Below, piece by piece: positions 1 through 64,000 of a stretch of DNA of 64,000 nucleotides. The position numbers and the translations under genes are program-made. Numbering within the stretch: the first letter of the stretch is position 1; each line of letters opens with the position of its first letter. The notes beneath the pieces were generated by a model. It saw nothing but the letters and a program-made list of their open reading frames with translations, was not told where the DNA came from and searched no databases. Origin of the DNA: an uncultured virus (IMG/VR IMGVR_UViG_3300009666_001319) (lineage: Duplodnaviria; Heunggongvirae; Uroviricota; Caudoviricetes). The stretch is taken from IMG/VR virus record IMGVR_UViG_3300009666_001319; one strand, 5' to 3'.

Positions 1-768
1 TTACTGGTCGCGTGTGGGCTCCGGTTGTACCGGATCAGGTGATGTGGATGCATCCGACTGTAATTGCGGATCTGCTTCCCTGGTCTTTTCCCGCACGCCC
101 GTCAGCATCGCAATCTCCACAAAGCCGTCCATCTCTTTGACCTCGGTCTCCTTCTTGTACTGCTCCATCGGCACACCGAAGGTATTAGCGATATCATCCG
201 AGTAATAGCCTTTTCTGGTATCGACCTTAACGACCTCGCCATTCTCGTCCACAGGCTCCTCACCCTTCTTCGGCTTCTCATTAAATATCTGCGGTACATT
301 GAGATCAAAGACAAAGTAGAGTTTACCATCGTATGGGATCAGATATCCCAGCATTTTATAACGGCACTTCTTATCCCAGCCAAAGTGCTCATATATTGAA
401 TCCGTGAAATCAGGGCAGCGCATCCTGCGGCTCTTGCGCTTATCCTGCTTCGCTACGCACCAACGCAGAGCATGCTTGTCATTCTGGTCGCAGCCGGACA
501 CGGAGAAAAGTCCGGTCTCCTCGTCAAACATCAGCTTGACCCAGACCACACCCTCCAGTTCCCTGATGCAGGCAGCATTGAATGAGATATTCCCATCCCG
601 GAAAGTGACAGACGGATCTCGCGGACTTGGGAACAACTCCTTACGAATAACCTTCATTCTGTCAGGATTGAACATTCCCATCAGTTCTTGCCGACGCGCT
701 TCTCTGGCGGAAGAATCCTGATCCTGATTTATATTCTCGTTGATCTCATTGATCTGATCCTCATTCAT
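1..768 (-). CDS. Recombinase-associated hypothetical protein, paralogous to the C-terminal domain of the upstream recombinase
   Basis: ATGA overlap with the stop of 765..2615; KVIRKELFP..ISFNAACI..ALRW..GW..RYKMLG aligns by eye with KVVRADYFP..LRFSTACL..AIHW..SW..KYRFRG. Confidence 0.7.
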   Translation of the reverse strand: MNEDQINEINENINQDQDSSAREARRQELMGMFNPDRMKVIRKELFPSPRDPSVTFRDGNISFNAACIRELEGVVWVKLMFDEETGLFSVSGCDQNDKHALRWCVAKQDKRKSRRMRCPDFTDSIYEHFGWDKKCRYKMLGYLIPYDGKLYFVFDLNVPQIFNEKPKKGEEPVDENGEVVKVDTRKGYYSDDIANTFGVPMEQYKKETEVKEMDGFVEIAMLTGVREKTREADPQLQSDASTSPDPVQPEPTRDQ

Positions 769-2615
769 GCTGTCTTCTTCCACCCTTCCATAATCGTTTC
801 TGCTTCCTTCATCAGGGCCGCCAGTTTATCGGCAGTGAAGGTATTCATCTCTTCCAGTTCTGTGGCCGGGCGCAGTACATCCCAGTCGCCGGCATAATGC
901 TGCTGCACCAGAACTGATGCGTGGTCATAACTGCTGACCGGCACTCCGAATGAGGATGTCCAGGCTGACGGATACACACGCACCGTTTCCTTGATGACGA
1001 TTTCCTCCGCTGTGGCCTCTTCATCTGTCTCCTCTGCCTCATCCGGCTTCTCCGGCACAATGACCTGCTCCACCATCTTTGTAACCACAGGCTCGTCCAG
1101 CTCGAAAATCAGGAGTTTCTGATCTTCCTGGTTTATGTACTGTCCCCGGAACCGGTACTTGCCCTCGTCCTCCCAGCTCATGAGATCGAAGAGCGTCTTG
1201 GACAGGCCACGGCATCCCATCGTGCTGACCACCCAGCGTTCCTCCTGGAGCCTTCCCCAGTGGATGGCGTTCGGGTTGCTCTCATCGCACGGACGGATGG
1301 CGATGGTATTCGTGACCGTGTTCAGCAGAAGCTCCACATATTCCACATCTTCAAACTGTTTAAGGCAGGCTGTACTGAACCGCAGCTTGCCGTTTTCTAT
1401 CGTCATAGTCAATTGTTCCCGTGATGGAAAATAGTCTGCCCGGACTACCTTGTAACCGCCCATGAAAAGCTGCGGTCCCTTGGCAGTCACTTTTACCTCC
1501 GAGATCTCCACGCTCTCACACGCCTTCTGGTATTCCTCCGTGGAGAAGCCCGACCAGTTCTTGTCTATCGGAACAAAGCCGGAAAGGATGCCGCCATCGA
1601 TCACGCTCAGGACAGGGAGCGGACGGCTCTTGGATGCATACGCCCTGGACGACTGCAGCTTGTTCGCCGCGTCATAGACTTCTTTCGTGACGATGGGGTC
1701 ATGGTTTTCGGGATCAATATACTGGGTGCGCTGCCCCTCATTCTTCACAGACTTGTGATCCTTGAAGTTCGGTGTGTAGGTCTTGTGCGCCAGCACATAA
1801 CCGCAATGCCGCTCGTTCTCTATGATCCCGGCGATTGAAGTCGGATTCCATACCTCGTTACCAAGTTTGGTCTTCCTGCCATACTTGGTAAGAAGGTCAG
1901 CAATCTCCGTATGCGACCATCCATTGAGGAACAGGTAGAAAATCACCTTCACGGTTTCCGCCTCATCCTCATTGATGATCAGATGCCCGTCCTCATCCTT
2001 GTCGTAGCCAAGCAGCGCGGGTGTCAAGAAGATGCCCTTTGCAAAGCGCCGCTCCACGGACCAGTTCATGATGAAGGATTTAGACCTGGACTCCTCCTCC
2101 GCTACGGTAGCGAGGATGGTAAGCACCATGGCTCCTGTTGTATCCAGGGTATAAAGCCCGCCCTCGTCAAAGCGGACGCCCACATTATTCTTCCTCAATT
2201 CATCGATAACAGATAAACAGTCAACGACGTTCCTGGCAAACCTCGCTATCGATTTTGCCAAAATCAGGTCAATCTTTCCCGCCTTGGCATCCTCGATCAT
2301 CTGGAGCATACCCTTCCGATGAGTCAGCTCCGTACCTGAGATACCCTCGTCGCTGTATATTCCCGCGAACTCCCAGTGAGGGTTGCTCTTGATCCTCTCC
2401 GTGAAATCATTGACCTGCAATTCGTAGGAAGACTTCTGCTCATCATTCTCCGTGGACACACGAACATACGCCGCGACCTTCAGCGGCCGTTCCTCCAGGT
2501 TGGCTTCCGCCGTAACCTTTGCCGGTATGACGATCAGCCTGGAAGGGTCCACGCCCTTATACCGTTCGGCAATTTTCTCTTTGCTGTCAACCGCGTTCTT
2601 CTCACTGGCGATCAT
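765..2615 (-). CDS. Large serine recombinase with C-terminal extension
   Basis: AAYVRVS catalytic motif, DEGISG, KSIARFARN, LGYDKD recombinase domain. Confidence 0.93.
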   Translation of the reverse strand: MIASEKNAVDSKEKIAERYKGVDPSRLIVIPAKVTAEANLEERPLKVAAYVRVSTENDEQKSSYELQVNDFTERIKSNPHWEFAGIYSDEGISGTELTHRKGMLQMIEDAKAGKIDLILAKSIARFARNVVDCLSVIDELRKNNVGVRFDEGGLYTLDTTGAMVLTILATVAEEESRSKSFIMNWSVERRFAKGIFLTPALLGYDKDEDGHLIINEDEAETVKVIFYLFLNGWSHTEIADLLTKYGRKTKLGNEVWNPTSIAGIIENERHCGYVLAHKTYTPNFKDHKSVKNEGQRTQYIDPENHDPIVTKEVYDAANKLQSSRAYASKSRPLPVLSVIDGGILSGFVPIDKNWSGFSTEEYQKACESVEISEVKVTAKGPQLFMGGYKVVRADYFPSREQLTMTIENGKLRFSTACLKQFEDVEYVELLLNTVTNTIAIRPCDESNPNAIHWGRLQEERWVVSTMGCRGLSKTLFDLMSWEDEGKYRFRGQYINQEDQKLLIFELDEPVVTKMVEQVIVPEKPDEAEETDEEATAEEIVIKETVRVYPSAWTSSFGVPVSSYDHASVLVQQHYAGDWDVLRPATELEEMNTFTADKLAALMKEAETIMEGWKKTA

Positions 2616-3601
2616 TCGTGGCTCACTTCCTTTGTTTCATTTTCCGGCTTTACCCAGTACCACTTCCGCATCTTCCTGAACGGCTTGATACCCAAGGCAA
2701 CCTTTGCATCATTCATGGTTTTCTCGCCGATCCGATATTCAGCCATCAGCTTTTTGATCTCTGTGGACTCCACAGGTCCATCTTCTAATGCCTTTGTTAT
2801 CAGGATGGCAGCCAGTTCATGCTTGTTCTTGGGAAGATCAGGAACAGGCTCGGCATCCGTGCCCTGCTCATTGGTCCCCATCTCAAGCCAGCGGAAACCA
2901 GTCTCCGGCCTGATCTCAAATGAGAAGTCAGGTCCCTTCGGTGCAGAACTGCTTTTCACATGGCGGACGATTCTGATCGCTTCATCATGCTTCGACCGTT
3001 CCACCTGCAGGACGCTTCTCGCGGAAGCTACCAGGTCAATGCTGCCAAGTCCCCGGTATAAATTCTTCTGCCCGCCGCTCTTGTTCATGTGCCCGATAAC
3101 CACAATGGCGCATTCATATTTGGATGCCCATATTCCGGTCCGCCTCATTAGCCTCCGTGCTTTGGACGCACTCATAAGGTCGGAGTCGTTCTCAACATAA
3201 GCCTGTATGGGATCGATAATCAGGAGACGCGGCCGGAAATACTCTATTGCTTCCCTCAGCCGCTCATCGTCGATGGTCAGGCCGCCATAGATTTCCTCGT
3301 TGATGAAGGCAATGTTACGGCAGTCAGCGCCGTAGGCTTCCAGTCTTGGTTTGATGGTATCGGCGGCATCATCCTCAGAACACTGGTAGATGATTTTCTG
3401 TGGCCGTCCGAGCGCCGTTCCATCAGGCATCGCACCACCTCTGGACAATTCCGCCACGATGTTCATCATCATGGTGGACTTGCCATCATTCGGATCACCC
3501 TGGAGAAGAGTGACTTTCCCCACGGGGATATATGGACGCCATAGCCACTGAACCGGCTTTGACTGGATGTCACTGTACAGCGTCAGCAGCTTCGACTCCA
3601 C
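2612..3601 (-). CDS. AAA ATPase (RepA/AAA_25-like helicase family)
   Basis: Walker A GDPNDGKST, Walker B LLIIDP, 'GHMNK..YRGLGS..ASARSVL'; GTG start after a GGAAGG RBS. Confidence 0.8.
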   Translation of the reverse strand: MESKLLTLYSDIQSKPVQWLWRPYIPVGKVTLLQGDPNDGKSTMMMNIVAELSRGGAMPDGTALGRPQKIIYQCSEDDAADTIKPRLEAYGADCRNIAFINEEIYGGLTIDDERLREAIEYFRPRLLIIDPIQAYVENDSDLMSASKARRLMRRTGIWASKYECAIVVIGHMNKSGGQKNLYRGLGSIDLVASARSVLQVERSKHDEAIRIVRHVKSSSAPKGPDFSFEIRPETGFRWLEMGTNEQGTDAEPVPDLPKNKHELAAILITKALEDGPVESTEIKKLMAEYRIGEKTMNDAKVALGIKPFRKMRKWYWVKPENETKEVSHE

Positions 3602-3812
3602 CTTCTTGCCACCTTCCCTCCCGGAACTGATAGGCGCGATAAACACGCACCCTGTCTTTCTGAGAATATTATACAGTAGAAACGCGGTTCTCACCTTGAC
3701 CCAGTTGCGCAAACTGAACTCTGCATTTGCGCTATCAGCGCAAGAAAATGGCTCAGATCCCCAATCCCGCACCCAGAAAACAAATCACCATCTTAATCGT
3801 TTGGAATTCCCG

Positions 3813-3843
3813 TTGCTATGTAAAAAACCTGACGGTAATATGC
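3813..3843 (+). promoter_or_regulatory. Promoter-like motif TTGCTA-17-TAATAT upstream of the XRE gene; same family as the phage repeats
   Basis: ttgcta tgtaaaaaacctgacgg taatat gc. Confidence 0.6.
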
Positions 3844-3886
3844 TGTTGCCTACTGTGGGCCACTCAGAAAGGATGGTGCAAATTAT

Positions 3887-4228
3887 ATGGCCCTTAACTA
3901 TGCAGACGTAGGAAAGCACATAAAAGAGAAGCGATTGGATAAAGGATTATCGCAGGTCGATCTCGGAGAAATTGTCCGTGTTAACAGTGAACACATTAGC
4001 CGCATTGAAACGGGAAAAAAGCCAGTAACACTTGACCTTCTTGTTCTAATAGCCAATGCGCTCGATGTTTCTGCCGATGATCTCCTTGTTGATGCGTTAG
4101 AGTGTACCAGTTCCCCTGTAGGACAGGAGCTTCACGCCATCTTACAGGACTGTAACCATGACGAGCGGGAGATGCTCATTCGACTTTTAAAGTTCATGAA
4201 GGAGCTCTTCCGGGAATTTAGTATCTGA
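3887..4228 (+). CDS. XRE-family HTH transcriptional regulator
   Basis: IKEKRLDKGLSQVDLGE..HISRIETG..LIANALDVSADDLL. Confidence 0.9.
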   Translation: MALNYADVGKHIKEKRLDKGLSQVDLGEIVRVNSEHISRIETGKKPVTLDLLVLIANALDVSADDLLVDALECTSSPVGQELHAILQDCNHDEREMLIRLLKFMKELFREFSI

Positions 4229-4237
4229 CAACATAAC

Positions 4238-4320
4238 AAAAAACCTGCCCGCGTAGGCGGCAGCAGCATCCTTGATTTTATCTTGGGTGCTTCTGTCCTC
4301 TACACGGGCAGATACTTTTT
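4238..4320. terminator. Probable bidirectional terminator
   Basis: ctgcccg...cgggcag inverted repeat flanked by A- and T-runs, between convergent genes. Confidence 0.55.
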
Positions 4321-4330
4321 CGTATGTATT

Positions 4331-4771
4331 TTACGCCACGGCCAGCCAGCAGTCTGTGATGAACTCGGCCATTTCCACAGGCATTGATTCGACATAATTC
4401 TTGCCGTCAAGTGCCGGGAACAGGTCATCCCTCATGAAGGCAATCGTCCGTTCCAGCAGCTTTTCTCCCGGCTGTGCCTTCCATTCCATCGCAGAGATTG
4501 TGGCTGCTGTTCTCGCATCATCGATCAGCGTCGCAAAAGCATCACAGTCAATTTCGCTCCACTGTTCCGCTGCCAATCCTCGCCTTTTGACCGTGTCGCC
4601 CCGCAGTTCCCGTATTTCCGAGCTGACGATCCGGTTCAGTTTCTCCGGCACAACCTCGGCTCTCAAAGTCTGGAGGTACGCCTTGATCAGCGCAGCCACA
4701 GTCAGATCCGTTATCGAAAATCCGTACTCATCAGCGTGAACGTCACGCAGGATTCCTGTATTCATCTCCAT
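4331..4771 (-). CDS. Hypothetical protein
   Basis: ORF with GGAGG RBS; no motif recognised. Confidence 0.6.
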   Translation of the reverse strand: MEMNTGILRDVHADEYGFSITDLTVAALIKAYLQTLRAEVVPEKLNRIVSSEIRELRGDTVKRRGLAAEQWSEIDCDAFATLIDDARTAATISAMEWKAQPGEKLLERTIAFMRDDLFPALDGKNYVESMPVEMAEFITDCWLAVA

Positions 4772-4909
4772 GTACAAAACCTCCCCTGATGTATGTCTGT
4801 AACATTTCCTGTGTTCCTTGTTCCACAAGTTACCTCAGAGTTTTGTACATTTCAAGATTCAGTTGATTCCAGAAGATGGTCATGGTCAGTAAAGCTGGTG
4901 GAAGATATA

Positions 4910-5971
4910 TTATCTGTAGTATTCTGCATACCATTCGGCAAAGGCTCTCAATCCCTCGCGGATGCCGATCTTCGGCGTGAAGCCGTAGTCCCGCTCCAAA
5001 GCGGCGCTGTCAGCGTAGGTCACAGGGACATCGCCGGCCTGCATTCCGACCAGTTCCCGGTGTCCCTCGAAATCATAATCGGCTGGAAGAACTCCGGCTC
5101 GGACCAGTTCCTCCTGGAGCGTGCTGATGTAGTCCAGAAGGTTCTCCGGCTGACCGCCGCCGATATTATACACCGCATAAGGCGGGATCGGCAGGCCGTC
5201 CTCTCCGTTCTTCTTCTCCGGAGCACCCTGCATGACGCGATACACACCTTCCACGATATCGTCGATGAAGGTGAAGTCCCTGCGCATATCTCCGTAGTTG
5301 AAGATCTGGATTGTCTTCCCGGCTACCAGCTTCTGTGTGGCGGAATAGTAGAACATATCCGGGCGGCCGGCAGGACCGTAAACGGTGAAGAAACGGAGTC
5401 CTGTGGACGGGATATTGTAGAGTTTGGAATAGGCGTGTGCCAGCAGCTCGTCACTCTTCTTTGTCGCCGCATAAAGACTGACCGGGTTATCCACCTTGTC
5501 CTCCGTGCTGAACGGCACTTTCTTGTTCCCGCCGTAAACCGAGGAACTGGATGCATAGACGAGGTGCTCCACAGGATTATGACGGCAGGCCTCCAGCAGA
5601 TTGTAGAAGCCGATGATATTGCTCTCGATATACACATCCGGATGATCGATGGAGTAACGGACTCCCGCCTGCGCCGCAAGATTCACCACGATATCAAAGC
5701 GGTAGGTCTGGAAGAGATCGTCCACCAGTGCCTTGTCGCCGATGGAGCCGCGGATGAACACATGCTTGACAGTACTCTCCTCCGCTGCCTTCTCCACAAG
5801 GCCCAGGCGGTATTCCTTCAGTGCCGGATCATAGTAGTCGTTCATGTTATCAAGGCTGACCACTGTGCCACCGCTCATCTCCTTCAGCAGCCGGATCACA
5901 AGGTTTGCCCCGATGAATCCCGGTGAGCCGGTCACCAGGATGGTCTTATTGTTCAAATCCATCTTCTGCAT
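4910..5971 (-). CDS. NAD-dependent nucleotide-sugar epimerase (UDP-glucuronate 4-epimerase-like)
   Basis: TGSPGFIG, NLAAQAGVRYS, YAATK, RFFTVYGPAGRPDM. Confidence 0.93.
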   Translation of the reverse strand: MQKMDLNNKTILVTGSPGFIGANLVIRLLKEMSGGTVVSLDNMNDYYDPALKEYRLGLVEKAAEESTVKHVFIRGSIGDKALVDDLFQTYRFDIVVNLAAQAGVRYSIDHPDVYIESNIIGFYNLLEACRHNPVEHLVYASSSSVYGGNKKVPFSTEDKVDNPVSLYAATKKSDELLAHAYSKLYNIPSTGLRFFTVYGPAGRPDMFYYSATQKLVAGKTIQIFNYGDMRRDFTFIDDIVEGVYRVMQGAPEKKNGEDGLPIPPYAVYNIGGGQPENLLDYISTLQEELVRAGVLPADYDFEGHRELVGMQAGDVPVTYADSAALERDYGFTPKIGIREGLRAFAEWYAEYYR

Positions 5972-7465
5972 TTAATCCCTCCGGAACAGGTCTCTGGTAT
6001 AGACCTTCTCTTCCACATCATCCAGCGCCGTGTCATAACGGTTGGCGATGATGCATCCGCACATCTTCTTGAACTTCTTGAGGTCGTTTACCACAACGAA
6101 GCCAAAGAACGTGCTTCCATCCTCCAGTGTCGGCTCGTAGATCACCACGGTCGCGCCTTTGGCCTTGATCCGCTTCATGACGCCCTGGATGGAGGACTGA
6201 CGGAAGTTGTCGCTGTTCGACTTCATGGTAAGCCGGTAAACGCCAACCACAACTTCCTTCTGGCGGCTCTCTTTATCTGCCGAGTAGGACTCGCTGTTCC
6301 CGTAGGTCCCGGCAATCTCCAGTACACGGTCTGCGATGAAGTCCTTTCTCGTCCGATTACTCTCAACAATCGCTTCGATCAGGTTCTCCGGCACATCCTG
6401 GTAGTTCGCCAGAAGCTGTTTCGTATCCTTCGGCAGGCAGTATCCGCCGTATCCGAAGGACGGGTTATTGTAGTAATCTCCGACTCTCGGATCGAGACAC
6501 ACACCCTTGATGATCGGCGCGGTCTTCAGATGCTTGACCTCGGCATAGGTATCCAGTTCATTGAAGTAGCTGACGCGGAGTGCCAGGTAGGTATTCACAA
6601 ACAGCTTGGTCGCCTCGGCTTCCGTGGTCTCCATGAACAGGACAGGGATGGATGTCTTGATTGCCCCCTGCTGCAACAATGCCGCGAACTCCTCCGCCGC
6701 TTTCATATTCGCCTCATCTGCCCCCACGATGATCCGGCTCGGATACAGGTTGTCGTAAAGTGCTTTACTCTCCCGCAGGAACTCCGGACTGAAGATGATA
6801 TTATCCATGCCCATCTTCTCCCGAACGTGGACGGTGTATCCGACCGGGATCGTGGACTTGATCACGATGGTCGGCTTGACCTCCCTGTCCGCTGTCGCTT
6901 CCTTGATCAGCCCCAGCACCGCTTCCACAGCGGAGCAGTCAAAGAAGTTCGTCTTCGGATCGTAGTTGGTCGGAGCCGCGATGATGATGAAGTCAGCAGA
7001 TGCGTATGCGGGAGCCGCATCTGTGGTGGCACGGAGGGACAGCTTTCTCTCCTCATGCTCCGCCATATATTTCTCTATGTACTCATCCTGGATCGGGCTC
7101 TTCCAGGCATTGATCTTTTCGACCTTCGCTTCTACGATGTCCACGGCAGTCACATCGTTGTGCTGGGACAGCAGGACAGCCAGAGAAAGGCCAACGTAGC
7201 CGGTTCCGGCCACAGCGATGTTCTTCCGCTCGACTGCTACCGACTCTGCCTCATCATCCACAATGACATCTGTGGGCTTGAAGCCCAGCACCTCACAAAT
7301 GGAAAGGAGCTGATCCACGGACGGGCTGTAGTCCTGCATTTCAAGTCTGGATAAAATGGATCGGTTTATATTTACCCTCTTCGATAATTCAGCCTGGGAA
7401 AGCTTCAGCACTTTTCTCCGGCTGACCACGATCTCCGAGAGGAGTTTCAGTGATAAATGCTTCAT
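5972..7465 (-). CDS. ugd: UDP-glucose 6-dehydrogenase with N-terminal XRE HTH domain
   Basis: [31 protein letters not shown]; the first ~70 aa are HTH-like ([21 protein letters not shown]). Confidence 0.92.
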
Positions 7466-7529
7466 AACGGATTCCTCCTGACAATGTTGTTGCTATCAGC
7501 GTCAATATAATATCGAATGCAACATCAAT

Positions 7530-7558
7530 ATAATAGCAAGAAGCCCTGAATAATGCAA
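7530..7558 (-). promoter_or_regulatory. Sigma70-type promoter for the ugd operon
   Basis: TTGCAT-17bp-TATTAT on the minus strand. Confidence 0.55.
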
Positions 7559-7667
7559 TATGTTTGTTGTTAATAATGGGCATCATTTTCTCCTGTATGC
7601 TCCGTTTTACTATATTTTGGACGCTATCAGCGTCAATGTAAAAGTAATGATGGACGCTAATAACAGC

Positions 7668-7720
7668 AAAAAGCCCACTAAGCCGCTTCCGAAGTGTCCC
7701 GGTAGTTGCTTAGTGGGCTG
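7668..7720 (-). terminator. Rho-independent terminator after the recombinase cluster
   Basis: agcccactaagc...gcttagtgggct inverted repeat with a T-run on the minus strand. Confidence 0.7.
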
Positions 7721-7732
7721 TCTGATACCTGC

Positions 7733-8938
7733 TCATGATGCCTTTGCCATTCTCACGATCTCCACACCGTCATCCGAAACCATCACCCTCTCAATCTCTC
7801 CAAGCCTCTCTTCCGAAACCGCCTCCCAGCCCATCTGGATACAGATGGAAGCCAGAAGGTCGGTCTCGCGGATGGTGCGGCAGGTACAGCCGTTTCCCTT
7901 CCTGCCCTTGTGCCGCTCCCGGCATGTCCATGCCTTGTAGTTTGCACCATCGTATCCCCTAAGCGTCCGCCTGGTCATCGGCGCTCCGCACTCGGCGCAG
8001 AAGATCAGGCCATATAGAAAGTGCGGCTGACCACCCCTGTGACCGACCGCACTCTCGATTTCCTTCTTCTGTTTCAGTTTCTCCTGTACCGCGTCCCACA
8101 TGACAGGCTCCACGATGGCTTCATGATCCCCTTCCAGATAGAAGCTTTCATAGTGTGCCCGTTTGTCCGGCTTCTTCGTCAGAAAGTCTTTAGGCGGCTG
8201 CTTCTGCAGGAGTTTATCGCCCCGGTAGGTTTCGTTTTTCAGGATGTAGAGGATGTCGTTGTGGGAGATCAGCGTCCCCTTCCTCGTCCTCACACCGTAA
8301 TCCGCAAGGAGCCTGCGGATCTCCTCGATGTTCTTCCCTTCCAGGTAGAGGGTGTAGATCAGGCGGACGGCATCCGCGTCCTGATTCGGCACGAGCTTCC
8401 CATCCACGCAGTCGTAGCCGAGGATACGGTTGTTGCCGAGGTTGTACTCACCCCGCTTGAACCGCTCACGGTAAGCCCAGCGGACGTTCTCGGAGATGGA
8501 GCGGCTCTCGTCCTGCGCGATGGCCGAGAGGAAGGAAAGCATCATGGAACAGGATGGGCTTGCCGTGTCAAGGTTCTCCTTCTCGAATCTGACGTCCACG
8601 CCGTTGCCGTGGAGCAGCTTCACATAGTGCTGGCAGTCAACGATGTTCCGGGAGAAACGGCTGATGCTCTTGCAAAGAATGTAGTCCACCTTCCCGTCCA
8701 AAGCGTCCCTTATCAGCTTCTGGAATCCTGCCCTGTTCTCCGCTTTCGTGCCGGATTTCTCGTCGCTGTATATCCCTGCGAACTCCCACTCGTCATTGGC
8801 TTCGATGAAAGATTTGTAGTAGCTGACCTGCGTCTCAAAGCTGTCCTCCTGCTCTTCCAGCAGGGTGGACACACGGCAGTATGCCGCGACCCGCTTCTTG
8901 TGCAGGTCCCTTTTCCTTGGAATCCTTGTGAATTTCAT
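7733..8938 (-). CDS. Large serine recombinase with Zn ribbon
   Basis: AAYCRVS, KSISRFSRN, CAECG...WTC. Confidence 0.95.
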   Translation of the reverse strand: MKFTRIPRKRDLHKKRVAAYCRVSTLLEEQEDSFETQVSYYKSFIEANDEWEFAGIYSDEKSGTKAENRAGFQKLIRDALDGKVDYILCKSISRFSRNIVDCQHYVKLLHGNGVDVRFEKENLDTASPSCSMMLSFLSAIAQDESRSISENVRWAYRERFKRGEYNLGNNRILGYDCVDGKLVPNQDADAVRLIYTLYLEGKNIEEIRRLLADYGVRTRKGTLISHNDILYILKNETYRGDKLLQKQPPKDFLTKKPDKRAHYESFYLEGDHEAIVEPVMWDAVQEKLKQKKEIESAVGHRGGQPHFLYGLIFCAECGAPMTRRTLRGYDGANYKAWTCRERHKGRKGNGCTCRTIRETDLLASICIQMGWEAVSEERLGEIERVMVSDDGVEIVRMAKAS

Positions 8939-10443
8939 GCCGTCTCCGCCTCCTTCTCCTTCTGGGCTTCCTTCTGCCGCTCAAGGTAGCTGTTGTAAAG
9001 CTCCGCGATCATCGGCGGGTGTTCCCGGTCGGCATCCACACCGGACATGACCGTGGTGATCAGGCCGCACTTCCAGAACACCTTCATGGTGCGGTCGTCC
9101 ACGACATCCTCCCCAAGAGCCGCAAGCCTGCGGTACTCCCTGTCCGTCCTGCTGTGCGCCCCGAACTCGATGTGGTCGATAAGGTCATCCACCCACCAGA
9201 AGTCCACGCTCTTCATCACCGGATGTGCCTTCCTGATCTCCAGCGCCAGCTTCGCATCAGCGCCAAACCTCAGGCTGTTTACCTTCTCGGCGATCTTCCC
9301 TGCCTCCAGCTTTTTATAGGCTTCCAGCAGCGCCGTCTCCACAATGTTTGAGCGGATGATGAAGCCGTGGCAGGCGTCATCGCCCTTCTCACAGACCCAT
9401 CCCTTCTTGTGTTTCAGCTGGACCGGCACAGCCCTCTGGTAAAGCACCGATCCGCAGTAAGGACAGCGGAGCTTATCGCCCAGGGGATACTGATTGCAAG
9501 TTCCCGTGTCGTGTTCCTTCCGATGCCCGTTTACCCTGCGCATCCCCATGATCTTCATGCAGCGGTCATACTGCTTTCTCGGAATGATCGCGGCGTGGTG
9601 GTTTTCGATGTAGTAGCTCGGAACCTCCGTACTGTCGTTCTTGATGGACTTGTGGCTCAGATGGTCTTCCGTGAGGAACTTCTGGAGGATGATGTCCCCC
9701 GTGTAGCGTTCGTTGATCAGAAGGGTGTGTACCGCTGAGTCGGTCCACTTCGGCTCCCCTGTCGGGCTCTTGATGCCATGCGCCGCGAGGTACTTGCGGA
9801 TGCTCTGGATGCTCTCCCCATGTTCGTAGAGCTCGAAGATCTTCTGCACCACCGCCGCATGCTCCGGCACGATCTGATATTCACCGTCCGCCGTCTTCTC
9901 GTAGCCGTAGAGCCTGCTCCAGCGCGTGACGCCGTCTTCAAACCGCTTCCGGATGCCCCAGGATGTGTTCTCGGAAATCGACCGGCTCTCCTCCTGGGCA
10001 AAGGCCGCGAGGACGGTCAGGAGCATCTCCGAGAAAGCCGTGCGCGTATCGATGTTGTTGCTCTCGAACACGATGTGGACGCCCAGGTTGTTGAGGTGGC
10101 GCACAAAGGTCAGGCATTCGAGGGTATTTCGGGCGAAGCGGCTGATCGATTTTGTCAGGATGAGGTCGATTTTTCCTTCCTCGCATTCTTTCACCATCCG
10201 CTGGAACTCCGGCCGTTTGGCTGCGCTCGTACCCGTGATGCCCTCGTCGGCGAAGATGCCCGCCAGTTCCCATTCCGGGTTCCCCTCAATCAGCCCGGTG
10301 TAGTGTTTGACCTGTCCATCAAAGCTGGTCTTCTGGTCCTCTGTATCCGTGGAAACCCGGCAGTAGGCAGCCACACGGAGCTTGCCGGTCTGCTCCCTGA
10401 TCGTTTTCCTGATCGGCTCAAGCTTGATCTTCTGTACTTCCAT
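8935..10443 (-). CDS. Large serine recombinase with Zn ribbon
   Basis: AAYCRVS, DEGITG, KSISRFARN, CPYCG; ATG preceded by AAAGGAG. Confidence 0.95.
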   Translation of the reverse strand: MEVQKIKLEPIRKTIREQTGKLRVAAYCRVSTDTEDQKTSFDGQVKHYTGLIEGNPEWELAGIFADEGITGTSAAKRPEFQRMVKECEEGKIDLILTKSISRFARNTLECLTFVRHLNNLGVHIVFESNNIDTRTAFSEMLLTVLAAFAQEESRSISENTSWGIRKRFEDGVTRWSRLYGYEKTADGEYQIVPEHAAVVQKIFELYEHGESIQSIRKYLAAHGIKSPTGEPKWTDSAVHTLLINERYTGDIILQKFLTEDHLSHKSIKNDSTEVPSYYIENHHAAIIPRKQYDRCMKIMGMRRVNGHRKEHDTGTCNQYPLGDKLRCPYCGSVLYQRAVPVQLKHKKGWVCEKGDDACHGFIIRSNIVETALLEAYKKLEAGKIAEKVNSLRFGADAKLALEIRKAHPVMKSVDFWWVDDLIDHIEFGAHSRTDREYRRLAALGEDVVDDRTMKVFWKCGLITTVMSGVDADREHPPMIAELYNSYLERQKEAQKEKEAETA

Positions 10444-10611
10444 AAATGGTCTCCTTTCCGCGCCGCTGTAGGTTATCCCCCGGCGCTGTCCTATATTCCC
10501 GTAAAACCTCGTGCATAGCAAGTTAATTGTGAGAAATACAAGCACTTATTGGCCGTATAATCCGTAGAATAATCCGGCCTGTTTCAGCCGGATAACTGGT
10601 AGTTCCGAACA

Positions 10612-10650
10612 AAGAAACGGCCCCCTGAGAACATATCCCAGAGAGCCGTG
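10612..10650 (-). terminator. Probable terminator between the two recombinase operons
   Basis: cggctctctgggatatgttctcagggggccg followed by tttcttt on the minus strand. Confidence 0.55.
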
Positions 10651-10657
10651 TAAGCCT

Positions 10658-12160
10658 TTATTCCGCCTGCCTCTTCCGTACTTCCTCCGCCAGTTTCGGG
10701 TACCTGTCCGGATAGCGGAGAAGGTAGCCGTCCCACAGCTTTGCCTTATGCCTCGGATCGTGGGAATCCCTGACTACGCCGGAAGGAACCGCTGTCATAA
10801 GCCCGCACCGCCAAGTGATGGTGATCGTGCGGTCGTCCAGCACCTTCGCCTGTTCCGGCTCCATCAGCTTCAGGTCGGATGCCGTGTAGCTGTGCTGACC
10901 AAACTCGATCTTAGCCACATACTCATCCAGCCACCAGTAATCGACGGCATCAAAGGCGGGATGCGCCGCCTTCCCCTCCAGCAGCTTCCCTGCCTCTTCC
11001 GCCTTTCTGCGGAGCTTCATGGTACTGATCCGTTCCACCTCCGCCAGGTCGAGGCTGTTCCAGGCATCGAGGATCGCCTTCTTTACCGGGATCGCCATGA
11101 TCGCAAACTCCCTGCAGGCTCCTTCCCCCTCACAGCAGAAATGGCTGTCGATATTCTGGATCTCCAGCCGCCTGTGGCGGAGGACATGGCCGCAGTATGG
11201 GCAGCGCAGGTAATCCCCGAAAGGATACTGCGATGGCGTGGACTTCTTCTTCAGTTCCAGGATCACATTGCAGCGGTCGAACTGCTTTCTCGGCACGATA
11301 GGCTCGTGATGGTCCTTCAGCATCTTACCCGGAAGCAGCCCGTCATTCCTGTAGCAGCGGTAGTCCATGTAGCTCTTTTTGTAGAACTTCTGCGTCTGCA
11401 AATCGCCGGCATATTTCTCGTTCATGATCATGTAGTGGATGCGGGACTCATCCCACACTTTCGTTTCCCCGTTCGGCATCGGATACCCCCTGTCCTTCAG
11501 CGTCCGGGTGATCTCCGGCACGGAGGTCCCATGCTCATAAAGGTCGAAAATCAGCCTCACTGCCTCCGCTTCCTCCGGCACGATCTCGTAGGTATCGTCC
11601 TCCTCGTTCTTCCGGTAGCCGTACACAGGGATCAGAAGGGCATGCCCCTTCTGCAGCCGTTTCCGCTTGCCCCATTTGACGTTTTCAGAATGGGAATGGC
11701 TCTCTTCCTGCGCAAAGGCGGCAAGCACGGTCAGGAGCATTTCCGAATACTCGCTGTCCGTGTCGATGCCTTCCTTCTCGAAAATGAGCCGGATGCCGAG
11801 GCTGCGCAGCTTGCGCATGTAGTTCACTGCATCCAGCGTGTTGCGGGAAAAGCGGGACACGGACTTACAGATGATGGCATCGATCTTCCCGTCCTCACAG
11901 TCCTGCACCATCTGAAGGAACTGCGGCCTTCTTTCCGCCTGTGTACCTGAAATCCCGTGGTCGGCATAAATGCCTGCCATCGTCCAGCCGGGCTCCGCCC
12001 TGATCTTCTCGGAATACACAGCCACCTGCGTATCATAGCTCAAATGCTGCTCGTCCGATTTGGTCGAGACACGGCAGTAGGCGGCCACACGCAGGAGCTT
12101 CTTTTCTTCCGCCTGTTTCTCTTCCGGATTGTAGATCTTCGTGACCCTGATCTCAGCCAT
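10658..12160 (-). CDS. Large serine recombinase with Zn ribbon
   Basis: AAYCRVS, KSVSRFSRN, CPYCG. Confidence 0.95.
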   Translation of the reverse strand: MAEIRVTKIYNPEEKQAEEKKLLRVAAYCRVSTKSDEQHLSYDTQVAVYSEKIRAEPGWTMAGIYADHGISGTQAERRPQFLQMVQDCEDGKIDAIICKSVSRFSRNTLDAVNYMRKLRSLGIRLIFEKEGIDTDSEYSEMLLTVLAAFAQEESHSHSENVKWGKRKRLQKGHALLIPVYGYRKNEEDDTYEIVPEEAEAVRLIFDLYEHGTSVPEITRTLKDRGYPMPNGETKVWDESRIHYMIMNEKYAGDLQTQKFYKKSYMDYRCYRNDGLLPGKMLKDHHEPIVPRKQFDRCNVILELKKKSTPSQYPFGDYLRCPYCGHVLRHRRLEIQNIDSHFCCEGEGACREFAIMAIPVKKAILDAWNSLDLAEVERISTMKLRRKAEEAGKLLEGKAAHPAFDAVDYWWLDEYVAKIEFGQHSYTASDLKLMEPEQAKVLDDRTITITWRCGLMTAVPSGVVRDSHDPRHKAKLWDGYLLRYPDRYPKLAEEVRKRQAE

Positions 12161-13649
12161 GCGATTTCACCTTTTTCCATTTCTCCCGGACTTCCTCCGC
12201 CTGTTTCGGGTACTTGTCTTCATGCCGCAGGACGTAAGCATCCCACAGGATAGCTTTGTGCTTTGGGAACTGGGAGTCGCGTATGATGCCGGTCGGGACG
12301 GTCTGGACGACTCCACACTTCCAGCGGATGGTCATCGTGGAATCGTCCGCCGCCTCCCTCATCTCCTCCGGCATGGCGGCAAGCTCTGTCGGCGCGTAGC
12401 TGTGTCTGCCGAACTCAATCCGATCCACCAGGTCATCCAGCCACCAGTAATCCACGGTATCGAAAGCCGGGTGTTCCGCTTTGATGCTCCTGGCCAGTTC
12501 ATCATCTGCCCCGCTCACATCCAGTTCCGCATACGCTTTAAGCAGAGCCTCATCCACAAGCGGCCTGTCGATCACAAAGCCCCTGCAGGCTCCCTCACCC
12601 TGGCAGAAGAAAAACTGGTTCCTGCCCTGGTCCGTCTTTGCCATCCACAGGGTCTTTCCGCAGTAAGGGCATTTCAGCATATCGGAATATGGGTACTGCA
12701 CCGGCCTGATCCGCGAGGTGCTTCGCATGAGCTGGATGTCTCCGCAGCGGTTGAACTGCTTCTCTGTGATGATCGCCTCGTGATGGCCGAAGATGTAATT
12801 CTGCGGAAGTTCCCCTTTGTTCTTCACTTCCTTGCCGGTCATGAAGTCCGGCGTGTACCGTTTCTGGGTGATGATGTCGCCCATGTACTTGACGTTGTTG
12901 AGCATCCCCCAGATCCTCGATTCCTCCCAGTTACCGATGCGGTACTCATCGATCATCGGGCGCGGGACGCCCTTTTCACGTAGTTCCTTACGGATCGTGG
13001 AAATCGGCATCCCATGCTCGTACTGGTCGAAAATCCAGCGGACGATCTCCGCCTCCTCCGGCACGATGACCATCGTCTTTCCGTCATCCGACTTCCTGTA
13101 ACCGTAAGGCGTATACAGCGGAGCATTACCGGCCATCGCCCTCTTTCGCTTGCCCCACTTCACGTTCTCGGAATGGGAGTGGCTCTCTTCCTGGGCAAAG
13201 GCGGCAAGGACAGTCAGCAGCATGGCGGAATACTCGCCTTCGGTATCGATGTTCTCCTTCTCGAAGATGAGCCGGATTCCCATCCCCCGGAGCATCTGGA
13301 TGTAGCGGACGGCATCGAGGGTGTTGCGGGAAAATCGGGAGACTGATTTACAGATCACCGCATCGATTTTCCCATCCTCGCAGTCATGAATCATCTGGAG
13401 GAACTGCGGCCGTTTCTCCGCCCTTGTGCCGGACAAGCCGTAGTCTGCGTACAGCCCCGCCAAAGTCCAGCCCGGCTCCGCCGCGATCCTGACACGGTAG
13501 GCATCCATCTGCCCCTCGTAACTTGACCGCTGTTCATCTCGCTTTGATGAGACACGGCAGTAGGCAGCCACACGGAGGAGCCGATCGGTACCTTCTTTCT
13601 TCTCCCCCGGATTGTAGATCTTCGTGACCTTCATACCGCCTTCCGCCAT
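12153..13649 (-). CDS. Large serine recombinase with Zn ribbon
   Basis: AAYCRVS, KSVSRFSRN, CPYCG. Confidence 0.95.
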   Translation of the reverse strand: MAEGGMKVTKIYNPGEKKEGTDRLLRVAAYCRVSSKRDEQRSSYEGQMDAYRVRIAAEPGWTLAGLYADYGLSGTRAEKRPQFLQMIHDCEDGKIDAVICKSVSRFSRNTLDAVRYIQMLRGMGIRLIFEKENIDTEGEYSAMLLTVLAAFAQEESHSHSENVKWGKRKRAMAGNAPLYTPYGYRKSDDGKTMVIVPEEAEIVRWIFDQYEHGMPISTIRKELREKGVPRPMIDEYRIGNWEESRIWGMLNNVKYMGDIITQKRYTPDFMTGKEVKNKGELPQNYIFGHHEAIITEKQFNRCGDIQLMRSTSRIRPVQYPYSDMLKCPYCGKTLWMAKTDQGRNQFFFCQGEGACRGFVIDRPLVDEALLKAYAELDVSGADDELARSIKAEHPAFDTVDYWWLDDLVDRIEFGRHSYAPTELAAMPEEMREAADDSTMTIRWKCGVVQTVPTGIIRDSQFPKHKAILWDAYVLRHEDKYPKQAEEVREKWKKVKSHG

Positions 13650-14599
13650 GACTCCGCCTCCTTTGCGGCGAGCTTCATCGCGTGGTCCATGATCTCCTTT
13701 TCCTCGGCGCTGAACTTCCTGCGGTGTCCGCCAAGGGTCTGATGGTCCAGAAGCTCCTGCACCACGTTGTAGAGGTCCTTGCTCACCAGTGCCGGGTGGT
13801 GGTCTTCAATGAGGATCTGGTCGACCTGACCCCTGTTCTTGACCCTCTTTACCACACCAAACTCATCCACGATGCGGCATTCCTTATTCGACAGGTAATT
13901 GCCGATGTAGGTTTCGCTGCGGAGAAGGTTGACTACCGGGGTCTTGTTCCATACCCTGCCGTCCCCATCTTCCGCTTCCATTCGGGTCAGTTCCTCGGCG
14001 ATCTCCGCGTAGGTGTAGCACATCCCCGCCATGTAGAAAGCCTGACGGACGACTTCCGCCTCATGCTCAACCACTTCCCACCTGTGTTCCTTGCCGACCG
14101 ATACAAAACCGTACCTGGCCGTATCCCAGGGCTGCCCTTTCTCGACATGCTTCTGCCGGCTCCAACTTAAGTTCATGGAGATGGAGTTGCTCTCCTCCTG
14201 GGCAATGGTCGCAAGGATGCCGAGCATCAGTTCCCCGCCCATCGTCTCCGTATCAAGGTTCTCCTTCTCGAACCTGACCGTTACGCCGCACTCTTTCAGG
14301 TGGCGGATGGCTTCCACGCATTCGAGCATGTTCCTCGCAAAGCGGCTGATCGACTTCGTTAAGACAAGATCGATCTTCCCGGCCTCGCAGTCCTTGATGA
14401 GCCGGTTCAGTTCCTTCCGTCCGCGCATGGAGCGTCCGCTCTTGCCGTGATCACCGTAAACACCGACGAACTCCATGTCCGGATCGTTCCTGATGAGTTT
14501 CTCGTAGTATTCGCACTGGACTTCAAAGGAGCCGTCCTGCGTGTCGCTGTTGGTGCTGACGCGGCAGTAGGCAGCCGTGCGCAGTTTCTTTCCTTCCAT
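13631..14599 (-). CDS. Serine recombinase lacking the Zn ribbon (catalytic plus recombinase domains)
   Basis: AAYCRVS, KSISRFARN; 322 aa with no CxxC in the C-terminus. Confidence 0.93.
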   Translation of the reverse strand: MEGKKLRTAAYCRVSTNSDTQDGSFEVQCEYYEKLIRNDPDMEFVGVYGDHGKSGRSMRGRKELNRLIKDCEAGKIDLVLTKSISRFARNMLECVEAIRHLKECGVTVRFEKENLDTETMGGELMLGILATIAQEESNSISMNLSWSRQKHVEKGQPWDTARYGFVSVGKEHRWEVVEHEAEVVRQAFYMAGMCYTYAEIAEELTRMEAEDGDGRVWNKTPVVNLLRSETYIGNYLSNKECRIVDEFGVVKRVKNRGQVDQILIEDHHPALVSKDLYNVVQELLDHQTLGGHRRKFSAEEKEIMDHAMKLAAKEAESWRKAV

Positions 14600-14759
14600 T
14601 CTGCTTCCTCCTGATTCTGTAAATTGGCCGGATCAGAAGGCTTCCCGCCTTCTCTCGCGGTCATCGTATATTCCCGTAAAGTGCTGTACATAGCAACTCT
14701 ATATTGGATACTTCTTCACTTATTTTTTCGGGCAGCGGTATCCGTTAAATCTTGAAAAA

Positions 14760-14803
14760 TAAAAAAGAAAAGACGCACCGGGGAAAAACTCCTCAGCGCG
14801 TCC
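14760..14803 (-). terminator. Probable terminator
   Basis: gacgc...gcgtc stem followed by a T-rich tract on the minus strand. Confidence 0.5.
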
Positions 14804-14826
14804 TGTAGTAGTTGGTATTCAGTTTC

Positions 14827-15327
14827 TTAATCGTCTGCGTCCAGATCTTCGAAAAGATCCTCCACAGAGGAGAATGTCTTCTCCGGACGGATGCCCTTCG
14901 CCTCCCGCTCCGCCGTTTCCTTCATGACCGCAAGCGTCTCAGCATTCGGTTTTGGATAGCCGATGCGGAAAGGAATGCCCCATTCCAAGAGGCACTTTTC
15001 GAAGTAAATATTGACCGCCTCCGATGGCGTCATGCCCAGTTCCTTGAAGATATATTCGACCTGGCTTTTCTTATACGGATCGATCTTCATGGAAAACTGC
15101 GCCGTCTTCGGAACATCGGAGTCGATCACCGTATGCTTCTTCTCCCCGGTCAGCTTAAGGTCAAATGGAAGTCCCCCTTCGATGATGCACTTCTCAAAGA
15201 AGATGTTCACACCGTAGGCGAGGGATAAGCCAAGCTCCGTAAAGAACTCATCCATCCGCTGCTTCTTTTCCGGCTCCATCCGCATGTTGAAGGTCGCTGT
15301 TTTCTTATTCATTCCCCATTCCTCCAT
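14827..15327 (-). CDS. RelB/DinJ-like antitoxin with two tandem RHH repeats, no adjacent toxin
   Basis: Two repeats KTA.F.M...P.KK......F.ELG......VNI.FEKC..E.G.PF; PNAETL and FSSVEDLFEDL tail. Confidence 0.8.
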   Translation of the reverse strand: MEEWGMNKKTATFNMRMEPEKKQRMDEFFTELGLSLAYGVNIFFEKCIIEGGLPFDLKLTGEKKHTVIDSDVPKTAQFSMKIDPYKKSQVEYIFKELGMTPSEAVNIYFEKCLLEWGIPFRIGYPKPNAETLAVMKETAEREAKGIRPEKTFSSVEDLFEDLDADD

Positions 15328-15413
15328 CCTGTGCTGCGTCCATTATAGCCGTCCATCGTGAAGATTTCAATACGATGTGTGACTTTTACAGGCACAGGAT
15401 GGTAAGGAAAAGA

Positions 15414-18368
15414 TCATACCTTTTCCGTATAGGACAGCTTCACCCAGCCGTTACGCTTTTCCGCATAGGCTTTCAGAAGCCCCCAGCCGTCCTGCTCGCC
15501 AACGATGGTGTACACACCGGGTTCGATATAGCCGTAGGAAGCATGGGAAGTTCCGGGGCCTTTCCGGTAGTTCAGGTCAGAGATAGAGATGCGGACGAGG
15601 TAAGGAAACTTCGAGGACTTATCCGGTTCCTTCTGCTCTCCCCCTATCGCCGCCTTATATGCCGCTGCGGTATATCCGAACGGATCGGACGTGCTGTCCG
15701 GGAAGCACCAGAACGTCCAGGTGGAGCCGTACTTGTTCTTCACCACGGTCTTACCCTGCACATAGGCTTTCCTGTCCTTCACACTGCCCGTGCTGATGGA
15801 CTGGATGTCGGAGAAGCAGTCATGCTCATCCACATAGAGAGGGAGCGTCCGGTTTCCGTTCACCAGCACATCCTTGACTCCGGCAAGGATGGCGTCGGTC
15901 ACACTGCCGTTGTCCATCCAGTGGGCAGCTTTGGCAAACCATCCGCCGTTACGGACCCAGTTATACAGGCCGTCTGCCCCGGTGCCGTACTTCTTGCGGC
16001 GAGAGGCATTGGTCTCCAGCTGATTGGCCATGAGACTGGCTTCCGCCTTCGCCCCGGCGACCGTACCCTGCTCCTGCTGGCAGAGGCGGGCGATCTTCTT
16101 AAGCTGAGAATCGGTCAGCGGGTACTTCGTGAAGGATGACTTTTTCGGCTCCTTCTCCTGATCCTTCTTCGGATACACCTGCCTGCCATCATCATCGAAG
16201 GCAACGTAGCCGGGATTGGCATCCACAGCGAGGATCGCGTTGTCCAGGACAGTATATGCCCCGATCTGGGAAGTCTTATCCTCCCAGGACTTCCGCACAC
16301 GGTAATACTTTGTGAGCTCCGCAAGCTCCGAAGTTCCGGGATTCCAGTCCTTCTTCGCCTTGGAGCCGATGGTCACGTTGGTCGCCGTGTGGTGATTATC
16401 ATTGAGCAGAATGTCCCCAGGCAAGAGGTAATCTCCGGAGGTCAGATACTTGCTTTCAGTCAGGGCTTTGAAGCCGGCCTTGGTGAGTGCGGAGCGCATG
16501 TTGCCGGTATAGGTGCCGGTATGCTCCTTCAGCGCCTTGATGCCAAGCAGATATCCCGCTGCCATCACGTTGGCGCACACACCCGCGGAGCAGTCCGCTT
16601 CACAGGCAGAGGTGATCTTTGAAGGCTCCCAGCCGACAGCTTTCAGCTGCGCAAGGTAAGTCCTGTTCTGCCCCTGGTCGTAGCCGATCTTATCATTCAG
16701 CGCCGCGTCGATGGCAAGCTGGGCAAGTTTCAGAGCGACCTTCTGATCCGGATAACGGAGCACTACCAGCCACGGACGGTTGTACCAGGAGCGCATCTGC
16801 CACTCCTTTCCGTTCTGGTCTCCTGCCCGTCCGCCTCTATAAGCTCCATTCTCATCGGAACCACTGTTGGAGATATAGTGTGTCCCGGTGGAGTTGATAT
16901 ACTTGCTGTGAGTGCTGCTGAGTACGACCTTCTCTTCCGTCTTCTGCTCCGTAGTAGTTGCCGCTGCCTTCACATCGTACTGGGTCAGGTTCCACCTCTC
17001 GATGATCTCACAGAGCTTGCTTACATAGGTGAGGCTTGTGGCATAGCCGCCGTCCTTGATGATCTGCGCCGCCTTCTTATAGTCCATGCAGCCCTTCAGT
17101 CCGGAATACCTCTGCTTGCTCCCGTTCATGGCTCCGAGCAGGTAGGCGGAGTGATCGGCAATGGAATCCTCCACACACGGATACTTCCTGAAATCCGCTG
17201 TGAGGGTCACATAGGAGCCGTCCGGATTCTGCTCCCCGGTCTTCTTGGTGTAGATGCTCTTGCCGTCCCAGGACGAGCCTGCCCATGTGTTCCCGGAAAG
17301 AGACTTCTTCATGCCAAAGCAGTTATTGGCATTCTGCGCCAGCTCCGACTTTCCATAGCCGGACTCCAGGATGAACTGCGCTGCCGTTACGGAAGCAAGA
17401 ATCCCGGTCTTCTTCTGATCAGCAGTGAACAGAGGGCCGACCTTCTTAATGACATCCGCTTCCGACAGGTTCTTCAGTTCCTTCGCCTGCAGGCCGGTCA
17501 CTTTTTCTTCTTTGACTTCTTCTTTTTTGTCTTCTTGGGGCGACACCTTTTTTCCGGACTCAGAAGCCGCCTTTCCGATAGTGCAGTAAGAGGCATTCTC
17601 CAGATAGATCCAGCCTGCACCCGATTTCAGTTTACCCCAGCCGTTCTTCACCTTGGTGATGGTGAAAACGCCCTTTCCGGTCTGTCCGACCACCTTGCCG
17701 CTCATGGAGCCCTCGGTGCGGATGTTGAGGTCATCGATGATGACGGTCACAAGGAAAGGTACAGCCGGGAACTTTGTGTTCGTGCCGCCAGATGTAGTCG
17801 GCGCAGCCGTGCTCCCGGAAGAACTGCCGCCGAGCTGCGCTGTGACTTTGGAAGCAAGGTCGCCCATTCTGGCATACATCCAGTTGCCGGGGCAGCTTTT
17901 GTTGGCAAACCAGCGATGGACCGTCAGCACCATCTCATCCGACTTCGGGCTGTAGTTCAGGGTCTTGTCCTTGTCACCAAACCAGATCAGCTTCTTCTTT
18001 CCGTTCCTCTTGCAGATATCCACACAGAGGGTGATCAGCTTCTTATACACCGCATCGCGGAAAGCATACGGCTCCGTGGTGTCGGAAGCGCACTCGATGG
18101 TGACTGCCCTCTGGTCATTCGCGTTACTGGAGCTGCACCAGGAGCGGTTCTTCTCCTCCACATACAGCCCCACACGGCCATCCTTGTCGATGCCGTAGTT
18201 CGAGCTTGCCTGCGTGGAACTCTTCGCGAACCAGTCTCCGAGTCCCTCGGCGCTGCACTGACCGACCACACAGTGAGGCGTGATGCGGTCGATGCTGTGC
18301 GTCCTCTGGCCGGAGTGGTTCGGGCTCAGTTTCTTATAGGCTACCAGTCCGCTGTTCGTATATCCCAT
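15414..18368 (-). CDS. Multidomain endolysin (amidase_2, SH3-like, glucosaminidase, NlpC/P60-like, further domain, SH3-like)
   Basis: ITPHCVVG/SSNYGI/HRWFANKSCPG; AQFILESGYG..GYAT; ADCSA..PGDILL..HHT. Confidence 0.88.
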   Translation of the reverse strand: MGYTNSGLVAYKKLSPNHSGQRTHSIDRITPHCVVGQCSAEGLGDWFAKSSTQASSNYGIDKDGRVGLYVEEKNRSWCSSSNANDQRAVTIECASDTTEPYAFRDAVYKKLITLCVDICKRNGKKKLIWFGDKDKTLNYSPKSDEMVLTVHRWFANKSCPGNWMYARMGDLASKVTAQLGGSSSGSTAAPTTSGGTNTKFPAVPFLVTVIIDDLNIRTEGSMSGKVVGQTGKGVFTITKVKNGWGKLKSGAGWIYLENASYCTIGKAASESGKKVSPQEDKKEEVKEEKVTGLQAKELKNLSEADVIKKVGPLFTADQKKTGILASVTAAQFILESGYGKSELAQNANNCFGMKKSLSGNTWAGSSWDGKSIYTKKTGEQNPDGSYVTLTADFRKYPCVEDSIADHSAYLLGAMNGSKQRYSGLKGCMDYKKAAQIIKDGGYATSLTYVSKLCEIIERWNLTQYDVKAAATTTEQKTEEKVVLSSTHSKYINSTGTHYISNSGSDENGAYRGGRAGDQNGKEWQMRSWYNRPWLVVLRYPDQKVALKLAQLAIDAALNDKIGYDQGQNRTYLAQLKAVGWEPSKITSACEADCSAGVCANVMAAGYLLGIKALKEHTGTYTGNMRSALTKAGFKALTESKYLTSGDYLLPGDILLNDNHHTATNVTIGSKAKKDWNPGTSELAELTKYYRVRKSWEDKTSQIGAYTVLDNAILAVDANPGYVAFDDDGRQVYPKKDQEKEPKKSSFTKYPLTDSQLKKIARLCQQEQGTVAGAKAEASLMANQLETNASRRKKYGTGADGLYNWVRNGGWFAKAAHWMDNGSVTDAILAGVKDVLVNGNRTLPLYVDEHDCFSDIQSISTGSVKDRKAYVQGKTVVKNKYGSTWTFWCFPDSTSDPFGYTAAAYKAAIGGEQKEPDKSSKFPYLVRISISDLNYRKGPGTSHASYGYIEPGVYTIVGEQDGWGLLKAYAEKRNGWVKLSYTEKV

Positions 18369-18415
18369 AGATTTCTCCCTTCTCCCGTTTCCGGGGTCCA
18401 CAATTCTCTGTGGAT

Positions 18416-18517
18416 TTACCGCTTCCTCAGCATGACGAAAAGCTGAAGAAGCCCTACGATGAGGATCAGGAACGAGAAATTGCCCCGTCCCATTTCTTCA
18501 ATGATTACAGTGACCAA
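18416..18517 (-). CDS. 33-aa hydrophobic peptide (holin-like or type I toxin-like)
   Basis: GGAGG RBS and TTG start; MVTVIIEEMGRGNFSFLILIVGLLQLFVMLRKR. Confidence 0.5.
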   Translation of the reverse strand: MVTVIIEEMGRGNFSFLILIVGLLQLFVMLRKR

Positions 18518-18596
18518 AGTGGTCTCCTCCCTGCCCGCAGGCATGAAAAAAGCACCGGCCGGTCAAGGTCGATGCTCCTGGTCTTCTGTTCTGTTC

Positions 18597-18770
18597 TCAG
18601 CTATCCGAGCATTCCGTCTCCCCCGCGAGGAGCTTCAGCAGAATATTCGTGTAGCGTTCCCTCTCCGCGCCGTCGCAGGCCATGACGCCTTCCTTGAAGA
18701 AGTCAACTGCCTCCCAGCGGTCTTCCCACTCCTGTTTCTGCCCGTAGCAGATGGTCGTTACTCTGTCCAT
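18597..18770 (-). CDS. Small hypothetical protein (57 aa)
   Basis: MDRVTTICYGQKQEWEDRWEAVDFFKEGVMACDGAERERY..; GGAG RBS. Confidence 0.7.
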   Translation of the reverse strand: MDRVTTICYGQKQEWEDRWEAVDFFKEGVMACDGAERERYTNILLKLLAGETECSDS

Positions 18771-18792
18771 GGCGTATCTCCCGCAGTCAGGC

Positions 18793-19173
18793 TCAAAGCC
18801 TGATCCGCTCTCCCGTGATGACGTTGACCACCGTGCTGCCGGATCCGAAGGCCGCTCTCATCTCGGTCTTCTCTTCTTCGCTTGGCTCCTTGTAGCTTTT
18901 GCGGTAGCTCTCAAGGAATGCGGCGGTCTCGGCTTCCTCTGCCGCCCTGCTTGCGTCCTCGTCAAAAAGGTCTCTGTAAGCCGTGCGGCTGAGGATCTCC
19001 CGGCAGTCTTTCGGCATCACGCGGTTGTTGCTCGTCCAGCGTACCACCCCATCGGCTCCGAAGAAGATCTCGCCGCCCAACTGGCGTTCTTCCATCTTCC
19101 TGATCTCCTTCTCGGCGCTGGCTTTCCAGTAGGCTCCAAGCTCTCCGCTTAACTCTCTTTCAAATCTCGTCAT
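18793..19173 (-). CDS. Hypothetical protein
   Basis: ORF with GGAGG RBS; ends VVNVITGERIRL. Confidence 0.75.
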   Translation of the reverse strand: MTRFERELSGELGAYWKASAEKEIRKMEERQLGGEIFFGADGVVRWTSNNRVMPKDCREILSRTAYRDLFDEDASRAAEEAETAAFLESYRKSYKEPSEEEKTEMRAAFGSGSTVVNVITGERIRL

Positions 19174-19356
19174 GGTTTTTGCCCTCCTTGCTTTTGTTGT
19201 GTACATATATATTACGAAACCAACCTCTCTTAAGGCATGTCTATATACGCTCTACTCGGGGACAAAGTCAAGATAATAACGGAGAAAAGACGCACAAAAC
19301 CAAGCCATAGCTCTTGTCAAACTATGACCGCCGGAGTATGATGATGGCTGAGAGAT

Positions 19357-20598
19357 TCAGGCAGGGATCAGCTTAAATCCAAGTTTAGTGGCTTCGGCTT
19401 TTAGCTTCTGCTTGCGTCTCTCTTCTTGATTTTTCTTGGTCTCCTCATATCGTGTTTCTTCGTAGATTTCTCCTGTGGTAAGGATATGCCACACAATTGC
19501 CAGAAGCTTGCGTGCGACTGCAATCAGCGCTTTTTTCGTTCCGCGCCGAGCACGTAATCGGTAAAACCAATCTCGAAGGAAGAAATTCTTACATCGCGTA
19601 GCTGCCCAAGCGCATTGCACCATGACGCTCTTAATCCGCGGATTACCCTTTGTGATTCTGGTGGATTTTTTCTTTCCGGCGCTCTCGTTGTCGCCGGGGC
19701 ACAGTCCCGCCCATTTACACAAATGACCAGCTGTAGGAAACATAGTGAGGTCAACACCCAATTCTGAAACGATGATTGTACTTGCACGGCGTTGTATCGA
19801 AGGAACCGTTTCCAGCAATTGCAAGGTCGGCTCGTACTGACGCGCGCCACCCTCAATGTGCCGTTCCACTTCTTCGATTTCCTTCTGGCAATTCTCCATG
19901 ATTTTTACCAGATTTGTCAGAAACACCTTGTCATGGGCTGAAAGCTGACCGGCAACAGCCTGCTGAACTTCTGCGGATTTTGCTCTGAGGGTTCCATGGA
20001 GACATTCTTCCACATCCAATTGGGTCAGCTTTCCTTTGTCACACAGCTTTTTGATCAGCTCAAAACCCGACATACCAAATATATCCGACAAAATCGTCGA
20101 AAGCTTAAAACCGCACTGCTGCAAATGCTTTTCAATACGATTTTTATGACCGACCAGTTCTTTGATCAGGATGTCGCGGTATCTTGTCCAATCCCGTAGC
20201 TCCCTGATTTCTTTGGGAGGGATGTAGCTTGGAGCAAGTAGTCCCGCGCGCAAGAGTGTTGCGATCCAATGGGCATCCTTAATATCCGTTTTCTTGCCTG
20301 GCACATTTTTCATGTGGTGGGGATTGGCAACGATGATATTTACCTGACCATCTTCATAAAAAATGGACTCCAGCACGTTGTAGATCGGAAACCAATATAC
20401 GCCTGTGCTTTCCATGGCCACATCATGACAATCATTTTCCATCACCCATTTTTTGAATTCGTCCAGACCATAAAGGAGTGTCGGAAATTCCTTAATGACT
20501 GGCTCCGGTTCCTCGTCTATGCCACCCTTAAGCATACATGCGACAAGAACTTCCTTGTGCACGTCAAGCCCGCAGCATACCTCCAACAGATTTCGCAT
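19357..20598 (-). CDS. IS110 DEDD recombinase/transposase
   Basis: GLDVHK, AMESTG, KKTDIKDA, WAGLCPGDNESAGK, ALIAVARKL. Confidence 0.96.
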   Translation of the reverse strand: MRNLLEVCCGLDVHKEVLVACMLKGGIDEEPEPVIKEFPTLLYGLDEFKKWVMENDCHDVAMESTGVYWFPIYNVLESIFYEDGQVNIIVANPHHMKNVPGKKTDIKDAHWIATLLRAGLLAPSYIPPKEIRELRDWTRYRDILIKELVGHKNRIEKHLQQCGFKLSTILSDIFGMSGFELIKKLCDKGKLTQLDVEECLHGTLRAKSAEVQQAVAGQLSAHDKVFLTNLVKIMENCQKEIEEVERHIEGGARQYEPTLQLLETVPSIQRRASTIIVSELGVDLTMFPTAGHLCKWAGLCPGDNESAGKKKSTRITKGNPRIKSVMVQCAWAATRCKNFFLRDWFYRLRARRGTKKALIAVARKLLAIVWHILTTGEIYEETRYEETKKNQEERRKQKLKAEATKLGFKLIPA

Positions 20599-20619
20599 TG
20601 CGCCGCCTCCCTTTGATAG

Positions 20620-20800
20620 TATTGCGGGATTGATGTACTTCGGTGAAGTGAATTATATTACTCGTGCTATTCCTCTGCTCATCAGAGCACGAGGGCAACA
20701 TGTTACTGTGCTCCAAAGCACATCCAGCCACGATCACTCACGAGTTCGATGACCCAGATGTATATCGACCTTATCCCGCAGCTACAGAGTACCACAGGAT
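20620..20800 (-). ncRNA. Putative bridge RNA of the IS110 element
   Basis: Hairpins plus 7-nt matches to the target flank (20733-20739) and the donor end (20655-20661); RNA ends not defined. Confidence 0.6.
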
Positions 20801-20937
20801 ACGCCGGTTTCATACCTGACTGTGAAAAAACGCCCTTTCATGTCCGATCACTCTGAAGGGCAAATATAGCAAGTTATTTATCGCGGATTTCGGTGCATAA
20901 TCTGTACAAATAGAGGGAGATACAATCGGGCAGATCG

Positions 20938-21342
20938 TCAGCACTTCACGGCGAATTTCCCAGCATCATACAAGATGAATGTGCCGTCTGTGAGATGTAT
21001 CCAGTCGTCCTTGATTGCGGCGACTTCCACCACTGTGCCCTTTTGCGCGATGCCGGCTTTCTCGGCATCCAGAGACGGAGCCTTGCGGATGTTCATCTTG
21101 GATGTCAGCCTGTAATGCTCGGGCGCAGGCGCAGGAGCCTCGGTAACAGTCTCCTCCACAGTATCCGGCACTGTCTCGACAGTATCCTCGACACCGCTCA
21201 CAGCGCCCTGGTAGACACACTCGCCATCGCAGAGCACCTCCGCGCTCTCAGCATCTGCCAGCTTCTTGGCCGCCGCCAGGGTTTTCAGTTCCTTCAGTGT
21301 TTCCCCGTCCTTTACGACGGTATAGGTCTTATTGTTTGTCAT
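20938..21342 (-). CDS. SH3-domain protein
   Basis: MNIRKAPSLDAEKAG..GTVVEV....DDWIHL. Confidence 0.75.
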   Translation of the reverse strand: MTNNKTYTVVKDGETLKELKTLAAAKKLADAESAEVLCDGECVYQGAVSGVEDTVETVPDTVEETVTEAPAPAPEHYRLTSKMNIRKAPSLDAEKAGIAQKGTVVEVAAIKDDWIHLTDGTFILYDAGKFAVKC

Positions 21343-21377
21343 ATGCTTCTCCCTCCGTTTCCCGGAAGGCGGGGATG

Positions 21378-21770
21378 CTACTCCCCAGCCTTCATCTGTG
21401 CGATCAGTGCCTCGCCCGCGCCGGTAATGATGGCGTTGACGTCCACATTGGCTGCCTTCAGTATATCCATCGCAGATCCGGACATCTTGGAAAGAGCGCC
21501 TTCGATCAGCTTCTTACCCAGCATCTCGATCTCATCCTTCGTCAGCTTCCCGTCCGCACTGGCGGCCTTGAGGTCGTCCACAACGGTCTGCTGAAGCTCA
21601 AGGACTGTCTGCTCCGCTGCGCCTGTCAGTTCATTCACCGCCGTATTGATGGTAGACAGCTTCTGGCTCTTGCTGATCTGCATCAGAAGCCATGCACCAA
21701 GCACACCGATCAGGGTGACGGCAAGGTTCGCAACAACGCTCACAACAGTCTCAATGATCACAGTATCCAT
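21378..21770 (-). CDS. Holin (LL-H-like)
   Basis: N-terminal TM helix, AAEQTV..LQQ; located in the lysis module. Confidence 0.65.
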   Translation of the reverse strand: MDTVIIETVVSVVANLAVTLIGVLGAWLLMQISKSQKLSTINTAVNELTGAAEQTVLELQQTVVDDLKAASADGKLTKDEIEMLGKKLIEGALSKMSGSAMDILKAANVDVNAIITGAGEALIAQMKAGE

Positions 21771-21854
21771 ATCGTTTCCTTTCTCCGTTTTATGCCCGGC
21801 GGCAGTCAGCCCGGTATTCCGGGCAAAAATAAAAACACAGCGTCAGTGCTGTGC

Positions 21855-22277
21855 TTAAATCCTGTGTTCACGGCTCATTTCCTGATAGAGCCTTCGGATG
21901 TATTCCGTGTCCTGAGTGATGATGCCGTTGGTGATCTGGTTCTCATCTACATACTTCTCGTATTCCTCGGCAACATTCAGGACGTTCGTCCACTCATCCG
22001 GGCTGTGGTTGATCTCCTCGCGGCACTCCCTGGCAAAAGTCAGGATCGTCTGCCTGTGGTTGTTGATCCACATATCCCGGATCTGCTTTTCCACCTTCTC
22101 CAGACGCTTCTCGGTCTTACCGTTCAGCTTGCCTCCAAGCCATCCCAGGATGTTGTCCCAGGGATTCAGCTTCACCGGAGCGATCTGGATCAGGGAGAAA
22201 AGAATGATGAGCAGCACCACTGCCCACCCTGCCAACTCCCCAGCCGTCAGTTTCTGAAACACCTCAAATATCGTCAT
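21855..22277 (-). CDS. Phage membrane protein of the lysis module
   Basis: TM segment, IQIAPVKLNPW motif. Confidence 0.7.
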   Translation of the reverse strand: MTIFEVFQKLTAGELAGWAVVLLIILFSLIQIAPVKLNPWDNILGWLGGKLNGKTEKRLEKVEKQIRDMWINNHRQTILTFARECREEINHSPDEWTNVLNVAEEYEKYVDENQITNGIITQDTEYIRRLYQEMSREHRI

Positions 22278-22287
22278 CCATGACCTC

Positions 22288-23262
22288 CTATTCCATTTCC
22301 TCGATATGCCTGATCCACTCGTCAAAGGTGAACCGCTCCAGGAGGACGCCCTCGTTCAGCACGCGCCTCTTGGTTCCTGCGATGATTCGGTTCTTCATCT
22401 TCGGGTCTATCGACTGGAACAGGATCTTATGCTTCCTGAAATACTCCTGGAAGCACTTCTCCGTTTCATAGCGGTACTTGGCATTCATCGGATCAAGCCA
22501 GATCCTCTTGTTCAGCATGTAGTAAGTGCCGTAGACGAGCACCGCCACATAGTATCTGGCGTCCTCCACCATACCCCGGTCGAGGAGATCCTTCACCAGC
22601 CATCCGTTGGAATAGATCATGCGGGTGTAGGTCTTCGGAACATACAGCGGATCCTTGCGGCAGATGGAGCCCTCGCGCCATTTCCACAGGTACAGCGGGA
22701 TCTGGCAGTGCTTCACGTCTTTCGCTACTTTAAGGGCAAGGCAGTTATAGCCGCTGTCCTCATGGCATTTCACATCGGGATGCCACACGATGTGGTTATC
22801 CAGAAGGAACTGCCTGCGGTACACTTTCCCGTGGACGAAGGTGCTGTCCTTCTTATGGGGGAAGAACAGGGAGCGGCCACTCTTTTTGTCGATGACCTCC
22901 TCCATGAAGTCACAAACCAGCGCATCGCATCCTTTGTCGGTGTAAGCAAAGATCGTGTACAGGGCAAGGTTGGTGAAGAACATGTCGTCGGCATCGCAGA
23001 ACATCACATAATCCGCAGTCGCAAGGTCAAACAGGCGGCCACGGGTTCCCGGAAGTCCCGTGTGCTCGAACTGCTCATAGCGGATGGAAAAAGGAAAGCT
23101 GCCGAGGAACTCCTCTGACAGCTTAAAATCCGATCCGTCATTTCCGATCAGAACTTCGATATCCTTCAGATCCACGCCCTGCTGGGTTCTGATGCTGTCC
23201 AGCATCGGGCGGATCACGTCCTCAGTCTCGTTGTACTGAGGGATTAATAGCTGTAACTTCAT
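22288..23262 (-). CDS. GT-A / family 2 glycosyltransferase
   Basis: LLIPQYNE, NDGS, YVMFCDADD, HGKVYRR, HEDSGY. Confidence 0.88.
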   Translation of the reverse strand: MKLQLLIPQYNETEDVIRPMLDSIRTQQGVDLKDIEVLIGNDGSDFKLSEEFLGSFPFSIRYEQFEHTGLPGTRGRLFDLATADYVMFCDADDMFFTNLALYTIFAYTDKGCDALVCDFMEEVIDKKSGRSLFFPHKKDSTFVHGKVYRRQFLLDNHIVWHPDVKCHEDSGYNCLALKVAKDVKHCQIPLYLWKWREGSICRKDPLYVPKTYTRMIYSNGWLVKDLLDRGMVEDARYYVAVLVYGTYYMLNKRIWLDPMNAKYRYETEKCFQEYFRKHKILFQSIDPKMKNRIIAGTKRRVLNEGVLLERFTFDEWIRHIEEME

Positions 23263-23274
23263 CAGGCTCCTCCT

Positions 23275-24200
23275 TTACGATTCCGGATTGATATACTGCG
23301 AGATGGCGTTGTAGATGGTCTCCCCGCCGTAATCAGAGAGATAGGCCGCCAAAGCCGCTGCAAAGCTGGAGCTGGACACATAGCCGCCATCGACAAGATC
23401 TGTCTCCGTCATGAAGTTGGACAGCCCCGCGATACCTTCACTCAGGTACGGCGAAATATCCGCCTCGGACAGATACGGTGCCAGTGCCTCGCTCAGATAC
23501 GCAGAGCTGACGTAATCGCTCAGATAATCACTGAGATAGCCTCCGAGACTGGAACTGGAAATATAGTCGCTGAGAGCATATTCCAGGTCATCACTTCTCA
23601 CATAGCTTCCAAGCCGCTCGCTCAGATAGCTCTGCGTCACGTATTCCGCCAGGCACTGCTGAGATAATCACTCAGATACCAGGTGGAAACGTAATCGCTC
23701 AGGGTGCTGTTCAAATCCGAATCTGTCACAAAGTCTCCCAGCTGTTCGCTGAGATAATCTTCTGTGATAAAGCCCGCATTGCTCAGGTCGGACGAGGTCA
23801 CATAGTCGCTGAGCCTGCTGTCAAGGTCGGTTTCGGTCAAATATTCGCTCAGATAATCAGACAAGCTCGACTGCTCCACATAGCCCTCCAGAATACTGCT
23901 GAGAGCCGCTTCCGTCAGATAATCGGAGAGCATACCGTCAAGGTCAGTATCCGTGACATATTCGCTGAGATAGTTCGGCATCTCGGAACTGGCCACATAG
24001 CTGCTCAATACGCCTGTTGATACATAATCCTGCAGGCTTTCGGCAAGCTCATCATCCGTCACCAGCCCCGCTCCGCTCAGATAGCTTTCCATCAGAGCTT
24101 GCAGGGTGATTCGGCTCGTCTCGCTCCCATGGTTTAAGACCAGGCTGTCATTTGTGTTTGCCGAGGACGTGCTCGGCAGTTCACTGATTTTTACGCCCAT
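23275..24200 (-). pseudogene. Acidic LSDY-repeat protein split by a 1-nt frameshift near 23658 (ORFs 23637..24200 and 23275..23640)
   Basis: Adding one C (GCC CTG) gives ..LSSALAEYVTQSYLSE.., which continues the repeat pattern. Confidence 0.6.
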
Positions 24201-24216
24201 GAAAATTTCCTCCTTC

Positions 24217-25083
24217 TCAATGGTCGATTGTGATCACATCACTGTTTTCCGTAAGCAGCTGTTCCCCGGACTGGATGGCAACAGCATCCGGTTCATCATC
24301 TTCGGTATCGATCAGGATCTCATCGCCATCTTCTGTCAGAAGCGATACACCGCCCTCGGTCTCGATGCCTTCACCGCCACCTGACGGTGTGAATACAGCC
24401 GAGGCACGGATTTTGTAGATCGTGCTGCCCCTCTGCAGGAACAGATAATCCGAATCCAGAAGCGATGAAACGGTCGGAACCTGTTTCAAGTCGTCCTGCT
24501 TCCCGGCGAGAGCCGTATACAGGCCGCCGGATCTGACAGCATTCCTGCTCCCCTGGACCGGAGTTTCATCGAACGAGACTGCTTCATGCCCATCATGGAG
24601 CGCGGCAAAGACACCGCCGCTCGTCACGGGGTTTGTGCTGCCTTCGGTCGGCGTATTGTCGAATGTCAGCGCATCCTGTTTCCTCTGGAGGGCTGTGTGG
24701 ATGCCACCGCTTTTGACCGGCTTGCTGCTTCCAGCCACAGGAACATCGTCGAATGTCAGAGTGTTCTGCTTCCCCTGTAGGGCAGTGTAGATACCGCCAC
24801 TCTTGACCGGGTTGCTACTTCCGGCCACAGGAGCATCATCAAAGGTCAGCTTGTCCTGCTTACCTGCAAGTGCGGAATAGATACCTCCGCTCTTGACCGG
24901 ATTATTGCTCCCGGATACCGGAGCGTTATCGAATGTCAGCTTGTCCTGCTTTCCCGCTGTCCTGTCGGCATTCGCTTTCAGCTGGGTATCAATGATATCG
25001 AAGTTACCGTTCAGTACATCGATGTCCACAAGGTCGGTGCCCTCTGGCTTGGTCATTCTGTAATTTGTTGTCCTGGTTGCCAA
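24217..25083 (-). CDS. Tail fibre-like protein with ~30-aa repeats
   Basis: GKQDKLTFDxxPVxGSxNPVKSGGIYxAL about 5 times; N-terminal DVLNGNFDIID. Confidence 0.75.
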   Translation of the reverse strand: MATRTTNYRMTKPEGTDLVDIDVLNGNFDIIDTQLKANADRTAGKQDKLTFDNAPVSGSNNPVKSGGIYSALAGKQDKLTFDDAPVAGSSNPVKSGGIYTALQGKQNTLTFDDVPVAGSSKPVKSGGIHTALQRKQDALTFDNTPTEGSTNPVTSGGVFAALHDGHEAVSFDETPVQGSRNAVRSGGLYTALAGKQDDLKQVPTVSSLLDSDYLFLQRGSTIYKIRASAVFTPSGGGEGIETEGGVSLLTEDGDEILIDTEDDEPDAVAIQSGEQLLTENSDVITIDH

Positions 25084-25098
25084 ACAGACCACCTCCTT

Positions 25099-26751
25099 TT
25101 ATGCGTTGACATGGACATAGGTCGTATCTCCATAAGTGACGTTGCTTCCGAACAGCTCCGGGAACTGCTCCTTCACTTCCTCGTAGAGGGATCCCTTCGA
25201 GTAGGTGAGGTACGGCACTTTCCCGCTGTGCGTGATCCCGGTGCAGCCGCTTGCCGCCGAGCCGTGCTGGACGATATTCTTCAATACCGAGAGGTCCTTC
25301 GGAAGATCGTCATACCAGCACCACGGAAGCGCCAGAATGCCGGGGATATTCACGATGTTGTCATCCGGGAACGTCACATAGTTGGTGTACATCGTATCGT
25401 CTTCCACATCGTAGAGCCCCAGCCCAGCCATCTTCCGGCAGATGCCGGAGGTCGCGGAGTTGTAGCCTCCCTTTAGACCCGGCGCACAGCGGATATAGTC
25501 CGAACTGTTCAGGGTGAAGGTCAGCACCTGGATCTGGTTGTAGACGTAGAGGTTCGTGTACGGGTAATCCACGCAGCTCGGATTCGGAAGTGATGCCGGC
25601 AGGCCGTTCTTCTTTTCCATAGCTGCGATGATATAGATGTCGGCTGTGGCTTCGAGAGCGTTCTGCCCGTCTGCGGATGGATATCTTCCTGCCGGAAGGA
25701 CCATATACGGGATGTCGCCGTACTGCCGATAATCGGTGAAGGCACCCTTGCCGCACAGGTAATCCACGATGCTGCTGTAGGTATCCTCAGACAGATAGTA
25801 GTCGCCGTCCGCCGGGATATACGGAACATCCTGCGGATAGAAGTCATCCCAGAAGTCGGACGGGAGGTCGTCGTTAAAGACAAGGCCGAGGTCCTCGCCC
25901 ACGATCTGCCCGATCACATCGATCGGAACTGTCATGGCCTGGACGTTGACCAGCGTTTCCGCCTCGTACTGGTCTCCTGCCGCCATCTGGTAGGTAGCAT
26001 GGATGGATGTGCCATAGGGCGTCATGATTTCCCCGCTTGGCGGATAGAAGGTGCAGGACGGGGTCACCATCACGATGTCCCCGGATTTCTTGTATTTCAA
26101 AGCCACGGTCGCGCCCGTCAGGTCAAGCGGTTCTCCCTCGGCGTAATGCGATTTGTTCGGAGCATGGGCAAAGTAGATGCCGTCCACCTGGTCGATGGTG
26201 ACCGTGTATTCCGCCGTGTACTCCGATCCCGTTGCCGGGTTCCTCCACACTGCCTGAACAGGCAGATTCTCCATGTGCCCGATCATCTCTCCCGCGGCAG
26301 GCTCAAAGGTTACGGAGGATGCGCTCACGCTCCTCGTTGTTCCGTCCGTATAACGGATCGAAAGCACCGCTCCGGAGAGGTCAAGCTCAGAGCCTTCCTT
26401 CTGCGTCGGGTTTGCTATGCTGGTAAAGAACAGCTCCTCCGCATCCGCCACATCGATCTGCGTGTCCGCCGTGAACTCATTGCCCGCATGGTCGGTATAA
26501 CTGGCATTGATATTCAGCTCCCCGGCATACTCAAGCAGCGATCCATCGTCCGGATCATAGCCACAGGATGCCGTGATGTCCGATGCCGTCCCGTCCTTGT
26601 AGTAGGCCATCACCTGTCCTCCGGCAAGGGAGAGCGGGGAGCCTGCGTACTGCGGGCTTGCCGGGCTTCTCACCCATTCGATGCGGTTTGTGACCGCGTT
26701 ATAGCCGAAGACCACAAGGCGGGCCTGTCTTGATGCAAGTCTAAGTGCCAT
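25099..26751 (-). CDS. Minor tail protein with bacterial Ig-like repeats
   Basis: Repeated PNKSHYAEGEPLDLTGATV/ELDLSGAVL..YTDG motifs. Confidence 0.7.
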   Translation of the reverse strand: MALRLASRQARLVVFGYNAVTNRIEWVRSPASPQYAGSPLSLAGGQVMAYYKDGTASDITASCGYDPDDGSLLEYAGELNINASYTDHAGNEFTADTQIDVADAEELFFTSIANPTQKEGSELDLSGAVLSIRYTDGTTRSVSASSVTFEPAAGEMIGHMENLPVQAVWRNPATGSEYTAEYTVTIDQVDGIYFAHAPNKSHYAEGEPLDLTGATVALKYKKSGDIVMVTPSCTFYPPSGEIMTPYGTSIHATYQMAAGDQYEAETLVNVQAMTVPIDVIGQIVGEDLGLVFNDDLPSDFWDDFYPQDVPYIPADGDYYLSEDTYSSIVDYLCGKGAFTDYRQYGDIPYMVLPAGRYPSADGQNALEATADIYIIAAMEKKNGLPASLPNPSCVDYPYTNLYVYNQIQVLTFTLNSSDYIRCAPGLKGGYNSATSGICRKMAGLGLYDVEDDTMYTNYVTFPDDNIVNIPGILALPWCWYDDLPKDLSVLKNIVQHGSAASGCTGITHSGKVPYLTYSKGSLYEEVKEQFPELFGSNVTYGDTTYVHVNA

Positions 26752-26761
26752 CGCTCCCTCC

Positions 26762-28111
26762 TTATCCGTCCGTGATGGAATAGGTGATCTTCAGTGACTG
26801 TGTATCTGTCTTGGTGATGGGCTGATCCAGGTTGCAGATGGTCCCGATATAGTTCTGGCAGGCATCGAAGTACACATAGTAGGACGTAAACATCCGGAGG
26901 TCGTCGGTGACGTACCCGCAGAAGTCCTTCATGTTCCAGGAGCCTGTCGTATAAGAGCCAAGGTCATACCTGCACTCGCCGTCCTCATAGAGGATCGCCC
27001 TTGTCCGCCTGGTTTCCACACCGCCGGTCGCATTGGTGACCTGATAGCACAGTTCCGTCCAGATGCCGGATCCCCTGTGGGGATAGATACCGCAATCCAT
27101 GGTCTGGAAGCGATCGATGGACGGCGTGAACTGGCGAATCTGTGAGGTATCGACCAGGGAGATCCGGTAGACGGACTTCCTGTCGTAACTCAGCGCGTAC
27201 AAATATCCGTGGGACACCACCAGCGCCATGGTGTGGTAGTTCTTGCTGGCATTGGACGGATATAGGAACACCTCCGGCAGCGTCAGCGCCTGCCTGAAAT
27301 CCGTGTCCTCCTCCAAAGAAAAGTGGTCGGCTGAGGCTTTGAGCCTTCTCAGATACACCGTCGCATTCCCGGTCTGATTGCCCTGCGTGGCGCACAGATA
27401 GATATAGCCATCATAGTCTGGGGTCACATCCCAGTAATTCCTGTCCGTGATCGTCTCCCCGGAGAGGCTGTAAGCAAGTGCAGCCTGTTCCGTTCCCATA
27501 TACGGGGAATTGACCCGGAGCAAATGCCTCGACAGTTTCTGCTTATAGAAGTTGATGGTGCTGTTTGCCTGGTAGTTATAGCTGAAATAGGCCGTATCCG
27601 TGTCCGGATCCATCGCCACGAAGTGACGGTATCCTGTGGAAATGCGGTTCCAGGCATTTGCCCTGTACATGTGGAAAGGATTCTCTCCCGCCCGTGCATG
27701 GGTAAGCGCAAGAGCCGCTATCACACCGTTTGCCTGATTCGGCAGGAAGTTCCATACTGTGGTGTATTTCCCATTCTCATACTTGGATGCCGTGCTGTCG
27801 ATGGTTCCCTGCAGATTGCTGGCAGAATTTCCGGTACCTCTTCCTGCGCATCCGGTCAGATGCACATTCATGGGAAAATGGATATTCCCCGCATCCTCGG
27901 TGAGCGTACCGTCAAAGAGGAGCAGACCGCCCAGCCCCTTGGTTGCCAGCGGCAGGAGGCTGTATTCACTGGCGTAAAGGCCAAGATTATCGTTTGCATC
28001 GATCCCCGCCCTGTATGCCAGCGCATTGGTGAGCATGTTCTCATGCTCGGTTATCTTCCGCTCCCCGGTCTTATGATCGAGGAGCTCTATCTTCACATGA
28101 CCTTTCATCAT
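26762..28111 (-). CDS. Tail/baseplate-associated structural protein
   Basis: MKGHVKIEL..ENMLTNAL; C-terminal PITKTDTQSLKITY; position in the tail module. Confidence 0.7.
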   Translation of the reverse strand: MMKGHVKIELLDHKTGERKITEHENMLTNALAYRAGIDANDNLGLYASEYSLLPLATKGLGGLLLFDGTLTEDAGNIHFPMNVHLTGCAGRGTGNSASNLQGTIDSTASKYENGKYTTVWNFLPNQANGVIAALALTHARAGENPFHMYRANAWNRISTGYRHFVAMDPDTDTAYFSYNYQANSTINFYKQKLSRHLLRVNSPYMGTEQAALAYSLSGETITDRNYWDVTPDYDGYIYLCATQGNQTGNATVYLRRLKASADHFSLEEDTDFRQALTLPEVFLYPSNASKNYHTMALVVSHGYLYALSYDRKSVYRISLVDTSQIRQFTPSIDRFQTMDCGIYPHRGSGIWTELCYQVTNATGGVETRRTRAILYEDGECRYDLGSYTTGSWNMKDFCGYVTDDLRMFTSYYVYFDACQNYIGTICNLDQPITKTDTQSLKITYSITDG

Positions 28112-29877
28112 TCGGTTTCTCCTTCCGCACTTTCTGTCATGCCGCCAAGCAAAGCCAGCAGTTCGACGTGAACCGTCTCATCCACCGCAAATGCCCCGCT
28201 TGTGCCAGGTGTAACCACAGCCTGGGAATTGATCCTTCCGAAGGCTTCCGCAAAGTCGCCGTGGATAACTTCCTCCACCTCGATCTCACCCATAAAGCCC
28301 TCTTCGATCTGGCGCACACGGTTTTCCAGGGAGGCAAGCTGCCTCGCTATCGTGGTCAGTTCCGACTCATCCGATGCCTCGCATATGAGAGCGATCTTTA
28401 CTTCATGGACGCCCTCATCGCCCCGCTGTATCTCAAACGGCGTGGATACGGTAAGCGTCGTGTTCCCGGAGAGGCGGCTGTCACGGCAGGAATAGATCAG
28501 CCGGTCATCGAGGTACACATTGGCGGTTACGATGCTTGGCTCATCCAGGGTGTAGGTTCCCGTCCAGATGATCTCGCCCCTCGATTTATCCGTCTGGATC
28601 TCAAACTGCGTGGCGGTCACCACGGCTTCAGCCGTGATCGCCATATCCGCCGCGCTGTAGGCGTCCGACATCCAGAAGGTGGACGTTCCTTCGACCCCTT
28701 CCTGCTGTGCGAGAAGTCCCTCGATGTCCTTTGTGTACCGGCTCTTCGCCTGATTGAGCCTCGGATTCTCTCCCACACACTTGATGTGGCTCTTCCCGTT
28801 GATGCGATAGACGATCTCCGTGATACAGGCGGTCTCGCCTGTTGCCTGTCCTCCGGAAAGGCTGAGAACATCCATCGGGTCAAGCGCCGGGTCTCCCGGA
28901 ATGTCCGCCTCGAAAGGCGTATAGGTCGTAGCAGCAAGATTTCCGATGATGCCCTGCAGAATCTCGCTCCGAAGGGACGTGGCTGCGATCTGCAGGAGCG
29001 GATTCGTGCCGATGTTGTAGATCAGGCCGTCATCCGGTTCCACATGGTAATATTCCGTCAGGCCGCCAGCCCTGTAGGTGGCGTAAAGCCCGGTGTACTT
29101 TGTGATGTAGTCCGCGATTCTGGAGGAATACCGCCACGATGCCGGGATGTCCATCACGGGTGTATTGGAAAACGGGATGACCACAAGCGCGCCGCTCCGG
29201 TCGATCTGGCAGACGCCGCAGAGCACGGTAGATACCTGCGCGATCATATCCCGGTAGGTCATGTCCTCATCCAGGTTCGTCCAGGAGAGGCTCCGTGCCC
29301 CGTTCGGCATGGCAGCCACCTGCGCCTCGGTCACACCGAGAGACACGCTGCAGATCTCACAGGCGTATTTCAGCCACTCATATGGCGTCCTCACCGTTCC
29401 ACTGTTTTTCATGTCCTTATCGAACTTCAGCATGTAGTCGTAGGCTTTCAGCTGCAGGATGGTCAGCGTCCTGGTGGCTTCTGCGACTACGAATTTCCCC
29501 ATGGGGATCGTTTCGGTCGGTCCCTTGTCGTTCCATGTTTTAGAACTTCTGGATGCCCAGGTAAAACCCCGGAGGTCGTTCCAGATATTTTTCACATGAT
29601 GCCGACAAACGAAGGACAGGTCGATCACCGCGTCATAGAGGCTGTAACGGTCCACATCAAGGTAGAGGGAGATATCCAGCTCTGCCGCGTACACGGAGCC
29701 AAGCTCCAGCGATGTGGAGCCGGCACAGGAGCGGGTAAGCGTCCCGCTCCCCTTTACGATGTCTTTGTTCGTGAAATGGTAGACTCTGCCGTTCTTTGCG
29801 GTTATCGTCCCGTACCACTCGAATTTCCTTGTCTGCCTGCGGATCGCGTCTTTATATTCCTGTGATACTTCATACAT
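28108..29877 (-). CDS. Tail hub/minor tail protein
   Basis: LELGSVYAAELDISL, PMGKF, AYDYMLKFD; follows the distal tail gene. Confidence 0.75.
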   Translation of the reverse strand: MYEVSQEYKDAIRRQTRKFEWYGTITAKNGRVYHFTNKDIVKGSGTLTRSCAGSTSLELGSVYAAELDISLYLDVDRYSLYDAVIDLSFVCRHHVKNIWNDLRGFTWASRSSKTWNDKGPTETIPMGKFVVAEATRTLTILQLKAYDYMLKFDKDMKNSGTVRTPYEWLKYACEICSVSLGVTEAQVAAMPNGARSLSWTNLDEDMTYRDMIAQVSTVLCGVCQIDRSGALVVIPFSNTPVMDIPASWRYSSRIADYITKYTGLYATYRAGGLTEYYHVEPDDGLIYNIGTNPLLQIAATSLRSEILQGIIGNLAATTYTPFEADIPGDPALDPMDVLSLSGGQATGETACITEIVYRINGKSHIKCVGENPRLNQAKSRYTKDIEGLLAQQEGVEGTSTFWMSDAYSAADMAITAEAVVTATQFEIQTDKSRGEIIWTGTYTLDEPSIVTANVYLDDRLIYSCRDSRLSGNTTLTVSTPFEIQRGDEGVHEVKIALICEASDESELTTIARQLASLENRVRQIEEGFMGEIEVEEVIHGDFAEAFGRINSQAVVTPGTSGAFAVDETVHVELLALLGGMTESAEGETE

Positions 29878-30244
29878 CGTCCAGATCCTCCAGGCTGAAG
29901 GAGACATTCCACAGGCTGCCGCCGCTCGTGTCATGCTCCAGGGAGACCTTGAAGCCGTCCATATACATGATGCCGGAGGACAACTCCCCGGTCTCCGGGT
30001 CCAGCCATTCCACGTTCAGGTACGGCTCCTTCTTCAGCTTCCGCAGCTTTTTGAGCCACGATGCGGACACAGGCAGCGTCACGGAGATGGAAGGGATGCC
30101 TTCCCGGATCACATCCCGGATGGTAGTTCCTGCCTCCGTCACGCCCCCGCTGTCGGCCACCACATCGGTGTAGTCAATGGAATAGTCATCCTTCTGGACA
30201 GGAAGGGCCGTCCCGTTGATTTTGATATACGTTTGAAATGTCAT
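29870..30244 (-). CDS. Distal tail-like protein
   Basis: Directly after the tape measure gene; TEAGTTIRDVIR. Confidence 0.65.
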   Translation of the reverse strand: MTFQTYIKINGTALPVQKDDYSIDYTDVVADSGGVTEAGTTIRDVIREGIPSISVTLPVSASWLKKLRKLKKEPYLNVEWLDPETGELSSGIMYMDGFKVSLEHDTSGGSLWNVSFSLEDLDDV

Positions 30245-33200
30245 GCCCTTCCTCCTGACCGCAGCGCCCTCCGCTGCTCTGCCGAAACGATCATCTCATC
30301 GATAAGGTTGCCCCCGATATAGACCGGGATCGTGATATCCCCGCTGTCTGCCATCGGCATGTTGTTATTGACCGCAGTCTGTATCATGTCCATCAGGGAT
30401 GAGACGCCGACTACTGCTTCCGGTCCGGCTTCCCCGCCGCCAAGCAGGTGATTTCCGGATCTTCCGAAGATCGTCGGGCTGTTCAGGATCATGCCGTTGT
30501 TCATGGCCTTCCGGTACCAGTCCACACTGATGTGCGGGATGGAAGGCGGATTCAGGCTGAAGGAGCCCGAAATGGAGAAATGCGGCAGCTTGATGTGCGG
30601 CAGGCTCCAGCTGAAGTTGAAGACCCCTTTCAGCTTGTTCACGATGCCCTGTACAAAGGACCACACTCCGTTGAACACGGATGTGAAGGTGGATTTGATC
30701 CCGTTTAAGATGCTGCTCACCGTGGATTTCACCGCGTTCAAGCCGGAGGATACCGCCGTCTTGATGGAATTCACCACGGTAGTAATGGTGGTTTTGATGG
30801 CATTCCAAGCCGTGGATGCCGCCGTCTTAACCGCATTGAAGACGGTGCTGGTGACGGTTTTGATCCCGTTCCAGGCCGTGCTTACTGCCGTCTTCACTCC
30901 GTTTACCACAGTCGTGATGGTAGTTTTAATGCCGTTCCATACCGTAGAAGCCGTTGTTTTCACAGCATTGAAGGCTGTGGAGGTCGCCGTTTTGATAGCT
31001 TCCCAGGCAGTGCTTACCGCCGTCTTGATTCCGTTGATGATCGGTTCGAGCGCCGTCTTGATCGCTGTCCAAACAGTGGTTACCACCGTCTTGACCGCTT
31101 CAAAGATGGTGGAAGTTACAGTCTTCACCGCGTTCCAGGCATTGGTGATGCCGGTCTTGATGGCCTCCACTGCCGTGGTCACGACACCCTTGATTGCTTC
31201 CCATGCTGTAGTGATGATCTCCTTGCAGTTTTCCCAGATGAACTGGAACGGCAGGGTGATAATGGTCAGCGCCGTGGAGAAGAACTCGCCGATTGCCATG
31301 ATCGCCACCTGCACCACGTTTTTAATGGTCTCCCATACCGTGGATACGATCTCCTTCATGCCGTCCCAGATGCCGGAGAAAAAGGTTTTTACCCCTTCCC
31401 ACAGCCCTTTGAAGAATTCCACAAAGGAATTGAATGCTTCCGGGATAGTCTGGGTAAAGAAAGTCGCAATAGCCTGTACTGCAGTTGATACCGCTGTCTT
31501 GATCGCTTCCCACAGTCCAATCCAGAAATTTCGGAATTCCTCCGATGTGTTCCAGAAATAAATAAAGGCCGCAACAGCGGCGGCGATGGCGGCAACGATC
31601 AGTGTGATCGGGTTGGCGATGATGACGCCCCAGAGTGCCTGCAGACCGCCCATGAGCTTACTGCCGATCCCCATGATGGACGACACCCCGTTTACGATCT
31701 TCGGAGCCCAGGTCATGATCGTACCCACCGAAGTGAGCAGCTTCCCGATGATCACAAGCAGCGGTCCGATGGCCGCCACAACAAGGCCGATTTTCACGAT
31801 GACCTGCTGCTGCGCCGGGGTCAGCGCATTGAATTTATCTACAAGGTTCTGGATGAAAGTCGCCACTTTCAAAATGGTCGGCGCCAGGGCTTCACCGATG
31901 GAAGTCACCAGAACGTCAATGGAACTCTTCAGCTTTTCCAGGGAGCCGCCGAATCCGCTCATCATGGCCTCAGCCATTTCCTTTGTCGTCCCGGAGCAGC
32001 TGCTTAAGGACGCATCCAGTTCTCCGACTTCATCTGGTGCGGTATTGATCAGGGCAAGCCACGGAGCCATCTGGTTCTTACCAAAAATAGCGGATGCCGC
32101 CGCGATCTGTTCCGACTCGGACAGCTTCCCAAACGCTTCATGCAGTTCCTTCTGAATCTGGATGGAACTCTTCATCGTGCCATCGGAATTGGTCACGGAA
32201 ATGCCGAGCTTATCCATCATCTCCGCGCCTTCCTTGGCGGGAGACACAAGCCTTGCCAGACCCGTTTTCAGGGAATTCGCCGCCTTATCCGCATCGATAC
32301 CATTGTTCGCCATAATGCCCATGTAAAGGGCTGCGTCATTGACCGAGTACCCTGCGGATGAAAAGATCGGGGCTGCCACGGACATGGCATGCGACAGGCT
32401 GTCCACATCCAGCGCGGAGTTGTTACAGGCAGCCGCAAATACGTCAGCATAATGCTCCGCTTCAGAGAAGCTTCCGTGGAAGCCGTTGATGGTTGCGACC
32501 AAGCCGCCGGACACTGTATCCAGGTTTCCGCCCTCGCCTGCTGCCAGGTTCATGGCGGGAGCAAGCGCATCGGCGGCCTCCTCTGCTTTCAGGCCGGCAC
32601 GGGCGAAGTTCAGCGTAGCTGTCGCCGCGTCCTTCATGCCGAAGGTGGAATTTGCCGCCGCATCCTTCATGGCTTTATTCAGAAGCTGTGCCTGCTCCTC
32701 CGTGTTACCCATGGTCTTGTTTGTGAGCTGCATGGTCTTATCGACCTCGGCAAAGCTCGCCACGCCAGCCGCGCCCACAGCAGCAAGGGGAAGCGTGAAA
32801 TGCGTTGTCAGGGTCTTGCCCGCGCTCTCCATCTTGCCGCCGAGTTCCTTCATCTTCTCCCCGGCCGCGGCCACCTGCTGTGCCTGGACGGACCCGAAGT
32901 TCTTATATTCCTGCTCCAAGCCTTTCAGCTTCTGCTCGGTCTCGGCAATCTCCCTCTGCAGGGCATCGTACTGCTCTTTGGAGATCGTGCCGTCTTTGAG
33001 TGCCTGGTCTGCCTGTTTGGAGGCTTCCTTCAGCGTATCCAGCTTCTGCTTTGTCGCCTGTATCTCCTGCTGCAGAGTCTTATACTTCTGGGACAGCAGA
33101 TTGGTATTGCCGGGGTCCATCTTGAGGAGCTTGTTAACATCCTTCAGCTTGGATTCCGTATTACGGATCTCGGAGTTGACACTCTTGAGGCTGGCTTCGA

Positions 33201-33258
33201 GCTTAGTGCTGTCGCCGTTTAGTTCGATTGTAATTCCTTTGATTCGTCCGCCTGCCAA
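30241..33258 (-). CDS. Tail tape measure protein
   Basis: 1005 aa; RIKGITIEL N-terminus, Trp/Phe-spaced repeats, GGGEAGPEAV. Confidence 0.95.
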   Translation of the reverse strand: MAGGRIKGITIELNGDSTKLEASLKSVNSEIRNTESKLKDVNKLLKMDPGNTNLLSQKYKTLQQEIQATKQKLDTLKEASKQADQALKDGTISKEQYDALQREIAETEQKLKGLEQEYKNFGSVQAQQVAAAGEKMKELGGKMESAGKTLTTHFTLPLAAVGAAGVASFAEVDKTMQLTNKTMGNTEEQAQLLNKAMKDAAANSTFGMKDAATATLNFARAGLKAEEAADALAPAMNLAAGEGGNLDTVSGGLVATINGFHGSFSEAEHYADVFAAACNNSALDVDSLSHAMSVAAPIFSSAGYSVNDAALYMGIMANNGIDADKAANSLKTGLARLVSPAKEGAEMMDKLGISVTNSDGTMKSSIQIQKELHEAFGKLSESEQIAAASAIFGKNQMAPWLALINTAPDEVGELDASLSSCSGTTKEMAEAMMSGFGGSLEKLKSSIDVLVTSIGEALAPTILKVATFIQNLVDKFNALTPAQQQVIVKIGLVVAAIGPLLVIIGKLLTSVGTIMTWAPKIVNGVSSIMGIGSKLMGGLQALWGVIIANPITLIVAAIAAAVAAFIYFWNTSEEFRNFWIGLWEAIKTAVSTAVQAIATFFTQTIPEAFNSFVEFFKGLWEGVKTFFSGIWDGMKEIVSTVWETIKNVVQVAIMAIGEFFSTALTIITLPFQFIWENCKEIITTAWEAIKGVVTTAVEAIKTGITNAWNAVKTVTSTIFEAVKTVVTTVWTAIKTALEPIINGIKTAVSTAWEAIKTATSTAFNAVKTTASTVWNGIKTTITTVVNGVKTAVSTAWNGIKTVTSTVFNAVKTAASTAWNAIKTTITTVVNSIKTAVSSGLNAVKSTVSSILNGIKSTFTSVFNGVWSFVQGIVNKLKGVFNFSWSLPHIKLPHFSISGSFSLNPPSIPHISVDWYRKAMNNGMILNSPTIFGRSGNHLLGGGEAGPEAVVGVSSLMDMIQTAVNNNMPMADSGDITIPVYIGGNLIDEMIVSAEQRRALRSGGRA

Positions 33259-33294
33259 GGCTGTCTCCTCCTTTCAAAAGTTGCCGGAAAAAGG

Positions 33295-33459
33295 TTAAAA
33301 TAAATCGAAATCGCGCTGCGTTGCCACCTGCGCATAGTTCTCATTGTCGTTGTCGCTCTCGATATACATGTCATTGACGAGCCCCACCGTGAGCAGGTCG
33401 AGATCCCGGATGGAGATCCCAAGCTGCACACAGCGGAGCAGGAAGAGTGGAGTCGTCAT
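33295..33459 (-). CDS. Tail assembly chaperone, -1 frameshift extension
   Basis: MTTPLFLLRCVQLGISIRDLDLL..DFDLF lies in the -1 frame after the A8 run. Confidence 0.75.
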   Translation of the reverse strand: MTTPLFLLRCVQLGISIRDLDLLTVGLVNDMYIESDNDNENYAQVATQRDFDLF

Positions 33460-33833
33460 CTGCCGGTCGATGGCGTGCCGTTTTTTTTAGCTTCTGACTG
33501 GGTCTCAAGGTTCACGCCCCACAGGGTGATGATCTCCGGGAGCACCTGGTAGATGGAAAAGACGCTGAATTCCTCCAGCCACTCCTCCGCCGTATCCGGG
33601 ATGGAAGGGTCGGCATGTTTCGCCATCAGGTAGGCGATATTCTCGAACGCCTCCAGCGAACACATGGTAAGGCCGCTGTCCTCCTCGTTGTTTTCCTTCA
33701 GCTCCTTGTCCAGCTTGATGAGATCCTTGAAGATGTCCCTTCCGTATCTCACACGGTAAATGCGTGGGATTGCGGCAGAGGCTTTGAAGGCCACCTGCTT
33801 CCCGTCGATCTCGATCACTTTTGTCATGCTCAT
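33456..33833 (-). CDS. Tail assembly chaperone
   Basis: Between the major tail and tape measure genes; ends with AAAAAAAAC slippery site at 33480-33488. Confidence 0.85.
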   Translation of the reverse strand: MSMTKVIEIDGKQVAFKASAAIPRIYRVRYGRDIFKDLIKLDKELKENNEEDSGLTMCSLEAFENIAYLMAKHADPSIPDTAEEWLEEFSVFSIYQVLPEIITLWGVNLETQSEAKKNGTPSTGR

Positions 33834-33851
33834 GGGTTATCCTCCTCTTCC

Positions 33852-34445
33852 TTAGCCGTTCGCGGGTTCCTCAGCCGGGAGTTCGACCGGCAGATACACC
33901 GCGCTGTACCAGTTCTGATAAACACTGTCCGTGGTATCATCTCCGGTCTTCGCCTTCACGCATCCGTTTGCCATCGGTGTCGCCTTGACCGACAGGGTCT
34001 CGGTCTGCACTTCGACCTCTTCCTCGTTGGTCTTGGATTCCACGCTCGGGCGGCTGGCAGCGCACTTGTAGAGGACATGGCGGATCTTGCGGATGTCGCC
34101 GTCGAACTCGAAAAGGAGCGCAAAATTGACCGTTTCCGTGTTGGCGTTTTCGATCAGGACGCCGTTGGCATCCAGCTGCTCACCCAGGACATCGGTACGG
34201 AAGGACTCCGGCACCATGGCAAGTTCCAGGTCGCCCTCATAGCCCATGTTGTTGCCGATGGTGTAGTAGGCATAGCCGTCCGCATAGAAGTTCGTCGGCT
34301 CACCGTTGGCGTCAAGCGCCAGGGATACCGCGCCGGGCATCGGCACAGGCGTCCCGAAGGAGAATGTCCCGTCATCCGCGACGGTCAGGATCGCGTAGTG
34401 GACATTGCAGATATTGAATTTGACCTTATTCTTTTTCTTCGGCAT
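33852..34445 (-). CDS. Major tail protein (phi13-like)
   Basis: NKVKFNICNVHYA, FYADG, FALLFEFDGD. Confidence 0.9.
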   Translation of the reverse strand: MPKKKNKVKFNICNVHYAILTVADDGTFSFGTPVPMPGAVSLALDANGEPTNFYADGYAYYTIGNNMGYEGDLELAMVPESFRTDVLGEQLDANGVLIENANTETVNFALLFEFDGDIRKIRHVLYKCAASRPSVESKTNEEEVEVQTETLSVKATPMANGCVKAKTGDDTTDSVYQNWYSAVYLPVELPAEEPANG

Positions 34446-34770
34446 TGCTATCCTCCGTTTCAAATTGGTAGAGGACTTCATAGAGTTTTTCTTCCTCTAT
34501 CCAGACCTCCGATTTCTGATAAAAAATGCCGTGCCTGTCCAGCACGGTCTCCAGCCTCTCCTCCAGTTCCGGTTCTTTGAGGTCGGTATACAGCTCCACG
34601 TTTACATTGCGGATCTTTAAGTAGACCCTGCCGTCAGCGGAAAAGTTATCCGATCCTGGAAACAGGAAACAGATGAACGGAGGATCGGGTGACTCCCCCT
34701 CCGCGAAATGGTCATAGGCGATGGGAAGGTTGGTCTCCTCCAGCATCTCCACGATCTCGTTGTGTGTCAT
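34426..34770 (-). CDS. Tail terminator/completion protein
   Basis: Position; AYDHFAEGESPDPPF..FSADG. Confidence 0.75.
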   Translation of the reverse strand: MTHNEIVEMLEETNLPIAYDHFAEGESPDPPFICFLFPGSDNFSADGRVYLKIRNVNVELYTDLKEPELEERLETVLDRHGIFYQKSEVWIEEEKLYEVLYQFETEDSNAEEKE

Positions 34771-35153
34771 TTCAGCGCCCTCTCTATTCTTTCTTCCAGC
34801 TCCCGGATGCCCATCTCCTCTGCCGGTCCGATGTGGGGGATCGCACGGACCCTGCCGCCGCCCCGCTTCGCATGGCCGTTTTCCAGAAGGTGTGTAAGCT
34901 GATAGCGGTTCTTTGAATGGACAACCACATCCAGGGAATTAGATGTCTCTTTCACTTTCTTCACCGCCCAGCTTTTTGCGTAGCGGCCGGATTTCTTCGG
35001 GGCAGTCTGCGAGATCTGTTGCTTTACGATTTTCCCCGTGTTCTGGATTTCCTTCTTCATCACATCGACCGCCAGGTCTTTGTATTCTTCAAGCCCCTTC
35101 ATGACCTCGGATGCCAGCTGGTCAGGCCTTATTGTCGTTCCCATAGGTTTCAC
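34767..35153 (-). CDS. HK97 gp10-like protein
   Basis: APKKSGRYAKSW, LTHLLENGH. Confidence 0.85.
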   Translation of the reverse strand: MKPMGTTIRPDQLASEVMKGLEEYKDLAVDVMKKEIQNTGKIVKQQISQTAPKKSGRYAKSWAVKKVKETSNSLDVVVHSKNRYQLTHLLENGHAKRGGGRVRAIPHIGPAEEMGIRELEERIERALK

Positions 35154-35491
35154 CTCTCTGAAAGCTCCGCATGGAATTTACGGCTGTTGCGTTTGAATCC
35201 CATCTCGTCAATGGACAGGATGTTGTAGATCATGCCGCCCAGGAGGATACGGTAGCCCTTGGAATCGACTGCGGCGATCTCGGAGCACCAGCGCACCGTG
35301 ATATCCAGCCGGTCGGCTTCCACCGTATGCCCGGCAGATTCTTCTTCCTTTGTGGAAAGGCCGCTGGTCACAGCAGTCGCCCAGCAAGAGAAATGGTCTG
35401 TCCAGACCGCTTTGTGATTGCCGTATCTGTCCACCACGGTCTCATTCTTCTGAATGGTGATCCGTATTCTTAATGCTCCGATATCCATCAC
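35150..35491 (-). CDS. Head closure/head-tail adaptor
   Basis: IGALRIRITIQ..ITVRW..YNILSID. Confidence 0.85.
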   Translation of the reverse strand: MMDIGALRIRITIQKNETVVDRYGNHKAVWTDHFSCWATAVTSGLSTKEEESAGHTVEADRLDITVRWCSEIAAVDSKGYRILLGGMIYNILSIDEMGFKRNSRKFHAELSER

Positions 35492-35820
35492 ACCACCCCT
35501 TCCCGGATGCCGAACAACAGGGAGCGCAGTGTCAATGTCAAAGCATGGTGGTCAGCTTCTTCCCTGTGTTCATACAGATAGCCAAGGGCATAGAGAACAG
35601 CCACTCGCAGGGTCTCCCGGATATCGGTCATCTGTGCCCTGCTGTAGTATTTGGAGCAGCATTTATCCGAATCGATATCCGCCCACTGTTCATCGGTCAG
35701 CCTTGCCACATCCCGGCAGAGGTTTCCAGCCGCAGAGAGAAGGCTGCCGATGACCGCATCCTCGTCGGAGGAGTCCACACGCAGGTATTCCTTTGCCTCA
35801 GCAAAAGTAATGAATGTCAT
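35488..35820 (-). CDS. Head-tail connector (gp6-like)
   Basis: EAKEYLRVD..ED..AVLY...YLYEHRE. Confidence 0.88.
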   Translation of the reverse strand: MTFITFAEAKEYLRVDSSDEDAVIGSLLSAAGNLCRDVARLTDEQWADIDSDKCCSKYYSRAQMTDIRETLRVAVLYALGYLYEHREEADHHALTLTLRSLLFGIREGVV

Positions 35821-35837
35821 GGCAGCCTCCTTCCCGG

Positions 35838-36494
35838 TCAGTCAGCCACAGGCGCAGTGACTGTAATGGTGATGCTCACTTCCGTATAGCCGTCCGCTTT
35901 CAGCATGATGGTCTTCGGTGTCTCTGCGACTTCCTCGGCGCGGATATACAGCACGAATTCTCCCGGCTGATCCAGTCCCACACTCGCCGCCTCCTCTGCG
36001 TCAGCATTGGTCAGCGGAGCGCCGTTGTACTTCGCCAGTGCCACGGAAGAAAGGCCGGTACCGATGCCAAGGCCGATCCACTTGTGGTTGCCCTGCCCCG
36101 GAGCGGAGCTTTCGGATTCCTCAAGATCGTCCACATCCGCGGTCACAAAGATCACGTTGTTCGCAAGGGAGACGGAAGCCTTCTCGTTGTTCCTTGCCGC
36201 CACTTCATCCGTGAGGCTCGGTGCGAGGCGCACAGACAGGTTCCAGGCATCAGAAGCCATGATCCCGGCTTCTTTCAGCTTCACAAGAAGCGCATTGAAG
36301 TCGTTCTTCAGCCCTGCCACTGCGGTCGCCGTGCTTGCAGACTGGTTCTCAGCCTTGCTGCCTTCAGAGCCGCCACCGGGGAAGTTCTTCACTTCCGCGC
36401 CTTCAGCAAATTCCAGGGTACCGCCGATCACCGTGCGGTCGCCGCCATCGGTGTTATAGTTCTTTGTCAAATGCATAAGTTTATCTCCTCTCAT
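35838..36494 (-). CDS. Head fibre/decoration-like protein with C-terminal extension
   Basis: NYNTDGGDRTVIGGTL..LKNDFNALLVKLKEAG; follows the capsid gene. Confidence 0.7.
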   Translation of the reverse strand: MRGDKLMHLTKNYNTDGGDRTVIGGTLEFAEGAEVKNFPGGGSEGSKAENQSASTATAVAGLKNDFNALLVKLKEAGIMASDAWNLSVRLAPSLTDEVAARNNEKASVSLANNVIFVTADVDDLEESESSAPGQGNHKWIGLGIGTGLSSVALAKYNGAPLTNADAEEAASVGLDQPGEFVLYIRAEEVAETPKTIMLKADGYTEVSITITVTAPVAD

Positions 36495-36553
36495 AAGGCA
36501 GGAGAGCAGGACGGGGAGTCTCCCTCATCCCGCCCTCCGCAGAGTCAGATGGA

Positions 36554-37804
36554 TCAGCCGTTGGCCTGCTCGTCCGGATCAGGAGTCGGAGCCGGGGCCG
36601 GCTTGATGCCGGCCATCTTCAGCACCTTCACGGACTCCGGAAGGATCAGACGGCCGTCCACACGCTGGGTGGTCAGAAAGCCCACCTGGTCGGTGCGGGC
36701 ATACAGCTCGTTCAGACGGCGGAAGGTGCGGTTCTGACGGTCAGCGACCCAGTAGTTCTTCAGGTCACCGAACAGGAGCACACGCTCGCCGGCAGACATG
36801 GTCGGCATGAATGTGGAAGTGCGGATCGGACGGCCAAGGATGGTGTCCGGTTTTGCGGTATCCAGGCCCGGCTTCCAGATATAGTTGCCGTTGCCATCCT
36901 TCAGCTTCATGAGCTGCAGGAGCAGGGTCTCGTTGCAGACGAACTGGGCGTTCCTGCGGTACGGGCTCTTGAGGCTGTAGTAGAGATCGAAGATCTCATC
37001 GAAGGTCACAAGGTGCTCAGAAGCCGTAGTCACCCCAAGCTCCGCACCGCCGGTCTCAGCCAGGATGCCAAGGGGCTTCTTGTCACCGTCGCCAGTGAAG
37101 AAGGCACGCTCCTCGGCATTGCCCATCGCAACACCGAAACGGGTGGCGATATAGCTGGCGAGGTCGAAGGCGGAGTCATGCAGGAGCTCGTTGGAGATCT
37201 TGATCATGGTGCCCAGCTTGTAAGCGGACAGCGTGGTCTGACCGAACCTGGTGTCGGTCTCCGGGATCTCCTCGCCCTCATCGATCCACTGTGCCTCCAT
37301 AGTGTCGTTGGCGATAGGGATCTTGCGCGTACCGGAATTGGTGCGGATGACGGTCGCAAGCTGGCGGAAGATGTTGTTCTCCTCCAGCGCCTGGATCAGG
37401 CGGTGTTCAAACTCGTCAGGCACGGTATAGCCGCCCTCGGTGTCCTCGCCGATATTCAGCGCGTTGCGGACAGCGAACTGGTCGCCCTGGTTGCGGATCA
37501 TATTCCAGAAGGCGTCCCTGTACTCGTCGGAAGCGGTACCCTCTGCCTTCGGGGTCTGATGCGCAGTCGGCATGCCCTTCACGGGCTTGCTGGTCGGAGC
37601 GGAAAGCGCGGCGTCGAACGCCTCCTGCTGCTCCAGACGCTCGATCTCAGCGCCGAGAGCCTGCACATCCGCAGCCATCTTGTTGTACTGCTCCACAGCG
37701 GAAGCCTCGACCAGACCGTTCTCGCCGCGATGCTCTTCCAGAAAGTTCTTCGTCTGCTCCCACAGGTTTGCACGCTTGTTGCGAAGCTCAAGAATCTTAC
37801 TCAT
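36554..37804 (-). CDS. Major capsid protein, HK97 fold
   Basis: GGYTVPDEF, ISNELLHDS, FGDL, RVDG. Confidence 0.96.
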   Translation of the reverse strand: MSKILELRNKRANLWEQTKNFLEEHRGENGLVEASAVEQYNKMAADVQALGAEIERLEQQEAFDAALSAPTSKPVKGMPTAHQTPKAEGTASDEYRDAFWNMIRNQGDQFAVRNALNIGEDTEGGYTVPDEFEHRLIQALEENNIFRQLATVIRTNSGTRKIPIANDTMEAQWIDEGEEIPETDTRFGQTTLSAYKLGTMIKISNELLHDSAFDLASYIATRFGVAMGNAEERAFFTGDGDKKPLGILAETGGAELGVTTASEHLVTFDEIFDLYYSLKSPYRRNAQFVCNETLLLQLMKLKDGNGNYIWKPGLDTAKPDTILGRPIRTSTFMPTMSAGERVLLFGDLKNYWVADRQNRTFRRLNELYARTDQVGFLTTQRVDGRLILPESVKVLKMAGIKPAPAPTPDPDEQANG

Positions 37805-37876
37805 GAATTACCTCTTTCTCCGGAGATACGCTCCGGCCGTTGTTTTTGTTTTGGGTATAAGAAAAGCCGGGGCAGC

Positions 37877-38848
37877 TCATTTCAGCCACTCCAGCTTGTC
37901 TTTCAGGATCTCATACGGCATCGCGCCGTCTTTGGTTTTGCCGTCCATGCCGATCACGGGCATCTCCGGCTCTGTGTCGGCAGGATCGTTATCTCCGGCA
38001 GGAATATCCGGCTCCGCAGGGTTCTCAGTCAGATCCGGTTCATCGGTATCTGCTACCCCTTCGACGGGTTCCTGTGTTTCAGGACCGGCCTCCTGCTCCG
38101 GCTGACCACCAGCATCCGCATCCTCCGCACCGAGGCGGTTAAGGATGGTCTCCCCCATGAGGCGGGAGGAATACTGCCACATGGCTTCAGCCAGTTTGAA
38201 CGGCTTCTTCTTTTCGCCGCCTTCTTCGCCTTCATCTCCGTCTTCCTCCGTATCGGGATCATTGTCCTCATCCGGCTCGTCCGGATCTTCCTCCGGCTCC
38301 GGCTTCTTTGCTTCAAAGAGAATCTCGTCCGCAAAGCCCAGCTCCACCGCTTTCTTGGCATTGAGCCAGGTCTCATCGCTCATGAGCTTTGAGATGCGGT
38401 TCCTGGAAAGCCCGGTCTTGAAGGCGTAGGCGTTGATAATGCTCTCCTTGACCTCGTTCAGTGTAGTGATGGCCTTCTCCATGTCGCGGGCATTGCCCAT
38501 CGCAATGGTGGAAGGATCATGCACCATCAGCATCCCGGTCGGAGAGATCTGGACAAGGTTGCCGGCCATCGCTACCACGGAGGCGGCAGATGCCGCGATG
38601 GATGCGATGCGCACGGTCACATTGCCCGGATAGTCGCGGAGCATGGTGTAGATTTCCGCAGCAGCGAACACGTTACCACCCGGCGAGTTGACCCAAAGGG
38701 TGATGTCGCCCTCCTCCGCATACAGGTCATCCCTGAATGCCTTCGGAGTCACCTCATCGCCCCAGAAGGATTCGGAGTCGATGGGTCCTTCCAGGCGGAG
38801 TACCCTGCCGCCGCTGTCATCATGAATCCAGTTCCAAAATTTCTTCAT
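37877..38848 (-). CDS. ClpP-like prohead protease with acidic C-terminal tail
   Basis: VNSPGG, AASAASV, MVHDP, ETWL..AVELGFAD. Confidence 0.93.
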   Translation of the reverse strand: MKKFWNWIHDDSGGRVLRLEGPIDSESFWGDEVTPKAFRDDLYAEEGDITLWVNSPGGNVFAAAEIYTMLRDYPGNVTVRIASIAASAASVVAMAGNLVQISPTGMLMVHDPSTIAMGNARDMEKAITTLNEVKESIINAYAFKTGLSRNRISKLMSDETWLNAKKAVELGFADEILFEAKKPEPEEDPDEPDEDNDPDTEEDGDEGEEGGEKKKPFKLAEAMWQYSSRLMGETILNRLGAEDADAGGQPEQEAGPETQEPVEGVADTDEPDLTENPAEPDIPAGDNDPADTEPEMPVIGMDGKTKDGAMPYEILKDKLEWLK

Positions 38849-40278
38849 TTCTTCGGATTACCTCCTCTTCTTGCCGCCTTGCGCTGTGCATGGCGCTCTG
38901 CGTGGTTTTTACTTTCAGACGCTTCCTCCTCTCCTTCCTCGGACTGTTCCTCCGGCTGTGTCTCGTCTGGCTTCCTTGTCTCCTGTGACTGCTGTTTCTC
39001 CTGCTCCGCCACCTGATTGGCTCCGTAGGCTGATCCTGCGTCCTTCAGCTTGGTATAGCTGCCGTTCAGGTAGTAATCGTCCCCGCCTTCCTCGGCAGGG
39101 ATCAGGTCCATGTTTTCAAGTCTGCGGATATCGTTGGGAGACAGGAAGCCGTTAGCAAAGCCCACCGCGTAGCCGTCCATGCGGCTCTTGTAGTCGCCGC
39201 GCATCAGGCCGTCCACGTTGAACTTTGGGAAGTAGTTGTCCTGCTCCTCTTCGATCAGAACATCCTTGATGATGGCCTGCTCGATCCGCACGAGCCAGGG
39301 CATGATGGTGTGCATCACGAAATCGATGCTCTGGTGCTCGATGTTGTTGAAGGTCGCTCTTTTGAGGTCCTGCACCATATGGGGAGGCACACGGAATATC
39401 CTGCAGATCTCCTCCACTCCAAACTCACGTGTACTGAGAAACTGCGAATCTTCCGGAGGAAGCGAGATCGGTTTGTAGGCCATGCCCTCTTCGAGCACTG
39501 CCACCTTGTGGGCGTTCCCGGCGCCGCCGTATGCGTTCATCCAGTTATCCCGGATCTTCTGCGGGTCTTTCAGCACGCCCGGATGTTCCAAGACGCCGGC
39601 CGGCTGCGCACCGTTCTTGAAGAAGGCGCTGCCGTATTTCTCCACAGCCAGCGTCGTGCCGAGCGCGTTCTTCATCATGGCGATAGGCGAGAAGCCTACC
39701 AGACCATTAAAGCCAAGGCCGGGAATATGAAGGATCTCGTCACGCTGGAAGATGATATCCTTGTTATGCTCACCGGGAACTTCATCCGTATAGGCATGGT
39801 AGGTATAGAACAGATCCCCGTTCTCCGCCCTGTCTATCTCCACGTTCTCCGGGAGCAGAGGATACAGCCCCAGGATGCCGTTCTTTCCGTCCCGCACGAT
39901 CTGTGCGTAGGCATTACCCCACAAAAGCAGGTGCATCATCATGGCTTCCCGGAAGGAGAAGCTGGTCATCTCCGGATTCGCCTGCCGGTAAAGGATCTTA
40001 TACAGGGGATGCTCTGTCGCACGCTCCTTCCCGGCTCCCGTGTCGGTAAACTTATAAAGGTGCAGCGGCAGGCTTGCCACTGTCTCCGCAAGCAGACGCA
40101 CACAGGCATAGACCGTGGAGATCTGCAAGGCAGATTTCTCGTTCACCAGCTCCCCGCTGTTTGTCATGCCGAAAACAAAAACACCGCCCGAATCCCGGAC
40201 GTTGTCTTCGATCTGTGGAAGCTCCGTATCAGGAGCGTCCCTCGGTTTTGTGAAGCCAAACCATTCTCTCCAGCTCAT
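38845..40278 (-). CDS. Portal protein (HK97 family)
   Basis: VYACVRLLAE, GNAYA, GFSPI, ICRIFRVPPH. Confidence 0.96.
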   Translation of the reverse strand: MSWREWFGFTKPRDAPDTELPQIEDNVRDSGGVFVFGMTNSGELVNEKSALQISTVYACVRLLAETVASLPLHLYKFTDTGAGKERATEHPLYKILYRQANPEMTSFSFREAMMMHLLLWGNAYAQIVRDGKNGILGLYPLLPENVEIDRAENGDLFYTYHAYTDEVPGEHNKDIIFQRDEILHIPGLGFNGLVGFSPIAMMKNALGTTLAVEKYGSAFFKNGAQPAGVLEHPGVLKDPQKIRDNWMNAYGGAGNAHKVAVLEEGMAYKPISLPPEDSQFLSTREFGVEEICRIFRVPPHMVQDLKRATFNNIEHQSIDFVMHTIMPWLVRIEQAIIKDVLIEEEQDNYFPKFNVDGLMRGDYKSRMDGYAVGFANGFLSPNDIRRLENMDLIPAEEGGDDYYLNGSYTKLKDAGSAYGANQVAEQEKQQSQETRKPDETQPEEQSEEGEEEASESKNHAERHAQRKAARRGGNPKK

Positions 40279-40419
40279 TTACTCCTCCTTCAGTTTTGCA
40301 AGCTCCCGGCTGCATGCCGCAAGGCATACCCGGAAGATGTTATCCCTGTCCTCTTTGTTCAGGATGTCGTTTTTTACAAGCTCCGTGATCCGCTCGATCA
40401 GGTCACGTTTCTCTGCCAT
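40279..40419 (-). CDS. Small hypothetical protein (46 aa)
   Basis: MAEKRDLIERITELVKND..LKEE; abuts the portal start. Confidence 0.55.
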   Translation of the reverse strand: MAEKRDLIERITELVKNDILNKEDRDNIFRVCLAACSRELAKLKEE

Positions 40420-40462
40420 CGTTAAATCCATATCCCCTATCACCCTTTTCAGCAAGTTTAAC

Positions 40463-40491
40463 TTGACACCGCATATGACACCATTTATACT
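40463..40491 (+). promoter_or_regulatory. Near-consensus sigma70 promoter of hicAB
   Basis: TTGACA-17bp-TATACT; TGACACC present twice. Confidence 0.75.
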
Positions 40492-40510
40492 GTTGGTGAG
40501 GAGGTGTCTA

Positions 40511-40765
40511 ATGTCTCAATTTGATAAATTGCTCCAGCGCATCCGGTCACTTGACAAGAACATGCGCTTTGACGAGCTTAAGAAAGTCCTTGAGCATTAC
40601 GGCTATACTATGAGCGGACCCGCCAGCGGCAGCAGCCACAAGACATTCCGCAAAGCCGGATGCTATCCCATAACCATCCCTCAGCACGAACCAATCAAAA
40701 AGACTTATGTCGAGATGGTTCGTGACGTCGTAGAAAGTGAGGAAAATTATGAAGAAGACAATTGA
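40511..40765 (+). CDS. hicA: HicA-family toxin
   Basis: FDELKKVLEHYG..GSSHKTF..ITIP..PIKKTYV; GGAGG RBS. Confidence 0.85.
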   Translation: MSQFDKLLQRIRSLDKNMRFDELKKVLEHYGYTMSGPASGSSHKTFRKAGCYPITIPQHEPIKKTYVEMVRDVVESEENYEEDN

Positions 40766-41135
40766 TTATTACCTGACCCTTCCTTATCGCATGGAACTCA
40801 TTCCTGATGCGGAAGAAGGCGGCTTCACTGTATGGTTTCCTGATCTTCCCGGATGCCTTACCTGTTCTGATACAGCAGAAGGTGCAATCGCAAGTGCTCA
40901 GGACGCAAAAGCAGTATGGATCAAAGCAGCTTTAGAGGATGGTCTAGAAATCCCGGTCCCTTCTGATGAGCCTGATCTCTCTGAATTCTCCGGACAGTTC
41001 AAACTCCGGATGCCGAAGAGCCTGCACCGCTCCCTTTCCGTTAACGCAAAGAAAGAGGGCATCAGCATGAATCAATACTGTATCTACCTTCTTTCCAAGA
41101 ATGATGCCGCTCATCAGGCGAGTTCACCTGTATAA
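40749..41135 (+). CDS. hicB: HicB-family antitoxin
   Basis: FPDLPGC, IPVP, FSGQFKLRMPKSLH..GISMNQY. Confidence 0.9.
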   Translation: MKKTIDYYLTLPYRMELIPDAEEGGFTVWFPDLPGCLTCSDTAEGAIASAQDAKAVWIKAALEDGLEIPVPSDEPDLSEFSGQFKLRMPKSLHRSLSVNAKKEGISMNQYCIYLLSKNDAAHQASSPV

Positions 41136-41177
41136 CCCTTATCCCGCCCGGCAATCCAGCTGAGCGGGATTTTTCAT

Positions 41178-42803
41178 TCAAAAGACCCACAGCCCGTGTT
41201 CGGGATCGTCGTACACGCTGCCCTGCTGTTCATGACGGATCGCACGGTCAAGCCCCATGATCCAGGCAACGATGCCGTCAATCTTCTCCGTGGATTTCTT
41301 CTTGCTGGGCTTGATGTTCTCTGCCGCATCGATCTCCGCCACCACATTTCCCGCCATCCATCGGAGGACGGGATTGCCGCCGTGGATGATCTTCCCCTCC
41401 AGGAGCAGCTTGTACAGTTCCTTCATGCCGGGAGACATATCCTTGAAGCCCATGCCGATAGGAACCATCGTGAAACCGTCCCCTTCCAGGTCTGTGATCA
41501 GCTGAGTAGCATTCCACCTATCGACTCCGATCTCCTTGATATTGAAAACAGTGTGCAGGTCGTTGATGGTCTTCCTGACAAAGTTGTAATCGACCACGTT
41601 GCCCTCGGTCACATGGAACAGCCCCATCTTCTCCCAGACATCATAGGGAACATGATCCCTGCGGACACGAAGGTCGAGCGTTTCTCTCGGAAGCCAGAAG
41701 TGCGGCACCACGATGTATTTCTCCGTTTCATTCCTCGGTGGGAAGACCATCACGAATGCCGTGATATCTGATGTGCTGGACAAATCCAGTCCGCAGTAGC
41801 ACTCGCGGCCTTTCAGCATATCGAGGTCAATCGGGATGTTCCCCTTGTCGTAGATGTGTTCCGGTATCCAGGCGACCGCGCTTCCGACCCACTGGTCAAG
41901 GCGGAGCTGGCGGAAGACGTTCTCCTCCGCGGGATTGGTCAGCGCCTCCCTGTGGGCATCGCGCACACGGTCGATCTGAATGGTGTATCCCAGTGAGGGA
42001 TTCGCCTTGTACCAAGCTTTCTCATCGTTCCAGTCCTCCCCGTCCTCCAATCCGTAAATGACCGGGTAGAAGGAAGGATCGATGCGTTTGCCGTCCAGGA
42101 TGTCTTTTGCCTTGGTATGGTACTCGTAGCAGATGCTGTTCCGATCCGTTCCCGCCGTTGTGATCAGGAAGTACAGCGGCTGTGTTCTGGCATCGCCGGA
42201 GCCCTTGGTCAGCACGTCCACAAGGCTGCGGTTGGGCTGGGCATGAAGCTCATCCAGCACAAGCCCGGAAACGTTCAGGCCGTGCTTGGTCCCGACCTCT
42301 GCCGAAAGCACCTGATAGAAGCCGACGTTGGAGTAATTCACCAGACGTTTTGTCGCCGCCATGATCTTGGAGCGTTTCAGAAGCGCCGGGGTCATCTCCA
42401 CCATGCGCTTTGCCACATCGAACACAATAGAAGCCTGCTGCCGATCCGCTGCTGCGCCGTAGACTTCCGCAGACGGCTCTCCGTCCGCGTAAAGGAGATA
42501 CAGCGCCACCGCAGCGGCAAGCTCACTCTTCCCGTTCTTCTTTGGGATCTCCACATAGGCTGTACGAAACTGCCTCGTGCCGTCCTCCTTCACGATACCG
42601 AATACATCCCGTATGATCTGTTCCTGCCAGGGAAGCAGCCAGAACGGTTTCCCGCTCCACCTCCCCTTGGTATGGCAGAGATTCTCAATGAACCGCACAG
42701 CACGGTCGGCTTTGTCGGCATCATAATGGGACTCTGGAAGCATGAACCGGGAAGGTTTGTAGTTCTTCAGTTTCGGATAATTCTTTGGTCTTTCCTTCGC
42801 CAT
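41178..42803 (-). CDS. Terminase large subunit
   Basis: PKKNGKS, LDELH, ITTAG, GLDLS, KIDG. Confidence 0.96.
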   Translation of the reverse strand: MAKERPKNYPKLKNYKPSRFMLPESHYDADKADRAVRFIENLCHTKGRWSGKPFWLLPWQEQIIRDVFGIVKEDGTRQFRTAYVEIPKKNGKSELAAAVALYLLYADGEPSAEVYGAAADRQQASIVFDVAKRMVEMTPALLKRSKIMAATKRLVNYSNVGFYQVLSAEVGTKHGLNVSGLVLDELHAQPNRSLVDVLTKGSGDARTQPLYFLITTAGTDRNSICYEYHTKAKDILDGKRIDPSFYPVIYGLEDGEDWNDEKAWYKANPSLGYTIQIDRVRDAHREALTNPAEENVFRQLRLDQWVGSAVAWIPEHIYDKGNIPIDLDMLKGRECYCGLDLSSTSDITAFVMVFPPRNETEKYIVVPHFWLPRETLDLRVRRDHVPYDVWEKMGLFHVTEGNVVDYNFVRKTINDLHTVFNIKEIGVDRWNATQLITDLEGDGFTMVPIGMGFKDMSPGMKELYKLLLEGKIIHGGNPVLRWMAGNVVAEIDAAENIKPSKKKSTEKIDGIVAWIMGLDRAIRHEQQGSVYDDPEHGLWVF

Positions 42804-43282
42804 CAGTTCCCTCCCAGCAGGTCTTCCATGTCATCCACCGCAGCGTTCTTAAGCTCCGCCCCGGCTGTGATCCGGCTCCTTGCGGAAGGCGTCAGACCGA
42901 ACTGCTCCGCGATCTTGTTCATGATCTTAAGGTAGGTCTGGGCAATGGAAACCTGCGGAACCTGCTGCCAATAGCCGGACGGCGTCTTGGTGATCGTTCC
43001 GTGCTGCGTCATAAACTCCTCCGCCTCTTTCCATCTGGCATACGCCTGACAGTAGGAAGCGAAAGCAGCCTGGTCGACCTCGGTCAGCACACCGATCTGC
43101 TCAAGCTGCTTTGATAGCCTGCGCCACTCCTTCTTTGCCTCCGGCTCCAGCCACTTCGGACACGGAGGCGCTTTCCTTTCCGGTTTTGGCTCCTGCTCAT
43201 TGAGCGGACGCTTGCCCGGATTGCCTTCCAGTTCCTTGATCGCTGTCGGTGTCGGCTTTCTTCCCCTCGTAGCCATTGGCAT
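42803..43282 (-). CDS. Terminase small subunit (P27 family)
   Basis: RGRKPTPT..GNPGKR..FGLTPSARSRI. Confidence 0.93.
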   Translation of the reverse strand: MPMATRGRKPTPTAIKELEGNPGKRPLNEQEPKPERKAPPCPKWLEPEAKKEWRRLSKQLEQIGVLTEVDQAAFASYCQAYARWKEAEEFMTQHGTITKTPSGYWQQVPQVSIAQTYLKIMNKIAEQFGLTPSARSRITAGAELKNAAVDDMEDLLGGN

Positions 43283-43509
43283 CCCTCCTTCCTCGAAAAT
43301 GGACATAAGAAAAAGAGCCTGCGGAAATGCTCCGTAGACTCCTATGTGTTTCTGTGTTATGGTGGTTTCATTCGTTAGGGGTCTTCACATGACCACCATG
43401 CGGTACTACCTTCGGGTCGCCGCACCCCTTGCGGTTCAGGGTGTTCCGATGCCGCCCATTGTATCCCCAGTGTGTGTTTTGTTGAAGCGGTTCCGGCTCC
43501 GCTTTTGCT

Positions 43510-43800
43510 TTACTTCTGCGCCAGCGCCCAGGCTATGGCATGTCCGTCGTCGGTGTGTTCCACCTCGCTGACCGCCCTCAGCCCAATCGCTCCCTCGCAG
43601 GAAAGGTCCTCGTCCAGGTGTTCGTAAACCGCCGCGTAGTAGCTCGGCTTGCCCATGCCGTTGTAGTAGTATCCGGCGAGCAGAACCTTGTCTCCAAAGT
43701 TCAGGATCTTGCCGTCCATGCCGGAGAATCGCATCTCCAGGTCTTCGCTGGTGGTCGGGTTCGGCAGCCTGTATTTCTTCATTCCTTCGTTGATCTTCAT
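43510..43800 (-). CDS. Hypothetical protein (cassette A)
   Basis: ATG directly after the conserved promoter/RBS repeat. Confidence 0.75.
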   Translation of the reverse strand: MKINEGMKKYRLPNPTTSEDLEMRFSGMDGKILNFGDKVLLAGYYYNGMGKPSYYAAVYEHLDEDLSCEGAIGLRAVSEVEHTDDGHAIAWALAQK

Positions 43801-43948
43801 GTTCGTGGTCTCCCTTCGCTTTTGTTGTGTGCATATTACCGTCAACCCCCTGAGAAGTCCACGCCTGTACGCGATAAATATGAGATATAAAACCACCAGA
43901 AAATGAGCCGGAAACCAGCCCATTCTCTGGTAGGTATGTCCGTCTGTA

Positions 43949-44158
43949 TTATGCGGAAATCATGGCCGTGATTTCAAAATCCCGGCTGAATTCCTCGGCG
44001 GATACGGTCTTGTCATCGCTGCCGTCATCCGCGCCGTACCAAAGCTCCACGCCATCGGCGCAGGTGTTGGCGACGCCTTCTTTGCCGGTTGCTTTCTCCC
44101 GGATTTCAATGGTGTGGCAGGATGCTTCCGCCATCACCAGCTTCGCGTATTCGGTCAT
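43949..44158 (-). CDS. Hypothetical protein
   Basis: AAAGGAG RBS; second gene of cassette B. Confidence 0.65.
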   Translation of the reverse strand: MTEYAKLVMAEASCHTIEIREKATGKEGVANTCADGVELWYGADDGSDDKTVSAEEFSRDFEITAMISA

Positions 44159-44172
44159 GCTGCCCGCTCCTT

Positions 44173-44448
44173 TCAAATCTCAATGCCACCGTAAAGGTTA
44201 GCTTCGCTTTTGTACCAGTCCTTGCCGTTGCTCAAGGTCTTCACAAACCGGAAGGTCTTCTCGGTGTTCAGGTTCTCCCAATGGCTTGTGGTCTTGCTTC
44301 CGAACTTGCTGGTGCTTTCGGTCAGCCGGACCCGGATGCTCTTCTTGTTGACCTTGATGATCTCGCCCTGCCACTCGGTGCTCTGGATCAGTATCCCAAT
44401 GCAGTTTCCTTTGTAAGCCCTTACCTTCATTCCGATTTCTGCCTTCAT
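44173..44448 (-). CDS. Hypothetical basic protein (cassette B)
   Basis: ATG after the repeat module. Confidence 0.72.
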   Translation of the reverse strand: MKAEIGMKVRAYKGNCIGILIQSTEWQGEIIKVNKKSIRVRLTESTSKFGSKTTSHWENLNTEKTFRFVKTLSNGKDWYKSEANLYGGIEI

Positions 44449-44645
44449 GTTCGTGTTCTCCCTTCGTTTTTGTTGTGTGCATATTACCGTCACACCCCTG
44501 AGAAGTCCACGCCTGCAGGCGATAATTGTGAGCAATATATCCACCAAAGAATCTGCCTGTGGTCTGGTACATATCGACACAGTACACAGAGGGAAAAGGC
44601 TGCTCTTAGCCGCAGCCTCCGTCAGCCTCTTCCCTCTGTATGCTG

Positions 44646-44849
44646 TTACATTTTCTCGATCCGGCAGGTCATCCCGTCCACATCCACGATCTGGTAATCG
44701 CGTCCCCGCCATCGGATCTCCCTGATCCTCACTCCCGTGTAGGCGTTGCTGCGCTGTCTGTCGGAAAGCACCTCGCCGTGCTTCTCCATCCAGTCTGCGA
44801 TATTGCCCATCAGCCTGGATTCCCGCTCCATCTTCTCCGCAATGTTCAT
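44646..44849 (-). CDS. Hypothetical protein
   Basis: GGAGG RBS. Confidence 0.7.
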   Translation of the reverse strand: MNIAEKMERESRLMGNIADWMEKHGEVLSDRQRSNAYTGVRIREIRWRGRDYQIVDVDGMTCRIEKM

Positions 44850-44862
44850 TCAGGCACCTCCC

Positions 44863-45330
44863 TCAGTTCAGCTTGAAGCGGATGCCCATGATCTGCTCCT
44901 CGGTCTCTTCGCCAAAGCGGCGGCTCTTTTTGGTGATGGTGCAAAGCCCCAGCATCGTGCAGCCCTCGGCGGCGTAGCCGTGCAGGTCCTCCATAAGGCC
45001 GGTGCTCTGGTTGGTGACCACCAGGGTCTCGATGCCCGCCTTGCGGAGGGTGTCGATGAAATCGTGCCGCTCCCTGTCCCAGGTGAAATCGTCCATGATG
45101 ACCTCGTCGGTCTCGCTGTATCTCCAGGCGCGGTAGGCTTTGCAGGCTCCCTGGCTGATCGGGTACTGGAAGTCGTTCTCTTCCTCGGCGTACCAGGCTT
45201 TCAACTCCTCGCTGTCCCAGCCCCTGGTGTCGATGATCTGCTGCTTCAGCTTCTTGTGTGCCTCGTGTCGCTGTTCAAAGTCGCGGGCAATGCGGTCAAG
45301 CTCTGCAAAGTAGGCGTTTTCTTTCTTCAT
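44863..45330 (-). CDS. Hypothetical protein (cassette C)
   Basis: ATG after the repeat module. Confidence 0.75.
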   Translation of the reverse strand: MKKENAYFAELDRIARDFEQRHEAHKKLKQQIIDTRGWDSEELKAWYAEEENDFQYPISQGACKAYRAWRYSETDEVIMDDFTWDRERHDFIDTLRKAGIETLVVTNQSTGLMEDLHGYAAEGCTMLGLCTITKKSRRFGEETEEQIMGIRFKLN

Positions 45331-45565
45331 GGTGGTGTTCTCCCTTCGTTTTTGTTGTGTGCATATTACCGTCAGTCCACGGATAAGTCCACGCCTGTGG
45401 GCGATAATTATGTGTAAAAGAATCGCCGTATTATCCACCCCGGATCTGGTGCATATACACAGCCCGTGAGAGGCGCAGGAAGCCGCTGTACCGCGCCGGT
45501 ATCACGAAGGGAGAATGACCAAAGAGAGGCCGCTAAGCCCCTCTGTGGCCGCCTGTCGCGCCGTG

Positions 45566-45838
45566 TCAGCGGGATGCGAGGCAGTCGCAAATGCTCCGTG
45601 TGCTCCCGCTGTCCACGTGGCCGTCCTTCCAGAAGGCGATCTGAAAGTCGCCGTCGACGCCGGGAAGCTCCAGCTCGTAGGTGACGGCGTTGTAGCCGCC
45701 CTCAATGCATTGCTCCACCGCCCTGCGGTAGAAATCCATGCTGACTGGCTCCGTGGTGCCGTCCGGCGCCTTGATGCGGGCGCCGTTGTTGTTAAGGCTC
45801 TTGATATGCCTTTCAGCTGGCAGGTTGATGTTCATCAT
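45566..45838 (-). CDS. Hypothetical protein
   Basis: GGAGG RBS. Confidence 0.65.
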   Translation of the reverse strand: MMNINLPAERHIKSLNNNGARIKAPDGTTEPVSMDFYRRAVEQCIEGGYNAVTYELELPGVDGDFQIAFWKDGHVDSGSTRSICDCLASR

Positions 45839-45851
45839 GGGGATGCCCTCC

Positions 45852-46076
45852 TTACTGAGCTTTTTTCATTCCGTCGGCTTTGCCGAGGAGGTAGGCTTTT
45901 TCGAGCATCGCCTGGATGGCGAGGATGCTGACCTCCGGGAAGTCCTCTGTGTCGTTGTTCCTTCCCTCAATGCCGCCTCTCTCCTCAAGGCTGTAGCTTG
46001 CTTCCAGCGCGATCCGCTCCAATGCCTTCAGTGTCTTCCTGCTGATGCCCTTTACCTTGCTGTCCTCGTACTTCAT
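45852..46076 (-). CDS. Hypothetical protein (cassette D, DUF6900-like)
   Basis: LEERG..NNDTEDFPEVSI..MLEKAYLLG. Confidence 0.7.
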   Translation of the reverse strand: MKYEDSKVKGISRKTLKALERIALEASYSLEERGGIEGRNNDTEDFPEVSILAIQAMLEKAYLLGKADGMKKAQ

Positions 46077-46200
46077 GGTGGTGTTCTCCCTTCGCTTTTG
46101 TTGTGTGCATATTACCGTCTGTGTACGGAATAGTCCACGCCATAAAGCCATATAAACAGGGAGAATACTGCCGGAAAATGAACCCCTGATCTTGTGTACA

Positions 46201-46683
46201 TTACCCGCGCCAGCGGCCGCCTCCGGACTGCGGACCGGTGATTGCCGTCCACTGCATCAGCGGCTTCTTCTGTGCCATGCCAGCCTGTTCGAGTGCCTCG
46301 GCAGTCCCGCACTGGTCGCATACCATGATGCCTGCCCATCGGCTGAGAGCATGCCGGTTCTTTGACCCCGGCATCACCTCTCCGCAGCGCGGGCAGCGGG
46401 AATCCGCATCCGGTTGGTGCTTTCCGTACCAGTCCAGGGTCACTTTGGCCTCAGCCTCGGTAGAAATCCTGTGGCAGCGGTCAGCGCCGTACACCACCGA
46501 CAGGCTACCGCCCTCATCCCACGCACACATCACCGAGCCGGTATCATCGACTCCGGTCACGGTTCCCTGGCTCCCGATCCGCGGCGCATGGACATCATCC
46601 ATCTCATCGAGTACCACACGGCACCCGGCCGGATAGGTCCTGCGGATATGTTCTACTGTCTCTCTGTTAGGAAAGTCCATCAT
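46201..46683 (-). CDS. DUF4314-like protein with C-terminal Zn finger
   Basis: YPAGCRVVL..MDD..GTV..VDD.G..WD.G.SL; CPRCG..CDQC. Confidence 0.8.
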   Translation of the reverse strand: MMDFPNRETVEHIRRTYPAGCRVVLDEMDDVHAPRIGSQGTVTGVDDTGSVMCAWDEGGSLSVVYGADRCHRISTEAEAKVTLDWYGKHQPDADSRCPRCGEVMPGSKNRHALSRWAGIMVCDQCGTAEALEQAGMAQKKPLMQWTAITGPQSGGGRWRG

Positions 46684-46699
46684 TTTTCACACGCTCCTC

Positions 46700-47125
46700 T
46701 CATTCATCATCGTTTTGACCGCCCTTGTTCCCGGCAAGGGCAGCCTTGCTTAAGCAATGGAGATACAGGTTGTAGTCGCCCTTCCTGGTGATCATCCGGA
46801 GCCAGTAGAAGCCATGCTCCAGTTCCAGGTAGACATTGAATTCCGTCGGGTCTGAGGTCGGCTCCGCATGGGAGCGGCAGTAAACGCCCATCGCTTCCCT
46901 CGACGGAAACACTTTCAGGAATTCATCGTACAGGGAATCGAACTCCCTGATCAGTTCCGGGGTCTCCAGCTCACGGTTGACCGGCCAGACGGTGTTCCAC
47001 CATTTATAGCCGTCGTAATCGCAGCGGAAATAACCCATCTCGCTCTTCGGGTATCCGTTCTCCCCCTTATCCTGCCAGGCTTCCGGGCAGGGGTTCTTAT
47101 TCGACAGCTTTTCTATCCACATCAT
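46700..47125 (-). CDS. Hypothetical protein
   Basis: GYFRCDY...WLRMITRKGDYNLY; coupled within the operon. Confidence 0.7.
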   Translation of the reverse strand: MMWIEKLSNKNPCPEAWQDKGENGYPKSEMGYFRCDYDGYKWWNTVWPVNRELETPELIREFDSLYDEFLKVFPSREAMGVYCRSHAEPTSDPTEFNVYLELEHGFYWLRMITRKGDYNLYLHCLSKAALAGNKGGQNDDE

Positions 47126-47516
47126 GCAGGAACTCCTCTCCCGGCTGTGTGCCGTCATCCTCACGGACCACCATCAGCCCGTCCGGTAATCTCAGAAAGG
47201 ACTCAGGCATCCAGAATTTCTCCGCAAACTTCAGCGCAAGGTCATCTGGGATGCTTGCGAAGTCATCGCAGGAAAGCCCGCAGATGAAAAACGGTCCGAC
47301 CAGCACATCGTAATCTTCCAGCGCCCGGTTTGCCTCATTGCCTTCCTTAAACTTCCCGTCATCGTCATAGACCAGGCCAACCAGGTCATCCCAGGGGTAG
47401 CTTGCGGCAATGTCGCCGTCGACAAGCATCTGCAGGTTCTCCAGCGTATGTTCGACCTCAACCAGCCGCGGATGCTTGTGAGGCTCGACCAGGAGGACTC
47501 GGATCATCTCACTCAT
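47097..47516 (-). CDS. DUF3846-like protein
   Basis: VLLVEP..P...LENLQMLVDG..NR..GPFFICG. Confidence 0.75.
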   Translation of the reverse strand: MSEMIRVLLVEPHKHPRLVEVEHTLENLQMLVDGDIAASYPWDDLVGLVYDDDGKFKEGNEANRALEDYDVLVGPFFICGLSCDDFASIPDDLALKFAEKFWMPESFLRLPDGLMVVREDDGTQPGEEFLHDVDRKAVE

Positions 47517-47964
47517 CTGCCGCACCCTCCTTCGCCTCTTTCAGAGCAAGCTCAAGCTGATACGGATTGAATCCGAACCGCTGATAGCCTTCTGCCAGTG
47601 TGTCCATGTAGCCCTTCCAAGGCTCCCTCAGAGGATGTCCGTCATTCATCAGGTAGACCATTGCCGTGATCTCCCGCGGATTCTTCCCGTCAAGATCGGT
47701 CATGGTCACGGTCATGTCCTCTTTCCGGTAGTAAACCGGATAACCTTCGTAGTGGTCGAGGTTCCGCTCATCCCTCCCGCTGATCTCCCAGAGCAGGACT
47801 GGAACGGTCCTGCCCTCGGCGGGTTCTATGGTCGCATGGACACGGAAGACCAGCTTCCAGTCCGTGATCGCCGCCATGCCCGCCACCTTCGCATCCGGGC
47901 AGCGGTGGGCCATCTGCTCTACGGACAGGTTTGACCCGTAGGCTATGTAATACTTCTTTGTCAT
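47509..47964 (-). CDS. Gamma-glutamylcyclotransferase (AIG2-like)
   Basis: YIAYGSNL..RCP..LDHYEGYP..Y. Confidence 0.88.
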   Translation of the reverse strand: MTKKYYIAYGSNLSVEQMAHRCPDAKVAGMAAITDWKLVFRVHATIEPAEGRTVPVLLWEISGRDERNLDHYEGYPVYYRKEDMTVTMTDLDGKNPREITAMVYLMNDGHPLREPWKGYMDTLAEGYQRFGFNPYQLELALKEAKEGAADE

Positions 47965-48509
47965 CTGCATTCCCTCCGATATTCTTCTATCCACTCTTTC
48001 GCGGCCTTGTTCCCGATGCTGCTTTTCAGCCCGTTTTCCAGATATGTTTTTTCAAAACCCCAGTAGTCGTAGCCCTCGTCCAGAAGTCGGTAATACTCCT
48101 GTGTCGGTTCTCCGAGCAGGCGTTTCTCGTGCATGATGTACGCGATGCACTCACGGCGTTTCTTCAGCCTGCGTCCTTTCAGGCTCCACACGGGCAGGAG
48201 AAACTCCCTCTTGTAGTAGTATTTGGGATAGCCCTCAAACCGGTCGAGCCTCGCCTCGTCTTCCGCCGTCATCCTGTAGACCACCACTGGCACAAAGCAG
48301 TTGGCATCCTGTTCGATGGTGGCGTAGAAGCCGGTCATGCTCTTCTTGAAAAGCAGCCTGTATCCGCCGAGCATCGATGTGCCTATGACCTCCGCACCCG
48401 GACAGCGGCTCTTCATCCGCTCTACGTTCAGGTTGCTCCCGTAGGCGATGCAGTGGACTTCCTCGTCTGCCGGCGACACCAGTCTGAACCTATCCCAGAA
48501 CTCATTCAC
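47961..48509 (-). CDS. Gamma-glutamylcyclotransferase (AIG2-like)
   Basis: IAYGSNL..RCP..LDRFEGYPKYY. Confidence 0.86.
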   Translation of the reverse strand: MNEFWDRFRLVSPADEEVHCIAYGSNLNVERMKSRCPGAEVIGTSMLGGYRLLFKKSMTGFYATIEQDANCFVPVVVYRMTAEDEARLDRFEGYPKYYYKREFLLPVWSLKGRRLKKRRECIAYIMHEKRLLGEPTQEYYRLLDEGYDYWGFEKTYLENGLKSSIGNKAAKEWIEEYRRECR

Positions 48510-48744
48510 AGGGTTCACCGCCCTTCCGCTCAATGCGGGCAAGATCCTTCTCGCTGATATCGCCGTCCGCCTCGCCAAGCACATGGAACTCCACGCCCTG
48601 GAAATGGTCCGCGTCAAGGATGTACTCCGCGTTCTTCCATGCGTCGGATGCCCTCGTATGGGCCTGTGCTTCCGACTCCGCTTCCACAATCACGGTCATC
48701 TGCAGGGTCTCCGTAATCAGCACTTTATATTCTTTCATGGCCAT
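48502..48744 (-). CDS. DpnD/PcfM-like protein
   Basis: YKVLITETL..V.VEAESE..A...YILDADHF.GVEF. Confidence 0.75.
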   Translation of the reverse strand: MAMKEYKVLITETLQMTVIVEAESEAQAHTRASDAWKNAEYILDADHFQGVEFHVLGEADGDISEKDLARIERKGGEPCE

Positions 48745-48808
48745 CCGCCTCCTTTCACTGCCTTAAGCCGGGTTTCCCCGGCAAGGCGCTATGTGTTCTG
48801 TTTCCGCT

Positions 48809-49765
48809 TCAGCAGGCCTGTCTCCAGGCTGCGTTGCCGTCCATGTTCCGCAGGAGAATCTCGCGGGCTGTTTCAAACTCCTCTCCGATGAAGCCCAGCC
48901 GGAGCATCCAGCAGCGGAAGGCGTATTTTTCGTTGTCGGTCTGCTGGGGCTTGGGGCTTGCGTAGCTCAGTTCCTTGGCAAGCTCGCTCATCGCAAGGCA
49001 AAGCTGAATGTAGGCTTTCATCTCGCCCGCGTGGATGCCGCCGCGCTTTCCGTCGTGCGGGTCAGAAAACTGGAAAAGTCTGAACTCGACCGTCCCCTTG
49101 GTGAAGCTGGCGTGGAGGTTGAGCATGTGGTACCGGCTGTCGTTGTAGTGCTGGCTTCTGCCGTAGTTCGCGCCGTTGCCTTCGTACCAGCAATCCGCAA
49201 GTCTCTGCATGGTCTTCGGCTTCTGCCGGTTGAGCCGGTCAAGGAACCTGTGGTCGACCACCTTGCAGTAGTGTCCGGTGCGGCCTTCGTCGATGCGGAT
49301 CGCCCTTCCGATCTGCGTCTCGTGTGCGGCCATGATGTTGACCAGGTTGCGGAGGCTCTTGGCGTCGTGGTCTCTGCCGTCCAGCCCTTTGAGTCCGATG
49401 TGGATGTGGACTCCGCATCCCCTTGAAGGGCTGCTCTTCATCCCTGCGTGACGGAGGGTTCGGAGGAGCTCCTGGAAGGTCTCCATGTCGGCGTAGGTCA
49501 GGATCGGGGTGACCAGTTCGCACTTTTCATCGTCCGGTCCGCTGATGCTCACGTCCCTCTGGAATTTCCATTCCCTGTCCTGCGCATCCCATGCGCTCCA
49601 GGTCATGTAGCCGTTTCTGTAGGCTGTGTTCTCGTAGCGTCCGGTTCCGAAGAACTCGGCGGCAACCTTCGCTGCCTTCTGGCGGGTGATGTTGTTGCCC
49701 TCGACCTCAACTCCGAAGGTCTGCGCTTTCATGTTCTCGATCTGGCGTGCGGTCTTCTCTGTCAT
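48809..49765 (-). CDS. Amidoligase-family (COOH-NH2 ligase) protein
   Basis: TFGVEVE, DVSI..CELVTP, CGVHIH, RYHMLNL, TVEFRLF, FRCWMLRLG. Confidence 0.88.
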   Translation of the reverse strand: MTEKTARQIENMKAQTFGVEVEGNNITRQKAAKVAAEFFGTGRYENTAYRNGYMTWSAWDAQDREWKFQRDVSISGPDDEKCELVTPILTYADMETFQELLRTLRHAGMKSSPSRGCGVHIHIGLKGLDGRDHDAKSLRNLVNIMAAHETQIGRAIRIDEGRTGHYCKVVDHRFLDRLNRQKPKTMQRLADCWYEGNGANYGRSQHYNDSRYHMLNLHASFTKGTVEFRLFQFSDPHDGKRGGIHAGEMKAYIQLCLAMSELAKELSYASPKPQQTDNEKYAFRCWMLRLGFIGEEFETAREILLRNMDGNAAWRQAC

Positions 49766-49953
49766 GGTGGTTATCTCCTTTCGGCTCTGCCGTGTGTGTT
49801 TTCCCTTTCGGTGTGTACATATATCACTCTAAAAGGCTGAAAAGTCCACGCCTAAACGCGATAAATCTGAGATAAATACCACCAGATATTAAGCTGATTT
49901 CCAGGGCTGTATCTGGTACATATAGCCCGGTTTTTCAGGAGTCGGAAGGCGGG

Positions 49954-51093
49954 TTATTCCGCCTCCGCAGTCTCCGCTTTTGCCGCCTTCAGCGCCACCT
50001 TCTTGGCGTTCTGGCGGGCTTTCCATTTCTCCTCATCCGCAGGGGTGCGGAAGGCCGCGTGGCCGGAAAGGTTCGCCATCAGGATCTTGCGCTCCGCCTT
50101 GTATTCCGGTCCGTTCAGCCCCAGCCTCACCAACCAGACGCGGAGGGAATACTTCTCGTTGCTGTCATCCGTTTCCTTGGCCTGCACCCGCTTCTGCGTC
50201 TGCGCCATCTTGTTCATGGCCGCCGCCAGCTTCATGAAAGCCTGCAGGTGATCCTGATCCCGCACACCCGTGAAGCCGTCGAAGATGACCTTGTCTTCAT
50301 CAAAGGAAAGCCCTGTGAGGCCGTTGTCACTTCCATCCCATTCCTGTACAAAGGCGATCAGGTCAGCCGGCCGGCTGAAGGTGTGACGGTCAAGGATGTC
50401 ATCTACCAGTTCCTTATCCGCATGAAAGGTTCCGCCGGTTGCCTTGGAAATGAGCAGTCCTCTCGTGTGGATCATGCAGATCAGGTTGGTCAGGGAAGCG
50501 ACCGTATGCTTTGAGAGCGGGAAGCTGATTCTAGCGTCCAGCGGGAAGGTCTCCGTCTCATCCGTATCCCGGATGCCGAGACTCGCCGCCGATTCCTCTT
50601 CGGCTTCCTGGTCGTATTCCGCATCCGGAATGGGGTCGGTTTCTGCGGTATCCGTTTTCTCAATGCCCGTTTCCTCCGTCTGTGCGGTCATCTCCGCAAA
50701 GATGTCCGTCTCCGGCTGCCACACTTCCTGCTCCTCATGGGTCTCTGCAGGCGCTTCCGCTTCTTCCCAGTCATCCTCGCCCCATTCCTCCGTTCCGAGA
50801 TCCGGCTGGGTGATCTGCGTGGGCGCACCGGAAGGCTGTGCTGTCGGCACCGCGCTTACCGGATGCGTCTCCTCGATGCATTCTCCGATCATGTTCTCAG
50901 AGATGAGGGTCTGGAGGATGTTTTCGTCCGCGCCTTCTTCCACCGTCAGGCGGCCGTCCTTCTCGACTGTGAAGGGGCCGATCTCGTAGGCGCAGCGCGG
51001 CACAAAAGTGTAACGCGAATTCAGTCCTGTCAGTTCGCTCAGGCGGGCGACCAGCAGCTTGCGGTCGTCGATGTTCTTTTCGTATTTCTTCAT
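49954..51093 (-). CDS. Phage 'virulence-related' family protein with acidic insert
   Basis: PRCAYEIG; NEKYSLRVWLVRLG..RKILMANLSGHAAFR. Confidence 0.7.
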   Translation of the reverse strand: MKKYEKNIDDRKLLVARLSELTGLNSRYTFVPRCAYEIGPFTVEKDGRLTVEEGADENILQTLISENMIGECIEETHPVSAVPTAQPSGAPTQITQPDLGTEEWGEDDWEEAEAPAETHEEQEVWQPETDIFAEMTAQTEETGIEKTDTAETDPIPDAEYDQEAEEESAASLGIRDTDETETFPLDARISFPLSKHTVASLTNLICMIHTRGLLISKATGGTFHADKELVDDILDRHTFSRPADLIAFVQEWDGSDNGLTGLSFDEDKVIFDGFTGVRDQDHLQAFMKLAAAMNKMAQTQKRVQAKETDDSNEKYSLRVWLVRLGLNGPEYKAERKILMANLSGHAAFRTPADEEKWKARQNAKKVALKAAKAETAEAE

Positions 51094-51252
51094 GGCAGTT
51101 CGCTCCTTTCTTGGTTCCGCACCTCTTGCGGTATGCGCATATTACCGTCATTCCCCCGACTTATCCACGCCTGTTTGCGATAAATCTGCTGTAATTTTCA
51201 GATTTGTCACAGTGCCCGAAAAATGCGGTGAATAGCAGGGTAAATGTGACGA

Positions 51253-51417
51253 TCAGGAGCTTCTGCGCTTCTCTCTCCAGCTGCGGAGATATTCTATCTG
51301 GTCATTGTCGTCCCTTTCCTGCTCCATAGGATCTTCATCTGACGCGATCATGCCAAGCACCAGACCCATGACAAAGCTGATGGTCAGGACAACCGCCATA
51401 ACAATCATGAATTTCAT
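51253..51417 (-). CDS. Small membrane protein
   Basis: MKFMIVMAVVLTISFVMGLVLG..; GGAGG RBS. Confidence 0.6.
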   Translation of the reverse strand: MKFMIVMAVVLTISFVMGLVLGMIASDEDPMEQERDDNDQIEYLRSWREKRRSS

Positions 51418-51456
51418 TCTGTCCTCCTATGTAATGGGGAGCGGACTCCCCTGATA

Positions 51457-53634
51457 TCAGTTATCTTGTCCGGCTGCCCAGGCGATCCCCGAAAGCACGA
51501 AATACACACACGGAAGTGCGCAGCCATTCCCCCAGAGCTTGTACTCCGCGGCATCGGTGTACGGATCAGCCAGCCACTTGCGGATCTGCTTCTCCGTTTT
51601 TGGCTTGCCGTCCGGCTTTGTGACACCGCGCCATGTCTCCCAGACCTCAGTCCAGAAGGCAAGCTCCTCATCGGTCGGCTCCGGGATGGCAAGGTCGGAA
51701 CACCACCAGTCCGGGAAGCCCTGGAGCCTCGCACACTCGGTTGGGGTCAGCCTGCGTACTATATAGACAGGCTCGTCATTCGGAGTGTCGTTCACGATTG
51801 GCGGGTCCTTATAGTCCGTTGCGACCAAAGTTCCTGCCTGCTCCTTCGACGGGTTCATGAAGAAGGAATTCTTCGATGCGGAGTAGTGCTCATCGGCAGG
51901 CGCGGCGACCGCATGGCGGTCAGCCTCCGTCAGGGTGAAGCTGACATCCTCATTGATGCCGCTGCCCTGCGGTCCGTTCTTGTCCGCCCTTCCGATCATG
52001 GAGCCCTGCAAAGCATAGGCAGGTTCCTTCTCCAGAATGGCAACGCCGCCCTGGTTGCTTGCCGGGTCCGGCTTGTCGGTGCTGAGCGTCCTTGCCGTAT
52101 CGGTCGGATACACATGCCCTCTGGTTACCTTCGACCCTTCGGATGTGAATCGCACATCGTAGGTCTCCGGCACAGGAGCGACAACGCAGATGCCTCCCTG
52201 GTTACTGCTCACAGCATTTCCGCCACTCTGGTCAAGTGTCCGGCTCGTCTTCGCCTCGTAGAAACCGCTGTGCGGATTGTCCGACAGCATGGCGTGAGAG
52301 CTTTTGCTGCACACACCGAAGGCTTTGATCTCCGGGTTCTCCTTCGGCTCAAAGACCATCGGAACCGTATCCCCGGCTCCTGTATCCAGGGTGTGCGCCT
52401 CATCTCCCGTGACGCTGCCGTTGTAGCGGTCAAAGCCCTGGGCTTCCTTCGGCTGGAAGAGCGTCTGGTCGTTGTTGCATCCGAGGGTTGCAGATTTGTC
52501 ATGGGTCAGGAGCGGGCCTTTGCCGCCGCCTTCCTTACCACCCCTGATTTTGAGCGTAACCGGCTCCGGCTCCGCCACAAGCGGCTGGTTATTGCCGCCC
52601 GTCCCGTATCTCGCCGTTACTGTAGGCGAGATTTCCATCGGTCCGTCATGACGCGCCTCCTGGGCATGGTTATCAAAGAGCATCGCGGCAGGAACCACGC
52701 CTGCACGGAGCGTCGGAGACATCTCTTCCTCGTAGCCGATGCTCCGGCTCTTTGCAGAGTGCTCCGTGGAAAAGCCGGCCGACTGCAGCACAGCGGGATG
52801 GTTTCCGTGATCCTGTGCTACCAGCGCCAGTGACTTCTCCTCGGTGATGCCGACACCGCTGTTGCCCTGCGTATTTACACAGATGGTTCCACCTCTATCG
52901 TCAGGCCGCCCGCCTGCCTCTCCAGCGCCTTCTTCAGCACCTCCGGCAGTTCCTTGCCACGCACGGAAGCCCTGCGGAGTATACCCAGACACGCCTTCGG
53001 ACTTAAATAGTATTTCTCCGGCACTTCCGCCAGCAAAATCTGCGACAAGGTAGATTCTTGCTCTTCGTTGGGGGACGGACCAGTATTGAGCATCGAGAAC
53101 TCGGTAAGCCACGCTCCATCCGTCTCCCAGATATACGTCCGCTTTCGGCCATCGGTGATTCTCAGGCGAAGGCACCTCGATCCCTTCTTCCTTAACTCCG
53201 ATAACTGCTTCGAGGACAGCTTTGAAATCGTCTCCTCGGTTGGAGGAGAAGGCGCCGGGCACATTCTCCCAGACGCAGTATCTTGGATATTGTCCATTGG
53301 TTTTCTCCCTCATTTCCCGGATGATCCGGATCGCCTGGAAGAACAGGTTGGAGCGTTCGCCCTCGTGGATGCCCGCCCTCTTTCCCGCAATGGAAAGGTC
53401 CTGGCACGGGCTTCCAAAGGTGATGATGTCCACCGGCTCCAGGTCGTTTCCGCTGATCCCGGATACATCCCCATAATGCTTCACCTGCGGCAGGCGCTTA
53501 TGCGTCACCAGCACAGGGAAGGGTTCTATTTCTGAATTCCACTTCGGCTCGATCCCCGCGAGGATGCCGCCGAAGGGAAAACTCCCGGAACCATCAAACA
53601 GGCTTCCGAGAGTCAATGTTTTATTCTCACTCAT
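51457..53634 (-). CDS. C5-cytosine DNA methyltransferase with a large modular variable region
   Basis: SLFDGSG, GSPCQD, WENVPG, QRRAR, RRLTPTECARLQGFP, GNG. Confidence 0.93.
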   Translation of the reverse strand: MSENKTLTLGSLFDGSGSFPFGGILAGIEPKWNSEIEPFPVLVTHKRLPQVKHYGDVSGISGNDLEPVDIITFGSPCQDLSIAGKRAGIHEGERSNLFFQAIRIIREMREKTNGQYPRYCVWENVPGAFSSNRGDDFKAVLEAVIGVKEEGIEVPSPENHRWPKADVYLGDGWSVAYRVLDAQYWSVPQRRARIYLVADFAGGSAGEILFKSEGVSGYTPQGFRAWQGTAGGAEEGAGEAGGRPDDRGGTICVNTQGNSGVGITEEKSLALVAQDHGNHPAVLQSAGFSTEHSAKSRSIGYEEEMSPTLRAGVVPAAMLFDNHAQEARHDGPMEISPTVTARYGTGGNNQPLVAEPEPVTLKIRGGKEGGGKGPLLTHDKSATLGCNNDQTLFQPKEAQGFDRYNGSVTGDEAHTLDTGAGDTVPMVFEPKENPEIKAFGVCSKSSHAMLSDNPHSGFYEAKTSRTLDQSGGNAVSSNQGGICVVAPVPETYDVRFTSEGSKVTRGHVYPTDTARTLSTDKPDPASNQGGVAILEKEPAYALQGSMIGRADKNGPQGSGINEDVSFTLTEADRHAVAAPADEHYSASKNSFFMNPSKEQAGTLVATDYKDPPIVNDTPNDEPVYIVRRLTPTECARLQGFPDWWCSDLAIPEPTDEELAFWTEVWETWRGVTKPDGKPKTEKQIRKWLADPYTDAAEYKLWGNGCALPCVYFVLSGIAWAAGQDN
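52875..53297 (-). CDS. Overprinted alternative-frame ORF inside the C5 methyltransferase (M.EcoHK31I beta-like)
   Basis: 140 aa; LSQILLAEVPEKYYLSPKACLGILRRA..RGKELP; GGGAGA RBS upstream of the ATG. Confidence 0.65.
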   Translation of the reverse strand: MDNIQDTASGRMCPAPSPPTEETISKLSSKQLSELRKKGSRCLRLRITDGRKRTYIWETDGAWLTEFSMLNTGPSPNEEQESTLSQILLAEVPEKYYLSPKACLGILRRASVRGKELPEVLKKALERQAGGLTIEVEPSV

Positions 53635-53911
53635 CCGTTTCCCCTTCCGTGGCTGCTTCCTCCGGGATGTCCTCAGACACAGGCAATCCCTGTCCGATGC
53701 GTTTTAGTTCATAATCAGTCTGGGCCTTGATGATGGCGATCTCTTTTTCCGCCTCCGCTTTTTCGATAGCGATCTGGTTTCGTATCGCCGCCCTGTCATG
53801 GGAACGCTGGGCGCAGAAGCCGAGCGGGTCAGATGCGATAACCACTATCAGCAAAAGGACGATGCCCACAACGAGGATCAGGTTTTTATACTGTTTTATC
53901 TTCTTGAACAT
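53627..53911 (-). CDS. Membrane-anchored coiled-coil protein
   Basis: TM segment LILVVGIVLLLIVVIA; GGAGGGAG RBS. Confidence 0.65.
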   Translation of the reverse strand: MFKKIKQYKNLILVVGIVLLLIVVIASDPLGFCAQRSHDRAAIRNQIAIEKAEAEKEIAIIKAQTDYELKRIGQGLPVSEDIPEEAATEGETDE

Positions 53912-54554
53912 TTGGTCTCCCTCCATAATCGATTCTTGTCCCGCACTTCTGAAAAACGATGAAGTAGCAATGATACTTCCTGGCATGAAGCTGGTTTCTC
54001 GCCTGCCAGTCGGCGACCAGCCGGTTCTTTGCCAGCAGCACAAACAGGTCCTTCGGATAGAAGCCGGTCTCCACCGCTGTGTTCATGATGAACACATGGC
54101 TCATGTATTGCTTCCCGCTGCTGACCTTGTCCTGGCACTTGAAGATCAAGATGCCGTCCGGCTTCAGCACCCGATACGCTTCCCGGAGCATATCCGCATA
54201 GCACTGATGCAGGCTCTTTTCATTGGGATACACACCAAAGCGCCGGTTGATCCGGTTGCCGTCCCCGGCTGTGAGGCTCCTGCCTTTGGTCGCCAGGAAT
54301 GGCGGGTCAAGCATCATGCAGGAGATGGATGCATCCGCCAAGGGAAGATGTCTCGCGTCCGCTTCCACGACCCCCTCTGCCTGGGGACGGATATCGAACC
54401 GCAGCGCCGGCGGCTCGATGCCGGTCCCGTTATAAAAAGCCCCTGTGCTGAAGGTCGGATCGCAGTCGATCTTTCCCTCCGGCACATGGAGCCTCAGAAT
54501 GTTCCGGATGATCTCTCCCTGGGCATATCCGATGCTTTTGACCAGCTCAGGCAT
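53886..54554 (-). CDS. Amino-type DNA methyltransferase
   Basis: DPTFSTG, LDPPF, EAYRVLKPDG. Confidence 0.8.
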   Translation of the reverse strand: MPELVKSIGYAQGEIIRNILRLHVPEGKIDCDPTFSTGAFYNGTGIEPPALRFDIRPQAEGVVEADARHLPLADASISCMMLDPPFLATKGRSLTAGDGNRINRRFGVYPNEKSLHQCYADMLREAYRVLKPDGILIFKCQDKVSSGKQYMSHVFIMNTAVETGFYPKDLFVLLAKNRLVADWQARNQLHARKYHCYFIVFQKCGTRIDYGGRPNVQEDKTV

Positions 54555-55320
54555 CAGCGGCCTCCCCAAGCATCTGCTCTTTTGCCTTGCGGCAGAACTC
54601 CGTGGAGACCTCGAAGCCGTAACTGTGTCTCCCCAGCTCCTTTGCCGCCCGCAGTGTGCTCCCGCTCCCGGCACATGGATCGATGACCACATCTCCGGGG
54701 TCGGTGAAAATCTCGATCAGGCGCTTCAGCACGGATACCGGCTTCTGCGAAGGATGGATCTTCGGATACTCCTTCCCGTCCCTCTTCCAGTCAAACCAGT
54801 TGAAAACCATGTGCGTCCTGCCGTCCTCATCCGTATTGCGGAATTTCGGCAGCTTTCCCCGGTACAGCACCAGGGCGTATTCGGTCGCGCCGACGATCTT
54901 CATATTGGCTTTAAGAACCTGCGGAGAATAATTCTTGCAGAACACCAGCGGGATATAGTTCTTGAAGCCGTACTTCTCCGCCTGCCGGATGACCTCCGGG
55001 ATCTGCTGGAAGGCACAGAAGACGATCATGCAGGGAGCGTCCTTCTCCCCGGTCTTCGGCTCCTTTTTCAGAAGCCTGTTGCAGAAGGCGAAGTACTCCG
55101 CTATATTGAACGTGAAGTCCGTATTGAAAGCGGCTTTCCTTGCCTTGCTGCTCTCGCCGTTTCTGTTGTCCCCGTCCACATACCAGTCTGGCCGGGACGC
55201 ATAGAAGTCCGTGCCGATGTTGTACGGGATGTCGGCGATCACAAGCTGTGCTTTCGGAATGCTGTACCCCTTATAGTTCTGGAAGTTGTCATGGATGAGG
55301 ACGCATTTCACATCACTCAT
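54547..55320 (-). CDS. N4/N6 DNA methyltransferase (beta class)
   Basis: ADIPY, HPSQKP, DPCAGSG. Confidence 0.88.
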   Translation of the reverse strand: MSDVKCVLIHDNFQNYKGYSIPKAQLVIADIPYNIGTDFYASRPDWYVDGDNRNGESSKARKAAFNTDFTFNIAEYFAFCNRLLKKEPKTGEKDAPCMIVFCAFQQIPEVIRQAEKYGFKNYIPLVFCKNYSPQVLKANMKIVGATEYALVLYRGKLPKFRNTDEDGRTHMVFNWFDWKRDGKEYPKIHPSQKPVSVLKRLIEIFTDPGDVVIDPCAGSGSTLRAAKELGRHSYGFEVSTEFCRKAKEQMLGEAADA

Positions 55321-56581
55321 CCTGCACCTCCTCCGGCTCGAAGGCCGCCACTTCATCGAAGCGGAGCTTCTGCCCGTCACGGATCACGAACACGTCATCG
55401 TATTTGCCGCCGTTGTGGGCGATCGCCCTCTTGACGATGCAGTCCACGAACTTCGGGTCAAGCTCAATGCCACGGCAGACACGGTCGGTCTCCATGCAGG
55501 CGATCAGCGTGCTCCCGCTTCCGAGGAACGGATCAAGCACGATGCCGTTGGTCATGGTACTGTTCTTCATCGGATACGCCATGAGCGTCACCGGCTTTGT
55601 GGTCGGATGGTCCGGGCTGCTCTTCGGCTTGTCATACTCCCAGACCGTGACCTGCTTGCGGTCGGCATACCACTGATGCTTGCCGCCCTTCTTCCATCCA
55701 AAGAGACACGGTTCATGAATCCACTGGTAAGGGCTCCTGCCCAGCACCAGGGCGTTCTTCTTCCAGATGCAGCACCCGGAAAGATAGAAGCCCGCGTCCT
55801 CATAGGCTTTTCGGAAGATCAGACCCTTGGTGTCCGCATGCCAGACGTAGATGCTGCCGTCATCGGCAAGGTTGGCCTGCATACAGCGGAATGCGGACAG
55901 CAGGAAATCATAGAACTCCGCATCAGGCAGATTGTCGTTCTGGATCTTCCCTGCTGTTTCTTCCACATCCACGCCGTAAGGAGGGTCTGTCAGTACAAGG
56001 TTTGCTTTCTGCCCGTCCATCAGACGGGTGTATACTTCCTCGCCGGTACTGTCGCCGCAGATGACCCTGTGCTTTCCGATAAGCCACAGGTCACCCAGCT
56101 TGGAAAAGACCGGCTGCTTCAGTTCCGAGTCGATATCGAAGTTGTCCTCTTTGACATTCTTGTCATGGAGCTTGTTGAACAGCTCCCCGATCTCAGGCGG
56201 GTCAAAGCCCGTCTTGCCGATATCGAAATCACCGCTGTTTGCGATATCCTCCAAAAGCTCCGCCAGGAGATGGTCATCCCACTGGCCCGTGATCTTGTTC
56301 AGCGCAATGTTCAGGGCTTTCTCCCTGGTCTTGTCGATGTCCACCACAGCGCAGGGAACCTCGGTGTATCCAAGATCCTGCGCAACGGTCAGTCTCTGGT
56401 GGCCGCCGATGATCGTCATGTCAGCGTTGACCACCAGGGGATCGGCAAAGCCGAACTCCTCAATGGAGTCGAGGATCTTCTTGTATTCCTTGTCACCCTT
56501 CTTCAGCTTTTTGCGCGGGTTATATTCAGCCGGTTTCAGCACGGAAATCGGCAGGACTTTCAGTTCTGCTGTCTTTTTCAA
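55313..56581 (-). CDS. ParB-N fused N4/N6 DNA methyltransferase
   Basis: YNPRK..GGHQR; TDPPY; HPTTKP; DPFLGSG. Confidence 0.92.
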   Translation of the reverse strand: MKKTAELKVLPISVLKPAEYNPRKKLKKGDKEYKKILDSIEEFGFADPLVVNADMTIIGGHQRLTVAQDLGYTEVPCAVVDIDKTREKALNIALNKITGQWDDHLLAELLEDIANSGDFDIGKTGFDPPEIGELFNKLHDKNVKEDNFDIDSELKQPVFSKLGDLWLIGKHRVICGDSTGEEVYTRLMDGQKANLVLTDPPYGVDVEETAGKIQNDNLPDAEFYDFLLSAFRCMQANLADDGSIYVWHADTKGLIFRKAYEDAGFYLSGCCIWKKNALVLGRSPYQWIHEPCLFGWKKGGKHQWYADRKQVTVWEYDKPKSSPDHPTTKPVTLMAYPMKNSTMTNGIVLDPFLGSGSTLIACMETDRVCRGIELDPKFVDCIVKRAIAHNGGKYDDVFVIRDGQKLRFDEVAAFEPEEVQDE

Positions 56582-56835
56582 TTCGTACCTCCGTAAAATC
56601 GCATGACCTCGCAAAACGGAATGAAGAGCTCGCCCAGGTTGAATCCCAGCTCAAGCTCCCCGCTCGTTTCCATGTATTGTTCCGTCATCTCACACCATTC
56701 AGCATTCTCGCCGTTGTTGGATGCGAGGACCTTATCCTCCCCGTAGTCGATGGCGTGAACGAGGACTGCACCGGTATTGCAGATCGCGTACACACCGATG
56801 ACCGCAGCGAGGTCAATCATTCTCTGATCTGTCAT
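56578..56835 (-). CDS. Hypothetical protein
   Basis: Coupled ORF between nrdG and the methyltransferase. Confidence 0.6.
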   Translation of the reverse strand: MTDQRMIDLAAVIGVYAICNTGAVLVHAIDYGEDKVLASNNGENAEWCEMTEQYMETSGELELGFNLGELFIPFCEVMRFYGGTN

Positions 56836-57298
56836 AGGCTTCTCCATTCCGCAGATGGATGATCCGCTGGTTCCGGCTCCCCCGGAAGGCAAGCGAGACA
56901 TCCTTTTCCGCTTCGATATATGGTCCGTCCACCACCACGCCCACCAGGTCTAACATTGGTGAGTCAGACACACTTTCCAGACGATATCCCGTGTAGAGCC
57001 AGACATCCTTCTCCGGCAGCTCCGCCTTCACCCTCTGCAGGAATGGGAGCAGCCCCTCCTGGTTCTCCGGCTCCATCGGATCACCACCGAGAATAGAAAG
57101 ACCCTGAATCCACGAGGGACGCAGGGCTTCCAGTATCTCTTCTTCAGTTTCTTCGGTGAACGGATCACCATAATCAAAGTCCCAGGTCTCCGGCTGGAAG
57201 CACCCGGCACAGTGGTTCCTGCACCCGGATACGAACAGCGACACCCGGACACCGGGACCGTTTGCAATGTCGTTTTTTATGATGCCGCCGTAGTTCAT
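56813..57298 (-). CDS. nrdG: Anaerobic ribonucleotide reductase activase (radical SAM)
   Basis: GPGVRVSLFVSGCRNHCAGC, RGSRNQR. Confidence 0.95.
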   Translation of the reverse strand: MNYGGIIKNDIANGPGVRVSLFVSGCRNHCAGCFQPETWDFDYGDPFTEETEEEILEALRPSWIQGLSILGGDPMEPENQEGLLPFLQRVKAELPEKDVWLYTGYRLESVSDSPMLDLVGVVVDGPYIEAEKDVSLAFRGSRNQRIIHLRNGEAYDRSEND

Positions 57299-57307
57299 AA
57301 GCACCTC

Positions 57308-59485
57308 CTATCGAGTAGACAGGTGCATCACACGGTCGGCGATCTCGGCGGTCCTGCCCTGGTTGAAATACTGCGTTCCCAAGTAGCCGCAGACGCGGCG
57401 GCAGACGTTCATCTTCTTCTGGTCACGGTTGCCGCAGTTCGGACACTCCCAGATCAGCTTCCCGTCCTCCTCCACGATGCGGACCTCCCCATCGTAGCCA
57501 CATACCTGGCAGTAGTCGGATTTCGTATTCAGCTCGGCATACATGATGTTGTCGTAGATGAACCGCATGACAGCCAGCACCGCAGGAATGTTGTTCTGCA
57601 GGTCCGGTACCTCGATATAGCTGATCGCGCCGCCAGGACTTAAAGCCTGAAACTCCGCCTCAAAGCCCAGCTTCTTGAAAGCGTCAATCGGCTCGGTCAC
57701 ATGGACATGATAGGAATTCGTGATATAGTTCTTATCGGTCACATGCGGAATCTTCCCGAACCGGCGCTGCAGGCACCGGGCAAACTTGTAGGTGGAGGAT
57801 TCCATTGGCGTCCCGTACAGGCTGAAGCTGATATTCGTCAGGCCCCGCCAGGTCAGGCACTTGTCGTTCAGGAACTCCATCACCGCAACGGCAAAGTCAT
57901 GCCCCTTCGGATCGGTGTGGGAAACACCCTTCATCCGGTACACACACTCGCAGAGCCCAGCATAGCCGAGGGAAATCGTGGAGTAGTTGTCATACAGCAG
58001 GCGGTCAATCTTCTCGCTCTTCTTCAGACGGCTGATTGCGCCGTACTGCCAGAGGATCGGAGCCACGTCCGAAGGCGTCCCCTTCAGCGTGTTGTGGCGG
58101 ATCATGAGCGCCTTGAAGCAAAGCTCGCACCGCTCGTTCAGGAGCTGCCAGAACTTTGTCTCATCGCCCTCGGCGCTGCACGCCACATCCACCAGGTTGA
58201 TGGTCACTGCTCCCTGGTTAAAGCGGCCGTAGTATTTGTGCTCGCCGTTCTCGCCCATGCCTACAATGTCCGGCGTGAGGAACGCCCGGCATCCCATGCA
58301 GGTATACACATCCCCGTTCTTCAGCTGCTTCATGACCTTGGCGCTGATGTAGTCAGGCACCATGCGTTTCGCGGTACACTCCGCGGCAAGGACGGTCAGG
58401 TACCAGTAAGGCGCGTCCTCGGTGATGTTGTCCTCGTCCAGGACATAGATCAGTTTCGGAAATGCCGGCGACACCCAGACGCCGACCTCGTTCTTGATTC
58501 CTTCGTGGCGCTGCTTCAGCGTCTCCGCGATAATCAGCGCAAGGTCATCCCGTGTCTGACCCGGCTCCACTTCACCCAAATACATGAATACTGAGACGAA
58601 AGGCGTCTGTCCGTTGGTGGTAAGGAGCGTCTGGATCTGATACTGGATGGTCTGGATGCCGCGCTGCACTTCTTTTCTCACGCGCATCTCCGCCATACGG
58701 CTGACCTCATCCTCGGTGTAGTCCCGGCCGATGGCCATGAACTCATCTTTGATCTCACTTTTATATTTCTGGCGGGACACATCCACAAAAGGCGCAAGGT
58801 GCGCCAGGGAAATGGTCTGCCCGCCATAGGTATTCGATGCCACCTGCGCGATGATCTGTGTCGCTATGTTGCAGGCGGTCGAAAAGCTGTGCGGCTTCTC
58901 GATCAGGGTCTCCGTGATCACCGTGCCATTCTGGAGCATATCCTCCAGGTTGACCAGCTCACAATTTGAAATCGGACCGGAGACATAGCCCATGTCATGG
59001 ATGTGGATGATACCCTCGTCATGGGCATGGATCACATCCTCCGGGAAAATGTATCTCCGGCAGATATCCTCGGAGACCTCCGAGGCGAGGTAGTCCCTCA
59101 TGGTGGAATTCAGGATTGGGTCCTTGTTGGCGTTTTCCTGCTTCGCCAGCTCATTGTCATGGCGCAGGAGCGACAGGATCTTGGCATCCGTGCTGTTCTG
59201 CTTCCTGAGAAGCTCGTGGCGCAGACGATAATCGCTGTAGTGCCGGGCAAGCCTGTGCGCCTCGGCCTGATCCAGTTCATCGATCACCATGTCCTGGATT
59301 TCTTCGACGCTGACACTCCGGCCAAGCGCCTCGCAGCGCACCCTGATTCTCCCGGCAATGGACTCAGCCTGTTCCGTAGGGATGCGGTCTTCCTCCACCA
59401 CATCCGCGTTCGCGGCTTCCAGCGCCGCGATGATCTTATCTGTCTTGAACGGTACCTCTGTACCATCCCGTTTGATGATCTTCAA
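57308..59485 (-). CDS. nrdD: Class III anaerobic ribonucleotide reductase with ATP cone
   Basis: IIKRDG, YITNSYH, CPNCG, RRVCGYLG. Confidence 0.96.
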   Translation of the reverse strand: MKIIKRDGTEVPFKTDKIIAALEAANADVVEEDRIPTEQAESIAGRIRVRCEALGRSVSVEEIQDMVIDELDQAEAHRLARHYSDYRLRHELLRKQNSTDAKILSLLRHDNELAKQENANKDPILNSTMRDYLASEVSEDICRRYIFPEDVIHAHDEGIIHIHDMGYVSGPISNCELVNLEDMLQNGTVITETLIEKPHSFSTACNIATQIIAQVASNTYGGQTISLAHLAPFVDVSRQKYKSEIKDEFMAIGRDYTEDEVSRMAEMRVRKEVQRGIQTIQYQIQTLLTTNGQTPFVSVFMYLGEVEPGQTRDDLALIIAETLKQRHEGIKNEVGVWVSPAFPKLIYVLDEDNITEDAPYWYLTVLAAECTAKRMVPDYISAKVMKQLKNGDVYTCMGCRAFLTPDIVGMGENGEHKYYGRFNQGAVTINLVDVACSAEGDETKFWQLLNERCELCFKALMIRHNTLKGTPSDVAPILWQYGAISRLKKSEKIDRLLYDNYSTISLGYAGLCECVYRMKGVSHTDPKGHDFAVAVMEFLNDKCLTWRGLTNISFSLYGTPMESSTYKFARCLQRRFGKIPHVTDKNYITNSYHVHVTEPIDAFKKLGFEAEFQALSPGGAISYIEVPDLQNNIPAVLAVMRFIYDNIMYAELNTKSDYCQVCGYDGEVRIVEEDGKLIWECPNCGNRDQKKMNVCRRVCGYLGTQYFNQGRTAEIADRVMHLSTR

Positions 59486-59961
59486 CTCATGTCCTCCCTC
59501 ATTCTCTCCTCGGCTTCCTTCAGCAGTTCCTCGCAGGATTTCCCTTCATGGTCCCGGCACTGTATGTCCAGGCATTTGAAAACCTCGTTCTGCTCTTCAG
59601 CCGTCAGGTCGATAGTGTACAGTTCTTCGTTATCTTCAGAATCGGCGTTGACCACGATGAATTCGATACAGGAATCCATGTGGTTATCCGAGAAACCGTT
59701 CAGGCCAACATAGAAGTCGTACCAGCCCTCGTTGTCACAGGTATCATCGGTGAACTCGTCCATCGGGTGCATCGGTTTGAAACCCGTGTCCTTGCGGATA
59801 CGGTCTGCGATCTGCACCAGCCCGTTTGTCGCCATCAACTGGAAGCCCACGGTCGGAAACCGGCAGGGGTAATCCAGGTAGCACTGGTCATCGCCGTACA
59901 TGATCTCCGATCCGAAGTCGATGAATATCTCGTCCTTCACAAAGCCTTCCGTCAGCGTCAT
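59482..59961 (-). CDS. Hypothetical acidic protein
   Basis: Coupled ORF with RBS. Confidence 0.65.
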   Translation of the reverse strand: MTLTEGFVKDEIFIDFGSEIMYGDDQCYLDYPCRFPTVGFQLMATNGLVQIADRIRKDTGFKPMHPMDEFTDDTCDNEGWYDFYVGLNGFSDNHMDSCIEFIVVNADSEDNEELYTIDLTAEEQNEVFKCLDIQCRDHEGKSCEELLKEAEERMREDMS

Positions 59962-60245
59962 AACCGCGCCTCCTGTCTCCTGCACTTCCTGTCCACCATG
60001 ATCTGTATGTCATGGTCGGAGATATCGTAGATTTCCTGCATCTGCTTCATGCAGATCAGGCAATCCGCCATCTCCTCGATAAGGTTATATCGTGCCGCTT
60101 CGTCGTTCTTCCCGGCATTGGCAGCCCTGCGCATCTTGGAAACAGCCTGGATCAGCTCTGCGGCTTCCTCCATATGTACCATTGCCTGTGCGTCAGCCCC
60201 GTACCGGGCGATAACCTTCGTCTGCTGCGGAACGTTAATCCACAT
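59958..60245 (-). CDS. MazG-like nucleotide pyrophosphohydrolase
   Basis: EEAAELIQAVSK..EEMAD. Confidence 0.7.
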   Translation of the reverse strand: MWINVPQQTKVIARYGADAQAMVHMEEAAELIQAVSKMRRAANAGKNDEAARYNLIEEMADCLICMKQMQEIYDISDHDIQIMVDRKCRRQEARL

Positions 60246-60558
60246 CGCTGCCTCCCTTCTTCTGCTTTCCCAGAAATGTGATGTATCGGTTGATATACCA
60301 GATTGCCTTGCGGAGATCCTCCTCCGTCTTTGACGGGTCCTTGCGTCCGGCTCTTGCGATATATTTCACCGCGTTGCCGAGATGATACGGAAGGTCCAGT
60401 CCCTCGATCACGTCTATGACTTCGATGGAGCCATAGGTGTAATGGGCAGGATGGTTCACGTTGTCCGGAGCATCCGGTATGTCCTCAATGGGTTCTCCAT
60501 TTGTCTGGGCCATACCATCCCTGTAGATGACCGGCTCACTTTTTCTTCTTCTCAGCAT
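60235..60558 (-). CDS. DUF3310 protein
   Basis: DNVNHPAHY..IEVID..GNAVKYIARAG.K..EDLRKAIWY. Confidence 0.88.
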   Translation of the reverse strand: MLRRRKSEPVIYRDGMAQTNGEPIEDIPDAPDNVNHPAHYTYGSIEVIDVIEGLDLPYHLGNAVKYIARAGRKDPSKTEEDLRKAIWYINRYITFLGKQKKGGSDVD

Positions 60559-60739
60559 TCTCGCGCCTCCTGTTCTGTTTGCATATGATGTCGATGCACT
60601 CTACTGCGTGGCAGCAGTAAGGGCAGTCATACGGATACCGCGGACAATCCTCACCGCGTTTCCTGGTAAAACGAAAAAGCGCCACAAAACAAACGGTGCC
60701 CGTTACGCATATGATTCCAGCCATGATCCAATCAAGCAT
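60536..60739 (-). CDS. Small membrane/Cys-rich protein
   Basis: TM segment plus CPRYPYDCPYCC. Confidence 0.55.
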   Translation of the reverse strand: MLDWIMAGIICVTGTVCFVALFRFTRKRGEDCPRYPYDCPYCCHAVECIDIICKQNRRRENAEKKKK

Positions 60740-61049
60740 CGCTTCCTCCTGTTTCTTCCTGCGCCCGCTTCGCACGGCACCAGGCGGTCCGGCATTTCCC
60801 GGAGCAGAACTTCTTCCTCCGACCGCGCTTTGGCTGCGTCAGCTTCTTGCCGCACACAGGGCAGCGGTCGTTATGCTCACACCACACGGGATAGTTCAGC
60901 CTGACAAGCCAGCCGTCCCCGGCGAGTCCGTGGGTCTTGCAGTAAAGCTCTACCTTGTTCAGTTTCAGGTGAAGGCTTCCTGCAATCGCCCGGTAGCCGA
61001 TTCCCTGGAGGCGCATGGAGCGGATCAGTTCTTTCTGTACCTCGGTCAT
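60732..61049 (-). CDS. HTH plus Zn-finger regulator (sigma-70 region-like)
   Basis: MRLQGIGYRAIA; CPVCG..KKFCSGKCR. Confidence 0.75.
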   Translation of the reverse strand: MTEVQKELIRSMRLQGIGYRAIAGSLHLKLNKVELYCKTHGLAGDGWLVRLNYPVWCEHNDRCPVCGKKLTQPKRGRRKKFCSGKCRTAWCRAKRAQEETGGSDA

Positions 61050-61319
61050 CAGCCTCTCTCCTTGTGCCATGCCCACACGGGGTTTTCATGTAATAATGCG
61101 AATATGTAAAAAACGCCTGAGTTTCCGCTTGTTTCCGGCTCGAAAACAGCGTATTCCCATGCGTTTTTGTAACGAAATGCAGCACCCGCCAGCGCCTGCG
61201 GTTTTCCCAGCCGGGAATTCCAAAAACCGCTGAAAATCAAGGATGCAACAGCATTTTTCGGATGTAAACCGCACCCTGCCGGAGCCCATCCGGGGACCCT
61301 GCCGGGTAGGGGGCCTTGC

Positions 61320-61400
61320 AATTTCGCGTTTTTCAACGCGAGAGGGGGCGGCGGTCTGTGGGAAACTTCACTGTAGAGAAGTGACCCAGGCCCCTGGGGG
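61320..61400. other. Probable cos packaging region
   Basis: GC-rich GACCGCCGCCCCCTC (minus strand) next to the inverted repeat TCGCGTT/AACGCGA, in the non-coding gap downstream of HNH. Confidence 0.5.
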
Positions 61401-61422
61401 CCGCCGCTACCGCCTGCCCCGC

Positions 61423-61611
61423 TCAGTGCTTCAGCACAAGCACGATGATGACTGCGATGAAGACAGCCACGACAAAGGTCAGCCACAGAGGACTGAGCAC
61501 CCACAGCCAGCTCCAGGTGATGACGCCGGTCAGCTTCAGCGCAACGAACAGCAGGGTCAGTGCCTCGAAGAAGCCGAGCCCCACGGTCTTGATCTCTTTC
61601 TTCTCGTTCAT
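61423..61611 (-). CDS. Small membrane protein
   Basis: LFVALKLTGVITWSWLWVLSPLW. Confidence 0.75.
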   Translation of the reverse strand: MNEKKEIKTVGLGFFEALTLLFVALKLTGVITWSWLWVLSPLWLTFVVAVFIAVIIVLVLKH

Positions 61612-61626
61612 GTATCGGTTCCTTTC

Positions 61627-61986
61627 TCAGTAGTGGTAGGTCGGTGTGTTGTCGTTCGCCCTGGTCTTCATGCTGTGGTGACGGTGGCAGAGCGCCTGCC
61701 AGTTACCCTGATCCCAGAACAACGTCCGGTCACCTCGGTGCGGAATGATGTGGTCAACGTCGGTCGCCTTGACGTACCGGCCTTCCTTCATGCACTCCAC
61801 ACACAGCGGATGCGCTTCCAGGTATTTCTTCCTTGCTTTCTGCCATGCCCTTGTGTATCCCCTCGCATCGGCACTTCTCACTTCCTCCGGATGCATCGGT
61901 TTGTGAACCTCGCAGTATTTGGTACCGTATGGTACGAGCGCCGCACAGCCGGGATGCCGGCATGGTGTCTTCGGTCGTGATGGCAT
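61627..61986 (-). CDS. HNH endonuclease (packaging-associated)
   Basis: HPLCVEC..VDHIIPHRGD..NWQALCHRHH. Confidence 0.93.
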   Translation of the reverse strand: MPSRPKTPCRHPGCAALVPYGTKYCEVHKPMHPEEVRSADARGYTRAWQKARKKYLEAHPLCVECMKEGRYVKATDVDHIIPHRGDRTLFWDQGNWQALCHRHHSMKTRANDNTPTYHY

Positions 61987-62113
61987 GATGTGTAATCTCC
62001 TATCGGGAGGGGAGTTGCTGTTTCCCGATTCCGGGCTGTCAAACAACTCCCCTCATATACTGTCGTGGGAGAGGCTGTTTTAGAAGTATGCCTCGAAAAA
62101 AAAGTTTTATTTT

Positions 62114-63205
62114 TTAGGACTCCCACGGAAGACCGGCTTTTCCGAAGTGCCCGTATGCGGAAACCTTGTTATAATCCACATTCAGCAGATCGAGACTTTT
62201 GATGATCCCTTTCGGGGTCAGGTCGTAGTTCTCGCGCACAAAGGCTTCCAGAAACGCCTTATCCTGATGCTCGGTTCCGAAGGTCTCGATATAGATGCTG
62301 ACCGGCTCCGCCACACCGATGGCATAGGCGATCTGGACTTCGCACTTATCCGCATATCCGGCTCTCACGATATCCACCGCAATCTTTCTCGCAGCATAGG
62401 CGCCGGAACGATCCACCTTGGATGGGTCTTTCCCGCTCATCGCGCCTCCACCGATATGACCGACACCACCGTAGGTATCGCAAGCGAGTTTTCTTCCGGT
62501 CACGCCGCAATCGGCAAAACTGCCGCCGATAACGAAACGGCCGGTCGGATTGACCAGTTTTTCAAAGTCGGTATTCAGCCCGTTCTCACAGGCGGCCAAT
62601 ACCATGATGCCCTCGATGATATGGCGGAAATCTGCGGGGTCCACATCTGTGGAATGCTGAACCGAACACAGGAAGGTTGTGATCTTCCCGGATTCGTAGT
62701 CATAGCTGACTTGGGCTTTCGCATCGGCGCGGAACATGCGGCTCGGATGCGCTTTGAGAATCTGGAGGAAACGGGTCGCCACCACAAAGGGGATCGGCAG
62801 AAGCTCCGCCGTCTCATTGGTGGCGTAACCGAACATCATGCCCTGATCTCCCGCTCCGCCCTTATCCACACCGAGAGCGATATCCGGGCTCTGCTCTTTC
62901 ACCAGGATGCCGATATCGGGACCGAGGAAAAATGAATCCCTGAAATCGACCGCTTTTCCATAGTCCATCTTCTGCATCCCGATCCTCTCAAAGACCTGGT
63001 AAACCAGAGCCTTGTAATCCGGCTTGTGTTCGCTGGTCAACTCGCCGGCGATGATGATGTGGTTGTCCTTGATCAGGACTTCTATTGCGACCCTGCTCTT
63101 CGGATCGTGCTGCAGGCACTCCGTCACAATCGCATCCGCAATCTGATCGCAGATTTTATCGGGATGACCATTGCTGACCTGCTCACAAGTAATAATTCTG
63201 CTCAT
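62114..63205 (-). CDS. metK: S-adenosylmethionine synthetase
   Basis: GHPDKICD, GAGDQG, GGGAMSGKDPSKVDRS, AYGHFG. Confidence 0.96.
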   Translation of the reverse strand: MSRIITCEQVSNGHPDKICDQIADAIVTECLQHDPKSRVAIEVLIKDNHIIIAGELTSEHKPDYKALVYQVFERIGMQKMDYGKAVDFRDSFFLGPDIGILVKEQSPDIALGVDKGGAGDQGMMFGYATNETAELLPIPFVVATRFLQILKAHPSRMFRADAKAQVSYDYESGKITTFLCSVQHSTDVDPADFRHIIEGIMVLAACENGLNTDFEKLVNPTGRFVIGGSFADCGVTGRKLACDTYGGVGHIGGGAMSGKDPSKVDRSGAYAARKIAVDIVRAGYADKCEVQIAYAIGVAEPVSIYIETFGTEHQDKAFLEAFVRENYDLTPKGIIKSLDLLNVDYNKVSAYGHFGKAGLPWES

Positions 63206-63390
63206 AATGTTTTCCCTTTCTGTCGATTCTTCCCGGCTCTTGATTCTTTGATTTCTTTCACCGCTTCTCTCATGATGTCGGATACTGAGAGATCCGGCCT
63301 GTGCGACCAGACGATTGACACAAAAATGACTCCAAACAAAAGCAGCGGCAGAAAAACCACCGCCGCAAGGATCACAAATATCAACTTCAT
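63202..63390 (-). CDS. Small membrane protein
   Basis: Hydrophobic N-terminus; GGAGG RBS. Confidence 0.6.
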   Translation of the reverse strand: MKLIFVILAAVVFLPLLLFGVIFVSIVWSHRPDLSVSDIMREAVKEIKESRAGKNRQKGKTL

Positions 63391-63618
63391 CGCACCTCCT
63401 GATGCCCGGATGAACCTGACATCCTTTGCCGCTGCCGCCTTTGTCGTCGCCCACATAGTCGGCTCATGCAATGGATGTCCAAGGCATATCCGGGTATTCT
63501 CTTTCCTCTATTTTCTTTTTTGTTGCATGATGTTGCTAATAAAAACAGTAAAATCCTATAAAGAAATGAAAAATAGAAAAATGGGTTTTTTCCCTGCACC
63601 GCGCCGCAACACAGGAAG

Positions 63619-63678
63619 AAATCTGCTGTCGCGGACTCAAATCTGCTGTTGCGGGCTCAAATCTGCTGTCGCGGGCTT
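63619..63678. repeat. Three 20-bp tandem repeats, iteron-like
   Basis: aaatctgctgtcgcggactc / aaatctgctgttgcgggctc / aaatctgctgtcgcgggctt. Confidence 0.85.
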
Positions 63679-63735
63679 ACCGCGGAACAGACCTGCCCTG
63701 TCGCCGGACGATGCAGGGGAAAAAGGCGAGAATGC

Positions 63736-63999
63736 TTATCCCAAAACAGGAAAATCATCCTTCCCAACCTGCAACACATCACCCTCCACAGGTTCCTCGC
63801 CGTTTTCATATTCACGGAACCGGCAGCCCAGGAGCATAGTTGTCGCGCTTCCCCCATCAGCCGGGCGCTTCCTCTTGATCTCGAAGTACCGCTGGATGGC
63901 GCTGTTGAAGTTCTGCTGATTCTCCGGGCGATAGGTATGCTTATCGCACCAGTCCTTATACCGTGTATAGACGGCAGAAGTGCGGACTTCATAAGCCTC
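63736..63999 (-). CDS. 3' end of a probable phage primase/helicase (P4/D5-like)
   Basis: Open frame EVRTSAVYTRYKDWC..ENQQNF..LLGCRF; truncated by the window edge. Confidence 0.6.
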   Translation of the reverse strand, partial: EAYEVRTSAVYTRYKDWCDKHTYRPENQQNFNSAIQRYFEIKRKRPADGGSATTMLLGCRFREYENGEEPVEGDVLQVGKDDFPVLG

Positions 64000-64000
64000 G

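Follow-up and report, generated by a model that had tools for sequence, protein, structure and literature searches.

Serine integrases are textbook one-protein integration machines and are widely applied in genome engineering. In staphylococcal SCCmec, two different large serine recombinases (LSRs), CcrA and CcrB, are encoded by adjacent genes and are required jointly, which sets a precedent for heteromeric LSR action. Pairs and triplets of serine integrases have been known for years and, to our knowledge, the need for several enzymes is unexplained. Serine integrase triplets have been described in streptococcal ICEs, where, in the available text of that study, the members cluster by position (external, middle and internal), implying an ancestral three-gene module (Ambroset et al., 2016; PMC4701971). 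These triplets are located at the element extremity beside a disrupted target gene and are accompanied by 2-8 bp direct repeats; the reason for three enzymes is not explained in the same text (PMC4701971). Multi-targeting LSRs of the TnpX/TndX type form another described group (Durrant et al., 2022; PMC10083194, available part). Here we analysed a 64,000-nucleotide stretch of DNA from an uncultured Caudoviricetes virus (the window), which carries an array that resembles these triplets in layout and has more genes.

Five minus-strand open reading frames in succession, spanning positions 7733-14599 of the window, encode intact LSRs (R1 to R5), and a sixth LSR gene (R6) is located apart from them (Table 1). 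All six proteins contain the Pfam Resolvase domain (PF00239; E 7e-28 to 8e-36, 5.2e-32 for R1) followed by the Recombinase domain (PF07508; E 7e-18 to 4e-20, 7e-18 for R1). The SRF[AS]RN motif is invariant in all six; YCRVS is present in R1-R5 and reads YVRVS in R6. The open reading frames, domains and catalytic motifs bear out a first-pass annotation of this DNA, which had reported five tandem intact LSRs keeping YCRVS and SRFxRN plus a sixth, and the C-terminal motif that it described is present in R2, R3 and R4. Its remark that one protein lacks the zinc ribbon fits R1, which has zero Pfam zinc-ribbon matches, stops short of that region and has no coiled coil; R3 and R6 also gave no Pfam zinc-ribbon match (R3 retains a CPYCG...C..C motif) and R2 and R4 scored 19.6 and 19.3 bits, under the Pfam cut-off of 25.3. 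R5 matched Zn_ribbon_recom at 2.5e-11 (44 bits) and terminates shortly past the domain. The genes overlap by 19 nt (R1/R2), 8 nt (R2/R3) and 4 nt (R4/R5), and a gap of 112 nt separates R3 from R4. For R4, the ATG at 10443, with its GGAGA ribosome site, was taken as the start in place of the GTG at 10545 given in the open reading frame list.

Table 1. Features of the recombinase locus and its surroundings (window positions)
Feature	Position	Strand	Description
p260	1..783	-	Stand-alone paralog of R6 C-terminal region
R6	765..2615	-	616 aa; sixth LSR (Pfam); R6-type clade; LSR nearest prophage end
AAA_25 ATPase	2612..3772	-	Pfam AAA_25 1.9e-21; end overlaps R6 start
HTH (XRE-type) regulator	3887..4228	+	Pfam HTH_3 8.4e-13; start of second module; strand opposite to array
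p165	4331..4828	-	Conserved small ORF; tblastn 30-32% identity in L162, L059; follows array in relatives
Epimerase	4910..5971	-	Cargo (Pfam); between array and second module
HTH-fused UDP-glucose dehydrogenase	5972..7465	-	Cargo (Pfam); between array and second module
Hairpin + TTTTT after R5	~7667..7719	-	Possible terminator; read by eye
R5	7733..8938	-	401 aa; last-position (external-type) recombinase; zinc ribbon and short tail
R4	8935..10443	-	502 aa from ATG; middle-type (M) recombinase (Pfam)
Promoter-like element, second copy	10489..10521	-	Upstream of R4; 79% identity to R1 copy over 33 nt
Terminator-like hairpin after R3	10617..10649	-	14 pairs, 8 G-C, then T-rich tail
R3	10658..12160	-	500 aa; middle-type (M) recombinase (Pfam)
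35-nt repeat, R3 5' end	12117..12151	-	Partner 13600-13634 at R2 5' end; 89% identity; families D13, D1
R2	12153..13649	-	498 aa; middle-type (M) recombinase (Pfam); R3 paralog, 57% identity
R1	13631..14599	-	322 aa; first-position (internal-type) serine recombinase; catalytic and recombinase domains only
Promoter-like element	14664..14696	-	TTGCTA, 17 nt, GAATAT; upstream of R1; repeat family D16
RelB-domain protein	14827..15327	-	Upstream context (Pfam)
Endolysin	15414..18401	-	Upstream context (Pfam); array follows lysis genes

The locus was compared with 63 viral and 76 genome loci (about 140 relatives), and a position tree was built from the 63 viral loci. In this tree, LSRs from the same array position group together, giving R1, M, R5 and R6 clades supported at 97-100. 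The R1-type clade contains 28 rows (support 99), the R5-type clade 21 (support 100) and the R6-type clade, which is distinct from the array clades, 13 (support 100). R2, R3 and R4 all fall within M, in which R3 and R4 define sub-clades of 9 and 10 rows, respectively. The common layout is a short first gene of R1 type, a middle gene of about 500 aa (M type) and a last gene of about 400 aa (R5 type). By clade, the window therefore has one first-type, three middle-type and one last-type gene, and not the three-gene and two-gene functional units that had been proposed. Whole arrays contained three genes (n = 59), two (n = 29, mostly of another pair type), four (n = 15), five (n = 1) or six (n = 2). 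The sole other five-gene array, in L081/G009, is 98-100% identical to that of the window, and L082 bears an R1-R2-R3 stretch with 75-80% identity. The three-gene set is widespread in gut and rumen Clostridia; the array is derived from this set, with its middle gene tripled by tandem duplication in the window's lineage. The array, in which the first-pass annotation saw its best candidate for an undescribed system, is thus not one: serine integrase triplets are on record in streptococcal ICEs (PMC4701971, available text), the three-gene layout is common in the collected loci, and what is new is the expanded variant with three middle genes.

The tandem duplication is marked by the 35-nt repeat at the R2 and R3 starts, which had earlier been noted as a 23-bp identity. 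Its copies are spaced 1483 nt apart, and the 35-nt and 300-nt repeats both lie one gene length apart. The M paralogs are 48-74% identical in the catalytic domain and only 39-45% in the recombinase DNA-binding domain. R2 sits on a long branch and the lineages nearest R3 (L014 and L017) are devoid of R2, indicating that the duplication history includes loss or exchange. The duplicated TTGCTA-17-GAATAT element is also a real repeat; 11 related loci conserve it 5' of their R1-type genes, and L004, L017 and L028 have it 5' of R4-type genes. A generic sigma-70 consensus scan did not call it as a promoter. The second copy looks like a scar of the duplication. The claim of one terminator per unit held for R3, where the hairpin was found by scan, and in part for R5, where a hairpin was seen by eye and the scan (loop of 8 nt or less) called nothing.

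dN/dS values for R1, R3, R4, R5 and R6 against orthologs ranged from 0.05 to 0.22 (R1, 0.10 versus L015; R3, 0.12 versus L015 and 0.16 versus L004; R4, 0.08 and R5, 0.05 versus L004; R6, 0.11). Purifying selection thus extends well beyond a single gene, which refutes the counter-case named in the first-pass annotation, selection on only one gene. R2 orthologs (P0001-P0009) with 75-90% identity were present in other assemblies. The window is 98.1% identical to G009 from the endolysin through the dehydrogenase and 84.3% identical to G002 from R3 codon 120 through the dehydrogenase, with no mosaic breakpoint inside the array in either comparison. Judged from sequence, the five genes are inherited together under selection as one array and are not debris. 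The region also decays, as evident from deletions cutting into LSR genes in relatives (R3 in G002 and L051, R6 in L061). Natural fusions were found of two kinds: in P0010-P0016 a complete M unit is linked to another M unit that lacks the catalytic domain, and in P0116, P0119 and P0120 an R1-like unit is linked to a longer one. Such fusion of neighbouring members fits a cooperating, probably heteromeric, system.

R6 had been grouped with the array, from which it is to be set apart: it is part of a second, separable module (HTH regulator, AAA_25 ATPase, R6 and the R6-tail paralog p260) between the array and the prophage end. Among 30 viral loci, the module trails the array in 27. Of the 17 genome loci that combine an R1-to-R5 array with 6.5 kb or more of sequence downstream, only 7 have the module there and the other ten have no R6. 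In L164 the R6 module is present, and the 8 kb upstream of it contain no other LSR. The AAA_25-R6 pairing and the position of the HTH regulator are repeated in L062, L034, L016 and L164. BLASTP aligned residues 382-563 of R6 with the p260 ortholog in G009 at 25% identity (E 2e-22), and cross-matches were also obtained by tblastn. The small p165 protein has no Pfam family, and the dehydrogenase/epimerase cargo is missing from the corresponding slot in L062, L034 and L016. On the other side, a holin or endolysin gene is located 5' of the array in L062, L034, L018, L022, L023 and L088. Among these phages the prophage end lies about 1.5-2 kb past R6, that is about 9 kb from R5 in the window layout and about 5.7 kb in L062, so the array is not the recombinase nearest the junction. 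The shared end abuts several different flanks, numbering five in the L062 family and four in the L018/L171 family; these are junctions of relatives only and are assignable to no particular LSR. Such multi-site junctions do not require extra M copies, since the middle gene is single in the L062 family. Searches for an empty integration site, across 61 genomes for the R. flavefaciens prophage and across 41 for L106, were negative. Remnants of related prophages are stacked past the prophage end in G009, G002 and L051, indicating that tandem accretion does occur here.

We propose, at roughly even chances, that the locus is a selected, heteromeric array derived from the three-gene set, that it serves a temperate tailed prophage of gut or rumen Clostridia as its recombination module, and that the separable R6 module accompanies it. 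Tandem duplication would have turned the middle gene into R2, R3 and R4, leaving the duplicated promoter now in front of R4. Array members would cooperate as a heteromeric serine recombinase in which the half-sites of asymmetric att sites are bound by different subunits; additional subunits of the middle type may add or alter half-site specificities, because the DNA-binding domains diverged most. Synteny, co-selection and fusions suggest that the integrase is probably heteromeric. The heteromeric or multi-target reading of the first-pass annotation gains from the purifying selection, the recurrence in L081/G009 and L082 and the fusions of neighbours, but its division into R1-R3 and R4-R5 is not retained. 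A possible, if on balance doubtful, alternative is that the R6 module is the acting phage integrase and the five-gene array is an accessory or hitchhiking cassette that moves itself or cargo, resolves or inverts DNA, or provides a second integration route. R6 is indeed nearest the prophage end in both families with a located end, and abutment of five and four flanks is expected of multi-targeting LSRs (PMC10083194, available part). The two modules are separable, as seen in the ten genome loci and L164, and in the comparison of the window with G009 identity is 98% for the array and only 81% for the R6 module. In L098, L100, L104, L106 and L116 the triplet directly adjoins host-like genes, with phage genes unseen. 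However, the L088 prophage ends with an endolysin, the triplet and a truncated host sugar-transferase gene and no R6, so that the triplet there looks like the phage's only integrase. In streptococcal ICEs, likewise, no recombinases other than the triplets are present, and the available text attributes integration to them (PMC4701971). The strong purifying selection on the array within a phage, and contigs from three further studies in which R5, the cargo and the R6 module are contiguous, also argue against a mere passenger.

The array might also comprise two recombinase sets of independent origin, R1-R2-R3 and R4-R5, which would have come from nested or tandem elements and would each have their own att sites. 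The gap, terminator and second promoter copy between R3 and R4, together with the stacked prophage remnants in G009, G002 and L051, would fit such an origin, and the six-gene array of L090 (R1-M-M-R1-M-R5) could be two adjacent sets. We nevertheless regard it as improbable: among the collected loci, no whole array was seen with R1-M and no R5-type gene or with M-R5 and no R1-type gene, pairs being mostly of another type; all four-gene relatives share the gap and promoter that precede the R4-type gene; identity is unbroken at R3/R4 in G009 and G002; and repeat analysis revealed neither cargo nor an att-like repeat between the two units. Less credible still is that the extra copies are redundant recent duplicates heading to decay with only one or two functional genes. 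The truncating deletions in G002, L051 and L061 are what decay would produce, but in the window all five frames are open with intact catalytic motifs, dN/dS is low, the array paralogs are old (43-57% identical) and R2 orthologs persist in other assemblies.

The proposed heteromeric array resembles the ICE triplets, as far as their published description is available, in having consecutive co-oriented LSR genes that cluster by position (support 97-100) near an element end. It differs in residing in a tailed prophage of Clostridia, in having three middle genes and five genes in all, and in being separated from the element end by a second LSR module, so that it is not itself at the extremity. Related phages show many flanks, in contrast to the few target genes (mutT, traG and hsdM) given for ICE triplets in the available text. 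The array differs from SCCmec Ccr in gene number and domain make-up, and all six proteins scored 57-134 bits against the NCBIfam CcrA, CcrB and CcrC models, whose cut-offs are 700-900 (900 for the model that gave the best score, 134), which places them outside these families. Like multi-targeting LSRs of the TnpX/TndX type, in the operational sense of the available text, related phages are joined to four or five flanks per family, a property of the relatives that is assignable to no particular LSR; unlike the array, TnpX/TndX enzymes act singly. Only an Atlas feature score, 0.86 to a DUF4368 cluster, connects these proteins with that type, and it counts as a lead rather than a match; Pfam DUF4368 gave no match in the six proteins, nor in their isolated tails even at E 10.

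The locus and its relatives offer a natural series of arrays of three, four, five and six genes and of fused forms. Should the subunits share out half-site recognition, the system would provide a model for designing serine integrases that act on asymmetric or multiple targets. Should R6 do the work and the array only travel along, the triplet would instead be an independent recombinase cassette, very common in gut and rumen Clostridia, whose purpose is unexplained. A more elaborate version of the heteromeric integrase, which we consider unlikely, would be combinatorial: one R1-type and one R5-type subunit would combine with interchangeable middle subunits, each having its own half-site, to give several target classes, and the fusions of M with a non-catalytic M would be a second way to add DNA-reading modules to one catalytic core. 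Such an array would represent a modular specificity system not described before in serine recombinases.

Compared with the canonical single phage integrases (SprA, Bxb1, LI integrase and phiC31), the array has several genes instead of one, R1 has no zinc ribbon and R5 ends soon after it. An AlphaFold2 model of R2, the sole protein modelled, was obtained with a pLDDT of 84.6 and predicts a canonical LSR core. The model aligned with SPbeta SprA (Z 15.6, 378 residues), Bxb1 (Z 13.5, 374 residues) and the Listeria LI integrase (Z 13.3, 216 residues), the alignment running through the catalytic, recombinase and zinc-ribbon domains to residue ~448. At the position of the long coiled coil of these three integrases, the R2 model has just two short predicted helices (residues 362-374 and 384-392).

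The window represents a tailed prophage, and almost every gene in it is on the minus strand. Pfam searches identified nucleotide-metabolism and replication genes, a terminase, a portal, head-tail connectors, a tape measure and tail genes. Directly after the genes for the endolysin and a RelB-domain protein start five consecutive genes for large serine recombinases (LSRs), R1–R5, referred to here as the array. All five are ORFs with both the Resolvase and the Recombinase domain (Pfam E values from 1e-18 to 1e-36). As the first-pass annotation had proposed, they are intact, all five proteins retain YCRVS and SRF[AS]RN, and a sixth LSR gene, R6, is present. The promoter-like element was recovered in two copies (33 nt, 79% identity), as was the repeat shared by the starts of R2 and R3 (35 nt, 89% identity). 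A strong hairpin after R3 was detected in a terminator scan; the terminator claimed after R5 is a hairpin with a T run that is visible by eye and was not called by the scan. The five-gene array is real and beyond chance.

Positions of the array, the R6 region and other features in the window
Feature	Position	Strand	Remarks
p260	1-783		stand-alone paralog of the R6 tail
R6	765-2615		sixth LSR
p165	4331-4828		small ORF
Epimerase	4910-5971		cargo
UDP-glucose dehydrogenase	5972-7465		cargo, HTH-fused
16-nt motifs, three copies	7497-7643		gap between R5 and dehydrogenase
R5	7733-8938	minus	Resolvase + Recombinase
R4	8935-10443	minus	Resolvase + Recombinase
R3	10658-12160	minus	Resolvase + Recombinase
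R2	12153-13649	minus	Resolvase + Recombinase
R1	13631-14599	minus	Resolvase + Recombinase
RelB-domain protein	14827-15327		166 aa
Endolysin	15414-18401		995 aa
IS110-family transposase	19357-20598		413 aa
Tape measure	30241-33258
Terminase	41178-43306
Modification-type gene cluster	43510-49765		DNA/nucleotide modification type
Cytosine-C5 methylase	51457-53634		725 aa
NrdD and activase	56813-59485		anaerobic ribonucleotide reductase
SAM synthetase	62114-63454

Scans for relatives of the middle genes yielded 63 distinct viral loci and 76 genome loci, in which LSR ORFs were found by a profile of the six window proteins and labelled by best match. The dominant layout is a short gene (300-380 aa) followed by one of ~500 aa and one of ~400 aa, all in one orientation and in most cases overlapping. 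From the 238 LSRs of the viral set, 109 representatives were placed in a FastTree phylogeny, midpoint-rooted for drawing purposes only, which splits by array position into an R1-type clade (28 rows, support 99), a middle-type clade (43 rows, support 97), an R5-type clade (21 rows, support 100) and an R6-type clade (13 rows, support 100). R2, R3 and R4 all fall within the middle-type clade (M), where R2 and R3 share a 9-row sub-clade and R4 lies in a separate one with 10 rows, and the window array therefore has the composition R1 / M, M, M / R5. The division into three and two genes made in the first-pass annotation tracks the transcription signals and not the gene families.

Array sizes were counted for whole arrays uncut by a locus end, with the window's own copies (L003, L013, L052) excluded from the viral count. 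Viral loci gave 7, 28, 11, 0 and 1 arrays of two, three, four, five and six genes, respectively, and genome loci gave 22, 31, 4, 1 and 1; the two-gene arrays mostly belong to a different pair type. The sole whole array of five genes, locus L081 of genome G009, lies in an endolysin-to-dehydrogenase stretch 98.1% identical to the window. Another locus (L082) carries R1-R2-R3 at 75-80% identity and then reaches its contig end. One six-gene array consists of a foreign pair plus a four-gene array (L023), and the other reads R1-M-M-R1-M-R5 (L090). A different three-gene LSR layout, long-short-long (~540 / ~300 / ~550 aa), was seen in L133, L135, L148, L150 and L151, in records of Tissierella, Clostridiaceae, Desulfosporosinus and Sedimentibacter.

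The gap upstream of the R4-type gene is common to four-gene relatives. In 11 loci the promoter-like element precedes R1-type genes; it precedes R4-type genes in the window and in L004, L017 and L028. Repeats of 300 nt and 35 nt in the window are spaced 1483 and 1714 nt apart, which is roughly the length of a gene, and L090 resembles two adjacent sets. The array probably grew by tandem duplication of whole sets, or of single genes with their promoter, followed by partial loss. Because R2 sits on a long branch of the LSR tree, outside the group formed by R3 and its closest relatives (L004, L014, L017), the R2/R3 duplication is old, with R2 lost or exchanged in some lineages.

Rearranged forms were observed in the related provirus G002. 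In this provirus, 16.3 kb is deleted (L004 10365-10376), and the stop codon of a tail gene meets R3 codon ~120 after 10 nt. It also contains a second, isolated N-terminal fragment of R4 (L010 5808-6407; 199 aa, 92% identical) with the promoter region, located beyond R6 and adjoining an inverted dehydrogenase-epimerase pair. Breaks in LSR genes recur near residue 180-185, in this fragment, in a truncated R3 (L051 R3') and in fusion proteins. On the opposite strand at its early-gene end, G002 carries a three-gene set of ABC-3C type (CTD6, MC2 and an AAA/SMC-like ATPase; L012 11544-14874).

Selection was estimated as dN/dS by the Nei-Gojobori method. Comparison with provirus G002 gave 0.08 for R4, 0.05 for R5, 0.16 for the remaining part of R3 and 0.11 for R6; comparison with locus L015 gave 0.10, 0.12, 0.22 and 0.19 for R1, R3, R4 and R5, respectively. 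Similar values were obtained for a tail protein (0.09) and the dehydrogenase (0.06). An R2 ortholog was not found among the collected loci; a protein search returned nine protein clusters at 75-90% identity to R2, and R2 versus R3 gave 0.27 with synonymous sites close to saturation. Since dN/dS is low across several members, the outcome that the first-pass annotation had named as fatal to its proposal, purifying selection on a single gene, is refuted.

Array neighbours overlap, and a homolog search returned fused forms. Clusters P0010-P0016 (~800 aa) comprise a complete middle-type protein and a second middle-type unit beginning at about residue 180, so that a single catalytic domain is accompanied by two complete recombinase, zinc-ribbon and tail sets. 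P0116, P0119 and P0120 contain two Resolvase and two Recombinase domains, as a short R1-like unit joined to a longer unit. Identity among the three middle paralogs of the window is 48-74% in the catalytic domain, 39-45% in the recombinase domain and 38-48% in the zinc-ribbon part. The core predicted for R2 by AlphaFold2 (mean pLDDT 84.6) is that of a typical LSR. In a whole-model structure search, which is dominated by the catalytic domain and barely covers the last 50 residues, the model aligns as far as residue ~448 with SPbeta SprA (Z 15.6), with Bxb1 (Z 13.5) and with LI integrase in complex with DNA (Z 13.3). Because of this alignment with solved LSRs, part of the motif ascribed to a C-terminal domain shared by the middle proteins is assigned to the distal half of the zinc-ribbon domain. 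Pfam gave no match for the isolated C-terminal parts of R2, R3, R4, R6, p260 and p165.

The coiled coil of single LSRs governs which sites synapse. At the place of the long coiled coil in SprA, Bxb1 and LI integrase, the R2 model has two short helices only (362-392). R1, as annotated, has no zinc-ribbon domain, and R5 ends soon after its own. Three independent integrases are hard to picture from such a set; for proteins with no or minimal coiled coil, or with no zinc-ribbon domain, subunits with divided roles are easier to picture. We infer that the array members act as a heteromer, to which added middle genes would give extra specificity.

Downstream of the array, relatives share a conserved order: a small ORF (p165 in the window), an opposite-strand HTH regulator, an AAA_25 ATPase gene that overlaps the R6 start, R6 itself and a protein of ~240-260 aa. 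The last of these is p260 in the window; it matches R6 residues 382-563 (25% identity, E 2e-22, tested with the G009 ortholog) and could be a cofactor or a competitor of R6. In loci that have an R1-to-R5 array and either 6.5 kb or more of downstream sequence or an R6 already seen, an R6-type gene follows the array in 27 of 30 viral loci versus 7 of 17 genome loci, and at least one of the three remaining viral loci (L025) has R6 further along the same contig. When R6 was used as the query, the array was found upstream in 12 of 14 loci. One locus, L164, has homologs of the HTH regulator, AAA_25, R6 and p260 and no other LSR within 8 kb upstream. The window and G009 share 98% identity in the array and only 81% in the R6 module. 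The R6 module is separable from the array.

In the window and some relatives, the dehydrogenase and epimerase cargo is inserted between R5 and p165. A reading of the cargo as host DNA, with the phage ending at R5, was rejected because the array is followed by the small ORF and the R6 module across different lysis types in phages without cargo. The three 16-nt motifs (CAGCGTCAATATAATA type) upstream of the dehydrogenase may be operators for the HTH domain of that enzyme. Fusion of HTH_3 with a sugar dehydrogenase is in any case unusual. Triplets without R6 were also seen. The L088 prophage has the order holin, endolysin, triplet, YafQ toxin gene and a sugar-transferase gene without its first third, and its triplet looks terminal and the sole recombinase. 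Host-like genes immediately precede R1 in L098, L100, L104, L106 and L116, whose examined flanks showed no phage genes; these loci may be small elements or the termini of bigger ones.

In two related families the prophage end could be located, and it lies beyond R6. In the family of L062, shared sequence ends within ~30 nt of one point, 1.5 kb past R6, in 8 of 11 loci compared. The junction was aligned in five loci (L062 and four of the eight; the anchor was not found in the other five tried). Each of the five has a different flank, with such contents as a tyrosine-recombinase gene, sugar-metabolism genes and, within a mobilisable element, a SpaA-type gene. In a four-gene family that includes the cultured Ruminococcus flavefaciens 007c, all four loci reaching the shared end have different flanks. 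Phages of both families therefore insert at many sites, and in both R6 is the LSR closest to the junction. Searches for an empty site of the R. flavefaciens prophage in 61 genomes of the genus gave only short or weak matches to the host flank. For L106, 41 relatives yielded no empty site; conservation is limited to the gcvP genes upstream, and the compared loci stop 1.5 kb beyond gcvP. Neither search yielded an att site. With up to 30% mismatch allowed, the presumed left end of the R. flavefaciens prophage held no inverted copy of the right end. By this prophage junction, a ~160-nt stretch (L171 9868-10032) has counterparts at 70-86% identity, one elsewhere in that genome and the others in seven further genomes of the genus; it is an unexplained short repeat or small RNA. 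The ordinary lysogeny switch of the phage is seen in genome G004, where the opposite prophage end carries an HTH repressor, an M78 peptidase and a Cro-like gene.

In G009, the array, cargo and R6 module are all covered by public contigs from three further studies, which stop at ~20.8 kb of the G009 contig, just before a fragment of another endolysin gene; one public contig bridges epimerase, p165, HTH, AAA_25 and R6. Scraps of a related prophage follow the G009 end, and then the host genes hrcA, grpE, dnaK and dnaJ. The stretch just past the end (L158 870-2770; G009:C28 ~20.9-22.8 kb) holds 241 nt of an endolysin gene, at 94% identity, and a start-less epimerase to which a dehydrogenase-HTH stub is fused. 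These fragments are remains of an earlier related prophage, and related phages therefore stack at one place. Runs X2, X5 and X7 have uncovered parts beyond ~12.8 kb of L190, no more than a hint of where the phage ends. An 8086-nt 'joint', seen when public contigs were aligned to the G009 locus, was considered as excision of the R6 module. It connects equivalent positions of the two epimerase copies, and directly past the gene the record becomes divergent, so it was read as a related epimerase from another genome.

Among known systems, triplets of serine integrases are carried by nine streptococcal ICEs or derivatives (Ambroset et al., PMC4701971); in the portion of that article available here, their members cluster as external, middle and internal, integration occurs into mutT, traG or hsdM with 2-8 bp repeats, and no reason is offered why ICEs need three enzymes. 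Compared with the triplets as described there, the window array has gene layout and position-specific clades in common; the differences are the host element, the number of genes, how far the array lies from the end, and the added second LSR module. All six window LSRs score far below the NCBIfam cut-offs for CcrA, CcrB, CcrC and XisF. Multi-targeting LSRs, often with DUF4368, have been defined (Durrant et al., PMC10083194, available portion), and a phrase search within that text returned nothing on several LSRs in one element. Pfam found no DUF4368 in the window LSRs or their isolated tails; an Atlas score of 0.86 to a DUF4368 cluster is a lead only. The array had no megablast match among GenBank phages. 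S. suis phages and Heliusvirales gut phages were rejected as triplet carriers, having one LSR or a pair after the endolysin instead; the Heliusvirales paper contains no mention of recombinase, integrase or serine. The open-access literature searched for consecutive LSR genes in phages returned ICE triplet papers and unrelated work, and no description of four or more tandem LSR genes. The most fitting reading of the array is an enlarged version of the position-structured multi-gene serine integrase, a kind that is known but mechanistically unexplained, sitting beside a second, separable LSR module.

Other features of the window were observed. No toxin partner was seen adjacent to the RelB-domain protein directly upstream of R1; in L098 a RelB-YafQ pair lies upstream of the triplet, and in L088 the YafQ gene is downstream. 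The IS110-family transposase (DEDD_Tnp_IS110 2e-26, Transposase_20 4e-20) has the endolysin on one side and the tail-fibre region on the other. Close to this gene, two public fragments from the window phage break: G001, 100% identical to window 21794-46659 only and without the array, begins at 21794, and the 21.8-kb contig G003 spans the gene. The modification-type cluster comprises Nmad4, DUF4314, two GGACT/AIG2-like proteins and Amidoligase_2, and the methylase, NrdD with its activase and the SAM synthetase are encoded further along the window.
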